DNA of 63,522 nucleotides, filler included, from Planctomycetota bacterium (GTDB lineage: Bacteria; Planctomycetota; Planctomycetia; JALXBF01): NCBI GenBank assembly GCA_026991575.1. It is 4 parts of 4 records of this genome, joined end to end, with 100 filler letters (N's around TTAATTAATTAA, not from the genome) between each part and the next. Parts side by side here need not be neighbours in the genome. Positions count along the whole stretch, not along the records: positions 16,198 to 32,034 come from JALXBF010000119.1; 3 more parts are not named here. One strand, 5' to 3'. A program made the translations under genes and the position numbers. The notes beneath the pieces are model-generated. The model was given only the letters and a program-made list of their open reading frames with translations. It was not told where the DNA came from and did not search any database. Numbering within the stretch: position 1 is the first letter of the stretch; each line of letters starts with the position of its first letter. Shown piece by piece: positions 1 through 63,522 of the stretch.

Positions 1-690
1 TAGCAGCACGATGTGGTGCGGCGCCAGCTGCCAGCAATCAGCGAGGCGGCGCAATGCTCGGTTCACGTGACCGCCGCCGCTCTTGGCCTCCACAACCGCC
101 CAACACTCTTCCGACAGCGGAACCACGACGTCCAGCTCACACGCGTCCTCTCCGTCCGGTCCAACCACCTTCACCCGGGCCACTGGCTCGGGCAGTTGCT
201 GATTCCGGCCTCGACAAAGATGCCAGGCCACGACCAACCCGAACAGTTCCAGCCACAGTCCCGAGATGTACAGCCGGAAGGCTGGGTTACTGACAGGGGC
301 AAGAAGCCAGTGCCGTTCCCGACACACGACGGTGGTCCGTCCAATTAGCCCTGCCTCTCGAACCAATTCCAGCAGGGCATGTGTCCGTTGAACTTCCCCC
401 TTTGGGTAGGCATTCGGCCGTAGCACCACGTGTTGCCGCTTGCCAGGAGAGCGGGCGGCAAGCCGCCGCCAGGCAGCCAACACGTGCCGGAGAAACTTGT
501 TGCGGTGGTACTCAGCAGCAAGGCGGCAGGTCGCAAGCGCAATGGCCTTGTCGGTGGGCACCAATCGCCACGCTTCGGCGACGGCGAAACCGGTCTTAGC
601 CAGCCGATGCACGATCGGGTGGCCAGTGAGCGAGACGCGGGTAAGCCCGCAGGCGGCGACGTCGGTTGATTGTGTCATAAAACGGTACAT
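1..690 (-). CDS. Card1/Can2 (DUF1887 C-terminal)-like PD-(D/E)xK endonuclease domain protein, 3'-truncated at the window edge
   Basis: Hand translation gives an open minus frame from ATG 690 (or 678) off position 1. It contains 'YISGLWLELF...ELDVVV...WAVVEAKSG', matching the GxWLE / ELDV / ExKxG pattern. Absent from the ORF track because it has no stop codon. Confidence 0.65.
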   Translation of the reverse strand, partial: MYRFMTQSTDVAACGLTRVSLTGHPIVHRLAKTGFAVAEAWRLVPTDKAIALATCRLAAEYHRNKFLRHVLAAWRRLAARSPGKRQHVVLRPNAYPKGEVQRTHALLELVREAGLIGRTTVVCRERHWLLAPVSNPAFRLYISGLWLELFGLVVAWHLCRGRNQQLPEPVARVKVVGPDGEDACELDVVVPLSEECWAVVEAKSGGGHVNRALRRLADCWQLAPHHIVLL

Positions 691-964
691 CGCGTCGTTC
701 TTGACTGGAGGCCCCTCACCACGGTGGGCGCAAACACGTCCGACCTCCTTCCTATGTGTTTAGGCACAGCGGCCTCCAATCCTGACAGGCCACAGCGAGG
801 CACGTCGCTCAACGGTGCCCCAGCAGCCGGTCGGCTGCTGGCCTCTACGCCTCGGTCGCCGGCAATGGGCCGAACGGCCGGTCAGGAAAAGCATCGGACG
901 AAATGAGCTCCGATTGAGACGATCGGCGTGCCATGCTGCGATTGCACTGAATTGGCCGGAGGAT

Positions 965-1621
965 GTGCGGGTTGCGTTGTTCAACCGCCGCTCCGACGCC
1001 AACGGCCCGCGCGGGTTCGCTTCGCTTGCGTTTGCGCGATGGTCTCGCCCACGTTGGCCGGTTGGTTTCGGCTGCGTTGGCAGCTGGTTTCGCCTGCGTC
1101 AGAAGACCGTTCAACTCGCCAGCTACCGTGAACTTGCGGGAGGGGGGGCTTTACGCCCCCCTCCCGCTCTGTTGATGGGTAGCGCGGGCAACACCAGTTT
1201 TGTTTTTTTTCTCCGTTTGAAAAATCCCCCCGACGCCGCGGACCCCGTCCGCGGCGTCGGCGAGCCGACTTTGCGCACGCCACGTATCCAAAGAAACGCA
1301 ACCACCCGAGCCGCGGGCGGGATCGACCCGCCCGCGGCTCGGCGGCGACAAAATTTTTTTCGGATACGCTGGCGCTACCCATCAACCTCGCGGGAGGGGG
1401 GCATGAAGCCCCCCTCCCGCCCATCGAAGCAAGCTGGCGGGTCCACGCGGCAATTCCCCTCGGCAGGGTCTCGCGTGGGAGTCGTCCCGTGCTCCATCTC
1501 GGAGATGGATTCGCAACCCCCGCGCGGGCGAGTCCACAGGACCGCGACGCCGACCCCACGGCAGTCTCTCGGCAGGTCACCCCCGTGCGCTCCCGAGGGG
1601 TGAATCTGCTACCCCATCCGC
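965..1621. repeat. Dispersed ~400-bp repeat, copy 1, with an internal insertion
   Basis: Colinear with 7428-7830. Shared exact blocks: GACCGTTCAACTCGCCAGCTAC, ATCGAAGCAAGCTGGCGGGTCC, GATGGATTCGCAACCCCCGCGCGGGCG. Confidence 0.9.
1136..1420. mobile_element. MITE/REPIN-like palindromic element
   Basis: G/C hairpins at 1136-1167 and 1390-1420. Perfect 15-bp inverted repeat at 1171-1185/1372-1386. Internal perfect stems at 1230-1260 (14 bp) and 1306-1342 (16 bp). Confidence 0.55.
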
Positions 1622-1871
1622 ATGGGAAAGACCACCCGCGAGCCCCTGCTTCCCCAGCGATGGGAGACCGCTGGCGATCGGTTACGCCGAGCACAGCCCC
1701 CATGTTCCCCGTTGGCCCGCCAAGCACTACGGCCTCCCTCTTCTCCCGGGGACGCCGCGACAGCGTGCTGCAAACGCGATCGCCGGGTGCCCACGATCCA
1801 CCGTGCACGGGGCCGGACCGAGCCGCCATCCCCCAACACTGCCACCAACTCATCCAGGTACGGCTACTGGC

Positions 1872-2192
1872 CTAACCGCTCCAATTACCGCGACGGGTTC
1901 CCCTTCCGTGGCACTGCCTCTTCGGGCCCACCACTTCCCGTAGTGACTCGTTTCTCCGCAACTCCTGCAGGCAGTGCTCGATGCTTTGGTGTCGCAATGC
2001 CGCGGTCAGGACCAGAATCCGCCACGCCACACGCACGGGTAGATCATTTCGGCCACGACCGCGACCTTTCGCCAACGATGCCAGCAACCGCTCGTCGGGG
2101 ATGGTTTCCAGAAGCTTGCGGATCGTTCGGATCGTGGGCTGGTCCTCGAGCGTCTCCCAGGCAAACGGCCGACGCGCCGTGCTCCGGGCCAT
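1872..2192 (-). pseudogene. Truncated transposase (N-terminal DUF772-like region, IS5/IS1182-type)
   Basis: 'FAWETLEDQPTIRTIRKLLETIPDERLLASL..RGRGRNDLPV..LRHQSIEHCLQELRRN' with an AGGAGA RBS. Ends after ~106 aa with no DDE domain. Confidence 0.75.
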
Positions 2193-2533
2193 CGCGATTC
2201 TCCTGATGTCAGTGGCCTGCTGAAGGCGAGGGAGGCACCTCTGAGACAGCCTGGAGGGCAACACATGCCCGCGTCACGCCCTCCTTGGTCGAATATTCGC
2301 CCTTTTTCGTTCCCGATCCGCAAACATGGGCTGCGAACGACACTGAGCCAATCCTTCTGCGGGGAAAGTCTTCTCGGCACCGCCCCGCAGACCTGATCAG
2401 CCAACAGCTTGCGGACATCGCAACCGCCTCCCAACGAACCGCCGACCGTTGATCCCGCACCGTGGCAGCGGTATGCTGACACGGTGTGGGATGCCGGGTG
2501 GGTCCGACAGCACCGAGAGCGGACGAGTTCGGT

Positions 2534-4609
2534 ATGTCGCTGCTGCTGTTCCAGCTTGGCCGCATCGACGGCCGGATGCTTGAGGAACATCTTTTCTGCT
2601 ACGAGGGCCGAGCCTGTCGTACAAGCCTGTCTTCGCTGGCGATTGCGGAGCTCTGGCAGGAGACGGTGCGGCTCCGGCTGCTCCTCCCGATCAGTCTCCC
2701 GTTCAATCCCTCATTCACCAGCGTCCCAACTGACGCCCGATACGCTCATTTCGCGGAAGTGATCAAGGAGGTGTGGCGCGACCCGGACCGCTACTGCCGG
2801 GCCCCCACCCACGCCTTCGACGAACACCCTCACGTGCGTGCCATCACCCAGCAGAACCTGGCCCCGCCCAACGGCCCCTATGCGGTCATACCTTCGTTCG
2901 GCGCTTACCCGAACCCGGCGAGCGGGGCCGCGATCGGCTTCGATGCGCTGCCTGCGTTCATCGAGCTGTGCATGTTGACGGACATGCTTGTGACTTACCT
3001 CGAGGTGGCCCAGCAAGAACCGGTTAAGCTGCTGGCCATCGACGCGTCGTGCGGCATGAACGTTCTCGTCGGGCTGCTCTGGTCGGCCTTTCGCTATCTC
3101 GGCGCTTGTATGGGTCTGTGGCATGCGGCCAGTAGCCAGCAGCCCGAGCTTGCCGTGTTTACCGTCGAGCCGGTGCTGCCCGGCACTGCCGGCCGCTACC
3201 ACATCCATCGGGTGCCGATCAGGCCGGCGGCATTCTTTGAGTACCCGGCTCTTGCCAGGCCGCACTCCTTCTGCGATTCGGAAACGCCTATCATCCCGGC
3301 GGCCAGCGCGGTTTATCCAACCGATCGGCAGGCACAGCATCGACTGCGCAAGTTGCTGGCTTCTGGAGCCTATGCCTGGGCAGCGACTCAGTTCGGAATC
3401 CCGCTGTACCTTGCCCTCACGGCCAGGCACGAAGCCACCAAGAAACAGGTGGAAACCGAAATTGAGCACGTGTGCAGAGTGGTTGAGGACGCTGCCCGGC
3501 ATCACTTCACCCGTCCTTCCGGCCAGAACGATTGGGACAACGCCCGCGTCGGGGCCGTCCGCGACGCCATCCTCGCTCTGTGTCTGTATGGCGGGCTGCT
3601 GGAGGCACTTGACAGGGCAGCCGAACTGTTGGACTGCACGAGCATCGACGGCGTGCAAGCTGTGGAACTGCGTTCGTTGCGAAAGTTTTACCGGCATGTG
3701 TCGCGGAGGGTGACCACGGGCGCAGCGGAACTGTTCGTGCGCCGGGAGCTGGGCACTGCCATCAGGAAGGTACGCAAGGCGGCAGTAGAGGCTCCGACTG
3801 GCTGGCATCCCATCGGACGGAAAGACACGAACAGGCGCATCCACCCTCGCAACTTCCTCGCACACTGTGGCCTGGTATCCGACGTGGCACGGTACTGTCT
3901 ACAGGGCAACTCGGTCTATCTCGCACATCGGGATGATACTCACCAGAACGGGGTCGCAAGGACGCGACAGTTACTGTACAAGGGGGTGTTCCGCAAGGCA
4001 GAGCCCGTAGGGATCGGTACTCCAGGCGGGTCACACACCGATACCGTACAGCGCCACCAGCGGGAGGCTTCCGTAGCCAGGGAAGAGCAACGGCAAAGTT
4101 CGTATAGTGAGGTCGATGTACAGGTGCTACCGGACGAGGACTGGCCCCGCGTCCGCCAAACGCTAGTGGACACCTTGCGCCGGCGTGGTTTCTTCGGCGC
4201 CTGCCTGTACTGGGCCACGGTCCTTGGTGTACCTCACGGATTGACCAAGAAGGAAGAAGAGCTCGGTCGCCAGCCGCCGTCGCCCTCCTGTTCCGAATGG
4301 CAGCCCAGCTACAAGTTGGTCCGGATAATCCAAGAACTCAACGCCCTGCTACGCAGCGGCTGCGACCCCACCATGCCGGAATGGCTGACCAAGCAGTGGC
4401 TCCGCGGGCGAGTGAAGACTCCAGCGGCGAAGACCGGCGTGTGGATCGAAGTCCCTCCGCTGGCCGACTTCTTCGCCCCTAAGGACGAACTGCCGATGAA
4501 GCCACCGGACCTATGTGGCCGCATTGTACTTTTCCGTATCGCAATCATGCGGCACCCGACGGGCCCGCTTGTACTCAACGCGGCTGATGTGCAGCTTGCC
4601 CCGCAATAG
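2534..4609 (+). CDS. csx1: CRISPR-associated CARF-HEPN ribonuclease Csx1-like, with C-terminal extension
   Basis: N-terminal 'LLFQLGR', 'PISLPFN', 'HPH'; DxTHG-equivalent 'IDASCGMN' (3038-3061); HEPN R-X4-H motif 'RNFLAHCG' from 3848. Confidence 0.85.
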   Translation: MSLLLFQLGRIDGRMLEEHLFCYEGRACRTSLSSLAIAELWQETVRLRLLLPISLPFNPSFTSVPTDARYAHFAEVIKEVWRDPDRYCRAPTHAFDEHPHVRAITQQNLAPPNGPYAVIPSFGAYPNPASGAAIGFDALPAFIELCMLTDMLVTYLEVAQQEPVKLLAIDASCGMNVLVGLLWSAFRYLGACMGLWHAASSQQPELAVFTVEPVLPGTAGRYHIHRVPIRPAAFFEYPALARPHSFCDSETPIIPAASAVYPTDRQAQHRLRKLLASGAYAWAATQFGIPLYLALTARHEATKKQVETEIEHVCRVVEDAARHHFTRPSGQNDWDNARVGAVRDAILALCLYGGLLEALDRAAELLDCTSIDGVQAVELRSLRKFYRHVSRRVTTGAAELFVRRELGTAIRKVRKAAVEAPTGWHPIGRKDTNRRIHPRNFLAHCGLVSDVARYCLQGNSVYLAHRDDTHQNGVARTRQLLYKGVFRKAEPVGIGTPGGSHTDTVQRHQREASVAREEQRQSSYSEVDVQVLPDEDWPRVRQTLVDTLRRRGFFGACLYWATVLGVPHGLTKKEEELGRQPPSPSCSEWQPSYKLVRIIQELNALLRSGCDPTMPEWLTKQWLRGRVKTPAAKTGVWIEVPPLADFFAPKDELPMKPPDLCGRIVLFRIAIMRHPTGPLVLNAADVQLAPQ

Positions 4610-4807
4610 AGGCCCCATCGCATCGTTGCAAAGACCATGACCCGGGCCAATTCGTTCCTGGGGCATTGCGACTCCGCCGGCGCTTTGCACCAGCACCGTT
4701 GGCATGGTTGAGCAGAGGAGTTAGACGTCACGCTGCCCGATGCGACTTTTCTCGTACGGTCCTGGATTGGCGAGTTTACGGAACTCATCCCACGTACCGC
4801 TGAGGCG

Positions 4808-5851
4808 TTGCAGGCCGACGATCCTTCGCTGGCACGCGGGCTGCTGACAACGTGGGCACGACTGGAGCGGACAAAACCGGGCCTGGTGACCAGGGCGGCA
4901 GGGGAGGCTACCGACGGGAGCCAAAGCCTGGCAGAACGCATTGGTCGCCCGGATCTGGCTCCAGCCGAGGAGCAGCTCCGAGCCGAGATGGGGCGACTCG
5001 TTGAGGTGGCGAAGAAGTCCGTGAGCCCGAAGGCGTGGAGCGAGAAGCTCCTAACGCTCGATCAAGCGGTTGATGCCGCTGCCGAGACGCCTGAGATGTC
5101 CACCTGGCCGATCGAGCTGCTCGAAGACCTGGACGATCAACAACTACTCGACGCCTGCGCCGCGTACGCCGGTAGAGAGGAGCTCATGACTAGCGCGACG
5201 CTGCGTCTGCTCGACTCCCTGGTGCGAGAACATGCGGACCTGTTCCTGCCGGCGCGAGAGCACGTGCTGACGGTCGCCCAGACCCTGCCGGCAGAACCGA
5301 TCCACAGCGCGTTCTTGCCGTCGTACCGCAAGTTTGAGGTGCTCCTGGAGGAGATCATCGAGGCAGAACTCCATGCCTTTGGGCCGGCCGTACCGTCGTG
5401 GTTCGACACCGGTCGGCTGCTGACTGAGATCGCTGCTGTCCAGAACCTGGTCGCGCTACTGCGGGCGTACACGGCCCGGCGGCCCGTTGTCCTTGCCGCG
5501 GCCGGTGAAGCGGAACGAGAGGAGTACCGCGCCGTGCTGTGGCTCAGCCCGAACAGCCAGTACGTCGCGCAGCTCGACTGGGCAGCTCCCGAAGCAGCCC
5601 GCGGCAGAATGCCGATCCGGTTTCGCCGGGCCGAAGTGCTGCGCACGCAGGTGCTCCCAGGTGATCCGGCCACCGAACTGGCGGGCGCTCAGGTCGAGTT
5701 CGCGGGTTTGACAGCGACGATTGACGAGCAGGCGATGGCGTGGTTTTCGGTGGAGGCGTTGCCGCCGGTCGACGAAGGGCATGCCCCGCAGCTGGCCGAA
5801 CTGATCGTTCGCCACGATGGACACACCGACAAGTGGTTCCTGGCTGAGTAG
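4808..5851 (+). CDS. Hypothetical protein (start uncertain; frame open back to 4712)
   Basis: 347-aa ORF with normal composition, helical N-terminal part and beta-rich C-terminal part. No motif recognised. Confidence 0.65.
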   Translation: MQADDPSLARGLLTTWARLERTKPGLVTRAAGEATDGSQSLAERIGRPDLAPAEEQLRAEMGRLVEVAKKSVSPKAWSEKLLTLDQAVDAAAETPEMSTWPIELLEDLDDQQLLDACAAYAGREELMTSATLRLLDSLVREHADLFLPAREHVLTVAQTLPAEPIHSAFLPSYRKFEVLLEEIIEAELHAFGPAVPSWFDTGRLLTEIAAVQNLVALLRAYTARRPVVLAAAGEAEREEYRAVLWLSPNSQYVAQLDWAAPEAARGRMPIRFRRAEVLRTQVLPGDPATELAGAQVEFAGLTATIDEQAMAWFSVEALPPVDEGHAPQLAELIVRHDGHTDKWFLAE

Positions 5852-6116
5852 CGGCCGGGTAGCTGTGGAGGCAAGTCGGCCGGTCTGCCGCCTGAAACTG
5901 GGCACGGTGACAGAAACAGCTTCCAGCTTCTGCTCCCCCCTCAACCTCTTACCGACGAATCGAACCACAACGGCATGAGACCCGTCGCAGAGCACCGTCG
6001 CGCCATGCCATGCAGATCGACCGCGTCCCCGCCGATGGCCCAATGTCCGGCCCGTTTTCTCGACCGCGGCATCTACTCTGCTGCGCCTCTTTCAGCAAGG
6101 AATCCCTCAAGTCTTC

Positions 6117-6144
6117 CTCCGTGTTCTCTGTGTCTCCGTGGTGC
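6117..6144. repeat. Short CTCYGTG periodic intergenic repeat, copy 1
   Basis: CTCCGTGTTCTCTGTGTCTCCGTGGTGC; near-identical copy at 8262-8284. Confidence 0.7.
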
Positions 6145-6311
6145 AGCTCTATCGAAAAGGACTGCTCGGCTCGAAGAACCGCAGACAAGTCAAGTCGCGT
6201 CCCGTGTTCGTAATCGCTTGCCGCGCGCGTGCGACGTTTGGTACACTGGCGACAGTCGTAAAGTGTGACTCTGCGTAGGGGAGAATCAACACCACACACC
6301 TGGAGGTTGTC

Positions 6312-6800
6312 ATGAGTGTTCTCGGTCGAACGCTGGGTTGTGCTCTGGTTGGGTTCGCGCTCTGTCTGTGCGTTGCGGACCGTGCCCAGGCACAGATCTT
6401 CTTCCCGCGGTCCGGCAGCCCGACAGCGGTCCGCGGCTACACGCGGCCTAACATCTTTGGTGGACAGGACATCTTCGCAAACGGCCGGATGATTGGTTAC
6501 ACGCGCAAGAACATTTTCGGTGGTGTCGACTTCATTCCGACTGCGCCAGGAGTGCAGCGGTTCTCGACCCAAGCAAACATCTTTGGCGGCCAGAACATCT
6601 TCGGGTCGTCTGGAATGATTGGCTACACATCGAAGAACATCTTCGGCGGCTACAACTTCGTGCCGACCCGGCCCAGTGTGCCGAGCTTCTCGACGCAACC
6701 GAACATTTTCGGTGGGCAGAACTTCTTCGGCGGTGTCAGAGGATCGGCCCGGCGGAACATCTTTGGTGGCCAGGATTTCTGGCTCAGGCTCTCGCCGTAG
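6312..6800 (+). CDS. Secreted NIFGG-repeat protein
   Basis: GGAGG RBS, signal peptide ending in AQA, six NIFGG motifs. Confidence 0.85.
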   Translation: MSVLGRTLGCALVGFALCLCVADRAQAQIFFPRSGSPTAVRGYTRPNIFGGQDIFANGRMIGYTRKNIFGGVDFIPTAPGVQRFSTQANIFGGQNIFGSSGMIGYTSKNIFGGYNFVPTRPSVPSFSTQPNIFGGQNFFGGVRGSARRNIFGGQDFWLRLSP

Positions 6801-7427
6801 CGGATGCGTTGCGGCCTTTGCATCGGGCGCGTCCGAACACGCTGCCGGCTGAGGTCTCCCCCTGCTGGATCTTGCGCACTGGGCACCGGAACCGGTCCAG
6901 CCGACGGGCCAAGCGGAACTGGGTTCGATCCAGGCCGTCGGACGTGTACGGCATCCGCCCATGACCCCAGTCGTATTCGTTGCCGGATGTGTCAGCTAGC
7001 CCTTCGGCCCACGCTGCCGGTAGGGCGTTCCCTGTGCGTGTCCGCCACATGGCGGCGCAGACGCCTGGCCTCCCAGTGCAGCATTCCCCGGACTCGCCCC
7101 TGACAGCCTGATAGAGAACCGCTTCCCTGAACGGGCCGGTGAAGGGCTTTCCGTCGCTCACGTGCAAGGTCGACTGGATGGCGGGGCGGATCGTGAGGTT
7201 TTCTTTGCGGCGGTGCCGCGGACGCTATTCAGTGAACCTCCGAGATGGGGGGGGGTAGCCCCGCTGCTGGTTTGAAGTCGGTTGCCCGATCGGGTTGGCT
7301 TCTGCTTCACACCCACCAGCACCGCGCTGGGACCCAACCCACCGATGGCACGACGGGGGTACCGAACGACTGGCCCGGCTCCCGAGGTGTCCTGCACATG
7401 CGGAAGCGCACGCACGAGCTGCGAGGC

Positions 7428-7830
7428 CTGTGGATTGCATCCTTCAACCGCCCCTCCGACGCGAACGCCTCCGCTCGGGTTCGCGTCGCCTGCGCGCGGG
7501 CGAGTGTCTCACCCGCGTTGGCGGGTTGGCTTCGACTGCGTTGGGAGTTAGTCACGCCAGCGTCGGCGGACCGTTCAACTCGCCAGCTACGAGAACTCGC
7601 GGGAGGGGGGCTTCACGCCCCCCGCCCGCCTATCGAAGCAAGCTGGCGGGTCCGTGCGGCAATCCCCCTCGCCAGGGTCTCGGGTGAGAGGCGTCCCGTG
7701 CTCCCTCTCGCAGATGGATTCGCAACCCCCGCGCGGGCGGGTGGACGGAGCCGGGGCGCCGACCACACGACGGTCTCTCGGCATCTCGCCGCCGTGCGCT
7801 CCCGCAGCGTGAGGCTGCCACCCCATCCGC
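7428..7830. repeat. Dispersed ~400-bp repeat, copy 2 (single central hairpin 7599-7629)
   Basis: Direct-orientation homologue of 965-1621 lacking the insert. Confidence 0.9.
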
Positions 7831-8261
7831 TTGGCACACACCGTGCCGCGAGCCCCTCCGGGTCGCAACCGACCTCTTCACGACCGCTTGCGTCGTAATG
7901 GCCAATCGAACCGGAGTGGGATTGAACGGCAGCGGGCAGGCTAACCTTCTTCCGTGGCGGATGTCGCAACGCGCAGCGGAGCTGGGAAAGAATTCACGCT
8001 GGCGGGAGAAGATTGGGATCGGAATGACACAGATAGGCTACGGAGCTCCGTGGCGCCGGCTGGGGCACTGTCTTGGCGCCGCCCGTCAGTCACAGTTGGG
8101 GCTCACGCAGGCGCGGTCGATCTGCCGAGTGTGCGCTTCGGGGACTGAATTGGCGAAGCCGACGGGCTGATCCACCCCCCCTGTCGACGACTCGATCCCC
8201 GCCTCATTAGCCCACGCGCGCAGAGCCCCAGTCCAAGAAGAGAGGAAGGAACTCAGCGTGT

Positions 8262-8284
8262 TGTTCTCTGTGTCTCTGTGGTGC
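8262..8284. repeat. Short CTCYGTG periodic repeat, copy 2
   Basis: TGTTCTCTGTGTCTCTGTGGTGC, one mismatch to 6122-6144. Confidence 0.7.
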
Positions 8285-8378
8285 GGTTCTGTCCGGGGCG
8301 AGCGGACACATGTTGGCCTCGTCCGGGAGCGGAACCGCCCCCCCCTGCCTACGCCGGACAGCAAGACGGTTGTCTGGC

Positions 8379-9752
8379 CTACTCCTTAACCCGATCGATT
8401 TCGACCCTCACCGGGCGCGGATTATTGATGCGGTAGATTTCGTCCTCGATGCTCGCAGCTCGCTCTTCCAGCGCGCGGATCTGCTGCTCGAAATCAGCCA
8501 ACCGGCGTTTCAAGCTCTCTTCTTGCCGTTTCAGCGCTGTGTCGTCCGGATTCTGCTTCAGTGCGGCTCGCACCAGTCGAAGCCGCTTCCGCGCCGACCA
8601 GAGATTGCGTAACGGACGCACCGCTTCTTCGTTCCGCCGCTTGTTCAACTGGGCCACCTGGGCCGCCTGCTGTCTCAGCGGCCATGCATCGCGGTCCTGC
8701 AGTTCAATGCCGACGGCAAGCTGCTCCGCACGAAACCGACCCACCGGCTGCCCGTTGGCGCGCAACTCGTACAGTCCTGGAGGCAGACCGCGAACACGCA
8801 ACGTTTCCCGGGAGAACCGATGCCCTAGCTGCACCAGCCGTGCGCCCGGCAACGCCTCTTCCGGCAGTACCCACGGCAACGCTAACGCATTCAGCGTGAA
8901 CCGAATTCTGTCATTACGACCGATCACGTCGCTCACAATACAGTGCTCCATGCGAACAACAACCGCGTTTCTCTGTGTCACTAACAGCTCCGCCTTCCAG
9001 ACCTGATCTGGCAGACCGAGGTCACGCACCATCGCAGCCGCCATGATTGCCTGTCCCGCCGGCCCCGGGTGGACAGCGTCCGGAATCACCGTGAACTTCG
9101 GGTCGCGCTTCCTCTGAGAAAACGTCAACTGATTCAGCCAGCTGTACATGTCCACGTATCCCAGCCCCTCCCGGTATGCCACCTCGCGGAGCCAGGCCCC
9201 GTAGTACGCCAGCACTCCGTTGTAGTACTCCGCTCGATCGGCCGGTGTGTTCGGATTCCGCATATACGCGGCTCGGGAATCGAACATCGTCGGGTGCATT
9301 AGAATCGGCGTTGCTCCGCAGTCCTTGATCTGTCGCAGCAGTTCCAGCATGTCGTCGTGGTACCGCTGGAACAAACCGGCGTCAAATGGCCGGTAACCAC
9401 CGTCGTTCATGCCCAGGAGAATCGACACATACTTCGGCTTGTAGTGCGCCACGTCTCGCTCGAAACGGATCAACGCGTCGGCTGCTCGATCGCCGCCAAC
9501 GCCTGCGTTGTGGAATCGGACCCGGACGTCGGGATAACGGGTGAAGAAATAGTCTTCGAAATACTGTGTGTACAGACACTGGTGTGTGATACTGTCGCCT
9601 AGGAAGACGAACGTGTCGCCGTCGTTCAACTCGATCGACGCGAGTGGTCGGGCGAACTCAGCCGCTTCCTTCTCCTGAGCAGCGACGACCGACAGAAGCG
9701 TGCCCAAGCAGATGGCGAAAACCAGTCCAGCTATGCATCGCTGTCTGTGCAT
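8379..9752 (-). CDS. Secreted SGNH/GDSL hydrolase
   Basis: 'FLGDSIT', 'NAGVGG', 'GMND', 'DAVHP'; signal peptide; GAGGAGG RBS before ATG 9752. Confidence 0.9.
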   Translation of the reverse strand: MHRQRCIAGLVFAICLGTLLSVVAAQEKEAAEFARPLASIELNDGDTFVFLGDSITHQCLYTQYFEDYFFTRYPDVRVRFHNAGVGGDRAADALIRFERDVAHYKPKYVSILLGMNDGGYRPFDAGLFQRYHDDMLELLRQIKDCGATPILMHPTMFDSRAAYMRNPNTPADRAEYYNGVLAYYGAWLREVAYREGLGYVDMYSWLNQLTFSQRKRDPKFTVIPDAVHPGPAGQAIMAAAMVRDLGLPDQVWKAELLVTQRNAVVVRMEHCIVSDVIGRNDRIRFTLNALALPWVLPEEALPGARLVQLGHRFSRETLRVRGLPPGLYELRANGQPVGRFRAEQLAVGIELQDRDAWPLRQQAAQVAQLNKRRNEEAVRPLRNLWSARKRLRLVRAALKQNPDDTALKRQEESLKRRLADFEQQIRALEERAASIEDEIYRINNPRPVRVEIDRVKE

Positions 9753-10746
9753 CCCGACCTCCTCGAAAGACCAACCGGGGAAGTCATCCCCGCCTCTGTA
9801 CGCAGAAGGTCCCAAAGCATTCGTAATGACACGTCGAGTACGACCGCGGCCCGTTGGGCCAAACCTGTGCCCGTCCGCGCTTGGGAACGGATCGCGCGCC
9901 TCGGATGCGGTGCTATTGTAATGGAAAAGCTCCAGTCTGCTCCCCCGCCACACACGCCCCCCGACCAGCACCGCCAACGCAGCTCGGACGATCTGTTGCT
10001 CGTTGGCGTGCCGCCCAAGACCATTGCGTCCAAATCGATGGTTGGTTGTCGGGTGATGCAGCAGCGTCGCTTCAGAAGCAGCGAGCACACTGTTCCCACG
10101 GACTGGGGCTTGATGGAGGCAACCAGTCCCAGACGACTTGTCCCCACGGATCCACGAGATCCGGGCCAAGAGGGTACTTTCCGCGGAACCCATCAGGGAC
10201 GCGAGAGCCGATCTCGTGACACCGCAGGCGCGCACACAACGAGATGCTAATGAGTCAGCCCAGAGGCAGGATACTTCCGCAGGGTGTTGTTCCTGTAGCC
10301 CTTGAACAGGGCCAGACCGATGACCAAAGGCATTTCCTTCAAGCCTGGTAGCGTCGGCCCACGCATCTCAGCGCGTGCCACCTCCGTGTAGCACGCTCAT
10401 GCCACGACAGCGAGCACCGTACCGAGTCTACCGAACGTGCTGTGCCAGCGCTGACGTCGTGATTCACCGCGGAAGTGTTCAGCTTTGCGGATCCGGCTCT
10501 CGCATCCATCTGCCGTCTGGCTTATCGGTCGGTGCTGGTCAGGCCCCTGCGGAATGTGGCACCGGCCGGATCAGAACGATTGGACAGCCGAGCCCCGGAC
10601 ATTGACCGCAACGATTCAGCGCGCAGGAGCACGTGAGTGTGTATACTGCCAGGTTCGCGGGTGACGTTGTAGAACCCAACGAAGTAAGGAGCCCGGGCGT
10701 CAGAAATGTCGGATCTCCGCGCGACGCCGGACAGCCAGGAGCAACG

Positions 10747-12975
10747 ATGCGCCGTTTGTTCAGACTGTGCCCACCGCTAGTTGCGTGCACCTATGCGGTC
10801 CTCTCGAGCACCACTTGGCTATCCGCCGATGAGCCGGATCGGTCGCCGCTGGCCGCACTCGGCTTTGTAGACGTCACCGCTCCCCCGTTTTCGGCGGACC
10901 CTACCGGGCGGAAGGATTCGACGGAAGCAATCCAGCGAGCGATCGTGTACGCGCGTGACCACCAGATGGTCTGTTTCTTCCCGCCCGGAGAATACCTTGT
11001 CTCGGACACTCTTGAATGCCGCCAGTACCGGCCCCTGACTGCGGGCGGAACACGGCGCAAGGGCACGCGCGAATACCCTTGTGTGCTGGTCGGCTCCCGG
11101 CGTGGTCCTCGGCCGCGGATCGTCCTGGCACCGAATTCGCCCGGTTTCTCAGACCCTTCGAAGCCGAAGTATGTGATCCACTTCTGGGCGCCAGGAACCG
11201 GCCGCGAGGTCCCGCTCGACCAACCTCAACCCAACATCAATATGAACCAGATGCTGATCGGCATCGACATTGTCATCGGCCCGGGGAATCCAGGTGCGGT
11301 CGGCGTTCGCCACCGCTGCGCGCAGGGCTCGGGTGTGCAGGACTGCACGATTGATGCCCGGCACGGCTACTGTGGTCTGGAAGGCGGTGCGGGGTCCGGC
11401 GGGAGCCATGTGAACGTCACGGTCATCGGCGGCCGGATCGGGATGGACCTGCGCGAGACCCAGCCTGCTCCGACCCTCGTCGGCTGCACGCTGATTGGCC
11501 AGACGGAGGTGCCGCTGATCTCGGCCAGTCGCCAGACGTTGTGCGCCGTTGGCCTGCGCATCGAAACCGACACCAGTGGACCGGCGATCGTGACCAGAAA
11601 GGGCTGGGGAGCCCACACGGGACAGCTGTGCCTGGTCGACAGCGTGATCGTCTTCCGTAAACCGGGGCCAAACGTCGCCATCGACGCCGAGGCCAGCCTG
11701 TACTTGAACAATGTCTACGTCCGTGGTGCCCGAACGCTCGTCCATCAGCCCGGCCGCAGCCCTCTGCGAGCGTTTGATGCAGGCTGGAACCGGATCGCAG
11801 AGTACGCAGGCGGCGTGCCACAACGGTACCGGGATCGCAAACGGAACCTCGTGTTCCGCTACCCCGCCCCGATCTACGTTGACGGCGAACGACTGGACGT
11901 GCCCTACCTGGCCGCGGTTACCGATAGCGGACCACCACCGCGCGACCTGCAAACGCGGCATGTCTGGGATGAGGCACTCCCAAGCTGGGAATCGCCTGCC
12001 GCGGTGAATGTCAAGGATCCCCCCTACGGTGCCGTCGGGGACGGGAAAGCGGACGACACGGACGCAATCCAGAAGGCAATCGATGAGCGTGAAATCGTGT
12101 TCTTGCCGAAGGGAACGTATGCCGTCAGCAAGACGCTGCGGCTGCGTTCGAACACGAAGCTTATCGGAGTCCATCGCTGCTTTACGTGGCTTGTGCCGAT
12201 CAGCCGTCCGGGAGAGGACTTCACCGATCCCGAGAATCCGAAACCGGTTATCCAGACCGCCGACGATCCCAGAGCCCGGACCGTCCTGGCCTTCTTCGGC
12301 ATTCGAACGATGCAGCGATCGACGGCCGCTTACTGCCTGCTCTGGCGCAGCGGACGAGATTCCCTCATCCGGGACGCCGACATGGTGTACGCGTACGGAC
12401 CGTGGCGAGTCCCTGAGCATCGGCCGGTCAAACCGTATAATCATCCGCTGGTCATCGTGGAAGGTCATGGCGGCGGCCGGTGGTACAACTTCTTCCAGGA
12501 GAGCTGGCGGTGGCACGGACCGGCGTACCGACACCTGCTCATCCGGGGCACGACCGAACCGCTGCGGATTTACCAGTGCAACCCGGAGCATGCGCGATCG
12601 GACGCGAACATGGAGATCCGCGGTGCCCGCAACGTGTCCATCTACGGCGTCAAAGGGGAATACAACCGGCCGATCATCTGGGTCCGGGACAGTGACCACA
12701 TTCGAATCTTCGGTTACGGCGGCAACGCTGCCGCCCGCGCGGGCACGGCACTGTTTGTGATCGAACGTACCCCCAGGTTCCTGCTGGCCAACCTGGTCGA
12801 CACGCCCCGCATGCCCCGAGGTATTTCGGACACGTTCTTTGCAGGAGACGGCGTCGATCCGCGTCGCTGGCACATGGTCCTGGAGCGCACGCTGACCGGC
12901 GACACGATCCGCACGGCGCCGCTGGAGCGTCCCGTGCTGTACAAGCGTGGCTATGGACCGAAGGGCGACTACTAG
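10747..12975 (+). CDS. Secreted beta-helix carbohydrate-active enzyme (two Pectate_lyase_3-like modules)
   Basis: 'DVTAPPFSADPTGRKDSTEAIQRAI..FFPPGEYLVS' and 'NVKDPPYGAVGDGKADDTDAIQKAI..FLPKGTY'. Confidence 0.8.
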   Translation: MRRLFRLCPPLVACTYAVLSSTTWLSADEPDRSPLAALGFVDVTAPPFSADPTGRKDSTEAIQRAIVYARDHQMVCFFPPGEYLVSDTLECRQYRPLTAGGTRRKGTREYPCVLVGSRRGPRPRIVLAPNSPGFSDPSKPKYVIHFWAPGTGREVPLDQPQPNINMNQMLIGIDIVIGPGNPGAVGVRHRCAQGSGVQDCTIDARHGYCGLEGGAGSGGSHVNVTVIGGRIGMDLRETQPAPTLVGCTLIGQTEVPLISASRQTLCAVGLRIETDTSGPAIVTRKGWGAHTGQLCLVDSVIVFRKPGPNVAIDAEASLYLNNVYVRGARTLVHQPGRSPLRAFDAGWNRIAEYAGGVPQRYRDRKRNLVFRYPAPIYVDGERLDVPYLAAVTDSGPPPRDLQTRHVWDEALPSWESPAAVNVKDPPYGAVGDGKADDTDAIQKAIDEREIVFLPKGTYAVSKTLRLRSNTKLIGVHRCFTWLVPISRPGEDFTDPENPKPVIQTADDPRARTVLAFFGIRTMQRSTAAYCLLWRSGRDSLIRDADMVYAYGPWRVPEHRPVKPYNHPLVIVEGHGGGRWYNFFQESWRWHGPAYRHLLIRGTTEPLRIYQCNPEHARSDANMEIRGARNVSIYGVKGEYNRPIIWVRDSDHIRIFGYGGNAAARAGTALFVIERTPRFLLANLVDTPRMPRGISDTFFAGDGVDPRRWHMVLERTLTGDTIRTAPLERPVLYKRGYGPKGDY

Positions 12976-13305
12976 CGGCGTACCGCAGTGCTGCGGCGGC
13001 TGTGCGGCATTGGCCTGCTGACCCCACCGGCCGGTGACGTTGGCCCGTGCGACGCATCGCACCAGCTTGACCCGGCTATCGCACGAGTAGCGCCTGATCC
13101 GCGTCGCCAGGGGAAGTCAGCAGGCAGTGCTACCCAGTTACGCTCTCGTAGCGCGTCCTGCAGGCGGGGTACTGCTCAGCGTTAGCACTCATCTGCCGAT
13201 CGGATCGAATCAGTTCCCCGGTTGTGATGCAATCCCGTTGCAGGATCCGCTCGAGGACTTCACCAAGTGTCCCCCGGTGCAGCTTCTTGCCCGGCTCTTG
13301 CGTCG

Positions 13306-16097
13306 CTAATCTTCCGATCGGAACCGGAGGCGATAGCTGTCAAGGATCGGTGTGCGGTTCGGGTCGGATGTGCTCAGTCGGAACCTCAGCCGCACGGACT
13401 CGCGCAGCGAAAACGTCGTTCCGCTGCGGACGGCCTCGAGCAGCGGGCGTCCCCTCGCGTCCAGTATGTCGACGTCCACGCGCGTGCCTGCTGGGGTCCG
13501 CACGCGGTACTCCAGCGTATGGAATTCGGTCCCCGGCGGCAGTTGCAGCAACTCGGTAACGAAGCTCCCCGCCGGGCAGTATGCGTCCCCCCGACGAGCC
13601 AACACGATGTTATCGGTCTGATTGACGACGTTCTCCCTGCGGCCTCGGTAGATGAAGTACGTGTCCTCGTAGGCCCACGGGAGCACGTTCAGCCGTTGGT
13701 ACGTGCGGCGGCGCTGGAAGTGCTCGGTGTTCGGGCCGAGACCACGGGTCTCGATTACGTCTGCGCCACCGCTGCCGGAAAGCACCAGCTCCAGGTACGG
13801 ATCGTCGTCCACATTGCAGGCGAACGCGGTCCCCCAGAAACGAGGCCCTCCGACGTCAAAGCGATCGAGAACATTGCCTCGGGCATCAAGTGCGAAGATG
13901 ACCCCGTGCGGTTTCCCCCGGGCAGAACGCTCGGTGTCGAAATAGGGTCCGTTCGTAACGGCGACAATCTCGAGTTCTGGATCGCCGTCAACATCGCACA
14001 GCACCGGCGTCATGTACGCATGAGCCGCATCGTCCAGCTCCGGTCTCAGGTCACGCTTCCATAGGACTCGGCCCTGCCCGTCGAGGCAATACACCACGCC
14101 TCCGAACGTCATGCCCACGATCTCGACATCGCCGTCGCCGTCCAGGTCGGCCACGTTAGGGGAGTCCTCTTGCGCAAAGCCGGTCACCCGCCACAAGAGC
14201 CTGCCATCGGTTTCGAAAGCGTAGATGGCGTCGTGTGCATCGTCCCCCGCATAGTTGTCCACCGACTTGACGATCTCAACGGCTCCGTCTCCGTCAATGT
14301 CCGCTAAGACGGGGTCCGCACTGGACGCGTTGTCATTGGTGGCAAACGACCAGACCGTCCTCAGCGTCAGGGGGTCGAAGCGATGGAGCGTTCCCTTGGC
14401 AACGTGGTCGTCGCCGCTACCGGCAAACAGATCCCACTGGCCGTCTCCGTCCACATCGAGCGCACTAGTGTGGCAACCACACTGGGACCAGCCCTCCCGA
14501 ATCGCGATCGGCCGTAGGCTGTGCATGTCAATGCGGAAGAGAAAACGGGTTCGGGACCCCAAGAGCCCATCGAGTCGTCCGTCCTGGTCAACATCGATGA
14601 TGACCGGACTGTTCCCAAGCTTCCAGTCTGGTGCGTCCCACCGACCGAGGACTTTACCTGTTCGTGGGTCGAGCACGTACAGTCGGCCCGGCGAAGACGT
14701 CGTGTAGATGATCTCATACAGGCCGTCGCGGTTGAGATCGTATGCGCAGGCGGACTGGTGATCCCCCTGCAGGCGCACGGTCCACTTCGGCCGGCCGCTC
14801 GCTGCGTCGAGTAACCGAACCCGGCGTGTTCGTCGTTCGGCGAAGAAGATCTCACGCCGGCCGTCACCGTCGACGTCCGCACAGATCTGAGCCAGCGAGA
14901 AGCTCGGCTCGGGGATACTCCACTGCCGTTTGAACAAGCCGCGCTCGGAGCGGCGGCGGCCGGCCGCTGGTTGTTCCTCCTGGCCAGGCTGCTGACGCTC
15001 GGTGTCGCGATGCGCAATTGCCTGGAAATCGGACTCGTTCAGGGGACGGCTGCGTGGGTAGTCGGGAATCGTCAGCTCATAGATTCGTCGCACCTTCTCG
15101 GCCCGCTCTCGACCAGCGACGAACGGGTCAAACATCGCCTCGGCAACCAGCGCCAGCGAAAACGGCCCCTTGCGATCCGGGTACCGGGTCATCATCTCGC
15201 GATCTTGCTCCACGGGGAAACTCCCGTATCGGCCCGCGTAGAAGCGGTAGCAAAACCCTTGCGCAAACACGCCGTGCCGGGCCGGCAACTGAAAGTCCCG
15301 GAAAAGGAAATTGATCTCCCGCGCTGGATCTTTGCCACGCAGTGCCGATCGGTACAGCCGCAGGTACGTGGCGAACTCGGGCCCAAGTGCGAACCAGTGT
15401 CGCCGATGTGCGCGGTCGCGGTAGGTATTCACGTACCATCCCCGGCGGATCGGAATGCGACGGATCCGTCGCGCCAACTCTTCGGCTGCCTGCTTGTTGG
15501 GCACCGGCTGCTTGACGACCTGCACCACGGGCAACTCCGGCCGGACCGCGCGAACGACCTGGACCATCTCCGCAAGCATCTGGGCTTCGGGATATGGATT
15601 CCGCTGCCCCTGGCACACCCGGCAATGGCAGTACACGCCGTCGTGGTAGGGCGATTCGAGGACCACGCCGTCAAAGCCGCGCTCCGGCGCGCAGAGCTGA
15701 GCCAGGCGGTCCATGTACCAGCGGCGCACGCGCGGATCACGTGGACAGTCGGCTTCGCGATCGGCGTCAACGTTCTCGGCAGTACTGACCGAACGCGGAG
15801 GGGCCTCGTGCGCAGGCCGATAGGGAACGAAATGGAAAAAGACCTTGATGCCCTTCGCGTGCGCCGCGCGCAGAAACGCCTGGACCGCTTTCTGATATGC
15901 CGGGTAGTTGCACCAGACCAGGTTGACGTGCGTCACTTTCCACTCGCTTAACCACTCGACAAAGTATTCCTTGTCGAACACGACGTTCCTGCTAAAGCGG
16001 TTCAGCCGTGGGTAGCGCATGAACCCTTCGTGGTCGTTATCCGCCGAGAACAAGTTGCACCCGGATTCTGACAGCATCCGAACCTTCAGTGGCGGGT
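13306..16097 (-). CDS. Glycoside-hydrolase-like domain fused to an FG-GAP/VCBS beta-propeller; 5'-truncated
   Basis: Many DxDGDG repeats in the C-terminal half; 'FDGVVLES..YCHCRVC' in the N-terminal half; frame open to the gap. Confidence 0.7.
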
Positions 16098-16197
16098 NNN
16101 NNNNNNNNNNNNNNNNNNNNNNNNNNNNNNNNNNNNNNNNNTTAATTAATTAANNNNNNNNNNNNNNNNNNNNNNNNNNNNNNNNNNNNNNNNNNNN
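16098..16197. other. Artificial contig linker
   Basis: N-run, TTAATTAATTAA (stops in all frames), N-run. Confidence 0.98.
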
Positions 16198-17077
16198 CGC
16201 ACGCTCGAACTGTACCATCGTTAGCGCCCTCTGCACCTTGCATCCAGCTACCGTTGCCCTGTTTGTTTCCCGATCAGCTCAACGCGGCCCCTGTGCCATT
16301 GTTGCGCTCGATGCGACGCCCCTGCCGTCCGCTACGCTCGCCCCCGACGGGCATGAAGCACGTCCACGGACCGGCCCCAATTGGGTGTTTCGATTGCATG
16401 CCTTCCGAAGCGTCTGTTGCGTCGTCCCTGTCCCCCAGCAATAACTCGGTCCAGGAAGACTTTCTGACGGTCGACAGGCACGATGGAACCGCAACGTCGC
16501 TCAGCACGTCCCACTGGTCAGTCAGGCTATCACACGGGCGCTGTCCCACCACAGGAGACTACGGCCGGGAAGGCGAGGCCCACCGCTTCAAACGAACGTG
16601 CCCGGTCAGCTCACTGGCACTGGCCATCTCACGTGCGCGGTAAGCCAAAGGTCGGTCGAACCGTCGATCTTGGTGAGTCCGTGGCGCCGCGCGCGGCGCC
16701 GTGTGCGTGCCAGCAGCGGGAAAAGAGCTTGACCGCACAGCGTGGCCTACTGTTCTGAACAGCCCCGATCACGAGGCGGCAGCGAACGTGCGATCGTTCG
16801 CGCTGGCCGACCCAAGCAGTTGGAGTCGATGGAGACAACGAGCTTCGGGTGGGCACCGATTCAGCGAGTTGGACGTGTTTGTTTGCTCTGCGTCCCGAGT
16901 GCACATCCAGGCCACCGATGGAATGTCGCCGCGTTCAGGGTCATCGGCGGAGACAGGTGTTGTCCGCGATGACCATTGACGGGCCAGCCGCACAAAACGA
17001 AGGCCCGACCATCGAGGGTCGGACCCGGTGTTTCGCACGGCGGCGAGACTGGATTCCGAGGGACCTTGGAAGAAGGG

Positions 17078-18607
17078 TTACGTTTTCGGCTCTCTCTGCT
17101 CGCCCTCGGAACCTGGCTCTTCACCCGGGCCATCCTGCCCCGTGGAGCCGGGATCAGCAACGCCTTCGGACTGTTCTCCCGAGTTGTCCTTGGACTCGTG
17201 CTCGGACGTTGTCGCGCCGACCGTAGCCTCCTCCGACTCGGCTGGCTTTCCTTCGGACTCTGTGCGCACGCCGAGGTCCTGTTCCTGGGTCTCGAAGTCG
17301 AAGAAGTCCTGTTCGTCTTCCTCGGTCCAGATCTCGTCCAGATCTGTGGCATCCACGTCGCGGCGTAGCAGCAGGTAGATTGCCGTGGCGGCGGTCCAGA
17401 AGTAGCTGTAGACGTATGCGCCGCCGGCCAGAGCCATTGTGTACACCCAGAACGCGATCAGGCCGGCGCCGATGGTCTCGACCCCGTCGGCTGGCGTTGC
17501 CTCGCCGGCGCCTGGGAAGATCGGCCAGAGGAACGAGGGCGTTAGCGCAAAGAGCCGTGCAAGCAGCTGGTCGTTCGCCCCCCAGGACACGGCCCAGTAG
17601 CTGAAGTAGAGGATGAGTTGCACGAACAGCAGGAACACGAACGTGGCCAACGACCCGAGCACCACGGTCAGAGCCGCGTAGAAGAGGTAATTCCACGGCC
17701 GTTGCATTGAGTATGCGTAGCAGCGGCTGATCGCGTCGAATGCGTCCGTGCCTTCGACGCTGATGGTCGGCACCATCAGTGGCCAGCCGATGGCCAGGCC
17801 AACGATCAGGAATGCCATCACGATGCCGGCAATCAGTGGCAGGAACCACAAGGTTCCGGCAAAGAGCGGGCCGAAGTACGGGATGTTGGTCACCCAGCCG
17901 CCGACCATGCAGATCAGTGCCACGAAGACGAGGAAGTAGGTGATGATCAGGGGGGCTGACGCGTAGGAGGGAATGTACTTCGCGCAGAAGCTAACGGCCT
18001 CAGTCAGCGAAACCCGCTCGTCGCGGCCGAGCTGCATGGCCGCGATCCGTGCGATGACGCCGCCGATGATGCCCCAGACCAGGGCAGTCCAGACTACCAG
18101 GGCCGACAGGTGCAGGAACAAGCCGTAATCGATGACCCAGCCAACCCAGGGAATCCGTAGCTGGAGTTTGCTTTCCGGGTACCTGGCCGAGAACAGCGGT
18201 GCAAACGGGCTGATCAGCTCGCGGTACGGCGTCAGCACCACGGACCATTGAAGGGCGACGCGGGCCAGCAGGCCGGGCGGATCGTCCAGTCCCGCTGCGG
18301 CGACCGCTACAGGAAGCGTCTGCTCGTCATCGCCATAAATCAGCCAGATCCGCTCCATGAGACCGCCCTCTTCCCAGGGCAGCGCAATGTGGGGCGTCGG
18401 CACGGGGCCTGCCCCTTCGCCCACGGCGTACGCGTTCTGGAACGCCCAGTTGATGGCGAACCAGCCGCCGGTCAGGGCCAGCACGCCGATGATCGCCAGC
18501 AAGAGCTTTCGCGGATCGGCAGACGACTTGCCGCAGCGGACCAGAAGAAGCCAGGGGAAGAGCTGACGGTAGCGGATTTCCGTCAGCGGCGCACGCTGTT
18601 CGCTCAT
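17078..18607 (-). CDS. Polytopic membrane protein with acidic C-terminal tail
   Basis: Several hydrophobic segments; 'YLLLRRDVDATDLDEIW'. Confidence 0.8.
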   Translation of the reverse strand: MSEQRAPLTEIRYRQLFPWLLLVRCGKSSADPRKLLLAIIGVLALTGGWFAINWAFQNAYAVGEGAGPVPTPHIALPWEEGGLMERIWLIYGDDEQTLPVAVAAAGLDDPPGLLARVALQWSVVLTPYRELISPFAPLFSARYPESKLQLRIPWVGWVIDYGLFLHLSALVVWTALVWGIIGGVIARIAAMQLGRDERVSLTEAVSFCAKYIPSYASAPLIITYFLVFVALICMVGGWVTNIPYFGPLFAGTLWFLPLIAGIVMAFLIVGLAIGWPLMVPTISVEGTDAFDAISRCYAYSMQRPWNYLFYAALTVVLGSLATFVFLLFVQLILYFSYWAVSWGANDQLLARLFALTPSFLWPIFPGAGEATPADGVETIGAGLIAFWVYTMALAGGAYVYSYFWTAATAIYLLLRRDVDATDLDEIWTEEDEQDFFDFETQEQDLGVRTESEGKPAESEEATVGATTSEHESKDNSGEQSEGVADPGSTGQDGPGEEPGSEGEQREPKT

Positions 18608-18715
18608 CCCACGCAATCTCCTCGTTACGTGTCCAACGCGCCCAGAAGCGAAGCCCTATTATAAGCGTCTCTTCAACCATGGCACGAGCGGCTCCGGCCG
18701 CTGGCTGGAACCGCT

Positions 18716-18958
18716 CTACGATTGCGGCGAAGAACTCCCCTGCTCGCCCTGACCGCTACGATCCGTCAGGTCCTCCAGCTCCGCCGCCTCGTCCGGCTCG
18801 ACCGCCGGCACGCGATACCGCTCACCGAGCCATCGGCCGAGGTCAATCAGACGGCAGCGTTCGCTGCAAAACGGGAAAGGCGGCCGAGGCCGCCCTTCCT
18901 CCAGGTTCAGTTGCACCGGGTGCCCACAGACCGGGCACTTCAGCAGTTTCCTGCTCAT
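18716..18958 (-). CDS. yacG: DNA gyrase inhibitor YacG
   Basis: 'CPVC...PFCSERCRLIDLGRWL'. Confidence 0.92.
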   Translation of the reverse strand: MSRKLLKCPVCGHPVQLNLEEGRPRPPFPFCSERCRLIDLGRWLGERYRVPAVEPDEAAELEDLTDRSGQGEQGSSSPQS

Positions 18959-19224
18959 GTGAATTTTGAGGAACTACCGTTGCTGGATGACTCTTCCTTG
19001 CAGCACTTCTTTTCGGCCTCTGCGGCTTTCTTGTAGCTGGAACTCCGATAATCGGTTGCGTAGAAGCCGCTGCCCTTGAAGATCACCGCCCCGCCGGCGC
19101 CGATGAGCCGGCGCAGCTTCTGCCGCCCGCAGGACGGGCACTTCTTGCGGGGTGGCTCGGTGATCGAGTGGAAAATCTCGAACTCCTCGCCACAGGCATC
19201 GCAGACGTAGTCATAGGTTGGCAT
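18955..19224 (-). CDS. FmdB-family zinc ribbon protein
   Basis: 'MPTYDYVCDACG..CPSCG..FKGSGFYATDY'. Confidence 0.92.
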   Translation of the reverse strand: MPTYDYVCDACGEEFEIFHSITEPPRKKCPSCGRQKLRRLIGAGGAVIFKGSGFYATDYRSSSYKKAAEAEKKCCKEESSSNGSSSKFT

Positions 19225-19275
19225 CGCTACCCTCCGCTTCGTTGCGTCGCGCTTGCCTGCCGGGCCGGACGGCCT

Positions 19276-19953
19276 CTAGGCAGGCTGATTATCCGTCGGT
19301 CCGTCCGATCGCTGCTCGGCACCGCCCCGCTCGGCCGCCGTCTGGGTCGCTTCCGGTTCCTTGGAAACCACCACCTTGGCTGGCCGCAGTAGGCGGTCAT
19401 GGAACATATAGCCCCGTTGGAGCGTGCGGACGACGCGGCCCGGCGGCAGGTCCTCCCGCTCCTCCTGGGCCACCGCCTCATGATAGGCCGGATCAAAGAC
19501 CTGGTTGTCCGAATCGATTGGTCGGATACCGTGCCGCTCAAATACGCTCAGCAGCTCCTGGTACACCATCCGAACACCCTGGACGATGGCCTCCGCGCCA
19601 GCGACTTTCTCCGCTGCTTCGATCGCTCGCTCCAGATTGTCCAAGACGTTTAGCAGGTCGCGAGCGAACGGCTGTACGGCGAACTTGCGTTCTTCTTCCA
19701 GCTGGCGTGCGACCCGCTTCTGGTAGTTCAGGTAGTCGGCACGGGTGCGCTGCAGCATCTGGAGAAACTCGTCGCGTTCGCGCGCCTTGCGCTGCAACTC
19801 CTCCAAGTCGTGCGCGACTGCCTCAGCAGCTTCCTCCACGTCACGCTGCTGGTCCGTGCCGGCAGCTTCCTGAGGCTCTTGAGGAGGCGTTGACTGCTGT
19901 GCTGTCGTTTCGGTCCCGTGCTGGTTGTGCCTTTCCTCGGCCGACCCGCTCAT
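19276..19953 (-). CDS. grpE: Nucleotide exchange factor GrpE
   Basis: 'ADYLNYQKR', 'FDPAYHEAV', 'GYMFHDRLLRPAKVVV'. Confidence 0.97.
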   Translation of the reverse strand: MSGSAEERHNQHGTETTAQQSTPPQEPQEAAGTDQQRDVEEAAEAVAHDLEELQRKARERDEFLQMLQRTRADYLNYQKRVARQLEEERKFAVQPFARDLLNVLDNLERAIEAAEKVAGAEAIVQGVRMVYQELLSVFERHGIRPIDSDNQVFDPAYHEAVAQEEREDLPPGRVVRTLQRGYMFHDRLLRPAKVVVSKEPEATQTAAERGGAEQRSDGPTDNQPA

Positions 19954-20023
19954 CGCTCCTCCCTCCGGACTCACCACCATAGCTACCACGGCTAGCGTTA
20001 AGCTGCCATCCTTCTGGCGGGGC

Positions 20024-20039
20024 TGCAAATTTTGTGCCA
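20024..20039 (-). promoter_or_regulatory. Putative sigma54 -24/-12 promoter of grpE
   Basis: Minus strand TGGCACAAAATTTGCA (GG-N10-GC). Confidence 0.7.
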
Positions 20040-20169
20040 CCGTTGGACTTGTGGCCCAGCGAGACTCGTTACCAAATCATGACAGATGAACAACTTGCAA
20101 TAGTGCCTCGCGCCGCCTGGCCGTAGGCATGGCATTCTGGCCAGGTCACCTGCCGAACTGGCCGTTCCT

Positions 20170-21348
20170 TCAGGACGACTTGTCCGGCTTCTGGCCCTCG
20201 GAAGACGTCTCCGAGAAGTGCGCCGCGAAATAGTCCTTGAGCCGTTCCAGGAACGACTTCCTCTGCGGCAGCACGTCGCGCTGCTCCAGCGCGGCCAACT
20301 CGCGGAGCAACTCTTCCTCGCGTGCCGTCACCTTCTTGGGAACCTCGATAAAGACGCGCACGATCAGATCACCGCGACGCCCTCCCCTGGGATCGGGCAT
20401 GCCTCGTCCGCGGAGTACGATCACGGAACCGCTCTGTGTACCCGGTTCGATCCGGACACGCTCGGGCCCTTCCAGCGTGGGCACTTCGATCTCAGCACCG
20501 AGGACTGCCTGGGGATAGGAGATCGGGACCTCGATCAACAGGTCTCGTCCGTGCCGCTGGAACAACGGGTGGTCACGTACGACGACTGTGCAGTACAGGT
20601 CACCGCGGGTGGCGCCATTGCTGCCGGGTTCGCCTTCGGCCGGGATATGCAGCTGCGTGCCGGTGTCCACGCCCGGGGGGATGACGATTTCCAACCGGCG
20701 ACGGACACGGACGCGTCCCGCGCCGTCGCATTCGCTGCATCGGGCGGCCTCGGGAATGACCGTGCCCTGACCGTGACAGGCCGGACAGGTGGTCACGACG
20801 CGGAACATGCCCGACATGCGGACCACCTCGCCGGCCCCGCCGCAGTACGCACACGCCACGGGGCGGCGTCCGGGTTCGACGCCAGAGCCCCTGCACCGCG
20901 TACACCATTCGCGTCGCTGGATCTCGATGAGTTTGGTCACCCCCCGGGCCGCTTCCTCCAGGCTGATCACCACCTCGGTTCGCAGGTCGCGGCCCCGCTG
21001 GCCCCGGCGTGCGGCTCGGGAGCCACCGAAGAACGAATCCCACCCGGGGCCAAGGAAGTCGCGGAGCAAGTGATCGAAGATGTCTTCCATGGAGCTGAAG
21101 TCCGGCGCGACCTGCTGGCCCTGGAGGCCGGCGTGGCCGTAGCGGTCGTACAGCGCGCGCTTCTCAGGGTTCGAAAGTACCTCGTAGGCCTCGGCCGCTT
21201 CCCGGAACTTCCGCTCAGCATCCGGATCGTCCGGGTTCCGGTCCGGGTGGTACTTCAGCGCCAGCTTGCGAAACGCCCGTTTGATCGTCTCCTGATCAGC
21301 GTCGCGCGGCACCCCCAAGATTTCGTAGTAATCCCGTTCGGTCGGCAT
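20170..21348 (-). CDS. dnaJ: Chaperone DnaJ
   Basis: J-domain with HPD; four CxxCxGxG repeats. Confidence 0.98.
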
Positions 21349-21470
21349 GGATGGCTCCCTGGAACGGCATCCCCTCAAGGCGCGTCGAGTCAGCGAACTG
21401 CTGCAGCGGGCCAGACGGTTGCCACTCTTCAATGATATCGCGCGCCCATGAGGCAGGCGGCCGGCACCAC

Positions 21471-21504
21471 AAGAAAGCCGCGCGGCAGCCTGCGCCGCGC
21501 GGCT
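21471..21504 (-). terminator. Intrinsic terminator after groEL
   Basis: 11-bp GC stem (21476-21486/21494-21504) followed by TTCTT on the minus strand. Confidence 0.65.
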
Positions 21505-21545
21505 CAGTGTAGCCGATCTGGTCGGTCTTGCCAGTCCAGAACCGA

Positions 21546-23210
<1,665 letters not shown>

Positions 23211-23234
23211 CTATGGCGAGTCGGTCCGCGACGA

Positions 23235-23567
23235 CTACTGGACCACCTTCGCCAGCACGTCACTCTCACGGAGGATCTTCAGCTCCTTGCCATCGATCTC
23301 AATGTCGGTGCCGGAGTACTTGCCGAAGATCACCTCATCGCCCACGGCCACCGACATCGGAGCCCGCTCCCCGTTTTCCAACAACTTGCCGGGCCCCACA
23401 GCGATCACACGGCCGCGTTGTGGCTTCTCCTTAGCCGTATCTGGCAGGACAATCCCACCGGGAGTGACCTCTTCCGACTCGAGCGGCTCAACAACCACCC
23501 GGTCATCCAACGGCTTGAGGGTAACCTTCAGTTCTTCCTTCTTTTCTTTAGTTGCAGCCTTTGCCAT
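23235..23567 (-). CDS. groS: Co-chaperonin GroES
   Basis: '[26 protein letters not shown]'. Confidence 0.99.
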
Positions 23568-23657
23568 CGTGCTAACCTCCCTCCATTACGTCGCACGCTA
23601 TCTCACGTATCGCTCTGCACGATCTCACCGTCAGCAGCCAACCGTCACGTGCGTGAA

Positions 23658-25406
<1,749 letters not shown>

Positions 25407-25409
25407 TCA

Positions 25410-25425
25410 TGCAACGCCCGTACCG
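25410..25425 (-). promoter_or_regulatory. Putative sigma54 promoter of groEL
   Basis: Minus strand CGGTACGGGCGTTGCA (GG-N10-GC). Confidence 0.5.
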
Positions 25426-25550
25426 ACAGCGGAGGCGAGACGCAACCGATTGCAAAGAAGTGCCTTACTGGCACGCGGCCCGCAACGACCACGGTCCTAG
25501 CCCCTGCCATCCTGACACCCGTCCCGCCACGGGCGGTTCCGACCTGGCAG

Positions 25551-26105
25551 TCAGCGGCTATCGGGCGGCCGCACCACTTCCAGCAACAGCACCGTCGGCC
25601 CCTCACCACAGTGGATCACCGCAGTCCGACCGTAGCAGAGCTCGTTGCGCTGGAGCCCAAACCACCGGCACCACTGGTCGTTCGGCTCAAACGCCCAGTA
25701 TGCCATGGGCACGACGGTGCGAAGCGGATGGTGGGCAATGAGGATCGTGCCCAGCGGCGTACGAGCCTCCAGAACCTGACGAGCCACTTCCGGACCAACC
25801 GCGGCCAGGTCCAGCGCCATGATGCCAAACTCAACAGGACGCTCTTGACCCGTGACGTCCAGGAGCACGGCACGCGTGTACCAGTGGCCACGACGTGCTC
25901 GCTCAAGCACGCGGATCGTAACCTCGCCCCCGTAGAACTCCTCTAGCGTCGTCGTCATGTGCGCCCGGTGCTGCAGGAGCCGGCGAGCGTCCGGCGGCAT
26001 CTCGGGCGGGTCGACCGGGCGATACAGCGGGCAGCGCAGTCGGCGAAACGCGGCGAAGAAGGTGGCCGGCTCATGCAAGTCAAGTGCATATGTGTCGATG
26101 CTCAT
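25551..26105 (-). CDS. Chorismate-lyase/UTRA-fold (DUF98-like) protein
   Basis: 'HMTTTLEEFY', 'TRAVLL', 'PLGTIL', 'YGRT' pattern. Confidence 0.6.
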   Translation of the reverse strand: MSIDTYALDLHEPATFFAAFRRLRCPLYRPVDPPEMPPDARRLLQHRAHMTTTLEEFYGGEVTIRVLERARRGHWYTRAVLLDVTGQERPVEFGIMALDLAAVGPEVARQVLEARTPLGTILIAHHPLRTVVPMAYWAFEPNDQWCRWFGLQRNELCYGRTAVIHCGEGPTVLLLEVVRPPDSR

Positions 26106-26164
26106 CGGCCTCCGGCCCCGCTTGCATACCTCGGCAGCATCGCCCGCCCGCGCAGCTGCAGCAG

Positions 26165-27988
26165 CTAGGTCGTGGGCTGAATCACGGGCAACGGACTGGT
26201 CCCGAGCTGGTCGCTCGGCGTGTAGTCCAGGACCGTGTCGAGCAAGAAGACCAGCAGATCCCGCAGCGGCTCCACGTCGACCGACTCGGCAACCTCCCGC
26301 GCTCGCTCCCGGTACTTCTTGACCAGCCGGTACGCTTTCTCAAAGACGCCCAACTCCGCGAACAGGCCGCGAAGCCGTTGCACGGCCGCCAGGTCGCGGC
26401 CGTCGCCCTGAAGCGTCGGCTCCAGCGCGGCCCGCAGCCGCCGGTCGTCAGCATCGAGCGCGAGGGCAAGCAGGAGTGTGGGACGGGCCGAGAGGGCGTC
26501 CTGTCCGGCGAGCAGTTTGTTATGGTCGTCACCGTCCCAGTCCTTCAAGTCGTTAATGATCTGGAAGGCGATGCCCACGTGACGCGTGTAAGCGGTAACC
26601 TTCTGGGCCAGATCGCCGACCGGGCCGGCCAGGCGCAGGCCCGTGTAGAGCGCCGCCTCGAAGGCCGGTGCGGTCTTCAGGGCGTAGATCCGCAGCGCCT
26701 CCAACGGGGTCAGCCTCTTGTCGGTGCTTTCACGCCAGATGAGCTCGGCTCCTTGCCCTTCGGCCAGCTTCAGGTGCGCGTCCGCCATGCAGCGAAGCAC
26801 GTCGGCAACCGCGTCCGCAGGAACCTGCTCGCCATCATCCGGCTTTAGCAGCCGGTACCCCAGCCCGATCAGGTAATCGCCAACGTTCAACGCGACCGGT
26901 AGCCCATGGGTGCGGTGCAGTGTCTCGCGGCCGTAACGGTACAGGTCGTCGTCCTCGATGTCATCGTGCACCAGTGAGGCTTTATGGAAGACCTCAATCG
27001 CCATCGCCGCCCGGCAGACGAACCGGGGCAAGCGAAGCGGCAGTTCTTCGTCCAGCACGGCGCCGTCGGAGGCAGCGCCACCGGTCATTGCGTCATAGCT
27101 TGCAAGGGTGATGAACGGGCGAAACCGGCGTCCGCCGCGGGCGAGAAAATCAAACGCAATCGCCTCGGTGGCTGCCACCGGGTCCGTCATCGGATCGGCC
27201 CCTTCCGGCAGCTGGGCCAGGCGAGTACGTGGCACGAACTGCTCGACCGTACCCGGCTCGAAGAGCTGCTTAGCCAGCCGCATCAGCGGCAGGTAGCTCC
27301 GGGTGCGCACCGGCGGTGGCTCCGTGCGCCACTCGATCACTTCGGCCACCCAGTCCTCGTCCACCGACGTTTCCTTACATTTGTTCGATAGCAGCGGGAC
27401 GGCAATCGCCGGCACGCCGACCTGAAGGACCTTATTGAACGCTTTCTCCAGCACGTCCAGGCAGGCCACCCCGAGGATGGCGTCGACGTAACCGCTGACG
27501 ATAATCTTCAGCACGATCGGGGTGCCTTCAGCCACGAGCACCTTGTAGCCGAGCTCCTCGGCACGCCGCTTGAAGTCGGCAATCACGCACGCGCCGCACT
27601 CCAGACACTGCAACCCGAACTCGTCATAATCGGCCGGACAGCCTTCGGCGTGCTTGAGACAGTGAGGCAGCAAGAGCATGCGGCGGCTGAAGTCGACCGA
27701 CATGAACTGGTCGCGCCAGAACTCGTTCGACAGACAGACCATGGCGAAGCCGGTGTAGCTTCGGGGCAGACCGGCCTCGTCGAGCAATTTCTCTGCTTGG
27801 CCCTGGAGAAACTCGCGACTGAGCGGTTTGCTGCGGTCAAAGCTGCGGGCGGTCTCGGCCGCCAGTGCGCGAATGCGATCGCGCAGCTCCCTGCTGGGCG
27901 GCACCACTTTCAGGTGTGCCGTACTCGGTCGTCGCGGCGTCTGCTTGCCGTTCTCCAGCCGCTCGGGTCGTGACTCAGGCACAGCCAC
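26165..27988 (-). CDS. DUF116 domain fused to polyprenyl diphosphate synthase
   Basis: 'LLPHCL..C..C..C..C..GVAC'; first Asp-rich motif 'HDDIEDDD..RYG'; second motif 'FQIINDLKD'. Confidence 0.88.
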   Translation of the reverse strand: MAVPESRPERLENGKQTPRRPSTAHLKVVPPSRELRDRIRALAAETARSFDRSKPLSREFLQGQAEKLLDEAGLPRSYTGFAMVCLSNEFWRDQFMSVDFSRRMLLLPHCLKHAEGCPADYDEFGLQCLECGACVIADFKRRAEELGYKVLVAEGTPIVLKIIVSGYVDAILGVACLDVLEKAFNKVLQVGVPAIAVPLLSNKCKETSVDEDWVAEVIEWRTEPPPVRTRSYLPLMRLAKQLFEPGTVEQFVPRTRLAQLPEGADPMTDPVAATEAIAFDFLARGGRRFRPFITLASYDAMTGGAASDGAVLDEELPLRLPRFVCRAAMAIEVFHKASLVHDDIEDDDLYRYGRETLHRTHGLPVALNVGDYLIGLGYRLLKPDDGEQVPADAVADVLRCMADAHLKLAEGQGAELIWRESTDKRLTPLEALRIYALKTAPAFEAALYTGLRLAGPVGDLAQKVTAYTRHVGIAFQIINDLKDWDGDDHNKLLAGQDALSARPTLLLALALDADDRRLRAALEPTLQGDGRDLAAVQRLRGLFAELGVFEKAYRLVKKYRERAREVAESVDVEPLRDLLVFLLDTVLDYTPSDQLGTSPLPVIQPTT

Positions 27989-29834
27989 TACTAGCCTCCA
28001 CCTCCGATCCACCTTGCCCCACGACCGTCGCAGTTGCCTGCTGCCGCACGGCAAGCCAGCCGTCGACCAGGGCCTGCGTGCCGAAGATCATGGGGTACAG
28101 GCGTTCGAAGTACCACAGTTTAGCGAAGTATAGGCCGATCGGCGCAGGCCGTAGCCACTGGCCCTCCTCCAGCCGCTGCCCCAACCAGGCAAGCCCCCGC
28201 AGCAGCGGCTCGCGCGGGCCGTTTCGGCACGCGGCCAGAGCGGTCACGGCCAAACCGGTTTCCTCAACCGTGGCCGCTAACCCAGGCCCACCTCCCCAAC
28301 CGCCGTCGTCGTGTTGGCACGACGTCAGCCAGCGCAGCGCCCGTTCAGCCGCTCGGGCTGCCGGCTCCGCCGTCCGCGCCTGCTGGGCAAGCAGCTCCAG
28401 CGCAAGCAGCACCCGGGCCGTGCCATATAGCGGGTTCTGCTGCTCAGGGTGCTGTTCGTTGCCGAACCACAGCGGCACGAAGCTACCGTCGTCCCGCTGG
28501 GTCTTGAGCAGATAGTCCAGGCCGCGGCCCATGGCCCGATCCATGCGGCGTGCCATGTGCCCGCTTCGGAACACGCCACGCCATGCGTACAGGGCGCGCA
28601 GGGCGTGTGCCGTCAGGTCTGGGGCACTCTGGTCAAAGGGCAGCCAGCCCCAGCCGCGGCAGAACGTAGGCCAACCGCCGTCTCGGTTCTGAAGCGTCAA
28701 CAGCCACCGGATCGCCCTTTGGGCGGCGAACCGCACCTGCGGTCGATCCGCGCTGGGGCGGACTGCCAGGAGCGCAGCTGCGGTATCGTCCGCGTCGGGA
28801 ACAGAGCCGGGCAAGTCGGTCCAGCCCCAGCCTCCGGCAGCTGTGCCCGTGTACGGATGCGGTTGGCGGTGCTGGCAGGCCAGCAGCCAGCGGCGGGCGG
28901 CAGCCGTATCGGCGGGCGCTGGATCCAGTCCCCCCCGGACAGCGCGCTCCAGCACGTGCAACGTCAGACTGGTCAGCCAGCAGGCCAGGTCGGCATCCAC
29001 CGGCCAGCTGCCATCGGACCGCTGCAGCCGTCTCAGAAACTGAAGACCACCGGTGACGACCGGATCGTGGCAACGACCGACCGCCATCAGGCTCATGCAC
29101 ACGAACGCCGTCAACGGGACGGCTTCCAGGTACCCACCGCTTACGGGCTGAATCCGCCTCAAGCGGCGCAGCGCCAGCGGCACGACCACAGGCCAGCTCA
29201 TGCGACGCAGCCGGCCGGCATTGCGGCTAGCCCCGCAGTAGCCGATGGCAATCAGTGCTGGCAGCGCATAGGAGACCACGCCGATCTGTAGTCCGCGGAG
29301 CAGACGGTGTGGCAGGATGCCCAATTCGAACGGCAGTGCGGGGAGCTCGTCCCAGGCAACCTCCCCGGCGATGGCCAGCATGGTCATGATCGGCACGACA
29401 AATGTCCGGTCCGTGCCATAACGGGCCCGCAGCGCGGCCAGCCCACCGGAACGTGCCACGTACTGGCGGGCCGCGGACACGACCGAGCGGTATCGGCGGT
29501 CTGCCCCGGTGATCCGCAGCGCGGCCAGGGCAAGCAGCGATGTGGCGATGTTGCTGCGGCAACCCGGCGCGTCGCCCCAGCCACCGTCGCCGTTTTGATC
29601 TGCGACCAGCCACTCAATCCCAGCAGCCACCGCCGCGTCATCGTGCGCGTTGGCCATGCCCGCCCGACCCGCCAGGCACAGTGCGGCGCAGGCAGTGGCC
29701 GTAGCCAGGGCTGAAGAGGCCAACTCGCCCCGCCAGCAACCTGCAGCGGTCTGCTCGCCAGCCAGGGCGGTCACAGCCTGCTGTGCCCAGCGTCGCAGGC
29801 GCTTCGGCTCAAGTTGGCCGGGGGGAAACGTCAT
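27975..29834 (-). CDS. Squalene-hopene cyclase-like class II terpene cyclase
   Basis: Catalytic 'PDADDT'; several QxxDGG/SW repeats; 'IGLYFAKLWY'. Confidence 0.9.
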   Translation of the reverse strand: MTFPPGQLEPKRLRRWAQQAVTALAGEQTAAGCWRGELASSALATATACAALCLAGRAGMANAHDDAAVAAGIEWLVADQNGDGGWGDAPGCRSNIATSLLALAALRITGADRRYRSVVSAARQYVARSGGLAALRARYGTDRTFVVPIMTMLAIAGEVAWDELPALPFELGILPHRLLRGLQIGVVSYALPALIAIGYCGASRNAGRLRRMSWPVVVPLALRRLRRIQPVSGGYLEAVPLTAFVCMSLMAVGRCHDPVVTGGLQFLRRLQRSDGSWPVDADLACWLTSLTLHVLERAVRGGLDPAPADTAAARRWLLACQHRQPHPYTGTAAGGWGWTDLPGSVPDADDTAAALLAVRPSADRPQVRFAAQRAIRWLLTLQNRDGGWPTFCRGWGWLPFDQSAPDLTAHALRALYAWRGVFRSGHMARRMDRAMGRGLDYLLKTQRDDGSFVPLWFGNEQHPEQQNPLYGTARVLLALELLAQQARTAEPAARAAERALRWLTSCQHDDGGWGGGPGLAATVEETGLAVTALAACRNGPREPLLRGLAWLGQRLEEGQWLRPAPIGLYFAKLWYFERLYPMIFGTQALVDGWLAVRQQATATVVGQGGSEVEASSGCA

Positions 29835-29846
29835 CGGAGCTTGTCT

Positions 29847-31373
29847 TCAAGCGGTCAGCCGTCTGCTCTCCCAGATGAACTTCGCCGTCCACTGGACAAT
29901 CTGCAACCGCCCGGTAAGCTGGATGAACAACCTGCGCCAGAGGGGGGCGCCCGCCCCAGCCTGGTTGTCCCAATACATCCGTGGGATCCACTTGAAGTTC
30001 AGGTTGTAGCTGAGACGGAAGAGACGCCAGTGCAGGTCAGTCATGTCGCGGATGGTGAACGGCCGTCCGAGTCGGGGATCGACGGGACTGTAGAAGATCG
30101 GGAAGATTACCACGCGTTCGTTGTACAGCCGCTCGATCCAGCGCACCGTCGCCTCGACATGCTCGGGCTGCTCACCCGGCAAGCCCATAATCAGGCTTAC
30201 CATCGGGAAGAAGCCTGCCCGAGCCAGCCGCCGCACCGTCTCCTCGCACAGCTCCCCCCACTCCTCTACGCGATACGGCCGAATCTTGCCGCCTTTCTGG
30301 TTCATCTCCAGCAGCTCACCGGAGGCGGTCTCGACCCCAAGATTGACCCACAAGTACTCGTGCCGCTGGCCGTCGACCAGGATGTCATGGATTTCTCGGA
30401 GGTCATCGTCGGAGAGCGCAGCGGCCGACGTGACGTTGCAGTGGTCAAGCTGGATCAATTTCAGGTCTGGCAGGGAACGGAGCGTGCGGCACAATTGCTT
30501 CACCGCTTCGGCCCGGACCTGCCCCCGCACGGAACCGTAGCGGAAGAAATCCTCGCTCAGGGCGCAAATCGAGCGGACCCCCGCGGCAAGGTTGGCTTCC
30601 ACGTCGCGCACGATGGTTTCCAGCGGTAGGTGAATCATCCGCTCGCGTGCAATGGTGCAGAACTGGCAGCCCTTGCCGCAGCCGCGACTGACCTCGATCA
30701 CCCCCATGCACGTAGCTCCATGGATCGCGGGGATTTCGTTCGGCCCGACGCCGTTGGCGTAGATGACAAACGGCAGTGGCTCGCCCGAAGCGACCCTGCG
30801 GAACAACTCCGGGGCATCCTGCTCGGCATAGCCCCGGACCACATGGTCAATGCCAAGCCTGCGGGCCACACGCGGGTGTTGTTCAAGCTGCCAGGCACCG
30901 GCACCGCCGGCAAGAATGCGAAAGCGATAGCCAGCCGAGCTGCGGAGCCGGTCAAGCTGCCGCAGCATCCGTCGGTACCAGGTGTGCGTGTACAGCCGCC
31001 CGCCGGCCATGTCAGTCATGGTGGTGTTGGACATGCCGTAGCCGAGCGGATCGCTTGACGAGACGGCGACGATGCGCGTTTCCGGGCCGATGACCCGCTC
31101 CAGCTCCTCCGGCCGCACGACGATGACCTCCGACCGGTCGAAGCCACCGCGCAGCAGACCGGCTTCGATCCGGCGCACCCCCAACGGCGCCTTCACCGCG
31201 CGCAGCCCCCGACGCGGCATCGGAGGCGCCACGCAGTAGCGCATGATCGGCTCGGGCACGCTCGTCGTCTGGATCGTGCCCATCATGCCATCGAAGAGCA
31301 CGTCATAGTTGGCCATCAACGTGCGATCGGCAGTGAGAACGATCGGGTAGCCGCCCGGTCGCTTCCCGGCCAT
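29847..31373 (-). CDS. Radical SAM protein with B12-binding-like N-terminal domain (archaeal Grs/Gms-like)
   Basis: 'EVSRGCGKGCQFC'; N-terminal 'IVLTADRTLM', 'APLGVRRIEA', 'DPLG', 'GGAGAWQ'. Confidence 0.85.
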   Translation of the reverse strand: MAGKRPGGYPIVLTADRTLMANYDVLFDGMMGTIQTTSVPEPIMRYCVAPPMPRRGLRAVKAPLGVRRIEAGLLRGGFDRSEVIVVRPEELERVIGPETRIVAVSSSDPLGYGMSNTTMTDMAGGRLYTHTWYRRMLRQLDRLRSSAGYRFRILAGGAGAWQLEQHPRVARRLGIDHVVRGYAEQDAPELFRRVASGEPLPFVIYANGVGPNEIPAIHGATCMGVIEVSRGCGKGCQFCTIARERMIHLPLETIVRDVEANLAAGVRSICALSEDFFRYGSVRGQVRAEAVKQLCRTLRSLPDLKLIQLDHCNVTSAAALSDDDLREIHDILVDGQRHEYLWVNLGVETASGELLEMNQKGGKIRPYRVEEWGELCEETVRRLARAGFFPMVSLIMGLPGEQPEHVEATVRWIERLYNERVVIFPIFYSPVDPRLGRPFTIRDMTDLHWRLFRLSYNLNFKWIPRMYWDNQAGAGAPLWRRLFIQLTGRLQIVQWTAKFIWESRRLTA

Positions 31374-32034
31374 CAGAGCTCCATGCTCTCGAGCTGATCG
31401 ATGAGATCGTCAAGTTCGTCGCGCTGTTTTGGTTGCGTACGACCATCCCCCCGCTGTTTGGCGGACAGCGATCCAACCGGCGCCCGGCCGGCTTTGACCA
31501 GCTCGCGGTCCCGTTCCTTGATCGCCAGCGTCAGCGGATCTTCACCACCGAACAGTCGCGACAGATCGAGCTTCAGCCCGCCACCCTCGCCATCGCCCGC
31601 CCCGGCGATCGCCGGCGTCTTGTGCATCGGAAACATGATTGCCCCTTCCGGACACACGCGGCTGCAGGCCGGACAGCCGCGGCGACAGTTGTCCGGCTGC
31701 TCGACCAGGATCCGTTCCTGGCCGTCTAGCCCGTAGACGCCAAACAAGCAAAAGTCGATGCATTCCATGCAGTTCGTGCAGCGACTGTAGTCGATGACCG
31801 GATACCACCGCCGGGGCAACGCGCCATCCACGGCCCGGACCGGCGCGGCGGTCGAGGCAGGACCGGCCTTCAGCGGCACGGTCTGAACAGCCAGCTCGGC
31901 GCGGATGCGTCGAATCTCGGCAAGCACCGAGTCGGCATCCGCGACGTCCTTGAGACCAATGCAATAGATGGCCCGCTGCGGTAGCGGGTCGATCAACCGT
32001 GGCTCGGCTGGATCGGCTAATGGGTCAACCTGAC
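31373..32034 (-). CDS. 2x[4Fe-4S] ferredoxin-family protein, 5'-truncated
   Basis: 'CTNCMECIDFC' and 'CRRGCPACSRVCP'; stop codon overlaps the next start. Confidence 0.88.
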
Positions 32035-32134
32035 NNNNNNNNNNNNNNNNNNNNNNNNNNNNNNNNNNNNNNNNNNNNTTAATTAATTAANNNNNNNNNN
32101 NNNNNNNNNNNNNNNNNNNNNNNNNNNNNNNNNN
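32035..32134. other. Artificial contig linker
   Basis: N-TTAATTAATTAA-N. Confidence 0.98.
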
Positions 32135-32312
32135 GCCGACATCGCCGCCACGGTGTGCCGCTTGCTGGGATACGCCCCGGCCACCTCCGTGACCTTGCCC
32201 CAGGGCCGCTTTATACCATTGGCTGAAGGGCAACCGATCGCCGAGCTGGTTGATATGCCGACCCGTGCTCGGGTCTGATCACGCTCAGTCCCCCTTGCAG
32301 TGCAGGACCACG

Positions 32313-33626
32313 ATGAGCACAGTTCTGCCCATTCAGCGTCTGTTGCAGGAACCGGAACAGCCAGAGGTGTCGGACCCGGAGGCTGCAGTTCTGGCCGAGC
32401 TAGAACGCGTTGGCCTGGCGCAGCGGCTGCGGCCCGGGGCATCGGTAGCCGTGGCTGTGGGCAGCCGTGGCATCGCCAACCTGGTTCCCATCGTCCAGGC
32501 CGTGATCAAAGCGGTCCGGCAAGCAGGCGGCCAGCCCTTTGTCGTCGCAGCAATGGGTAGCCACGGTGGAGCAACTCCGGAAGGTCAGCGAGCCCTGCTT
32601 GCTGAACTGGGAATCACGGAGCAAGCCGTTGGCGTCCCCATCAAGACCGACATGGACGCCCGCCGAATCGGCACCAACGAATTCGGACTTCCTGTCTACT
32701 GGGACTGCAACGCCCTGGCGGCCGACGCGGTGATTACCGTCTCGCGGATCAAACCGCACACGGATTTCCGGGGTCGGTTCGAGAGCGGCATCGTGAAGAT
32801 GTTAGTCGTCGGGCTCGGCAAGCGGCTCGGCGCGGAATCGATCCACCGCTACGGTGCCCGCGGGCTGAGGACCATGCTCGAGGCGTCGGCCCGTGTGGTT
32901 CTGGAAAAGACCCCGTTCCTGCTCGGCGTGGCTATCGTCGAGAACTTCTACGACCAAACCGCATTGATCCGCGCCGTGCCCCGCGAGGAATTGCTGGCGG
33001 AGGAGCCGAAGCTGCTGGAACAAGCCCGGCAGCTCATGGCAACGCTGCCGTTCGACGAGCTGGATGTGCTGGTCATCGGAGAGCTGGGCAAGAACTACTC
33101 CGGCTGCGGCATCGACCCGAACGTGATCGGCCGGATGTATATTGCCGGCGAGCCGGAGTTTGATCGGCCGCGCATCGCTCGAATCGTCGTCCTGGACCTG
33201 GCCCCGGAAAGTCACGGCAACGGCACTGGCGTGGGGCTGGCTGATTTCATCACCGAACGACTACGTCGAGCAATCGACCGGCGGCCAACTGAGGTTAACG
33301 CGATGGTATCAACTTTTGTGGAGCGCGCGCGTGTGCCGCTAGCCTTCGAGAATGATCGGGCTGCGATCGAGGCTGCGCTGCAGACGTGCTGGCAGCCGGA
33401 CCGGTCCAAAGTCCGGCTAGCCATCATTCCCAACACGCTACAGCTCCGCGAACTCTGGGCCACCCCCGCCGCCTGCCAGCAACCCCTGCCACCGTACGTT
33501 CGGATCGAGCCGGACTGCCGCCCGATTCCCTTTGATGACAACGGCAATCTTCGCCAGGAGGAACTGTTCCCCCACTCATGGCGATCCTATCGGGCCAAAG
33601 GCATCCTGCTGACGGCAGCGCACTGA
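32313..33626 (+). CDS. LarA-like N-terminal domain (DUF2088) protein
   Basis: 'GSRGI', 'AMGSHGGAT', 'RIKPHTDF', 'ESG..KM..GLGK'. Confidence 0.8.
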   Translation: MSTVLPIQRLLQEPEQPEVSDPEAAVLAELERVGLAQRLRPGASVAVAVGSRGIANLVPIVQAVIKAVRQAGGQPFVVAAMGSHGGATPEGQRALLAELGITEQAVGVPIKTDMDARRIGTNEFGLPVYWDCNALAADAVITVSRIKPHTDFRGRFESGIVKMLVVGLGKRLGAESIHRYGARGLRTMLEASARVVLEKTPFLLGVAIVENFYDQTALIRAVPREELLAEEPKLLEQARQLMATLPFDELDVLVIGELGKNYSGCGIDPNVIGRMYIAGEPEFDRPRIARIVVLDLAPESHGNGTGVGLADFITERLRRAIDRRPTEVNAMVSTFVERARVPLAFENDRAAIEAALQTCWQPDRSKVRLAIIPNTLQLRELWATPAACQQPLPPYVRIEPDCRPIPFDDNGNLRQEELFPHSWRSYRAKGILLTAAH

Positions 33627-33628
33627 AG

Positions 33629-34954
33629 TTGGTCCTACCTTGCGGGACCTGGCCACTGTTGCTTTTCGCCGTCGGGTCGGCCATGGTGGCCCTGATCCCG
33701 TGGTGCCTGCACCCGAGCGTTGGCGTCGCCTGCATCGCCGGCAGCGTCGTGCTGCTCATGTTGGCCGAGACCCTCTGGCGTGTCGTCCGCCGAGAGAACG
33801 CAGCCGACCAACCGCCCCTTGACCAGCTACGGCGGCCGATCACCCCGCTTTGCTGGGTTGCTCTCGGCGGGCTGCTGTTGAGCTGGGGCTTAGCTCGCCT
33901 ACCGGACGCCGTGCCGCAGCGGCTCTTCGCCGACGACTTCGACTACCTCAACGACGCGCGCAACATACCGCTGTCGCCGGCATATCTGCTGAGGCCATAC
34001 AACGAACACCTCTGCGTGTTCACCCGAATCATGGCTCGTGTCGTCCTCGCTGACGACGCATCGGTAACGCTTCGGCGTGTCCGTCTGCTTTGTGGCCTGC
34101 TGGCAGCGGTCACCGTGCTGGCTATGGGGGTCCTTCAGCTCCGGCTATGTCGTCGGCCCGAGGCAGTGCTTGCTACAGCCTACTTCGCCTGGTCCCCCGT
34201 GTACGGCGAGGCGGTCGGGTGGTTCTCGGCCTCGTCCTGGCTATTCGGACTATTCAGCTTCTTACTGGCATGGCACCTGGTTGTGGGCCCGCGTGCGCGG
34301 CCGACCGCCGTCGTGCTGGCTGCGGTGCTGGTGACGCTCTCGTTGCTGAACTACACGGTCTCGCTGGTAGGCGCGTTGGCTGTGACGATGTACTTGCTCT
34401 ACGACATGCAACACAGCTCGAAGCGTCTGATAGCCCTGTTGCCGGCCATGGCCGCAGCAGCTCTTCTTTGCGTACTTGCCTTGCTGCTGGGTAAGCACGT
34501 GGTTGCAAGGGCCGACTACGCAGGACGCTCGTTTCTGGAAGCGATCGACCCGGTCCGAGCGTTGGTCTACCTCGGGCGAGCTCCTGGCGACATCGCATTT
34601 GCGTCGCTTCGGATCTGGCACACCGGCGCACTGCGACCGCTACCGCTGGTGGCCGCTGCCGGGCTGACTGTCACGGTCTCCTGGCTGATATGGTGCGGCA
34701 CGTTCAGCCACCGCCGGAACGTCGCGGCCATTTCGGCCACTGCCCTGTGGCTTTTCCTGCTGCCCTATGTCCTGGTAACGCCGTTCCGCAGTTGGGTCGA
34801 CTATCTGGATTTCGTGAACTGGGGTCGCTATCACCTGTGGCCGGCAGCCGGCCTGGCCACCGCCGCCTCGACATGGCTGACCCTGGTGAGTGAAAGGGCA
34901 TTGGGGGGCGAAGGTGCTCCGCGGTGTGGCGGACCGAGAGGCACGGGGGGCTAA
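33629..34954 (+). CDS. Polytopic membrane protein, possibly GT-C-like (start uncertain)
   Basis: Many TM segments; 'FADDFDYL' and 'PYNEH' in the first large loop. Confidence 0.6.
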   Translation: MVLPCGTWPLLLFAVGSAMVALIPWCLHPSVGVACIAGSVVLLMLAETLWRVVRRENAADQPPLDQLRRPITPLCWVALGGLLLSWGLARLPDAVPQRLFADDFDYLNDARNIPLSPAYLLRPYNEHLCVFTRIMARVVLADDASVTLRRVRLLCGLLAAVTVLAMGVLQLRLCRRPEAVLATAYFAWSPVYGEAVGWFSASSWLFGLFSFLLAWHLVVGPRARPTAVVLAAVLVTLSLLNYTVSLVGALAVTMYLLYDMQHSSKRLIALLPAMAAAALLCVLALLLGKHVVARADYAGRSFLEAIDPVRALVYLGRAPGDIAFASLRIWHTGALRPLPLVAAAGLTVTVSWLIWCGTFSHRRNVAAISATALWLFLLPYVLVTPFRSWVDYLDFVNWGRYHLWPAAGLATAASTWLTLVSERALGGEGAPRCGGPRGTGG

Positions 34955-35030
34955 TTGAACCCGTGCCCCTCGACCCGCAGCTTCTCCGTTCAGGGCGACG
35001 GCGACTGAGCGGTCACTGGTTGCCATGGCG

Positions 35031-35573
35031 CTACTGTCCGGCCCCGACGGCTCGCTCACGCGATGCCTGCCGCAGCAGGGCGCCGAGCACGTCTGTCGTG
35101 GTGATGATGCCCACGAGTCGCGATTGCTCGTCAACGACCAGGATCCGGTGGATGTGGGCATCAAGCATCTGGCGGATAACTTCGGCCAGCGGCGTCTCAT
35201 CGCGCACGGTGACCAGATCGCGGGTCATGTACTGTTCAACCGTTGCCTCCGGTTCCTCGGCAAACTCCTGCTGAACCTCCTCCCAGCGTGTCCATTCCTC
35301 CGTGCCCACCTCATACTCCTCGGGCGTTCGGTAGTAGATGCTGGGGCGAATCGACTCCTGCGTCGCTCGGTCTTCCTCGTAGGCAAGCACGTCGGATGCG
35401 GAGAAGACGCCCACGCAGATGCCCAGGTCGTTGACCACGGGCGCGCCGCTGATCTGTTCGCGCAACAGCAAGTGAGCGGCGTCGCTGATCGGATCGTCCG
35501 GTCCAAGGGTCACCACTTCGCGCGTCATCACGTCACGGGCGCGTACCGTGTTGAGCCACTCGGCCACGTGCAT
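35031..35573 (-). CDS. CBS-pair domain protein
   Basis: 'ARDVMTREVVT..ISGAPVV', 'MTRDLVTV..IHRILVVD..GIITTTD'. Confidence 0.92.
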   Translation of the reverse strand: MHVAEWLNTVRARDVMTREVVTLGPDDPISDAAHLLLREQISGAPVVNDLGICVGVFSASDVLAYEEDRATQESIRPSIYYRTPEEYEVGTEEWTRWEEVQQEFAEEPEATVEQYMTRDLVTVRDETPLAEVIRQMLDAHIHRILVVDEQSRLVGIITTTDVLGALLRQASRERAVGAGQ

Positions 35574-35647
35574 CGCACTTCCTCCCGGCGGCCCTCTCCC
35601 GGCCACCTGTGTGCAACGTTCGCCGGAACAACGCACCGGGAACAGTG

Positions 35648-35663
35648 TGCGAAACGCATGCCG
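35648..35663 (-). promoter_or_regulatory. Possible sigma54 promoter of the CBS gene
   Basis: Minus strand CGGCATGCGTTTCGCA (GG-N10-GC), ~75 bp upstream of the ATG. Confidence 0.35.
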
Positions 35664-35835
35664 TACCGTTCGGGCCGCCCCCCGTCACAGAACCGGCCAG
35701 AACCGCTCAGAACGGGCTGGTGACCACCGTGTGGTCGCGAAAGTGTGCGAAACCGTACACTATCGATGAGCCGAACGGAGCCATCGGCGGGACACGAAGC
35801 ACGGGTAGCCGAACGCAGAGGTCGTTGCCATCGAC

Positions 35836-37110
35836 GTGCAGAGCAGGCAGTTCAGAGAAGCAGGCCACGAACCGGACGAGGAGCAGCTGCAGCGCCGCCT
35901 GGCGTACTTCCGGCTTGGTCCAGCGGAACTGGCCCGGCTGAAGGAGGTTGGCCAACAGTTCGAAGACTACCTGGCCGGATTCGTGGATTTCTTTTATACC
36001 CACCTTCAGAGCTTCCCGGAAACGGGCCGTTTTCTCCGCGACCCGCAGCTTGTCGATCGCCTCAAGCAGGCTCAGCAGCAGTACTTCCGGTCGTTGTTCG
36101 AGGGCAAGCTGGACAACGCCGTGGTCGAGTACCGGTACCTGATCGGCAGGAAGCATGCTGAGGTGGGGTTGGCACCGCAGTGGTTCCTGGGCGCGTACGC
36201 GCTGTATCTGGAGTTCTGCGTCGGCCAGCTGGCACGATCGGGGCTGCCGAAGGAGAAAGCCGATCTACTGGTCGCGCTGGTAAAGTTCATCCTTTTTGAC
36301 GTTAGCCTCACACTGGAGGCGTACTTCCGCCGCGCGACGGAGCACATCCGGCTTGCACTGCAGATGCTACAGGAGTCGAATGCGGAGCTGAAGGACTTTG
36401 CCCGCCTGGTCAGCCATGACCTGCGCACGCCGATCGCTACGGTGATGGGCCTGTGTGAAGAGTTCATCGACGAGTACGGTGACCAGATACCGGCTGGAGC
36501 GCGCGAGTTGGTTGAGGAGGCACGTGCTCAGACGCGCCGCATCGCCCACCTGCTACATGAGCTGACAAACATCTCTCAGGCAAGCGGGGACCTTGCCGCC
36601 CGCGAGTTGGTCTCACCCCGGGCACTGCTCGATGAGGTGATCGACCGGCTTCGGCCGGAGATCGAAGCCAAGGGGGTTCGGATCCAGATCCAGGATAAGC
36701 TGCCCCGCGTCTGCGTCCACCCGGGTCGTTTTCGCGAGATCTTTTACCAACTGCTGTCTAACGCGGTGAAATTCTCCGAGGGCGAAGCGCCGGTTGTGAG
36801 GGTGTATGCTGAAGAGGGTCAAGGGGCACACACGTTTTTCGTTGCCGATCAAGGGCCGGGCATTCCCGAGGACGTGCTCGACCTCGTTTTCCTGCCGTTC
36901 TGGCGCATGCCGAAGCACCGCGACGTACCGGGCACGGGCCTGGGGTTGTACTTCGTGAAGACGATGGTCGAGGAGCAGGGCGGGCGGATCGAGCTGCGTC
37001 CGCTACCGGAAGGCGGCACGCTCGCGGCAGTGACTCTGCCTGCCGCGCGCTCCCCACACCCTCCCCCCCTCTGGCCTCAGTCAGACACGGAGCGCACCGA
37101 TGCAAGTTAA
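35836..37110 (+). CDS. Globin-coupled (protoglobin) sensor histidine kinase
   Basis: 'FYTHL', proximal His 'IGRKHAEVGL'; H-box 'SHDLRTP', 'NAVKF', 'DQGPGI', 'GTGLGL'. Confidence 0.9.
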   Translation: MQSRQFREAGHEPDEEQLQRRLAYFRLGPAELARLKEVGQQFEDYLAGFVDFFYTHLQSFPETGRFLRDPQLVDRLKQAQQQYFRSLFEGKLDNAVVEYRYLIGRKHAEVGLAPQWFLGAYALYLEFCVGQLARSGLPKEKADLLVALVKFILFDVSLTLEAYFRRATEHIRLALQMLQESNAELKDFARLVSHDLRTPIATVMGLCEEFIDEYGDQIPAGARELVEEARAQTRRIAHLLHELTNISQASGDLAARELVSPRALLDEVIDRLRPEIEAKGVRIQIQDKLPRVCVHPGRFREIFYQLLSNAVKFSEGEAPVVRVYAEEGQGAHTFFVADQGPGIPEDVLDLVFLPFWRMPKHRDVPGTGLGLYFVKTMVEEQGGRIELRPLPEGGTLAAVTLPAARSPHPPPLWPQSDTERTDAS

Positions 37111-38572
37111 CCCAGCTGTAACCGCGCTGGTTGCAACCTTTTACTGCTTCCTGCTAAGCACTCCACCGGCTGTGCGTGGCGCAGAACGGCCGAACATCGT
37201 CCTGATCCTCGCCGACGATCTGGGCTATGGCGATCCGGGCTGCTACAACCCGGACTCCAAGATTCCAACGCCCAACATAGATCGGCTGGCGGCCGAAGGC
37301 ATCCGTTTCACCGACGCACACACGCCGTCGGCCGTGTGCACACCGACCCGCTACGGCCTGCTGACCGGCCGCTACTGCTGGCGTACCCGGCTGAAACGCG
37401 GCGTGCTCATTGGCTCATCCCGAGCCCTGATCGAGCCAGACCGATCAACCATCGCCGCCCTGCTGCAGAAGTACGGCTATCGCACAGCAGCAATCGGCAA
37501 ATGGCACCTCGGCTTCCAGGATCCCGAGCAGGGGAGGCAGGTGGACTACGATCTGCCCTTGCGCCCAGGTCCGGTCACTCAGGGCTTCGACTATTTCTTC
37601 GGGATCCCGGCCTCGCTGGACATGGAGCCGTACGTGTTCGTGCGGAACGACACACCGGTTGAGCCGTTACTGGGCCGGATCGCCGCCAGCAAGATGCGGC
37701 GACGCGGTGGTGGCGGCTTCTGGCGCGCAGGCCGCATCAGCCCCAGCTTCCGACATGAAGATTGCCTGCCACGACTGACGCGCGAAGCGTTGTGGTTCAT
37801 CCAGGACCACCAGGCGAACTACCCCGACAGGCCGTTCTTTCTGTACTTCGCCTTGACCGCGCCCCACACCCCGTGGATGCCGATCGAACCATTCCGCGGT
37901 GCCACGCCGGTGGGCTATTACGGGGATTTCGTCGCCCAGGTCGACTGGGTGGTGGGCCTGATCACGGCGGAGCTGGACCGGTTGGGAATTGCCCACAACA
38001 CGCTGGTCATCTTTACTAGCGACAACGGCGCCCACTGGCTGCCGAGCGACATCCAGCGGTACGGTCACCGGGCCAACGGACCGCTCCGCGGACAGAAGGC
38101 CGACATCCACGAAGGCGGCCACCGCGTACCGTTCATCGTGCGCTGGCCCGCTCGCGCCCGGGCAGGTGCCGTCACTGGCCGGCTCGTCTGCCTCACCGAC
38201 GTCTATGCAACGCTGGCCGAACTGGTCGGCCATGAGCTCGCAGAGAACGAGGCGGAAGACAGCTACAGCTTTCTCGACGAGCTTCTCGGCAGCAAGCCCC
38301 AGCAGCCCGTTCGCAGCGCCATCGTGCACCATTCAGGCTCGGGCATGTTTGCCATCCGCAAAGGGCCCTGGAAGCTGATCCTTGGCCTCGGCTCGGGCGG
38401 ATTCACACCACCACGTCGCCTGGAACCGACGCCCGGCGGCCCGAAAGGCCAACTATACAACCTGGCCGAAGACCCCGCCGAAACCAGGAACCTGTGGCTT
38501 GAAAAGCCGGATGTCGTCAGCGAGCTAACCCAGCTGCTCGAGCGGTACCGCGCCTCAGGCCGGAGCCGTTAG
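37100..38572 (+). CDS. Arylsulfatase (Cys-type formylglycine sulfatase)
   Basis: 'PNIVLILADDLG', 'CTPTRYGLLTGR', 'GKWHLG'. Confidence 0.95.
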   Translation: MQVNPAVTALVATFYCFLLSTPPAVRGAERPNIVLILADDLGYGDPGCYNPDSKIPTPNIDRLAAEGIRFTDAHTPSAVCTPTRYGLLTGRYCWRTRLKRGVLIGSSRALIEPDRSTIAALLQKYGYRTAAIGKWHLGFQDPEQGRQVDYDLPLRPGPVTQGFDYFFGIPASLDMEPYVFVRNDTPVEPLLGRIAASKMRRRGGGGFWRAGRISPSFRHEDCLPRLTREALWFIQDHQANYPDRPFFLYFALTAPHTPWMPIEPFRGATPVGYYGDFVAQVDWVVGLITAELDRLGIAHNTLVIFTSDNGAHWLPSDIQRYGHRANGPLRGQKADIHEGGHRVPFIVRWPARARAGAVTGRLVCLTDVYATLAELVGHELAENEAEDSYSFLDELLGSKPQQPVRSAIVHHSGSGMFAIRKGPWKLILGLGSGGFTPPRRLEPTPGGPKGQLYNLAEDPAETRNLWLEKPDVVSELTQLLERYRASGRSR

Positions 38573-38588
38573 CACACAGACCGCCACG

Positions 38589-39806
38589 ATGGCCCGAACA
38601 CTGCTCCTCGCCCTCGGAACCGCCGAACCAGCCTTGCCGCACGAGCGGCAAGTAGCCAGACTCCTCCAACAGCTCCGCAACGTGCTGGGCCCGTGGTCAG
38701 AGCAGGATCGTGTCGGAGTCATCGTTGCCGGTGACTCGCTGCGGAGCCACACGCTGGCACCCGCCGCCGTCGCTCCCCCCCTGTCCCCCTTCGGCCGCGA
38801 GCTCGCTCTCTGGCGCGTTCCACCGGCTCTGCCCTTGGAACAGACCGCGCAGCTCATCGATACGTTGGCCCGTTGGCTCGGAAATTCCCCCGGCGAACCG
38901 ACCTGCTACGTACTGACGCATGCGGCCCCGCATTGCGTCGTGTTGCTCGTGCTCACAGCGGCAATCTGTGGCGCACCGCTTGCAACCGTCGATCCCGACG
39001 CCGGCACGCTGGTCCAACGCATCGAGCTGCCGCCGCTCGTGCCCGATCCACAGTTGTGGATCGACTGGTTGAGCGAACCCGCCGGGCCCAAAGGAGCCAA
39101 CGACGCCGCCTTAAGCAGCGACCCGCTTGGCGCCTCCCTCTATCGCAAGCTTCGCTTCATCTGGCCCGACGCCAGTGAGATCCCCTGCCCGTGGGGCAGC
39201 CACGGGCCCGAGTCGCACGGAACCGTTGCGCCGGAGCCGCGAACCACGACTCCGAACAAGCCCCAACCCGTCAGCCGGCCGTCCGACACACTGCTCGGCG
39301 AACGGTTCCGTCGGCTCCTGGCACGATGCTATCGCGATCGGGTTACCGGACTGGCCAACCGAGCCTTTTATGAGGACGTGTTCGCAACGCACGTTGCCCG
39401 TCGGTGGTCGCATCAGGCTGCAGGCCTTATCCTACTGGACATTAACAACCTCAAGGACATCAACGACACGATCGGCTACGCGGCGGGTGATCGCGTGCTG
39501 AGTGTCGTGGGAGCCGAGCTGACCCGTGCCGTCACCGCCTGGAACTGTGGCGAAGCCTACGCGATTCGCTGGGGGGGTGACGAGTTCCTGGTAGGCTTCT
39601 CGGACGAACGGCTGACAGAGGCCACCGTCTGCTGGCGCCGTGACCAGTTGCACGTCCAACTCTCTGGAGCGCTTCGCGGTCTGCCCGGCGCGCCGTCGGT
39701 CACGGTTGTCGCTGCGTTTACCCCCCCTGGAGGTCCGAGCCTGATCGCGTGTTTCGACCGGCTGGACCAGGAACTGCGCGCGGCCAAACGCCGCTCGAAA
39801 GGCTGA
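38589..39806 (+). CDS. GGDEF diguanylate cyclase with N-terminal CARF-like Rossmann domain
   Basis: 'DRVTGLANR', 'LDINNLKDINDTIGYAAGD', 'RWGGDEF'. The N-terminal domain call is tentative. Confidence 0.8.
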   Translation: MARTLLLALGTAEPALPHERQVARLLQQLRNVLGPWSEQDRVGVIVAGDSLRSHTLAPAAVAPPLSPFGRELALWRVPPALPLEQTAQLIDTLARWLGNSPGEPTCYVLTHAAPHCVVLLVLTAAICGAPLATVDPDAGTLVQRIELPPLVPDPQLWIDWLSEPAGPKGANDAALSSDPLGASLYRKLRFIWPDASEIPCPWGSHGPESHGTVAPEPRTTTPNKPQPVSRPSDTLLGERFRRLLARCYRDRVTGLANRAFYEDVFATHVARRWSHQAAGLILLDINNLKDINDTIGYAAGDRVLSVVGAELTRAVTAWNCGEAYAIRWGGDEFLVGFSDERLTEATVCWRRDQLHVQLSGALRGLPGAPSVTVVAAFTPPGGPSLIACFDRLDQELRAAKRRSKG

Positions 39807-40299
39807 CCGCACCATGCCGGCCATCGGCAAGCGCCACGCCGCAATGTGGCCAACCCCAGCACGACGGCATCCCCAGTACTGCTCGCGCAAGCACAGGCAA
39901 CCACGCTGAAGCAACCGGCCGTGATCGAACGGATCGAGCGACAGCTTACCGTGCCCGTCCATGATCAACTGCAACAAGCTCCGCGAAGACCGGCGCTCCG
40001 CTCTTACCCGATCAGGCTACCGCTGCTGGAGAAGGCGGTGGTACCCCCCCTGCTCACTGTCGCACCAAACGGCAGACCGCCTTCTCCTGGTCTTTCTCCC
40101 CGGGGCATTCCAGCACACCGCCTGGGTGGTCACAACCATCCGGTGCGGGGCCCGTTGGGCAGGCCGACAGAGAAGGTGGACGGTCGGGGTTTTGGTTGGG
40201 GCGAGATCCGAATTGCGCGGCCGGCAGCGTTCCTGTGCCTGCGTCCAAGCTCGCGTTAGAATCGCGCGATGGAGCTACCGACACAGCGGAGAACGCACC

Positions 40300-41676
40300 A
40301 TGAGACGGCTTACCGCCTGCATAGGCCTCCTTGTCGCTTTCGTGCCTTTCTACTCGGGTGCATCCGCGCAAGCGTGTGACCGCCCCAGCCTCAAGGTCGG
40401 CGCAGCTGCTGTGAACCTGCCTGCCGACGACTCGATGGTCATCGCCGGCGGCATTCTGCCGCGGTATGCAAGAGGCCAGGAAGGCGAGTTGCGAGCGGTG
40501 GCGGTGGTCATCGAGCGGCCCGGGGACACAACGCTGGCCATCGTCGCCTGCGACGTGCTGTTTGTCACCCGCGACTTCGTCGACCCGGCGGTGGCCGAGA
40601 TTCAGCAACGTACCGGGATTCCCGCCGAGAACATCCTCGTCAACGCCACGCACACGCACCACGCCCCCAGCACAACCGTTGTGCACGGATACGGCCGTGA
40701 GGAGGCGTTCGTGGCTCGCCTGAAGGACGCGATCGTCGAGGCGGTTGTCCGCGCGCACGAGCGGCGTGCGCCGGCTTGTTTCTACTTTCATCTGGGAGAA
40801 GAACGCACGGTTGGAGCAAACAGTCGACGCCGTCTGCCAGACGGACTGATCTACTGGATTGGCCCAAACCCGATGCGGTACCCGCCCACCGGGCCGTTCG
40901 ACCCGGAACTTCCGGTGCTGGCCTTCAAAGCACCCGACGGAAGCTACCGTGCCGTGATCTACAACCATTCCACGCACACGATCGGCACCATCCGCGGCAA
41001 CGTGCGTTCGCCCAGCTTCTACGGGCTCGCCGCCCAGGAACTCGAAAAAGAACTGGGCACGACCGTCTGCTTCCTGGAGGGAGCGTCCGGTTCGACCCAC
41101 AACATCACGGGCGTGCCCGTGGCAGAGGCGGTGCGACGGTTCAAGGCCGCGGTGCGCCGCTCACTGCAACAGGCCGAACATCGTAACGTGCACCGGCTGG
41201 CCGCCGCGAAGGAACCGTTCCGCTTCACCGTGCGGCGATTCAATGAGCAGGAAGAGGACCGCAAGGTCGTGCGCTACTGCAACAAGTACGCGGGCAAACA
41301 GGCAAAGGCATATATCGAAGTCTTCCGCGCCATGCGCCGCAAGCTCGCCCCCCTGCAAGGACAACCACGCGAAACATGGTTGCAGGTGATGGTCATCGAC
41401 GACGTAGGCATCGCCGGCGTACCTGCCGAATACTTCACCATGCTGGGTATCCAGATCAAACGGAGGTCGCCACTTCGCAACACCGTTGTCGCAGAACTGG
41501 CCAACGATTGGATCGGTTACCTGCCCGATCGTCAGGCCCACCGGCTTGGTGGATACCAGACCTGGATGGGCCTGCACTCCTATGCGGAAATCGGCACCGG
41601 AGAACGCGTCGCCGACCGAATCGTGGCGATGTTCCAGGAGTTGGTCAGCAACCCGCCTGCCGGTACCCGGCCGTGA
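40300..41676 (+). CDS. Secreted neutral/alkaline ceramidase-like metallohydrolase
   Basis: 'NATHTHHAP', 'PAEYF', 'ELANDWIGYLP..GGYQ'. Confidence 0.8.
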   Translation: MRRLTACIGLLVAFVPFYSGASAQACDRPSLKVGAAAVNLPADDSMVIAGGILPRYARGQEGELRAVAVVIERPGDTTLAIVACDVLFVTRDFVDPAVAEIQQRTGIPAENILVNATHTHHAPSTTVVHGYGREEAFVARLKDAIVEAVVRAHERRAPACFYFHLGEERTVGANSRRRLPDGLIYWIGPNPMRYPPTGPFDPELPVLAFKAPDGSYRAVIYNHSTHTIGTIRGNVRSPSFYGLAAQELEKELGTTVCFLEGASGSTHNITGVPVAEAVRRFKAAVRRSLQQAEHRNVHRLAAAKEPFRFTVRRFNEQEEDRKVVRYCNKYAGKQAKAYIEVFRAMRRKLAPLQGQPRETWLQVMVIDDVGIAGVPAEYFTMLGIQIKRRSPLRNTVVAELANDWIGYLPDRQAHRLGGYQTWMGLHSYAEIGTGERVADRIVAMFQELVSNPPAGTRP

Positions 41677-41737
41677 CCGCGACGGCCGTCGGCCCATACC
41701 AGAACCAGTGAGATAGCACACGGGGGCTTGCACTGAA

Positions 41738-44700
41738 ATGAGCGAACCGCAACGGCCGTTTTACCGCCTCATGGTGGGAACGCTCCTGCCGTGGCTGCTT
41801 CTTGCAGGGTCAGCCTGCGCCGAGCAACCCAAACGGCAGCCGCTCCGGGCTGGTGCATCAGCCGTCGACATCACTCCGCAGCAATTCCCCGTGATTGTCA
41901 ACGGGTCGTTCCTGGAGAAGAAAGCGACCAAAGCCTATGACCGGCTCAAAGCTCGTGCACTGGTATTGGATGACGGCGTCAGTAGAGTTGCACTGGTCGT
42001 TGTCGACAGCCTGATGCTGCCACGCGCGTTACTTGACGAGGTTAAGCAGGAGGCTCAGCGACGTACCGGCATTCCCAGCAGCCGAATCCTGATCGCTGCC
42101 ACGCACACTCACTCGGCCCCTTCCGCCATGGCCTGTCTGGGCAGTCGGCGTGATGATGCCTACGTGGCGTTCTTGAAGCCGCGTCTGGTGCAAGCCATTG
42201 AGCGAGCTGCCGCTCGGTTGACCGAGGCAGAGATCGGCTGGACCGTTGTGCCTGCCACGACGTTGAACCACTGCCGCCGGTGGATCTTCCGGCCCGATCG
42301 CGTCGGGCGCGACCCGTTTGGCAACCCGACCGTTCGGGCGAACATGCACCCCGGTTACCAGAGTCCCAATCACATCGGCCCCGCCGGCCCGGCGGATCGA
42401 GAACTGACCGTCGTAGCCGTGCGCAGACCGGGCGGGACGTTGATGGCAGTGCTGGCAAATTTCGCCTTCCACTACTACGGCACTGCGCCTGTCTCCGGCG
42501 ACGTGGCCGGTCGTTTCGGGCCGACCCTTGCCCGGCTGCTGGGCATCGACCGGTCGGAAGCGTTTGTCGGCATGCTCAGCCAGGGAACTTCCGGCGACAG
42601 CATGTGGATGGACTACAGCCGGCCGGCGCCGAAGCGAGACATGGACGCTTACGTGGGGCAATTGGCTCGGCTGGCGGCCAGCGCATTGGATCGTCTCTCG
42701 TACCGGCGTCGCGTACCGCTGGCGATGGCCGAGGCCGAGCTCACGCTGCGGCGACGCGTGCCGGATGAGAAGCGCCTGGCGTGGGCACGTCAGATTGTGG
42801 CCCGCATGGGGGACCGGTTGCCACGCAACCTGCAGGAGGTCTACGCCAGGGAGGCCATCTACCTGGCACGCGACCCGGTCGCCCGCCTGAAGCTACAGGC
42901 CATCCGCATCGGCGAGCTGGGCATTGTGGCAATGCCTAACGAGGTCTACGGCATCACCGGGATGAAGATCAAGCTGGCGAGCCCGCTGCCGACGACTTTC
43001 GTCATCGAGCTGGCCAACGGAGCGGAGGGCTACATCCCACCGCCCGAACAGCATGTCCTTGGCGGTTACACGACCTGGCCGGCTCGCACGGCCGGGCTCG
43101 AGGTTACCGCCGAACCGAAGATCGTCCAGACCGTGCTCGGCCTGCTGGAAAAGGTGGCCGGTGAGAAGAGGCGACCGATCAGAGATCCGGTGCACCGTTA
43201 CGCGCAGGCGGTGCGTCGATTGAAGCCGGCAGGCTGGTGGCGTCTGGGCGAGATTTCGGGCACAACGGCACATGACGCGGCCGGCCGTCATGACGGCCGC
43301 TACGAGCCGGGTGTTGTCTTCTACCTGCCCGGGCCGCACGGTGAAGGCTTCGCAGGGGGACGGTTCGGCAACCGGGCCGCTCAGTTCGCCGGCGGCCGGG
43401 TCCGGGTGAGGTTGGGGCAGGTGCCTGAGCAATACAGCATTGCGTTCTGGTTCTGGAACGGCCTGCCTGACCGCACACGCGCGGTCACAGCCTATCTCGT
43501 TTCGCTGGGCAGAGAGGGAGACCGCCAGGCTGAGGGGGACCATGTTGGCCTAGGCGGTACTGCCGAGCCGGGAATGGCAGGTAAGCTGTTCTTCTTCAAC
43601 GGGAACCGGGACCACACGCTAATCGTGGGCAAGACCACCGTGCCGCTGCGACGGTGGACTCACGTCGTCTTCGTCCGAGACGGACGTAGGGTCAGGCTGT
43701 ACGTGGACGGGAGGCTGGATGCCGAGGGTGAAGCCCCGGTGACGCGGCCGGTCAAAGAGGTGGAGCTATTCCTGGGAGGTCGCTGTGACCGCTTCGCGCC
43801 GCTTGAGGGCCGGCTCGATGAGGTTGCGTTCTTCAACCGGGTGCTATCGGACGATGAGGTGGCGGCGTTATTCGAAGCCTCTGGTCTGCGTCCGCTTGCC
43901 GAAGCTGCCGCGGCCGGCCCAACCCATCCCGAGTCGCCTCCTCTGGCCCCGTCAGAAGCATTGCGCGCGATCCACGTGCGGCCGGGTTATCGAGTCGAAC
44001 TGGTCGCCGCCGAACCGCTGGTACAGGACCCGGTAGCCATCGCCTGGGGCAACGACGGCAAACTGTGGGTCGCCGAGATGGCCGACTACCCCCTGGGAAT
44101 CGACGGCAAGGGCAAGCCGGGCGGTCGCATCCGGTTCCTGGAAGACACCGATGGCGACGGCCGCTATGACCGGTCCGTGGTCTTCCTGGAGAGTTTACCT
44201 TTTCCGAATGGTGTCATGCCCTGGCGCGGCGGCGTTCTCATCACCTCCGCGCCGAACATCCTCTACGCGGAGGACACGGACGGCGATGGCCGGGCAGACC
44301 GGACGGAGATCCTGTTCAGCGGGTTCCATGAGGGCAACCAGCAGCTCCGGGTCAACGGTCTGCGGTGGGGCCTGGACAACTGGGTGCACTGCGCGAACGG
44401 TCGGCATCGAGCGGGCTATCGAGGCGCGGACCAGGTCGTTTCGGTCAAGACCGGCCGGCAACTGCTCCTGGGCAGCCGCGATTTCCGTTTTCAGCCGGAC
44501 ACGGGCCGGCTGGATCCGGAGTCGGGTCCCAGCCAGTTTGGCCGCACGCGCGACGATTGGGGCAACTGGTTCGGCTGCATGAACAGCTGGCCGATGTGGC
44601 ACTACGTGCTGCCGGACCGTTACCTGCGGCGGAACCCCCACTTCGTGCCTCCCGATCCACGTCACCAGCTGTTCACTCCCATGAACCCAAGGGTCTACCC

Positions 44701-46774
44701 GGCGAAAGAACCGCAGAAGCGCTACCACAGCTTCACCCAATCGGGCCGGTTCACTTCGGCATGTTCTCCGCTGCTGTACCGTGACGAGCTGCTGTTTGAC
44801 CGCAACGACCTGGAGCGGACCGTGTTCGACGGAGCGGTCTACCACGTGTTCGCCTGCGAACCGTTTCACAACCTCGTGCAGCACCGCATCGCGGAGGCCG
44901 ATGGGATCAGCTTCCGCGCGCGGCGTGATCCGGCCGATGGCCCGGTCGACTTCTTCGCCGCGCGCGACCGCTGGTGCCGCCCGGTGATGGTGCGCACCGG
45001 TCCAGACGGCGCGCTGTGGGTTGTGGACATGTACCGCTACATGATCGAACATCCGGAGTTCCTCCCCCCGGCGGGCCGGCAGGAGCTGCAGCCGGTATAC
45101 CGCGCCGGGTCGGATCGCGGCCGTATCTATCGCATCCTCCCGGAAGGGAAGCAGGCTCGGCATGTCCCTCCGATCCATCGACTCAACAGCCGAGCGGTCG
45201 TTGACCTGCTCGGCCATCCAAACGGTACGGTGCGTGACATGGCGCACATGGAGCTAATCTGGCGGGGAGCAACCGAGGTGGCCGGCAAGTTGGCCGAATT
45301 CGTACGGAAGCACCCGTCACCGCTGGCTCGGCTCCATGCGCTGTGTGTGCTGGAAGGGTTGAAGAAGCTGGACGATGAGGTGCTGCTGGCTGCGTTGGCC
45401 GATCGACATCCGGGAGTGCGGCGGCAGGCGGTGCGGCTGGCCGAGTCGTGGCCCGAAGATAGCCGCGTTGCGCAGTCGGTGGCCGAGTTGATCGATGACC
45501 CGGACGCTCGGGTTCGGCTGCAGGTGGCATTCTCATTGGGGACGTGGCACAGTGAGTGGGCGGCGAAAGCGCTGGCCGCGCTCGCGGAGCGGGCCGCGAG
45601 CGAGAACCGCTGGTTTGCTGCGGCAGTTCTGAGCTCGCTGCATGGAGACAACGTTGGCCCGGTCCTTGAGATCGCCGCTCGCCAGGGGGGCTATTTCGCT
45701 GAAGGCGCTGTTTCGACCGCCGTAGGGATGAAGCAGTACGAGTTGGTCTCGAAGGTTCTTCGCAAGGTCCTGGACGAGGGATCAGGCACCTTACTCAACA
45801 AGTTCTCGCTCGTGACGACCGTGCTGGAAGCTGCCCGTCGCGCGGGATGGGACGTGTGGCAGGATGACCAGCTCGCGCGGCAGATTTCCCGGTTGACCGC
45901 GGTCGCCGGCCGCGTGGCAGCGGACCGGCGCGCGGAGGTGCCGCTGCGCGTGGCTGCTATCGGACTGCTGGCGCGGCGTGAAGCGGCGCTGGGAGGGGAG
46001 CTAGAGTTGCTGGCCGGTTTGCTTGGTCCACAGCATCCGCCGGACGTGCAGAACGCGGCTCTCAGGCGGCTCGGTGAGATCGATGCAGAGCGCGTCGCAG
46101 AGCTGTTATTGGATGGTTGGTCCGGGTACAGCGTGTCGCTGCGGCGGGCGGTGATCCAGACGTTAAGCAGTCGGCAGACGTGGAGAGCCGCGCTGTTACG
46201 GGCACTGGAACAGGGAAAAGTGGCGCCTGGTGAAATTGACGCCGCAGCGCGCCAGGCGTTGCTGCACAGTGCGTCGGGCAAGCAGCGTGACCGCCTGGCG
46301 CGGGTGTTTGCCCGAAGCCGCGCGCCGCGTGCTGATGTCGTCGCGCGGTTCCGTTCCGCGTTGGAACTGGAAGGCGACGTTACGCGGGGAATTCAGGTCT
46401 TTGAGCGGGCTTGTGCGGCGTGCCACCGGGTTCGCGGGGTTGGTAACGAAGTGGGCCCGAACCTGGCCTCGTTGACCGACAGGCGGCCGCTGTCGCTGCT
46501 GACCGCCATCCTGGATCCGAACGCATCCGTCGACGGGCGGTACGTAAGTTATGTGGTGTTGCTGCGTGATGGCCGTGTGTTGACGGGGATGATCGCGCGC
46601 GAGACGGCCGGGGCGATCGTGTTGGTTGACCAGGATGGTCAGGAGCGGGCGGTGCCACGGGCGGAGATCGAAGCATTGCGAGGCACGGGGAAGTCGCTGA
46701 TGCCGGAAGGTCTCGAGGAGCAGCTCAGTGCTCAGGACATCGCGGACCTCATCGCCCTGCTCCGCTCACTTTAG
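41738..46774 (+). CDS. PVC-type CxxCH multidomain protein: ceramidase-like, LamG, dehydrogenase-like beta-propeller, HEAT repeats, cytochrome c
   Basis: 'ATHTHSAP'; 'WTHVVFVRDG..GRLDEVAFFNRVLS'; 'ELVAAEPLVQDPV'; 'CAACH..GPNL'; 'SLMPEGLE'. Confidence 0.9.
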   Translation: MSEPQRPFYRLMVGTLLPWLLLAGSACAEQPKRQPLRAGASAVDITPQQFPVIVNGSFLEKKATKAYDRLKARALVLDDGVSRVALVVVDSLMLPRALLDEVKQEAQRRTGIPSSRILIAATHTHSAPSAMACLGSRRDDAYVAFLKPRLVQAIERAAARLTEAEIGWTVVPATTLNHCRRWIFRPDRVGRDPFGNPTVRANMHPGYQSPNHIGPAGPADRELTVVAVRRPGGTLMAVLANFAFHYYGTAPVSGDVAGRFGPTLARLLGIDRSEAFVGMLSQGTSGDSMWMDYSRPAPKRDMDAYVGQLARLAASALDRLSYRRRVPLAMAEAELTLRRRVPDEKRLAWARQIVARMGDRLPRNLQEVYAREAIYLARDPVARLKLQAIRIGELGIVAMPNEVYGITGMKIKLASPLPTTFVIELANGAEGYIPPPEQHVLGGYTTWPARTAGLEVTAEPKIVQTVLGLLEKVAGEKRRPIRDPVHRYAQAVRRLKPAGWWRLGEISGTTAHDAAGRHDGRYEPGVVFYLPGPHGEGFAGGRFGNRAAQFAGGRVRVRLGQVPEQYSIAFWFWNGLPDRTRAVTAYLVSLGREGDRQAEGDHVGLGGTAEPGMAGKLFFFNGNRDHTLIVGKTTVPLRRWTHVVFVRDGRRVRLYVDGRLDAEGEAPVTRPVKEVELFLGGRCDRFAPLEGRLDEVAFFNRVLSDDEVAALFEASGLRPLAEAAAAGPTHPESPPLAPSEALRAIHVRPGYRVELVAAEPLVQDPVAIAWGNDGKLWVAEMADYPLGIDGKGKPGGRIRFLEDTDGDGRYDRSVVFLESLPFPNGVMPWRGGVLITSAPNILYAEDTDGDGRADRTEILFSGFHEGNQQLRVNGLRWGLDNWVHCANGRHRAGYRGADQVVSVKTGRQLLLGSRDFRFQPDTGRLDPESGPSQFGRTRDDWGNWFGCMNSWPMWHYVLPDRYLRRNPHFVPPDPRHQLFTPMNPRVYPAKEPQKRYHSFTQSGRFTSACSPLLYRDELLFDRNDLERTVFDGAVYHVFACEPFHNLVQHRIAEADGISFRARRDPADGPVDFFAARDRWCRPVMVRTGPDGALWVVDMYRYMIEHPEFLPPAGRQELQPVYRAGSDRGRIYRILPEGKQARHVPPIHRLNSRAVVDLLGHPNGTVRDMAHMELIWRGATEVAGKLAEFVRKHPSPLARLHALCVLEGLKKLDDEVLLAALADRHPGVRRQAVRLAESWPEDSRVAQSVAELIDDPDARVRLQVAFSLGTWHSEWAAKALAALAERAASENRWFAAAVLSSLHGDNVGPVLEIAARQGGYFAEGAVSTAVGMKQYELVSKVLRKVLDEGSGTLLNKFSLVTTVLEAARRAGWDVWQDDQLARQISRLTAVAGRVAADRRAEVPLRVAAIGLLARREAALGGELELLAGLLGPQHPPDVQNAALRRLGEIDAERVAELLLDGWSGYSVSLRRAVIQTLSSRQTWRAALLRALEQGKVAPGEIDAAARQALLHSASGKQRDRLARVFARSRAPRADVVARFRSALELEGDVTRGIQVFERACAACHRVRGVGNEVGPNLASLTDRRPLSLLTAILDPNASVDGRYVSYVVLLRDGRVLTGMIARETAGAIVLVDQDGQERAVPRAEIEALRGTGKSLMPEGLEEQLSAQDIADLIALLRSL

Positions 46775-47101
46775 CCACGCCCCGGGCAACTGCCGTCGGA
46801 GCGACCGGACAGGTGACGGTCGCTGCGCAGCGCGCCCCGGAGTGGGCTTATGAAAGGTGCACTGTTCACTAGGAGTATGGTCCGACCTCGCCGAACCTAG
46901 GGGAAAGAGACGTACTGCTAGCAAGAGAGAGATACTGCCAGCGATAGACGAGACCGATCTGTCGAAGCCGTGGGCTAGGCGGCAGCAGGGGTTGGGGCAG
47001 AGGACGGCGGGAGGTTCTAGCTGAACTGAGACGGATCAAGCGGCAACTGCAGAATGAGGCCTTCCCGTTCTGACGCGTGAGAACCGGAAAGAGCTGCGGT
47101 C

Positions 47102-47873
47102 ATGCCACGGGTATACAAGTACGACATCGAATGGCGGAAGGGATTCCCTGTGTGCCAGAGCGTCTGGTCGCCAGAAGGCAGGGAACCATCGAAAGAGTGG
47201 CTGGATCAGGTCAACCTTCGCCTTAGTAAAGACCGTGGGCATTCGTCTCTGGCAGACATGTGGGTGCCGTGGGAAGTCGGGTACGCTGGGCCCCCAGACC
47301 TGCCCAAAGGAAATTTCTTCCGCTTCCCCATCGGCAGATTGGGTCGGTACTGCATAGGTATGGACGAGACGGCGCGCCGTGTCCTGGAACCGCTTCTCGG
47401 GCCGTACGGGGAGTTCTTGCCGTTTCGCAGTCGTGACGGCAGATTCTACATATTCAACTGCTTGTACACGGTCGATCCGACCAACCGAGAGGTCGTGAAG
47501 GTAGAACGGGTCGGAACTTCGGAGGTGCATGACCTATACGACTGGACAGATAGGAAGCTGCCTTGGGCGCAGAGGCGAGCTACGTGGATCGACCCGTCGA
47601 AGCTGCCTGATGACTTCGTAGTGTTCAGGCTTCCCGGCACGGACATGCTCTGGCCGTTGACGGCCCTGTACGTTTCGGACGCGGTGGTGGAGGCGGCGCG
47701 GTCGGCGGGTTTGAAGGGAGCGGAGTTTGAGCTGCTCTGGCCGCCGGAGGAGGAGTATCGGATTGTGTACAGCTACGAGCGGCCGAAGGTGAAACCGCGG
47801 CGTGAGCGTGGCTGGCGGCAGCGGATACGGCGCAAGGTGCTGGAGGTGGGCTGGGATGCGGTGATCCTGGAGG
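47102..47873 (+). CDS. Imm11/DUF1629-like immunity protein (runs into the gap)
   Basis: 'GEFLP..FYIFNCL..VD', 'VFRL', 'YVSDAVVEAARSAGLKGAEF'. Confidence 0.6.
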
Positions 47874-47973
47874 NNNNNNNNNNNNNNNNNNNNNNNNNNN
47901 NNNNNNNNNNNNNNNNNTTAATTAATTAANNNNNNNNNNNNNNNNNNNNNNNNNNNNNNNNNNNNNNNNNNNN
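47874..47973. other. Artificial contig linker
   Basis: N-TTAATTAATTAA-N. Confidence 0.98.
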
Positions 47974-50206
47974 CGGACAGCCTTGGGAGCGGTCGGATGC
48001 CGCGTCTGGCGAACATCACGTTTCGATGGCCGCTGGGATAGCGTACGCTCCGTTCGTAAGTGAACATTGGCACCAGCACGGGGGGATGGTGGTAGATGTC
48101 GACTTGCTTCTGTGTCAACCACCACATGTACTGGTGGCCCGCACCGTTGTCATGGTCGCCGGGTCCGATCCAGTCCATGCGGGCAACGTCCAAGGCGTAG
48201 CGGAAGATGGCCTCGAACAAGCCGTCCTGGTCGCGGTGGGCGGTCAGCTCCGTGTGTCGGTGGAACTCACCGCGAAGTAAGCGATACCGTTTGCCCGCCA
48301 GCTCGAAGCGGAACTCCCGGATGCGCCGGACATCTTCCGGCTCGTTGGCGTGGACGACCGGGGCATGAACCGGTTTGTCCACCGGGGCACGCAGCTTCGG
48401 CGCGGCGACGGGCTCGTCGCTGTACAGGATCGTCGCATACAGGTCGTTCTGCTGCCGATTCGCGGTACGGGCACGGTAGTCCGTGGAGTGGATCAAGAGC
48501 AGGCGGCCGTCAGCCAGCGGCACCAGCGGGGGGCGGTTGTCGAGGAGATTTCGGCTGTTGGGTACGGGCACCGGCTGGGACCAGCGATCGCCGTCGTAAT
48601 ACGTTGCGAAACTTGTCCAGACTTCGCCACTGCCACTGGCCAGGGGATGCTGGCGGAAGACGACCCAGATACGGCCATCGTCAGCGACGGCGATCCTGGG
48701 CAGCGAGATCCGCTGGAACCGCCCCTGAGGATAGCGCGTCCCCCTGGGATGCCCCTCAATGCGCCCGACCGTTTCCTTCAGACCATCCTTTGTCCAGCAG
48801 CGCACGATGATCGAGCGCTTGAAGTAGAAGGACTCGCCACTGGGACCGCGCCAACGTTGCCCCTGGTCTTTGCCCCAGTTCGGACCGGCCTGTTCGTAAG
48901 CAATCCAGACCCGGTCTTCAGCGTCGACGGCGATCGATGGCCGCGCTTCGAATCGGGGGGAGTGTGTGATGTCGACGATCTGGGGACTGCGGCTGCCCGG
49001 TTCGATGATCGCCAGCTTCACGTCGTAGTCGCCGCGCTCATAGGTGTCGTATGCGACGAAGACGTTCCCGCGTGCATCACACGCAATCGCCGGAGTCCAC
49101 TCGTTGGCCGAGCCGCTGCCGATGCGTATCGGCTTGGACCAGCCTTGCTCGGCCTGGTGCACGACGACGATGTCGAAGTTGCCCTGCTGCCAGCTCTGGC
49201 AGGCTAACCAGACGCGGCCATGGGCGTCCGTTGCGGCGACGACGTGGATTTCGGCACCGGGGCCGCCGAGCCGCTGCGGCTCAGACCACGTGTCCGTGGC
49301 AGGATCGTACGTTCGAATCACCAGATCCCAGTTGCCCGAGAAATTCTGACTCCAGGCGACAATCACGCGCCCTTGGCCGTCCACGGCAACGGCCGGCCGC
49401 CAGACATCCTGCAGCGGCTTGCTGACGGCCAGCGGCCCGCTCCACCGACCACGCTCGTAACGTGCCAGCAGCACCTGGTCGCCGTTGCCCTCAGGCACCA
49501 GGCTGGACCAGTCCTTCGGGATGAGCGGCTCGTCGGGAAGTTGAATCGGGCCACCCGGGACATAGCTCGTATAAGCCACCCACACGGTACCGTCGGCCGC
49601 GACGGCAGCAGCCGGGAAGTCCTCCTCGAGCGTGCCCTGGGTGAGCTGCACGGAGGGAAAGCTGCCCGAAGCTGTCAGGAGGCCGTCCAGAGCGGTCAAG
49701 GAGCGGCCTGGCGCGACATCGGCCAGACGGATGGCGCATTCGCCTCGGTCCGTGCTGACCTGCATCACGGTCTCTTCGTTCCCGCGCAGCGTCAGACGCA
49801 CGACGGCAGGGGTGCCGGCCGTCACGGCCCGCTTGCGCCGTCTGCGCTTGCGGCCTTTCTTAGCGGCTGGGGCACGGCTGACAGCAGCGATCCGTGCGGT
49901 CGTTGGGGTCTTCTCCAGCACCTGGAATTGCGGCCCGGAGCCGCTGATGTCAAGGAACGTGCCGTCCTGGACGCGCAGGTCGATACGCCAGCGATAGCGG
50001 GATTCGCCCCGAGGGGTCGTAAAGCTGAGCAGCACAGCCCGTGCCTGCGGCTGGAGCCGGCCACGAACCGGCACCGGCTCTTTCGGTTCCCGGCGGTCCT
50101 GAGGCAGCGTCAGTGCCAGGGCGCCGATGACAAGAGAGCTGAGCGTGACGCCCAGCAGCTTGAGCAGGCTGAATGTGGCCAGACCGGGGGCGTTTCGCCA
50201 AGCCAT
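47974..50206 (-). CDS. Secreted beta-propeller plus PHP-type metallohydrolase (DUF3604-like), 3'-truncated
   Basis: Repeated 'P.IA.D..G.VW.A(Y/W)' blades; 'GEFHRHT', 'DH', 'YE..GHRNV'. Confidence 0.75.
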
Positions 50207-50425
50207 TGCCGATGCCCTCCTCGTCGTTTTCGGGCGGGCCGGTCGCTGCGCTGCCCACGAGTGACCACAGTGCCCGTGGGCATATCTGTAACGCACCGCC
50301 GGCCGGAAAACAAGGGGTGCAAAGCCACACTGCTGCCAGTCGACCTTTCGCACCTCCGGACGGAAAGCTATGTTTGCGTAGACCATGCAGGTTCGGTCCG
50401 GCTGCTCCCGCTTGGGAGAACGTCT

Positions 50426-51958
50426 ATGAAGACGCTTACCGAGCTACTGGCAAACACCGTCCAAGCTCGATCTGAGCACGAACTTCTCTGGGAGCGCGGT
50501 GCCGGCCTGCCGTACGGTGAGCTGTGGCACCGGGCGGGGGGATTCGCTCGTTGGCTGCGCGCCGGGCGTCTTCAAGAGCAGGACCGCGTTGCCATCCTGT
50601 TACCTAACGGACGAGCCTATCTGACGGCCTACTTCGGCACTCTGCTAGCACGTGGCATCGCTGTAGGGCTCAATCCCGACACCACCGTCGAGGAGCTGGC
50701 CTGGGTCTTGAGACATTGCACGCCGGCCGTGCTTGTCGCTACCCGAACCCATCGCGCGCTGGTCCACCGCGCCACGGCACTGGCCGACTGTTCGGCTACG
50801 ATCGTGTGGGCTACCGACAAGGGGCTGCTGGCGGCGGACTCGGAGCCGATCGAGTCGGACGAGCCACCGAGTGCCGAGCATTGGCCGGTGCCCGACGATA
50901 TCGCCCAGATCATCTACACGTCAGGCACGTCCGGTCGTCCGAAAGGTGTTACGCTCAGCCACCGCAATCTCGTTGCCAACACACGCTCCATCGTGCAGTA
51001 CCTAAAGCTCGGGCCGACCGACTCGGTCTTCGTGATCCTCCCCTTCTTCTACTCGTATGGCAATTCCCTGCTTCTGACTCACGTTGCCGCCGGCGGTCGC
51101 CTGATTCTTGCCCCGGATTTCGTGTTCTTGAACCGCGCTCTTGACGTCATGGAACAACAAGGGGCAACCGGTTTTTCCGGTGTCCCATCCAGCTATGCCA
51201 TGCTCATCCACCGATCCGACTTCCTTAATCGGTCGTTCCCCACGCTGCGCTACCTGACGTGCGCCGGAGGGGGACTGGCTCGAAGTCTAGTGCGGCGCAT
51301 CCGGGAGGCGTTTCCACACGTCGAGCTCTACCTGATGTACGGCCAGACTGAGGCATCCGCCCGACTTTCCAGTTTGATGCCCGATGAGCTCGACCGCAAA
51401 CCGGGTTCCATCGGACGGGGAATTCCTGGGGTGACGCTACGCGTGCTGGATGATGGGGGGCGGCCGGTCGCACCGGGACAAGTAGGCGAGATCGTCGCCC
51501 GGGGCGAGAACATCATGGTCGGCTACTGGAATGACCCGGAGGGAACCGCAGCTGTGCTTCGCCCCGAGGGACTGCGCACGGGAGACCTGGCCACCGTCGA
51601 CGAGGACGGCTACATCTACGTGGTCGGCCGTAAGAGCGACCTGATCAAGAGCGGTGCGTACCGGATCCATCCGCGCGAGATCGAAGAGGTCATTCTGGAG
51701 CTGGACGGCGTGGCCGAAGTCGCAGTCGTTGGGCTCCCCGATGAGATGCTGGGCGAAGCGCCGGTAGCCTTCGTCGTGCGGTCCGAGCGGTCGGCGGCCG
51801 TCTCCGCCGACGACATCATCCGTCACTGCGCTGCGCGCCTACCGCGGTACAAACGAATCCACCGTGTCGTTTTCGTCGACGAACTGCCAAAGACCAGCAC
51901 CGGCAAGGTGCGCCGGCAATTGCTGCGCGAGCGTGAACTGGCCGGAACCGCCTCCTAG
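50426..51958 (+). CDS. Class I adenylate-forming enzyme (acyl-CoA ligase)
   Basis: 'YTSGTSGRPKG', 'YGQTE', 'TGD', 'LPKTSTGK'; start reassigned to ATG 50426. Confidence 0.93.
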   Translation: MKTLTELLANTVQARSEHELLWERGAGLPYGELWHRAGGFARWLRAGRLQEQDRVAILLPNGRAYLTAYFGTLLARGIAVGLNPDTTVEELAWVLRHCTPAVLVATRTHRALVHRATALADCSATIVWATDKGLLAADSEPIESDEPPSAEHWPVPDDIAQIIYTSGTSGRPKGVTLSHRNLVANTRSIVQYLKLGPTDSVFVILPFFYSYGNSLLLTHVAAGGRLILAPDFVFLNRALDVMEQQGATGFSGVPSSYAMLIHRSDFLNRSFPTLRYLTCAGGGLARSLVRRIREAFPHVELYLMYGQTEASARLSSLMPDELDRKPGSIGRGIPGVTLRVLDDGGRPVAPGQVGEIVARGENIMVGYWNDPEGTAAVLRPEGLRTGDLATVDEDGYIYVVGRKSDLIKSGAYRIHPREIEEVILELDGVAEVAVVGLPDEMLGEAPVAFVVRSERSAAVSADDIIRHCAARLPRYKRIHRVVFVDELPKTSTGKVRRQLLRERELAGTAS

Positions 51959-52185
51959 TCCCTTACCAGCGTTCCGCGTGCTGGCCACATGATCACCAGC
52001 GGTCCGCTCAGTGCTCGGTCCGGATCGAACGCCGTGCAGGACGGCAGATCACCGGACGCTTTCGTCGCGGCACGTGCCCGAGTATCGACCGCCCGTCACT
52101 CATGAGCCCGCCGTGCGCGCCGGGCTCGAAGTCGTCTATAGTGAAGCGAGGCTGTTGGCCGGTGAGTACGCCACGAGGTGACACG

Positions 52186-53559
52186 ATGAACAAACGGTTT
52201 GCCGCGGTCGCAAGCGTTGTCCTTGGCTGTGCCGCCATTGCCTGCTGTGCACACGCACAGGAGCAGCGCGGTACGCTCCGCGTCGGCGTCTTCGACATCG
52301 ATGCGTCGCCTCCTGTGGGCAGTCCGCTGGCGTACGACCCGTGCGTCGAGGTCGAGATGCCGCTGCGGTGCAAGGGAATTGTGCTGCTGCCGGGCGATGA
52401 ACCGATTGTGCTGGTGTCGGTCGACTGGATCGGGATCAGCAACGACGGTCACAAGGAGTTCCGCCGGCGAATCGCGCGCGCGGTCGGCACAGATCCGAAG
52501 CGGGTAAGCGTGCACGTGGTTCATCAGCACGACGCGCCACGCTGCGATCTGACGCTGGAGCGGATGCTGGCTGCGCACGGCTTGAACAAGCGTTTCTTCG
52601 ATCGGGAGTTCCTGTTGGATGTCATGGACCGGGCGGCGCAGGCAGCTGCCGAGGCGAAGCGGACGGCTCGTCCGGTCTCGGCGATCGGCCTGGGCGAGGG
52701 CCGGGTGGAAAAAGTGGCCTCAAATCGGCGGATCCTTGGGCCAGACGGCAAGGTCAAGTACATCCGCTGGACTGCGACCAAAGATCCCAAGATTCGCGCG
52801 ATGCCGGTTGGCACGATCGATCCGATGCTCAAGCTCATCACGTTCTGGGATCGGAACGAACCGATCGTTGCGTTGACCTATTACGCGTGCCACCCTCAGA
52901 GCTACTATCGCACGGGGAAGGCAAACCCAGACTTCCCGGGCATCGCGCGGGCCACGCTGGAGCGGGAAACAGGCGTGCCGCATGTCCACTTTGACGGAGC
53001 AGGCGGGAACATCGGTGCAGGCAAGTGGAACGATGGCTCGCCGGAAAACCGACCGATCCTGGCCGAGCGGTTGGCCGAAGGAATACGGCGTGCGTGGCGG
53101 TCGTTAAAGAAGCATCCGATCCACGTTGCCGAGGTGGGCTGGCGTAGCTTGCCGGTTCCCTTGCCCCCGGCGGCACATCTGAAAGCGGCGATACTTCAGG
53201 ACGTCCTGAGCGACGCGGAGCAGTCGCCAGGCGCGCGATTCACCGCTGCGCGAGGGCTTGCATGGCTGAGACGGTGGAAGGCGAACGACTACGTCGACGT
53301 ATCCTGCCTGTACCTCGGTCGGGCGCGGGTGCTCCACCTGCCGGGCGAGCTGTTTGTCGAGTACCAGCTTGCCGCGCAGAAGATGCGACCGGATCTGTTC
53401 GTGGCTGTAGCTGCTTATGGCGACCTGGCCATGGGCTACATCGGCACGGCGGTGGCGTATGAGCAGGGGGGCTACGAGACCAGTCCGCGCGCGTCTCTGG
53501 TGGGGCCAGATGCCGAGCAGCGGCTGATGGCTGCAATCCGCGACCTGCTGTCCGAGTAG
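52186..53559 (+). CDS. Secreted ceramidase-like hypothetical protein
   Basis: Signal peptide; 'HQHDAP', 'YACHP', 'PGELFVEY', 'GGYE'. Confidence 0.75.
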   Translation: MNKRFAAVASVVLGCAAIACCAHAQEQRGTLRVGVFDIDASPPVGSPLAYDPCVEVEMPLRCKGIVLLPGDEPIVLVSVDWIGISNDGHKEFRRRIARAVGTDPKRVSVHVVHQHDAPRCDLTLERMLAAHGLNKRFFDREFLLDVMDRAAQAAAEAKRTARPVSAIGLGEGRVEKVASNRRILGPDGKVKYIRWTATKDPKIRAMPVGTIDPMLKLITFWDRNEPIVALTYYACHPQSYYRTGKANPDFPGIARATLERETGVPHVHFDGAGGNIGAGKWNDGSPENRPILAERLAEGIRRAWRSLKKHPIHVAEVGWRSLPVPLPPAAHLKAAILQDVLSDAEQSPGARFTAARGLAWLRRWKANDYVDVSCLYLGRARVLHLPGELFVEYQLAAQKMRPDLFVAVAAYGDLAMGYIGTAVAYEQGGYETSPRASLVGPDAEQRLMAAIRDLLSE

Positions 53560-53709
53560 ACGCCAATCGTGCTGGCGTGCCTCTGCGAGCCGGCCCGGTT
53601 GTGCGAAGATCACCGGTAGCGCCCCCGAGACGCCCGCTCGCCTTGACGGGCGCCGCAACATTGCCTATCCCTTCTGCGGTCACGTCGCTCTGTTCGGAGA
53701 GGACCGCCG

Positions 53710-54678
53710 ATGAGTGTTGTCGTTCTCGGAATGCACCGCAGCGGGACGTCGGCCGTCGCCGGTTGCCTCGCTCAACTTGGACTCCACCCCGGATATGGCC
53801 GCTTGCTGCCGGCGCACGAGTCCAACCCGAAGGGGTTCTGGGAGCAAGAAGCGCTGATGCGGTTCAACGAAGACCTGCTGCGTGCATTGGGCGGGCGCTG
53901 GTGGATTCCGCCGGCTATGCCACCAGTCTCCGAACGGCCGCTGCGCAAGGCAGCGGAACACCTGCCTCGCGCCGAGTCGCTGTTTGCCCGCACGTTTCGC
54001 ACGGCTCCCTGGGTCTGGAAGGATCCTCGGCTCTGCCTGTTGTTCTGGTTCTGGCGCCCGATCATTGGCGAGCAGTGCGTCGTTGTCTTCGTGTACAGGC
54101 ATCCGCTAGAGGTGTGGCGGTCGCTGGAACGCCGCGATGGTTTCCCGGCGCGTGAGTCGCTGCTGCTCTGGGAGCTATACAACCTGGCGGCACTCTGGCA
54201 TGCCGCAACACTACCATGCGTCGTCGTTAGCTACGACGAACTGATGAGCACACCCGAGGCGACCGTCGACCGAATCGTGCTGGCTCTGCTGGATTTTGGC
54301 ATCGAGCTAAGAGCGCCCCTGGACCCACCCGCCTTCCTGGAACGTTCCCTCAGACACTGGCGCGCCGGCGAGGCGGAGCTGGCCGAGCATCCGGCCGTTA
54401 CGTCGCAGCAGCGCGCGCTGTACGGCCGACTGTGCGAGCTGGAACACGCCTACGACAGCCTGCCGCTAATCCCTGAGCTGGCCGCTCAAATGGAGAACTG
54501 CCTCGCGCAGTTGGAGCGATCAAACGAACCACGCTGGATCTGGGAGCTGCTCAAACGCGGCCGCCGCTGGACCGTTCCCTGGCAGTTCGTGATGGCCGAG
54601 ACCAGACGCCGACTCTTCGGCAGTGGGGCCCCTCAGCAGCAGCCACAAGCACAGTCCAGGCGTGCGGAGGCTGAGTAA
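53710..54678 (+). CDS. Sulfotransferase family protein
   Basis: 'VLGMHRSGTS', 'WKDPR', 'RHP...SL'. Confidence 0.9.
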   Translation: MSVVVLGMHRSGTSAVAGCLAQLGLHPGYGRLLPAHESNPKGFWEQEALMRFNEDLLRALGGRWWIPPAMPPVSERPLRKAAEHLPRAESLFARTFRTAPWVWKDPRLCLLFWFWRPIIGEQCVVVFVYRHPLEVWRSLERRDGFPARESLLLWELYNLAALWHAATLPCVVVSYDELMSTPEATVDRIVLALLDFGIELRAPLDPPAFLERSLRHWRAGEAELAEHPAVTSQQRALYGRLCELEHAYDSLPLIPELAAQMENCLAQLERSNEPRWIWELLKRGRRWTVPWQFVMAETRRRLFGSGAPQQQPQAQSRRAEAE

Positions 54679-55109
54679 TTCCCTTCGGCCATTGCCGCCG
54701 CCCGCAGTCACGTGGACCGCAGCCCCGCGTTGCTGCAGCCCGCCACATGCCTCCCGTTCCGCGAAACCCTCACTGCCAGCTAACAAGATGAACCCATCCG
54801 GTCCAAGACCAGGCGATGACGGTTCCGCCCCACTCGGCAGACTCTTCCGGTCCGACCCGATTGGGTGATCCGGACGATAGCGCACGCGTGACCGATTGGC
54901 CGGTCGAGCCGTTGGCAAGAGGCAAGCCGAAGAGGGGCCGGGCATGCGAGAGGAAGGAACGCGCTACGGACGTGCCGTGACGGGTTCTGCTCGGGCCGTC
55001 TGTGTCGTGCGTCTGACTCTCAGTTTCATGCCGCGCTCTGCCCGGTGAGCGGCACCGGGGGGTACTCATTAGCACTCTGTGCACGTCTTCGGCTGGACAG
55101 CAGCTTGCG

Positions 55110-57953
55110 CTACCTGAGCTCTGCTTCGCCGGCAAGCTCATTGTTGCGACGATCACCGCGCGCCATGGCTGCTGGAGCAAAGGGAATGAACCGCACGGAG
55201 AGTCGATCGAGCAGAACTTCGCCAGCACCTTGCAGGTTGAAGGCAAGCTTCAGCCTGGCGCCGCGACCGACGGGTCTGTAAAGAACGATGCGGTGCCAGC
55301 CCCGGGTTGGGCCGGCAAGCCTAACGGCAAGATCCTCGCCGTAGAGAGTGTCGTAGACCGCAAACCTGGCAAGTCGCGGCTTCAACGCCCGCGGGATATT
55401 GACGACGAGGCTGATCAGAAGGACCCCGGCTTGCGATGCGGTCAGTTCACCACTGTAAAGCGTGAATCCCGACTGGCCGTCGAAGAAGACCACCTGAGGC
55501 GACTGCTCGCCGGCCGGTTCCACTGTCATCCGCAGCGCCCGGCCATCGCTTCCTTTTCCCGGCGGCTGCACCAGGTACGCTCTGGCGGTCAGTCCTTCGG
55601 GCAGATCGGCCCGCTGTGTCCAGCCTGCCTGCTGCAGCGCTTCGGTCGCCTCGAAGCTGCCTTCGGGCACCAGGTTGCTCGTGGGCGTGGCAGTCGTGGA
55701 GCGAGCGACGGCTGCGATCAGCTCGCGCTGACGGGGCAACAGGTCGAACGACAGCAGAAATGGGCTGACACCGGGCCGATAGTCTGCAGGATGCCACCGT
55801 TGCCAGGTCGTGTGTTCAGCAAGGCGCACGGCGCGGAGGCTGCGCGCTGCTGCCTGGAACGCCTCCGGATACAGGGCTTGCCCGTAGCGTTGTTCGGCAA
55901 TCTGGAGCAGCGACTCGGCCCTGGCCAGCAGCGCCATGACCTCGCCCCTGGTGGCGCCGCGGTCCAGCTGCGCGAGGATGTGCCGACAGCGGCTGATCCG
56001 GTCGCGGGTGATGGAGACAATGCGCTGCGCTGCGATCTTCTGGACCGCGGCCGCTCGTGACCGGGACATCTGGAACAGCCGAGTGTCTGTGCTGAGGACT
56101 ACAGCGCAGGCCGTGTCGAATTCACGCACGGTCACCTGCATCCCCCCTGCCACCCGCCGCCCTTCAAGTGGTTCGACACCACCCGGCCCGATCGACCACG
56201 CCAGGGCCGTCTCCGGGACGCCTTCGACCACGAAACGGAGCTGCTGACACGCCATCTGCGGAGCTACTGCTTCACTGTCTGGAGCTGTCCAAGCGATGAG
56301 CACCAGTGCCGCGCGGGGCGTCCGGTACACGGCCGCGTCGAATTCCTGCCCCAGCTGCAGCTTGCTTCTGGCCACCGATCGACCGCTTTCCAGCGACGAA
56401 CGGATTCGCTGCCGCTCTGCGGCCAATTCCCGTTCTCCTGCTCCTTCCACCTCGATCCACTCCGACTTCAACCGCTCCGGTGGGCCGGCGGCTGCCAGGA
56501 ATGGTTCGATGAGGCTCAGCTCCGCGTTCAGCAGTTCCAGTCGCCGTGCGACCCAGTGGAGATGGTCGGCTGGCACGCGGTTCACGTCGTACGCGATGCC
56601 GCGGCAGCCGGCAATCAGGCAGGCATAAGCAGCCAGTCGCATCTGCTCAAAGGTAGCCGGATGTTCAATCCACGGCTGCTCCGGGATCGTAGGCACCCAG
56701 CCTATCACGGGCAGGCCAGGTCGTGCGACGACTCGGCGCGCCTCGAGCCACTCAGCGTAATCAGCCAGCGGAAACGATGATCCGACGGGATTGCGCCCGA
56801 TGAGCATGACGTCGGCAAAGCGGCTGACGCGGTACAGCGACGCATTACCGGCCACGATCACGGGCCGGTCCTGGTCTTCGAGGTGGAGTTGACGCACGGT
56901 CCAGCGGAGTTGCTCAACCGCCTCGGCGCGGGTCTCCGGCAGGAGCCGTGCGAGACCGGTCCAGGGGGGGCAGATCCCTGCTACAGCCCACGCGACCACC
57001 GCCGGGGCCTCGCGCATCGCCTGCACCGTTGCCCGCAGATTGGCCTCCATGACCGCTGTCGGACCCGGTTCTGGCATGCGCAACAACGGGACAAGCCAGG
57101 GGCCGGACGGTTGAGCCAGCAGTTGCCGTGGGCTCGGCTGCGACAAGAGGATGCCGTCGGCGGCAACGGAAGGCAGCTCTTGCGCACGGCTAGCCGACAC
57201 GAAGACGAATTTCGGGAGTCTGGGAACGCCTTCGAAGCGGATCTGTTCGCCGGCCACTTCGAGCCGCGCCGGACTCGGAGTCTGGACCCCCCTCAGCTGA
57301 ACGTCCACGACGCCGTCCTGCGCAATCCGGGGGCTCGCTTCCAGCTCGTCCACGTACACCTCCACTAGGCCCTGGCCCGAGTACAGGTTCAGCGTCAGCG
57401 CGTCGATGTAGGCGCCACGAGCATCAACGTCCCGACCGAGCTGAGCGCGGACGAGCCGCAGCTGGCGTTCCAGTGCGCGCGCTGTGTCCGCTACTTCCAG
57501 GAGCTGCCATTTCCCCGCCCGCTCATACACAGGCCCAGGAATCACAACTAGCCGGGCAGACTCAGACGGGGGGCCCGCCGGCTCGTGGGGCAGAACGACG
57601 CGCAGCAACAGCTGCGTACCCTGTCGATTGGCCTTAACCCAGAGCCGAACGAAGCCACCCTCAGTGACCGCTATCCGTGGCAATTTCGGGTAGTGGTAAA
57701 GGATCTGGGTGCCGCGGCCGGACAGGAGCACGAACCGCTCGCAGCGGATTCCCTCCCGCGCACGCTCGTCCGTCCGGTCATGCTTCTGCACGGTGAACGG
57801 CGCGTCCGCGGTGCCCTGAACCCAGGACACCCTGGGCGTCTCAAAGCTATCCCGGTACAGCGTCGAAGGCTGGCTCGCTGAGTCTGTCTTCACGAGCAGC
57901 AGCAGCAACAACAGCGGCAGCGCCGGCATCCTGCACCAGAAGAAAGCCATCAT
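55110..57953 (-). CDS. Large secreted hypothetical protein
   Basis: 947-aa ORF with signal peptide and GGAGG RBS. Confidence 0.8.
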   Translation of the reverse strand: MMAFFWCRMPALPLLLLLLLVKTDSASQPSTLYRDSFETPRVSWVQGTADAPFTVQKHDRTDERAREGIRCERFVLLSGRGTQILYHYPKLPRIAVTEGGFVRLWVKANRQGTQLLLRVVLPHEPAGPPSESARLVVIPGPVYERAGKWQLLEVADTARALERQLRLVRAQLGRDVDARGAYIDALTLNLYSGQGLVEVYVDELEASPRIAQDGVVDVQLRGVQTPSPARLEVAGEQIRFEGVPRLPKFVFVSASRAQELPSVAADGILLSQPSPRQLLAQPSGPWLVPLLRMPEPGPTAVMEANLRATVQAMREAPAVVAWAVAGICPPWTGLARLLPETRAEAVEQLRWTVRQLHLEDQDRPVIVAGNASLYRVSRFADVMLIGRNPVGSSFPLADYAEWLEARRVVARPGLPVIGWVPTIPEQPWIEHPATFEQMRLAAYACLIAGCRGIAYDVNRVPADHLHWVARRLELLNAELSLIEPFLAAAGPPERLKSEWIEVEGAGERELAAERQRIRSSLESGRSVARSKLQLGQEFDAAVYRTPRAALVLIAWTAPDSEAVAPQMACQQLRFVVEGVPETALAWSIGPGGVEPLEGRRVAGGMQVTVREFDTACAVVLSTDTRLFQMSRSRAAAVQKIAAQRIVSITRDRISRCRHILAQLDRGATRGEVMALLARAESLLQIAEQRYGQALYPEAFQAAARSLRAVRLAEHTTWQRWHPADYRPGVSPFLLSFDLLPRQRELIAAVARSTTATPTSNLVPEGSFEATEALQQAGWTQRADLPEGLTARAYLVQPPGKGSDGRALRMTVEPAGEQSPQVVFFDGQSGFTLYSGELTASQAGVLLISLVVNIPRALKPRLARFAVYDTLYGEDLAVRLAGPTRGWHRIVLYRPVGRGARLKLAFNLQGAGEVLLDRLSVRFIPFAPAAMARGDRRNNELAGEAELR

Positions 57954-58590
57954 GGCCTCCGCATTTGACTTGACGTCTACCCGGCTCCGATTCTACGCGG
58001 TACTCCGTCCCCGACAACCTGAACTGGCATGCCCGTTCCAACCGACCGGCCGCGCCAGGTGACGCAACGACTCTCCGTAACGTTCTCGCCAACCACGCGG
58101 TGACTCCGTGCGCCGGTGCATCCCGGTGCGCGAGCATCTCGATCACGCAGCAACTCATCGTGCGTGAGCGTGCCGGTCAAGCGATTGGCCGATCGAGGTA
58201 ATCAGCCGCACAACCACCCTCGAGTGAGCTGTCACTAACGAAACGGTCGCCGCGGCTGGCCGGTCGTCACACCGGCACAACGGCGCCGTTGGGCTCGCGG
58301 CGTCGCGCAAGGCCGACCCACAGGGGAGGCAGCTTCCGCGGATCGAGCCGGGGCCGCAGCCGTAAGATGCTGGCCGGTGTCTCGATTGCGTTGCCTAGGC
58401 AGCGCCGCGTGTCGCCGCGCGGCAACGTTGCGGAAGCCGGTGTAGAACGGGGGGCTTGGCGCAAGCGTAGTCGGTGCAACACGTTGTGTGCAACGGGGCT
58501 TGCCGCTCCGTTACGGCACGCGATGTGAACTGGAACGCCGGCAGTCGCACCAGTAACTCAGAAGTCAACCAATGAAGCCGGAGGTCGCCG

Positions 58591-58869
58591 ATGCCTTCTC
58601 ACCCACGATTCCGCACCAAGACCGAGCCCGTGCTGCCGCTGTCGGTCCGCCAGCTTGGCGAAGAGATCGAGAAACTGCCCAAGTGGCACCGTGAGCGGCT
58701 GGAGCCGATCTACGCCCGCGTCGTCGATGCGTTCCGCATGCGTACACGAGTGATGCAGTTGGCCAAGGAGGCACTGGAGCAGGCTCGGTTGGAGATCAGC
58801 CTGCTGAAGTTTGATAACGAAGTCACACGCAAGGAAAACGAGAAGTTGCGCAAGCAGCTCGAAGGCTAA
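58591..58869 (+). CDS. Small coiled-coil protein
   Basis: GGAGG RBS; heptad pattern 'ALEQARLEISLLKFDNEVTRKE'. Confidence 0.75.
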   Translation: MPSHPRFRTKTEPVLPLSVRQLGEEIEKLPKWHRERLEPIYARVVDAFRMRTRVMQLAKEALEQARLEISLLKFDNEVTRKENEKLRKQLEG

Positions 58870-59065
58870 ACCACACGCGACTCGTCCTGCGCTAGCAGCG
58901 CGCCGTCCTCCCCGCCGCAACCCGCCAGATCCGTCCTCTGCTGCCTGTCGGAGCAGGGCCGCTTGTCCTCCCCCAAACCCTCCCGACGCGGCCCGCTCCG
59001 ACAGGCCAGCCCTTTGGCCTCTGCGGTGGTCGCAGTCCGAAGCCCGAGCTTGCCCGGCCGTTTGC

Positions 59066-60214
59066 CTACCTGCACGTGTGCGCCCGGCTCTGTTCGATGA
59101 GGCGTGTGTAAAGCAGTTCGTAGCGATCGACCACGCTGGCCAGGCTGTAGTGCGCGACGATGTGTTGCCTGGCTGCTTGACCCAGCCGCTGTCGGAGCGA
59201 CCGGTCGCGCAGCAGCCTGCGGAGCGCCTCGGCCAGCGCCGGAACCGAGTCCGGAGCGACCACCAGACCCGTGCGCTCGGACTCGACCAGATCCGTGTTA
59301 CCACCTATGCGGGTCACCACTGGCGGCAACCCTGTAGCCATGGCCTCCAGCAGCGCATTGCTCATGCCCTCCGACGCGCTGGGCAAAACGAACACGTCGG
59401 CGGCCCGGTAGTAGGCCAGTACGTCGGGGGTTGATCCGATCCAGCAGACGCTATCGGCAATGCCCAGCTCCGTAGCAAGTGTCTTGAGCGAAACCTGCTC
59501 AGGACCGTCACCGACTACCAATAGCGAGCCGCTGTCACCGCGCAGCACTTCCCGCCAGGCGTGCAGTAAGACGGGCAGGTTCTTCTGAGCGTGTAGCCTA
59601 CCGACGAACAGCACCCTCGGCCGCGGCGGCAACCGATCCTCCAGCTCGGAGCGGCCCGGTGCAAATTCATCCGTGTCCACGCCGCTGGCCAGCCGAGTGA
59701 TCCGCGTGGCCGGTACGCCCCACGCCCGCAGTTCCTGCTCGATTTCGGCCGAGATTGCCACGAAGTGATCGCAGCGGAGAATCCAGCGACGCAGTCGGTC
59801 CGCTCCACGGGTACGCTGCCAGATGCTGTACTCACCGTACGGTCCCGACGCTGCCGGCTGGACCACGACCGGCACCGTCATCTTGGGACGGGCCCACCCG
59901 GCGGCGGCTGCTTCCCAGAGCCCTTGATGGCAGTGTACGACGTCGGCCTGGTCGGCCAGGCCGATCAGGGCCCGGCGTAGCGTCCACAGGAACGAGACGC
60001 CAAACAGCGGCCCGAGCGACACCGGCCGGATCACCCGCCGCACTTGCACACCGTCGAGCACCTCCACGCAGGGCCGGTCCGGTACATGTCGCGTGAGTAC
60101 GGTGACCCGATGTCCGCGGCGGGTTAATTCCACCGCCTGGCGGCGTGCCTGCCTCTCAGCGCCGCTCTCTACCGGCCAGAACCAGCTGACACAGAACACT
60201 ACGTGGTACGCCAT
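59066..60214 (-). CDS. GT4 family glycosyltransferase
   Basis: 'GAERQ', 'VGRL..QK', 'EGMSNALLEAM'. Confidence 0.93.
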   Translation of the reverse strand: MAYHVVFCVSWFWPVESGAERQARRQAVELTRRGHRVTVLTRHVPDRPCVEVLDGVQVRRVIRPVSLGPLFGVSFLWTLRRALIGLADQADVVHCHQGLWEAAAAGWARPKMTVPVVVQPAASGPYGEYSIWQRTRGADRLRRWILRCDHFVAISAEIEQELRAWGVPATRITRLASGVDTDEFAPGRSELEDRLPPRPRVLFVGRLHAQKNLPVLLHAWREVLRGDSGSLLVVGDGPEQVSLKTLATELGIADSVCWIGSTPDVLAYYRAADVFVLPSASEGMSNALLEAMATGLPPVVTRIGGNTDLVESERTGLVVAPDSVPALAEALRRLLRDRSLRQRLGQAARQHIVAHYSLASVVDRYELLYTRLIEQSRAHTCR

Positions 60215-60395
60215 CGCTGTACTTGACACCTCACTGAGCCGCCCGCATCGGTCAACCTGGAGCACTGCGGCCCAGCGCCGACGTTAGGACGGCCGTCTTA
60301 CTTCTGCTACGTACCGGTGCCCTTTGCGGCTTCGTCGTCCGATGCCACAATTAGAAGGCAGGACGGCACGTAACTGGTGCGTGACGAGGAAAGAG

Positions 60396-60941
60396 ATGAG
60401 CGGGCCAATTCTGGACAAGACGTTTGAGCGGCATGGCGTGCGGTTCAACTACCCAGGCACGTGGCGGCTCGAAGAAGAGCGCGACGGTGACGACCAGTGG
60501 TCGGTGACGCTTCAGAGTCCGGGGACCGGATTCATCTCGCTGGCCGTGCTGCCGCTGAGTTCGAATCGTTTTGAGCTGCTGCGGCAGGTGCTCAGTGTCT
60601 TCGAAGCGGACTATCCGGAGCTGGACACCTACAACGTCGAGGACGAGATTGCTTCGTTGCCTGCCGTGGGCCATGATCTGAACTTCTTTTGCCTCGACTT
60701 TACCAACACGGCTTACGTTCGGGCGTTCAACTCGGCAGCTCGTTCTTTCGTCCTCGTGGCACAGTGCACGGACAGCGAACTGGACGAGTTCGAGCCAGTC
60801 TATCGGAGTGTGCTAAAGTCGCTCACGATCGAAGATGAGCCGGACCCGGCCGACTGGCTCTTCGGCGATCGATCTGGTGGGAACCCGATGCTTCCAGGCG
60901 CAGGGGGTGATATCCTCAAAGACGACGTCGATGACTGGTAG
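60396..60941 (+). CDS. Hypothetical protein (PsbP/DcrB-like fold possible)
   Basis: 'FNYPGTW' near the start and 'VLKSL' near the end. Confidence 0.7.
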   Translation: MSGPILDKTFERHGVRFNYPGTWRLEEERDGDDQWSVTLQSPGTGFISLAVLPLSSNRFELLRQVLSVFEADYPELDTYNVEDEIASLPAVGHDLNFFCLDFTNTAYVRAFNSAARSFVLVAQCTDSELDEFEPVYRSVLKSLTIEDEPDPADWLFGDRSGGNPMLPGAGGDILKDDVDDW

Positions 60942-60994
60942 CCGGGCGCACGCCGTTACTGAAGCTGTCCGCACCAGCACGCCGACGAGGGAGC

Positions 60995-61882
60995 ATGATG
61001 TTGACCGACAGCCAACGCCGCTTTTTCTGGGACAACGGCTACCTAGCACTGGAAGGGTTTCTCACCGCGGATGAGCTTGAGGCGATTCGCCGGGCTGTCG
61101 AGGAACTGGTCGCCAAGGCGGCTAACCTGACTGCCCCGACCAAACGCTACGACGTCGGTCCGGCGCGTCCGGGTGGCGAACCCGTCGTGCGGCGGATCTT
61201 TAACCCGGCGGAGGCCGATCCACGCCTGGAGGCGATCGCTCTGAATGATCGCGTGCTCGACGTGGTCGAAGCGCTCATCGGGCCAAACATCGAGTTTCAC
61301 CACGGCAAGGTCAATTTGAAATGGCCGCGCGGTGGCGCGGAAGTGGCGTGGCACCAGGATCTTGCCTTCTTTCCCCATACGAACACCGACCTTGTTGCCT
61401 GCATGTTCTACCTGGACGACGCCACCGTGGAGAACGGCTGCTTGCTAGTGCTGCCGGGCAGCCATCGCTACGGTGTGCTCGACCACTTCGCAGACGGAGT
61501 TTTCGTCGGCGCGGTGACCGACGCTCTGGAAATCCTTCCGATGGATCGCGTACAACCGGTGGAGGTGCCGGCCGGATCGATGACCGTGCACCACTGTTTG
61601 CTGCTCCATGCTTCCGAGGAGAACCGTTCCGACAAACCGCGCCGCGTGCTCATCTACCAGTACCGCGCCGCCGACGCCATGCAACTTGTCCCGGACCGTT
61701 CCGGGGCACGCCACTACGGCCGATTGCTTCGCGGGGAACAGGCGGGCGTGGTCCGCTGTGAGCCGATCACCTACCGCCTGCCGAACCACTTTGCCGCCGA
61801 TCGGCAGCGTTCCCTGTACGAACTGCAGGAGGAGTTCAAACGCAAGCAGGGAATCGCGTCATTGGTCGAGCGGAACAGCTAG
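60995..61882 (+). CDS. Phytanoyl-CoA dioxygenase family Fe(II)/2OG oxygenase
   Basis: 'WHQD', 'ENGCL..LPGSH', 'HAS..N.S..R'. Confidence 0.92.
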   Translation: MMLTDSQRRFFWDNGYLALEGFLTADELEAIRRAVEELVAKAANLTAPTKRYDVGPARPGGEPVVRRIFNPAEADPRLEAIALNDRVLDVVEALIGPNIEFHHGKVNLKWPRGGAEVAWHQDLAFFPHTNTDLVACMFYLDDATVENGCLLVLPGSHRYGVLDHFADGVFVGAVTDALEILPMDRVQPVEVPAGSMTVHHCLLLHASEENRSDKPRRVLIYQYRAADAMQLVPDRSGARHYGRLLRGEQAGVVRCEPITYRLPNHFAADRQRSLYELQEEFKRKQGIASLVERNS

Positions 61883-61906
61883 CCGAGTCGACGGCCGTTG
61901 TTTCCC

Positions 61907-63522
61907 CTACTTCAGCGAACAACGCACCGTCACCACTGTCCGCGGCGCCATCGGTACCAAGATGGTGTCGTGTTCAAGCTGTAACCGCTCGAGGGGGATC
62001 TCCACACCGCTGGCACGCCAGGCGGTCTGTACCGGGAGCAACGGCAGCTTCAGCCGCGCGGTAAGCCTGCGGTCGAAGAAACTCTGCAGACGAACGATCA
62101 CCGCTCGGCCCTCTTCGGCCCATTTCACGGCCTGAACCACCACGGCCTCCCTCGGTTCCACGGCCACAATCGTACCCGATCGCGGCAGGGAGCCGCGTCG
62201 ATCCGATTGCACCAAACGCGCTGCCAGCGGGTCGCTGGCCAGGGCAGCCACAGCCGTAGCCCGTGCATCGCTGATGCGGTTCCCGGAGGTGATGACGTAG
62301 CGGAAGTGAAACTCGCCACCCTGGCCGGCCCGGTAGTTCGTGAACCAGTAGTTGTTCAACACGTAGCCCATCACGGTGCCGTTCTGCAGCGGTAATCGCT
62401 TCAGCCACTTCCCGGTCTGAATTCCCTGCAACTGTACCAGTGGTGCGTCCGGCGAGCACAGGACGATGTCCATGGCGGGTCGGCCCTGTCGCACTCTGAG
62501 CCAGTCCTGGACGCAAAACCAGTCCTTGCATGCACCGGGCAGCCAGTCCCTGCCAGCGGTGACCGCCGCACCGCCAACGCGGTACGCGATCTCAGGATTA
62601 CGCGCGGCAAAAGGGAACGCCAGGTAGACAGCTTCCTTCGCATACGTTTTCTCTTTGCGAAACCGCCATCGCAGCTCCACCACCTTGCGTGTCGTGTGGA
62701 GGCGGATTTCCAGTTCCAGCCGGGGTGTCCTCAGCGTTGTTCCACGCATGACGGCAACCACGTACTCGGACTCACGCCAGCACGCGACCAGTTTGCCGTC
62801 GGTTGGGCTGTGGAATTGGAAACGCGCTGGCGTCGGTGACGTGTCAATGACTGCCTTGGTGTTCTCGCCCCCGGTGGCGTAAATGTACTGGCCAAGCTGC
62901 CAGGGAGCCGATTCGTCGACCAGTGCCTCGCCAAGCTCCCGATCGACCAGCTGGCGAATGGCCACGCGGCTTGGATCGAGCACCAACCGGTATTTGTCTG
63001 TCTCCAGAACTGTCGCCAGAGGCAAAGGCTGCCGGCTGGGGCCTTCGCGCAACGGCGGCTCGACCTCGATCAGGGCATACGAGAACGGCGGCAAAGTCAC
63101 GGGCCACTGGCGACCGCCGGCCCAGACCGTAGCGTCAACAACTTCAGCCGAGCTGGGATTCAGCACAAGGAGCCTTTTCTGGCCCCCCGTGCCGATGAGC
63201 GAACCGAGCGTGGTAAGACCGCAGTCAAGCAAGCCCCGCAGGATCCGATGTGCTTCATGCGCGTAGCCAGCTTTGCGCTCGAACTGCTTCCGTACGAACG
63301 GGGACTCAGGCTCGGTGATGCTGTTGTGAGCGCCCCAGGTGTGCTCGTTGTAGAGGAGGATGTTGTCCCATGCTTGGTTGAGCTGCTCGCGGGGATAACG
63401 GATCCGCTTGTCGACCGCTGCCAGCAGGGTCCAGATCAGTTCGACCGCGGCCGCAAGCCGTTCGTTTGCACGGTTCAGTTTGGTCTCACGCGCGCTCGAC
63501 GCTGCACCGTCCTCCCAGTAAC
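61907..63522 (-). CDS. GH38-like (alpha-mannosidase) protein, C-terminal part
   Basis: Frame continues to the window end: 'YWEDGAAS', 'LLYNEHTWG', 'NNYWFTNY'. Confidence 0.75.
   Translation of the reverse strand, partial: YWEDGAASSARETKLNRANERLAAAVELIWTLLAAVDKRIRYPREQLNQAWDNILLYNEHTWGAHNSITEPESPFVRKQFERKAGYAHEAHRILRGLLDCGLTTLGSLIGTGGQKRLLVLNPSSAEVVDATVWAGGRQWPVTLPPFSYALIEVEPPLREGPSRQPLPLATVLETDKYRLVLDPSRVAIRQLVDRELGEALVDESAPWQLGQYIYATGGENTKAVIDTSPTPARFQFHSPTDGKLVACWRESEYVVAVMRGTTLRTPRLELEIRLHTTRKVVELRWRFRKEKTYAKEAVYLAFPFAARNPEIAYRVGGAAVTAGRDWLPGACKDWFCVQDWLRVRQGRPAMDIVLCSPDAPLVQLQGIQTGKWLKRLPLQNGTVMGYVLNNYWFTNYRAGQGGEFHFRYVITSGNRISDARATAVAALASDPLAARLVQSDRRGSLPRSGTIVAVEPREAVVVQAVKWAEEGRAVIVRLQSFFDRRLTARLKLPLLPVQTAWRASGVEIPLERLQLEHDTILVPMAPRTVVTVRCSLK

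Follow-up and report, generated by a model that had tools for sequence, protein, structure and literature searches.

A Grs-type radical SAM enzyme within a conserved bacterial isoprenoid cassette, and its possible role in terpenoid tailoring

A radical SAM gene in the Planctomycetota genome GCA_026991575.1 lies between a ferredoxin-like gene and a terpene cyclase gene, which raises the question of its enzyme family and its likely substrate. Archaeal Grs-type enzymes form the cyclopentane rings of isoprenoid lipid chains, and the first-pass annotation had placed the protein (P0001) near these enzymes. The window, i.e. the whole stretch of DNA analysed (63,522 nucleotides), consists of four contigs joined by N runs, and the radical SAM gene is on contig C119 (16198-32034). 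The genes past 32134 are therefore not its neighbours, since they belong to separate contigs. The features of the locus are as follows:

31373..32034, minus strand: ferredoxin-like gene, two-[4Fe-4S] (2x[4Fe-4S]) domain with N- and C-terminal extensions (domain match)
29847..31373, minus strand: Grs-type radical SAM gene, protein P0001 of 508 aa (open ORF, ATG start)
~30744-31373, minus strand: N-terminal Rossmann-like domain of P0001 (fold model and ORF)
~30084-30743, minus strand: radical SAM partial barrel of P0001 (fold model and ORF)
30657..30680, minus strand: CGKGCQFC, the CxxxCxxC site for the radical SAM [4Fe-4S] cluster (residues 232-239)
~29850-30083, minus strand: two long C-terminal helices of P0001 (fold model and ORF)
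27975..29834, minus strand: SHC-like class II terpene cyclase, P0002, 619 aa (sequence profiles, DxDD motif)
28785-28796, minus strand: DxDD motif of P0002, DADD at residues 347-350 (sequence)
26165..28054, minus strand: DUF116-trans-polyprenyl synthase fusion gene (longest ORF, domain matches)
27335-27769, minus strand: DUF116 domain of the fusion, cysteine-rich, predicted electron-transfer (Pfam match)
26390-27154, minus strand: trans-polyprenyl synthase domain of the fusion (domain match)
26945-26965, minus strand: first Asp-rich motif of the synthase domain, DDIEDDD (sequence)
26540-26554, minus strand: second Asp-rich motif of the synthase domain, NDLKD (sequence)

The reading frame 29847-31373 was open on the minus strand as first annotated, and every motif listed at that stage was located in P0001: IVLTADRTLM (residues 11-20), APLGVRRIEA (62-71), DPLG (108-111) and GGAGAWQ (156-162). 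The Pfam Radical_SAM domain (PF04055) was matched at residues 226-413 (E 6.5e-13). In an alignment of 49 sequences of bacterial and archaeal relatives, the invariant residues include P63, G65, R67, E70, P109, G111, G156, G157, G159, W161 and Q162, together with C232, C236 and C239, which are the only invariant cysteines; the motifs are therefore not due to chance. The source genome (G000) contains a single copy of the gene.

The proposed order of ferredoxin, radical SAM and terpene cyclase genes also held. One base is shared between the stop codon of the ferredoxin-like gene and the ATG of the radical SAM gene, and the SHC-like cyclase starts 12 nt past the radical SAM stop. These indicate that the three genes form one operon. 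The ferredoxin-like gene is 5'-truncated, because its frame stays open up to the end of the contig; the protein of the closest relative has 320 aa. The cyclase scored far under the hopene-cyclase cut-off. The true start of the fusion gene is uncertain because its longest ORF runs into the 3' end of the cyclase.

A Hadesarchaeal homologue is 31% identical to P0001 across 472 aa (E 2e-67; P0001 residues 7-464 aligned), and its gene adjoins those of a classical B12-dependent radical SAM protein (Gmm-like), a SPASM radical SAM protein (Gms-like) and a UbiA prenyltransferase. Each of three Hadesarchaeal genomes has one strong homologue (E 1e-64 to 1e-68), with the next best match at 7e-9 or weaker. 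The family is discrete, comprising 161 proteins at E<=1e-30 among 1.84 billion representatives. All relatives bearing names in two of the protein searches were archaeal; one of these searches was directed to an archaeal clade of low GC and gave names from DPANN and Asgard and none from Sulfolobus. The family is also present in Blastocatellia and Planctomycetota. In a tree of 122 rows, the bacterial proteins that bear names group together as a single clade (SH-aLRT 100) within the wider family. The root of this tree hangs on one very long outgroup branch, so no firm claim is made on the direction of transfer.

In the AF2 model of P0001 (pLDDT 93.7), a Rossmann-like domain precedes a partial barrel, and two helices follow at the C-terminus. 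The nearest solved folds, of B12-dependent radical SAM and methylthiotransferase type, are MgmA, MiaB, TsrM, AprD4, OxsB, CysS and TokK. In PMC13459092, the AlphaFold models of GrsA/B are described as consisting of a Rossmann-like N-domain, a partial TIM barrel and a C-terminal helix, and as lacking an auxiliary Fe-S cluster. On that description P0001 shares the domain layout, the CX3CX2C site and the lack of an auxiliary cluster with GrsA/GrsB (Saci_1585/Saci_0240) of Sulfolobus acidocaldarius, and its context is likewise isoprenoid; however, its host is bacterial, with no GGGPS and no Tes-like gene found. Moreover, the P0001 gene differs from archaeal Grs in having class II cyclase and polyprenyl synthase genes in its operon, and the bacterial proteins form a clade of their own. 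According to published surveys, grs homologues occur in Hadarchaeia (preprint 10.1101/2022.08.15.504015) and in Planctomycetota (PMC11868695). Published assignments to Grs compare a protein with GrsA and GrsB of S. acidocaldarius (E<=1e-40, with 70% coverage and 20% identity as minima), and the link to P0001 runs through uncharacterised archaeal homologues and these surveys rather than through the Sulfolobus GrsA/B sequences. P0001 very probably belongs to the Grs-type family.

Several better known radical SAM classes were considered. The first assignment had combined the ring synthases with the cross-linking Gms enzymes; the family recovered is discrete and mostly archaeal, and its members have a Rossmann-like domain N-terminal to the radical SAM core, whereas the grouping with Gms did not hold. 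Gms is a SPASM/Twitch radical SAM enzyme (PMC11214058), reported with three [Fe4S4] clusters in PMC11214058 and PMC13459092. P0001 and Gms are both radical SAM enzymes, and Gms acts on isoprenoid lipid chains; P0001 has no Pfam SPASM match and no conserved extra cysteines, and its C-terminal 130 residues contain zero cysteines, so a Gms identity was rejected. A MiaB/RimO methylthiotransferase was also rejected (TIGR00089, 48.9 bits; family cut-off 251). These enzymes would have a three-cysteine auxiliary cluster and a TRAM domain, whereas the N-domain of P0001 holds one non-conserved cysteine (C47); the genuine MiaB, MtaB and RimO genes of the genome sit elsewhere.

Most characterised radical SAM enzymes with the two-domain layout of P0001 are methylases, and a cobalamin-dependent C-methyltransferase acting on a cyclic terpenoid, as HpnP/HpnR do (+14 Da), therefore had to be weighed. 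The class B methylases HpnP/HpnR, Gmm, TokK and MgmA share this architecture at a fold TM of about 0.5, and the methylases MgmA, TsrM, CysS and TokK are among the closest folds. In contrast to these enzymes, P0001 showed no family-level sequence match: the NCBIfam models of HpnP/HpnR/HpnJ (the hopanoid radical SAM equivalogs tested include TIGR04367 and TIGR03471) and of other class B methylases gave no match at E<=0.01 beyond weak core matches. The Gmm-like protein of locus L041, a genuine class B neighbour used as a positive control, matched many of the models strongly, among them HpnJ at 3.9e-80 and HpnR at 4.8e-44. The grouping with HpnP/HpnR, which would have overturned the first assignment, was thus not seen. 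An HpnP/HpnR/HpnJ identity was rejected, as there was no equivalog match and G000 is without canonical SHC or SQS_PSY.

HpnP/HpnR-type methyl transfer needs methylcobalamin, and the cobalamin cofactor of Grs is itself a prediction. P0001 has no Pfam match to the B12-binding domain PF02310, and among the relatives listed a precomputed match to this domain is present in only 2 of 120. Among the B12 synthesis markers looked for in G000, CbiC, CobS and any PF02310 protein over the cut-off were all not found, which makes cobalamin use by P0001 doubtful in this genome. Since the published surveys also place the nearest family among the ring synthases, methylation appears improbable.

The conservation of the locus was surveyed in 20 bacterial loci from Planctomycetota, Acidobacteriota, Verrucomicrobiota and Armatimonadota. 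A ferredoxin-like gene is upstream of the radical SAM gene in 19/20 loci and an SHC-like cyclase gene is downstream in 19/20; DUF116 and a polyprenyl synthase come next in 16/20. In locus L028, the 4.7 kb downstream of the cyclase had no DUF116 or synthase match. Among 201 Planctomycetota genomes, the radical SAM gene occurs in 13 and the cyclase in 53, and all 13 have both. In two of the genomes (G008 and G176) the cyclase is about 0.44-0.55 Mb away from the radical SAM gene. The distribution of the radical SAM gene is therefore nested within that of the cyclase, and P0001 looks like an optional tailoring enzyme. In locus L051, which has no radical SAM gene, the cyclase directly follows the ferredoxin-like gene; a ferredoxin dedicated to P0001 was rejected for this reason. 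In locus L054, the operon slot of P0001 is filled by another radical SAM gene, encoding a 396-aa SPASM-class protein. This protein was not taken as an orthologue of the Hadesarchaeal Gms-like protein, because the similarity between the two (29% over 214 aa) is confined to the radical SAM core.

A GcvH-like protein with a conserved lipoyl-lysine motif is linked to the cassette in 14/20 loci, and lipoyl synthase-H protein complexes are among the distant fold matches of P0001. Both would suit an enzyme that acts on no lipid and matures a protein or cofactor of the cassette redox module, such as the GcvH-like carrier. However, the GcvH-like gene of G000 is unlinked to the cassette (contig C155), the GcvH-like and ferredoxin-like genes are kept in cassettes without a Grs-type radical SAM gene, and P0001 is without the auxiliary-cluster cysteines needed by sulfur-inserting enzymes. 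Such a maturation role is highly improbable.

The isoprenoid setting of the host points rather to the terpenoid of the cassette. In G000, which is 97.8% complete, SQS_PSY, canonical SHC and PcrB/GGGPS had no match, and no frame of at least 300 aa with two CxxxCxxC motifs was found; two such motifs are a feature of Tes reported in PMC8941075. The lack of squalene synthase, SHC, GGGPS and a Tes-like protein disfavours hopanoid and tetraether substrates, and leaves the isoprenoid of the cassette as the only isoprenoid substrate encoded nearby. The cyclase P0002 also fits the description of an orphan clade of 'SHC-like' cyclases in PVC, FCB and Acidobacteriota, reported with a conserved DxDD motif, a polyprenyl synthase nearby and a substrate that is probably not squalene (PMC7306690, PMC12414744). 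Radical SAM and ferredoxin genes are not mentioned in PMC7306690 (main text and one supplement) or in PMC12414744, and DUF116 is absent from the PMC7306690 supplement. The present survey of loci shows the ferredoxin-like, radical SAM and DUF116 genes as conserved components of the SHC-like cyclase cassette.

The literature has read bacterial GrsA homologues differently, as ring synthases for brGDGTs or other membrane-spanning lipids. GrsA/B homologues of Solibacter were proposed for brGDGT rings (PMC10087280), and grs was reported in four Acidobacteriae MAGs (preprint 10.1101/2022.08.15.504015). BLAST with S. acidocaldarius GrsA (WP_011278400.1; E<1e-30, at least 30% identity) found matches in 94/684 Planctomycetota MAGs, from which ringed brGDGTs were suggested (PMC11868695). 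The presence of the P0001 family in Blastocatellia and Planctomycetota agrees with such a role. The homologues from Planctomycetota, Cloacimonadota and Acidobacteriota metagenomes are probably the same as, or overlap with, the P0001 clade. The cyclase/synthase operon is not mentioned in the accessible text of these reports, and our literature search found no paper tying bacterial GrsA homologues to a terpenoid operon of this kind. In 19/20 loci the gene is inside an isoprenoid operon, all 13 radical SAM carriers among the Planctomycetota genomes have the SHC-like cyclase, and no Tes-like frame was found in G000. With the cyclase and synthase in the operon and no GGGPS or Tes-like gene, GDGT would therefore not be the substrate, and a brGDGT ring synthase is quite improbable. 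The missing GDGT machinery lowers the case that P0001 is a GDGT ring synthase, but not that it works like one. The operon context suggests that P0001 modifies a terpenoid rather than the branched tetraethers usually proposed, and the substrate is probably the terpenoid of the cassette. As a whole, the view that P0001 is of Grs type and serves a conserved isoprenoid cassette of bacteria as an optional tailoring enzyme is an even call.

For the electron route and the reaction, we infer the following course. The synthase domain would make a head-to-tail, possibly irregular, prenyl diphosphate, which the cyclase would then cyclise by protonation through its DxDD motif. P0001 might be reduced via the iron-sulfur modules of the ferredoxin-like protein and/or DUF116, and would cleave SAM to the 5'-deoxyadenosyl radical, which could take a hydrogen from an unactivated terpenoid carbon. 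By analogy with Grs, the likeliest outcome may be C-C bond formation that adds a ring (-2 Da), with desaturation and methylation less likely. The operon fits the proposal of the first-pass annotation that a bacterial terpenoid is cross-linked or closed into a ring by a radical route; C-C ring closure as the actual reaction is nevertheless held tentatively, at somewhat below even likelihood.

A different radical reaction of this terpenoid, for instance an anaerobic desaturation (Ted-like) or an intermolecular C-C cross-link, would be in line with the functional plasticity reported among lipid-modifying radical SAM homologues (preprint 10.1101/2025.10.20.683597). The SPASM-class gene in the slot of P0001 in L054 also indicates that this slot accepts varied radical chemistry. 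However, nothing favours desaturation or cross-linking over ring closure, and P0001 does not match the classical B12 clade, of which the characterised desaturase is a member; these reactions are unlikely.

Some observations count against the view of P0001 as a Grs-type tailoring enzyme. No reductase is conserved in the cassette, while Grs substrates are saturated chains. The cassette works without a Grs-type radical SAM protein in L051 and L054. The distant cyclase in G008 and G176, the absence of DUF116 and synthase matches in L028 and the doubtful cobalamin use in G000 weigh on the same side. At 31% identity function can shift; a B12-dependent radical SAM enzyme 31% identical to a methylase turned out to be a desaturase (preprint 10.1101/2025.10.20.683597).

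Counts of bacterial GrsA homologues have served as evidence for brGDGT cyclisation and feed palaeoclimate proxies; if P0001 acts on the cassette terpenoid, this would be an unsafe inference for its clade. An archaeal lipid-tailoring enzyme would then have been reused in bacteria, and it would be unusual for one terpenoid to undergo cationic cyclisation and then radical C-C closure. A more speculative and rather unlikely extension is a polycyclic isoprenoid lipid in Planctomycetota, Verrucomicrobiota, Acidobacteriota and Armatimonadota, combining SHC-like fused rings with a once-acquired archaeal Grs-type radical ring closure on unactivated carbons. Orphan biomarkers might derive from such a lipid, and GrsA homologues in bacterial metagenomes would in that case not mark brGDGT cyclisation. 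In the evolution of triterpenoid cyclases, the SHC-like clade counts as a recognised orphan. G008 and G176 are complete genomes of 9.3-9.5 Mb with the synthase, cyclase, radical SAM and redox partners, and the product of the clade is therefore directly testable from a defined cassette. The cassette often also occurs with a small alpha-alpha-toroid protein and a GT4 glycosyltransferase.

The radical SAM gene at 29847-31373 on the reverse strand is an intact ORF encoding a 508-aa protein (P0001). The five motifs that the first-pass annotation had reported were all located in this ORF: IVLTADRTLM (residues 11-20), APLGVRRIEA (residues 62-71), DPLG (residues 108-111), GGAGAWQ (residues 156-162), and the cluster motif CGKGCQFC (residues 232-239). 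The observation at 29847-31373 is confirmed. The sole Pfam domain of the protein is Radical_SAM (residues 226-413, E 6.5e-13), and the family is represented by a single gene in the source genome (G000). The window consists of four contigs (C117, C119, C120 and C123) of one 4.96-Mb assembly, which is 97.8% complete. Its joints (16098-16197, 32035-32134 and 47874-47973) are paired 44-N runs with a 12-base island between them, and genes across a joint are not neighbours. The P0001 gene is located on contig C119 (16198-32034), where a ferredoxin-like gene, the radical SAM gene, a cyclase gene, a DUF116-synthase gene and four chaperone genes follow each other on the same strand. The features on this contig are:

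29847-31373 (-): radical SAM protein P0001
27975-29834 (-): SHC-like class II cyclase with a DADD motif, 619 aa (P0002)
27335-27769 (-): DUF116 domain of the DUF116-synthase fusion
26540-26554 (-): NDLKD motif of the synthase domain
25551-26105: 184-aa ORF between the synthase and the first GroEL gene, without a family match
19276-25355 (-): two GroEL-type chaperonin genes, DnaJ and GrpE, directly 3' of the cassette

The ferredoxin-like gene runs open to the end of C119 and is therefore 5'-truncated; the corresponding protein of the closest relative has 320 aa. Its stop codon and the ATG of P0001 overlap by one base, and the cyclase gene begins 12 nt past the radical SAM gene, which bears out the earlier placement between a ferredoxin and a terpene cyclase. 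DUF116 and a trans-polyprenyl synthase are fused in one gene after the cyclase.

Only sub-threshold matches to P0001 were found in NCBIfam, led by TIGR04013 (80 bits vs a cut-off of 251) and followed by MiaB/RimO-type models. For the hopanoid enzymes, of which HpnP, HpnR and HpnJ had been proposed for comparison in the first pass, the HpnP, HpnR, HpnJ and HpnH models gave no match at E<=0.01 in NCBIfam. Among solved sequences, MgmA, the MCR glutamine methylase (9ccb), comes nearest to P0001 (E 3.9e-6). A word-indexed search returned 787 relatives; among the best 120 of these (48-87% identical), every organism-named relative is bacterial (Verrucomicrobia, Planctomycetes, Brocadiia, Armatimonadota and Blastocatellia), and two carry a precomputed match to the B12-binding domain PF02310. 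In an exhaustive HMMER scan covering 1.84 billion representatives, the family stands out as discrete: E<=1e-3 was reached by 784 proteins, E<=1e-10 by 350 and E<=1e-30 by 161. Queries with archaeal members returned archaeal names only, namely Thermoplasmatota, Bathyarchaeota, Thermoproteota, Hadarchaeales, Archaeoglobaceae, Syntropharchaeia, Nanoarchaeia and several Asgard groups. A quick maximum-likelihood tree was reconstructed from 122 full-length proteins (LG+G4, SH-aLRT support only). All 12 named bacterial proteins fall into a single clade (support 100), which is nested in a wider family that also contains a named archaeal clade; the root of this tree was set by one very long outgroup branch and is unreliable.

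The species-genome scan recovered 20 bacterial and 17 Hadesarchaeal loci. P0001 can be aligned with the Hadesarchaeal proteins almost end to end (31% identity over 472 aa, E 2e-67), and every motif of the first-pass annotation is also present in them. Each of three Hadesarchaeal genomes contains exactly one strong match (E 1e-64 to 1e-68), with the next at 7e-9 or weaker. In one Hadesarchaeal locus (L041), the P0001 homologue adjoins a classical B12-binding radical SAM protein with strong HpnJ, BchE and HpnR matches; an AhbD-like SPASM radical SAM protein lies about 2 kb away, with a UbiA prenyltransferase beyond. The same kind of arrangement is known from the gmm-grs-gms cluster of Thermococcus guaymasensis (PMC11214058). 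Along L041 8355-17357 (Hadesarchaea DG-33), the Gmm-like, Grs-like, AhbD-like SPASM (Gms-like) and UbiA genes stand in one archaeal cluster, which is broken by genes for a class I aminoacyl-tRNA synthetase (W/Y type) and a tRNA-intron endonuclease. Homologues of grs in Hadarchaeia were also reported from a GrsA/B profile search (E<=1e-40, at least 400 aa) in preprint 10.1101/2022.08.15.504015.

In the AlphaFold model of P0001 (pLDDT 93.7), a Rossmann-like N-domain is followed by a partial barrel and a pair of long C-terminal helices. The nearest Foldseek neighbours are MgmA, MiaB, TsrM, AprD4, RimO, OxsB, CysS and TokK, with TM about 0.5. In the family alignment, no cysteines are invariant other than the three of the cluster. 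The archaeal family was taken as Grs by inference from the L041 context, the Hadarchaeia report and the P0001 model. The Grs-type relationship of P0001, one half of the earlier likeness to Grs/Gms, is well supported but indirect. The Gms half was wrong: Gms is described as a SPASM/Twitch radical SAM enzyme in PMC11214058, whereas no SPASM domain was found in P0001.

The neighbours of the radical SAM gene were counted by tblastn of the window proteins against the 20 bacterial loci. A ferredoxin-like gene is upstream in 19/20 (the exception, L028, is without upstream flank), and the cyclase is downstream in 19/20 (in L014 the contig ends 300 bp past the radical SAM gene). DUF116 and the synthase follow the cyclase in 16/20; three of the misses are contig ends, and in L028 4.7 kb downstream is without a match. 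By tblastn, none of these neighbours occurred in any of the 17 Hadesarchaeal loci. Clustering of flanking ORFs and family scans revealed four further recurrent genes: a GcvH-like protein with a conserved lipoyl-lysine motif (linked to the cassette in 14/20 loci; for example L011 8402-8860), a prenyltransferase-type alpha-alpha-toroid protein of about 310 aa (12 loci), a BamB-like beta-propeller protein (9 loci) and a GT4 glycosyltransferase (8 loci). In G000, a GcvH-like orthologue (50-54% identical) is on contig C155 (L046 6700-7176) beside SurE, apart from the cassette. On contig C39 (L047), GT4 and 320-aa toroid genes, which in other phyla belong to the extended cassette, lie together (5878-7230 and 7782-8744), unlinked from the core. 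The evidence for an operon link of P0001 to a terpenoid pathway is strong. In earlier work, bacterial GrsA/B homologues are read as candidates for brGDGT rings (PMC10087280; PMC11868695; preprint 10.1101/2022.08.15.504015), and an SHC-like cyclase clade with a nearby polyprenyl synthase is on record as of unknown function (PMC7306690; PMC12414744). No report joining the two was found in full-text literature, mostly outside subscription journals.

In this cassette the radical SAM gene is accessory. Its homologue occurs in 13/201 Planctomycetota genomes (E<=1e-40) and the cyclase in 53/201 (E<=1e-60), with all 13 falling among the 53; within the class of G000, 8/9 genomes have the cyclase without the radical SAM gene. 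For example, L051 contains, in this order, GcvH-like, ferredoxin-like, cyclase and DUF116-synthase genes, and the ferredoxin-like gene directly abuts the cyclase. In L054 (2864-6513), from the same class and without a Grs-type gene, a CobW-like GTPase and a different, 396-aa radical SAM protein of the NirJ/AhbD class are flanked by the GcvH-like gene on one side and the DUF116-synthase fusion on the other. The slot after the ferredoxin-like gene thus accepts different radical enzymes. Since the cassette persists in both loci, the ferredoxin-like protein is a core member, and its reading as a private reductant of P0001 was rejected. In two complete genomes of 9.3-9.5 Mb (G008 and G176), the ferredoxin-like, DUF116-synthase and toroid genes accompany the radical SAM gene, and the cyclase is about 550 kb and about 440 kb away, respectively.

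Candidate substrates were sought in the 97.8%-complete G000 assembly. No hopene-cyclase-grade SHC was found (P0002 was the only match, 72 bits vs a cut-off of 431), nor any SQS_PSY (squalene/phytoene synthase) family member or PcrB/GGGPS. A frame of at least 300 aa with two CxxxCxxC motifs, a feature reported for Tes in PMC8941075, was also not found; the same scan recovered the P0001 frame among 37 single-motif frames, which indicates that it was working. These gene contents argue against squalene, hopanoids, archaeal ethers and Tes-made tetraethers as the substrate, and point to the prenyl product of the cassette itself as the obvious candidate. Moreover, CbiC, CobS and PF02310 domains over the cut-off were not found in this assembly, and cobalamin dependence of P0001 is therefore unproven. 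AprD4, a solved relative with the same layout, is not known to require cobalamin.

The nearest relatives of the synthase domain are GGPP and FPP synthases; the domain's second Asp-rich motif is NDLKD, in place of the DDxxD of those enzymes, and the Asn is invariant in 17/17 DUF116-synthase fusions. An NDxxD motif is of significance in chrysanthemyl diphosphate synthases, whose coupling of isoprene units is irregular. One passage of preprint 10.1101/169417 gives this weak support. As a lead only, NDLKD may indicate irregular prenyl coupling or another non-canonical reaction. The DUF116 domain contains seven invariant cysteines, including CxxCGxC. In PMC5898192, DUF116 is predicted to be a flavodoxin-like electron-transfer domain, and a DUF116-polyprenyl synthase fusion in Pirellula was already noted. 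In the pathway proposed as most likely, the synthase would supply a prenyl diphosphate and the DxDD cyclase would convert it to a cyclised product. P0001, reduced via the ferredoxin-like and/or DUF116 modules, would then generate a 5'-deoxyadenosyl radical and functionalise an unactivated carbon of this product. On the model of Grs, C-C ring closure would be the favoured outcome. Desaturation, methylation or cross-linking may occur instead, because lipid-modifying radical SAM homologues of comparable identity catalyse different reactions, as described in preprint 10.1101/2025.10.20.683597.

Elsewhere in the window, contig C120 encodes a protoglobin-sensor histidine kinase (35836-37110, +) and a 1678-aa protein (41738-46774, +) with ceramidase-like, laminin-G, DUF7133, HEAT and cytochrome c domains.
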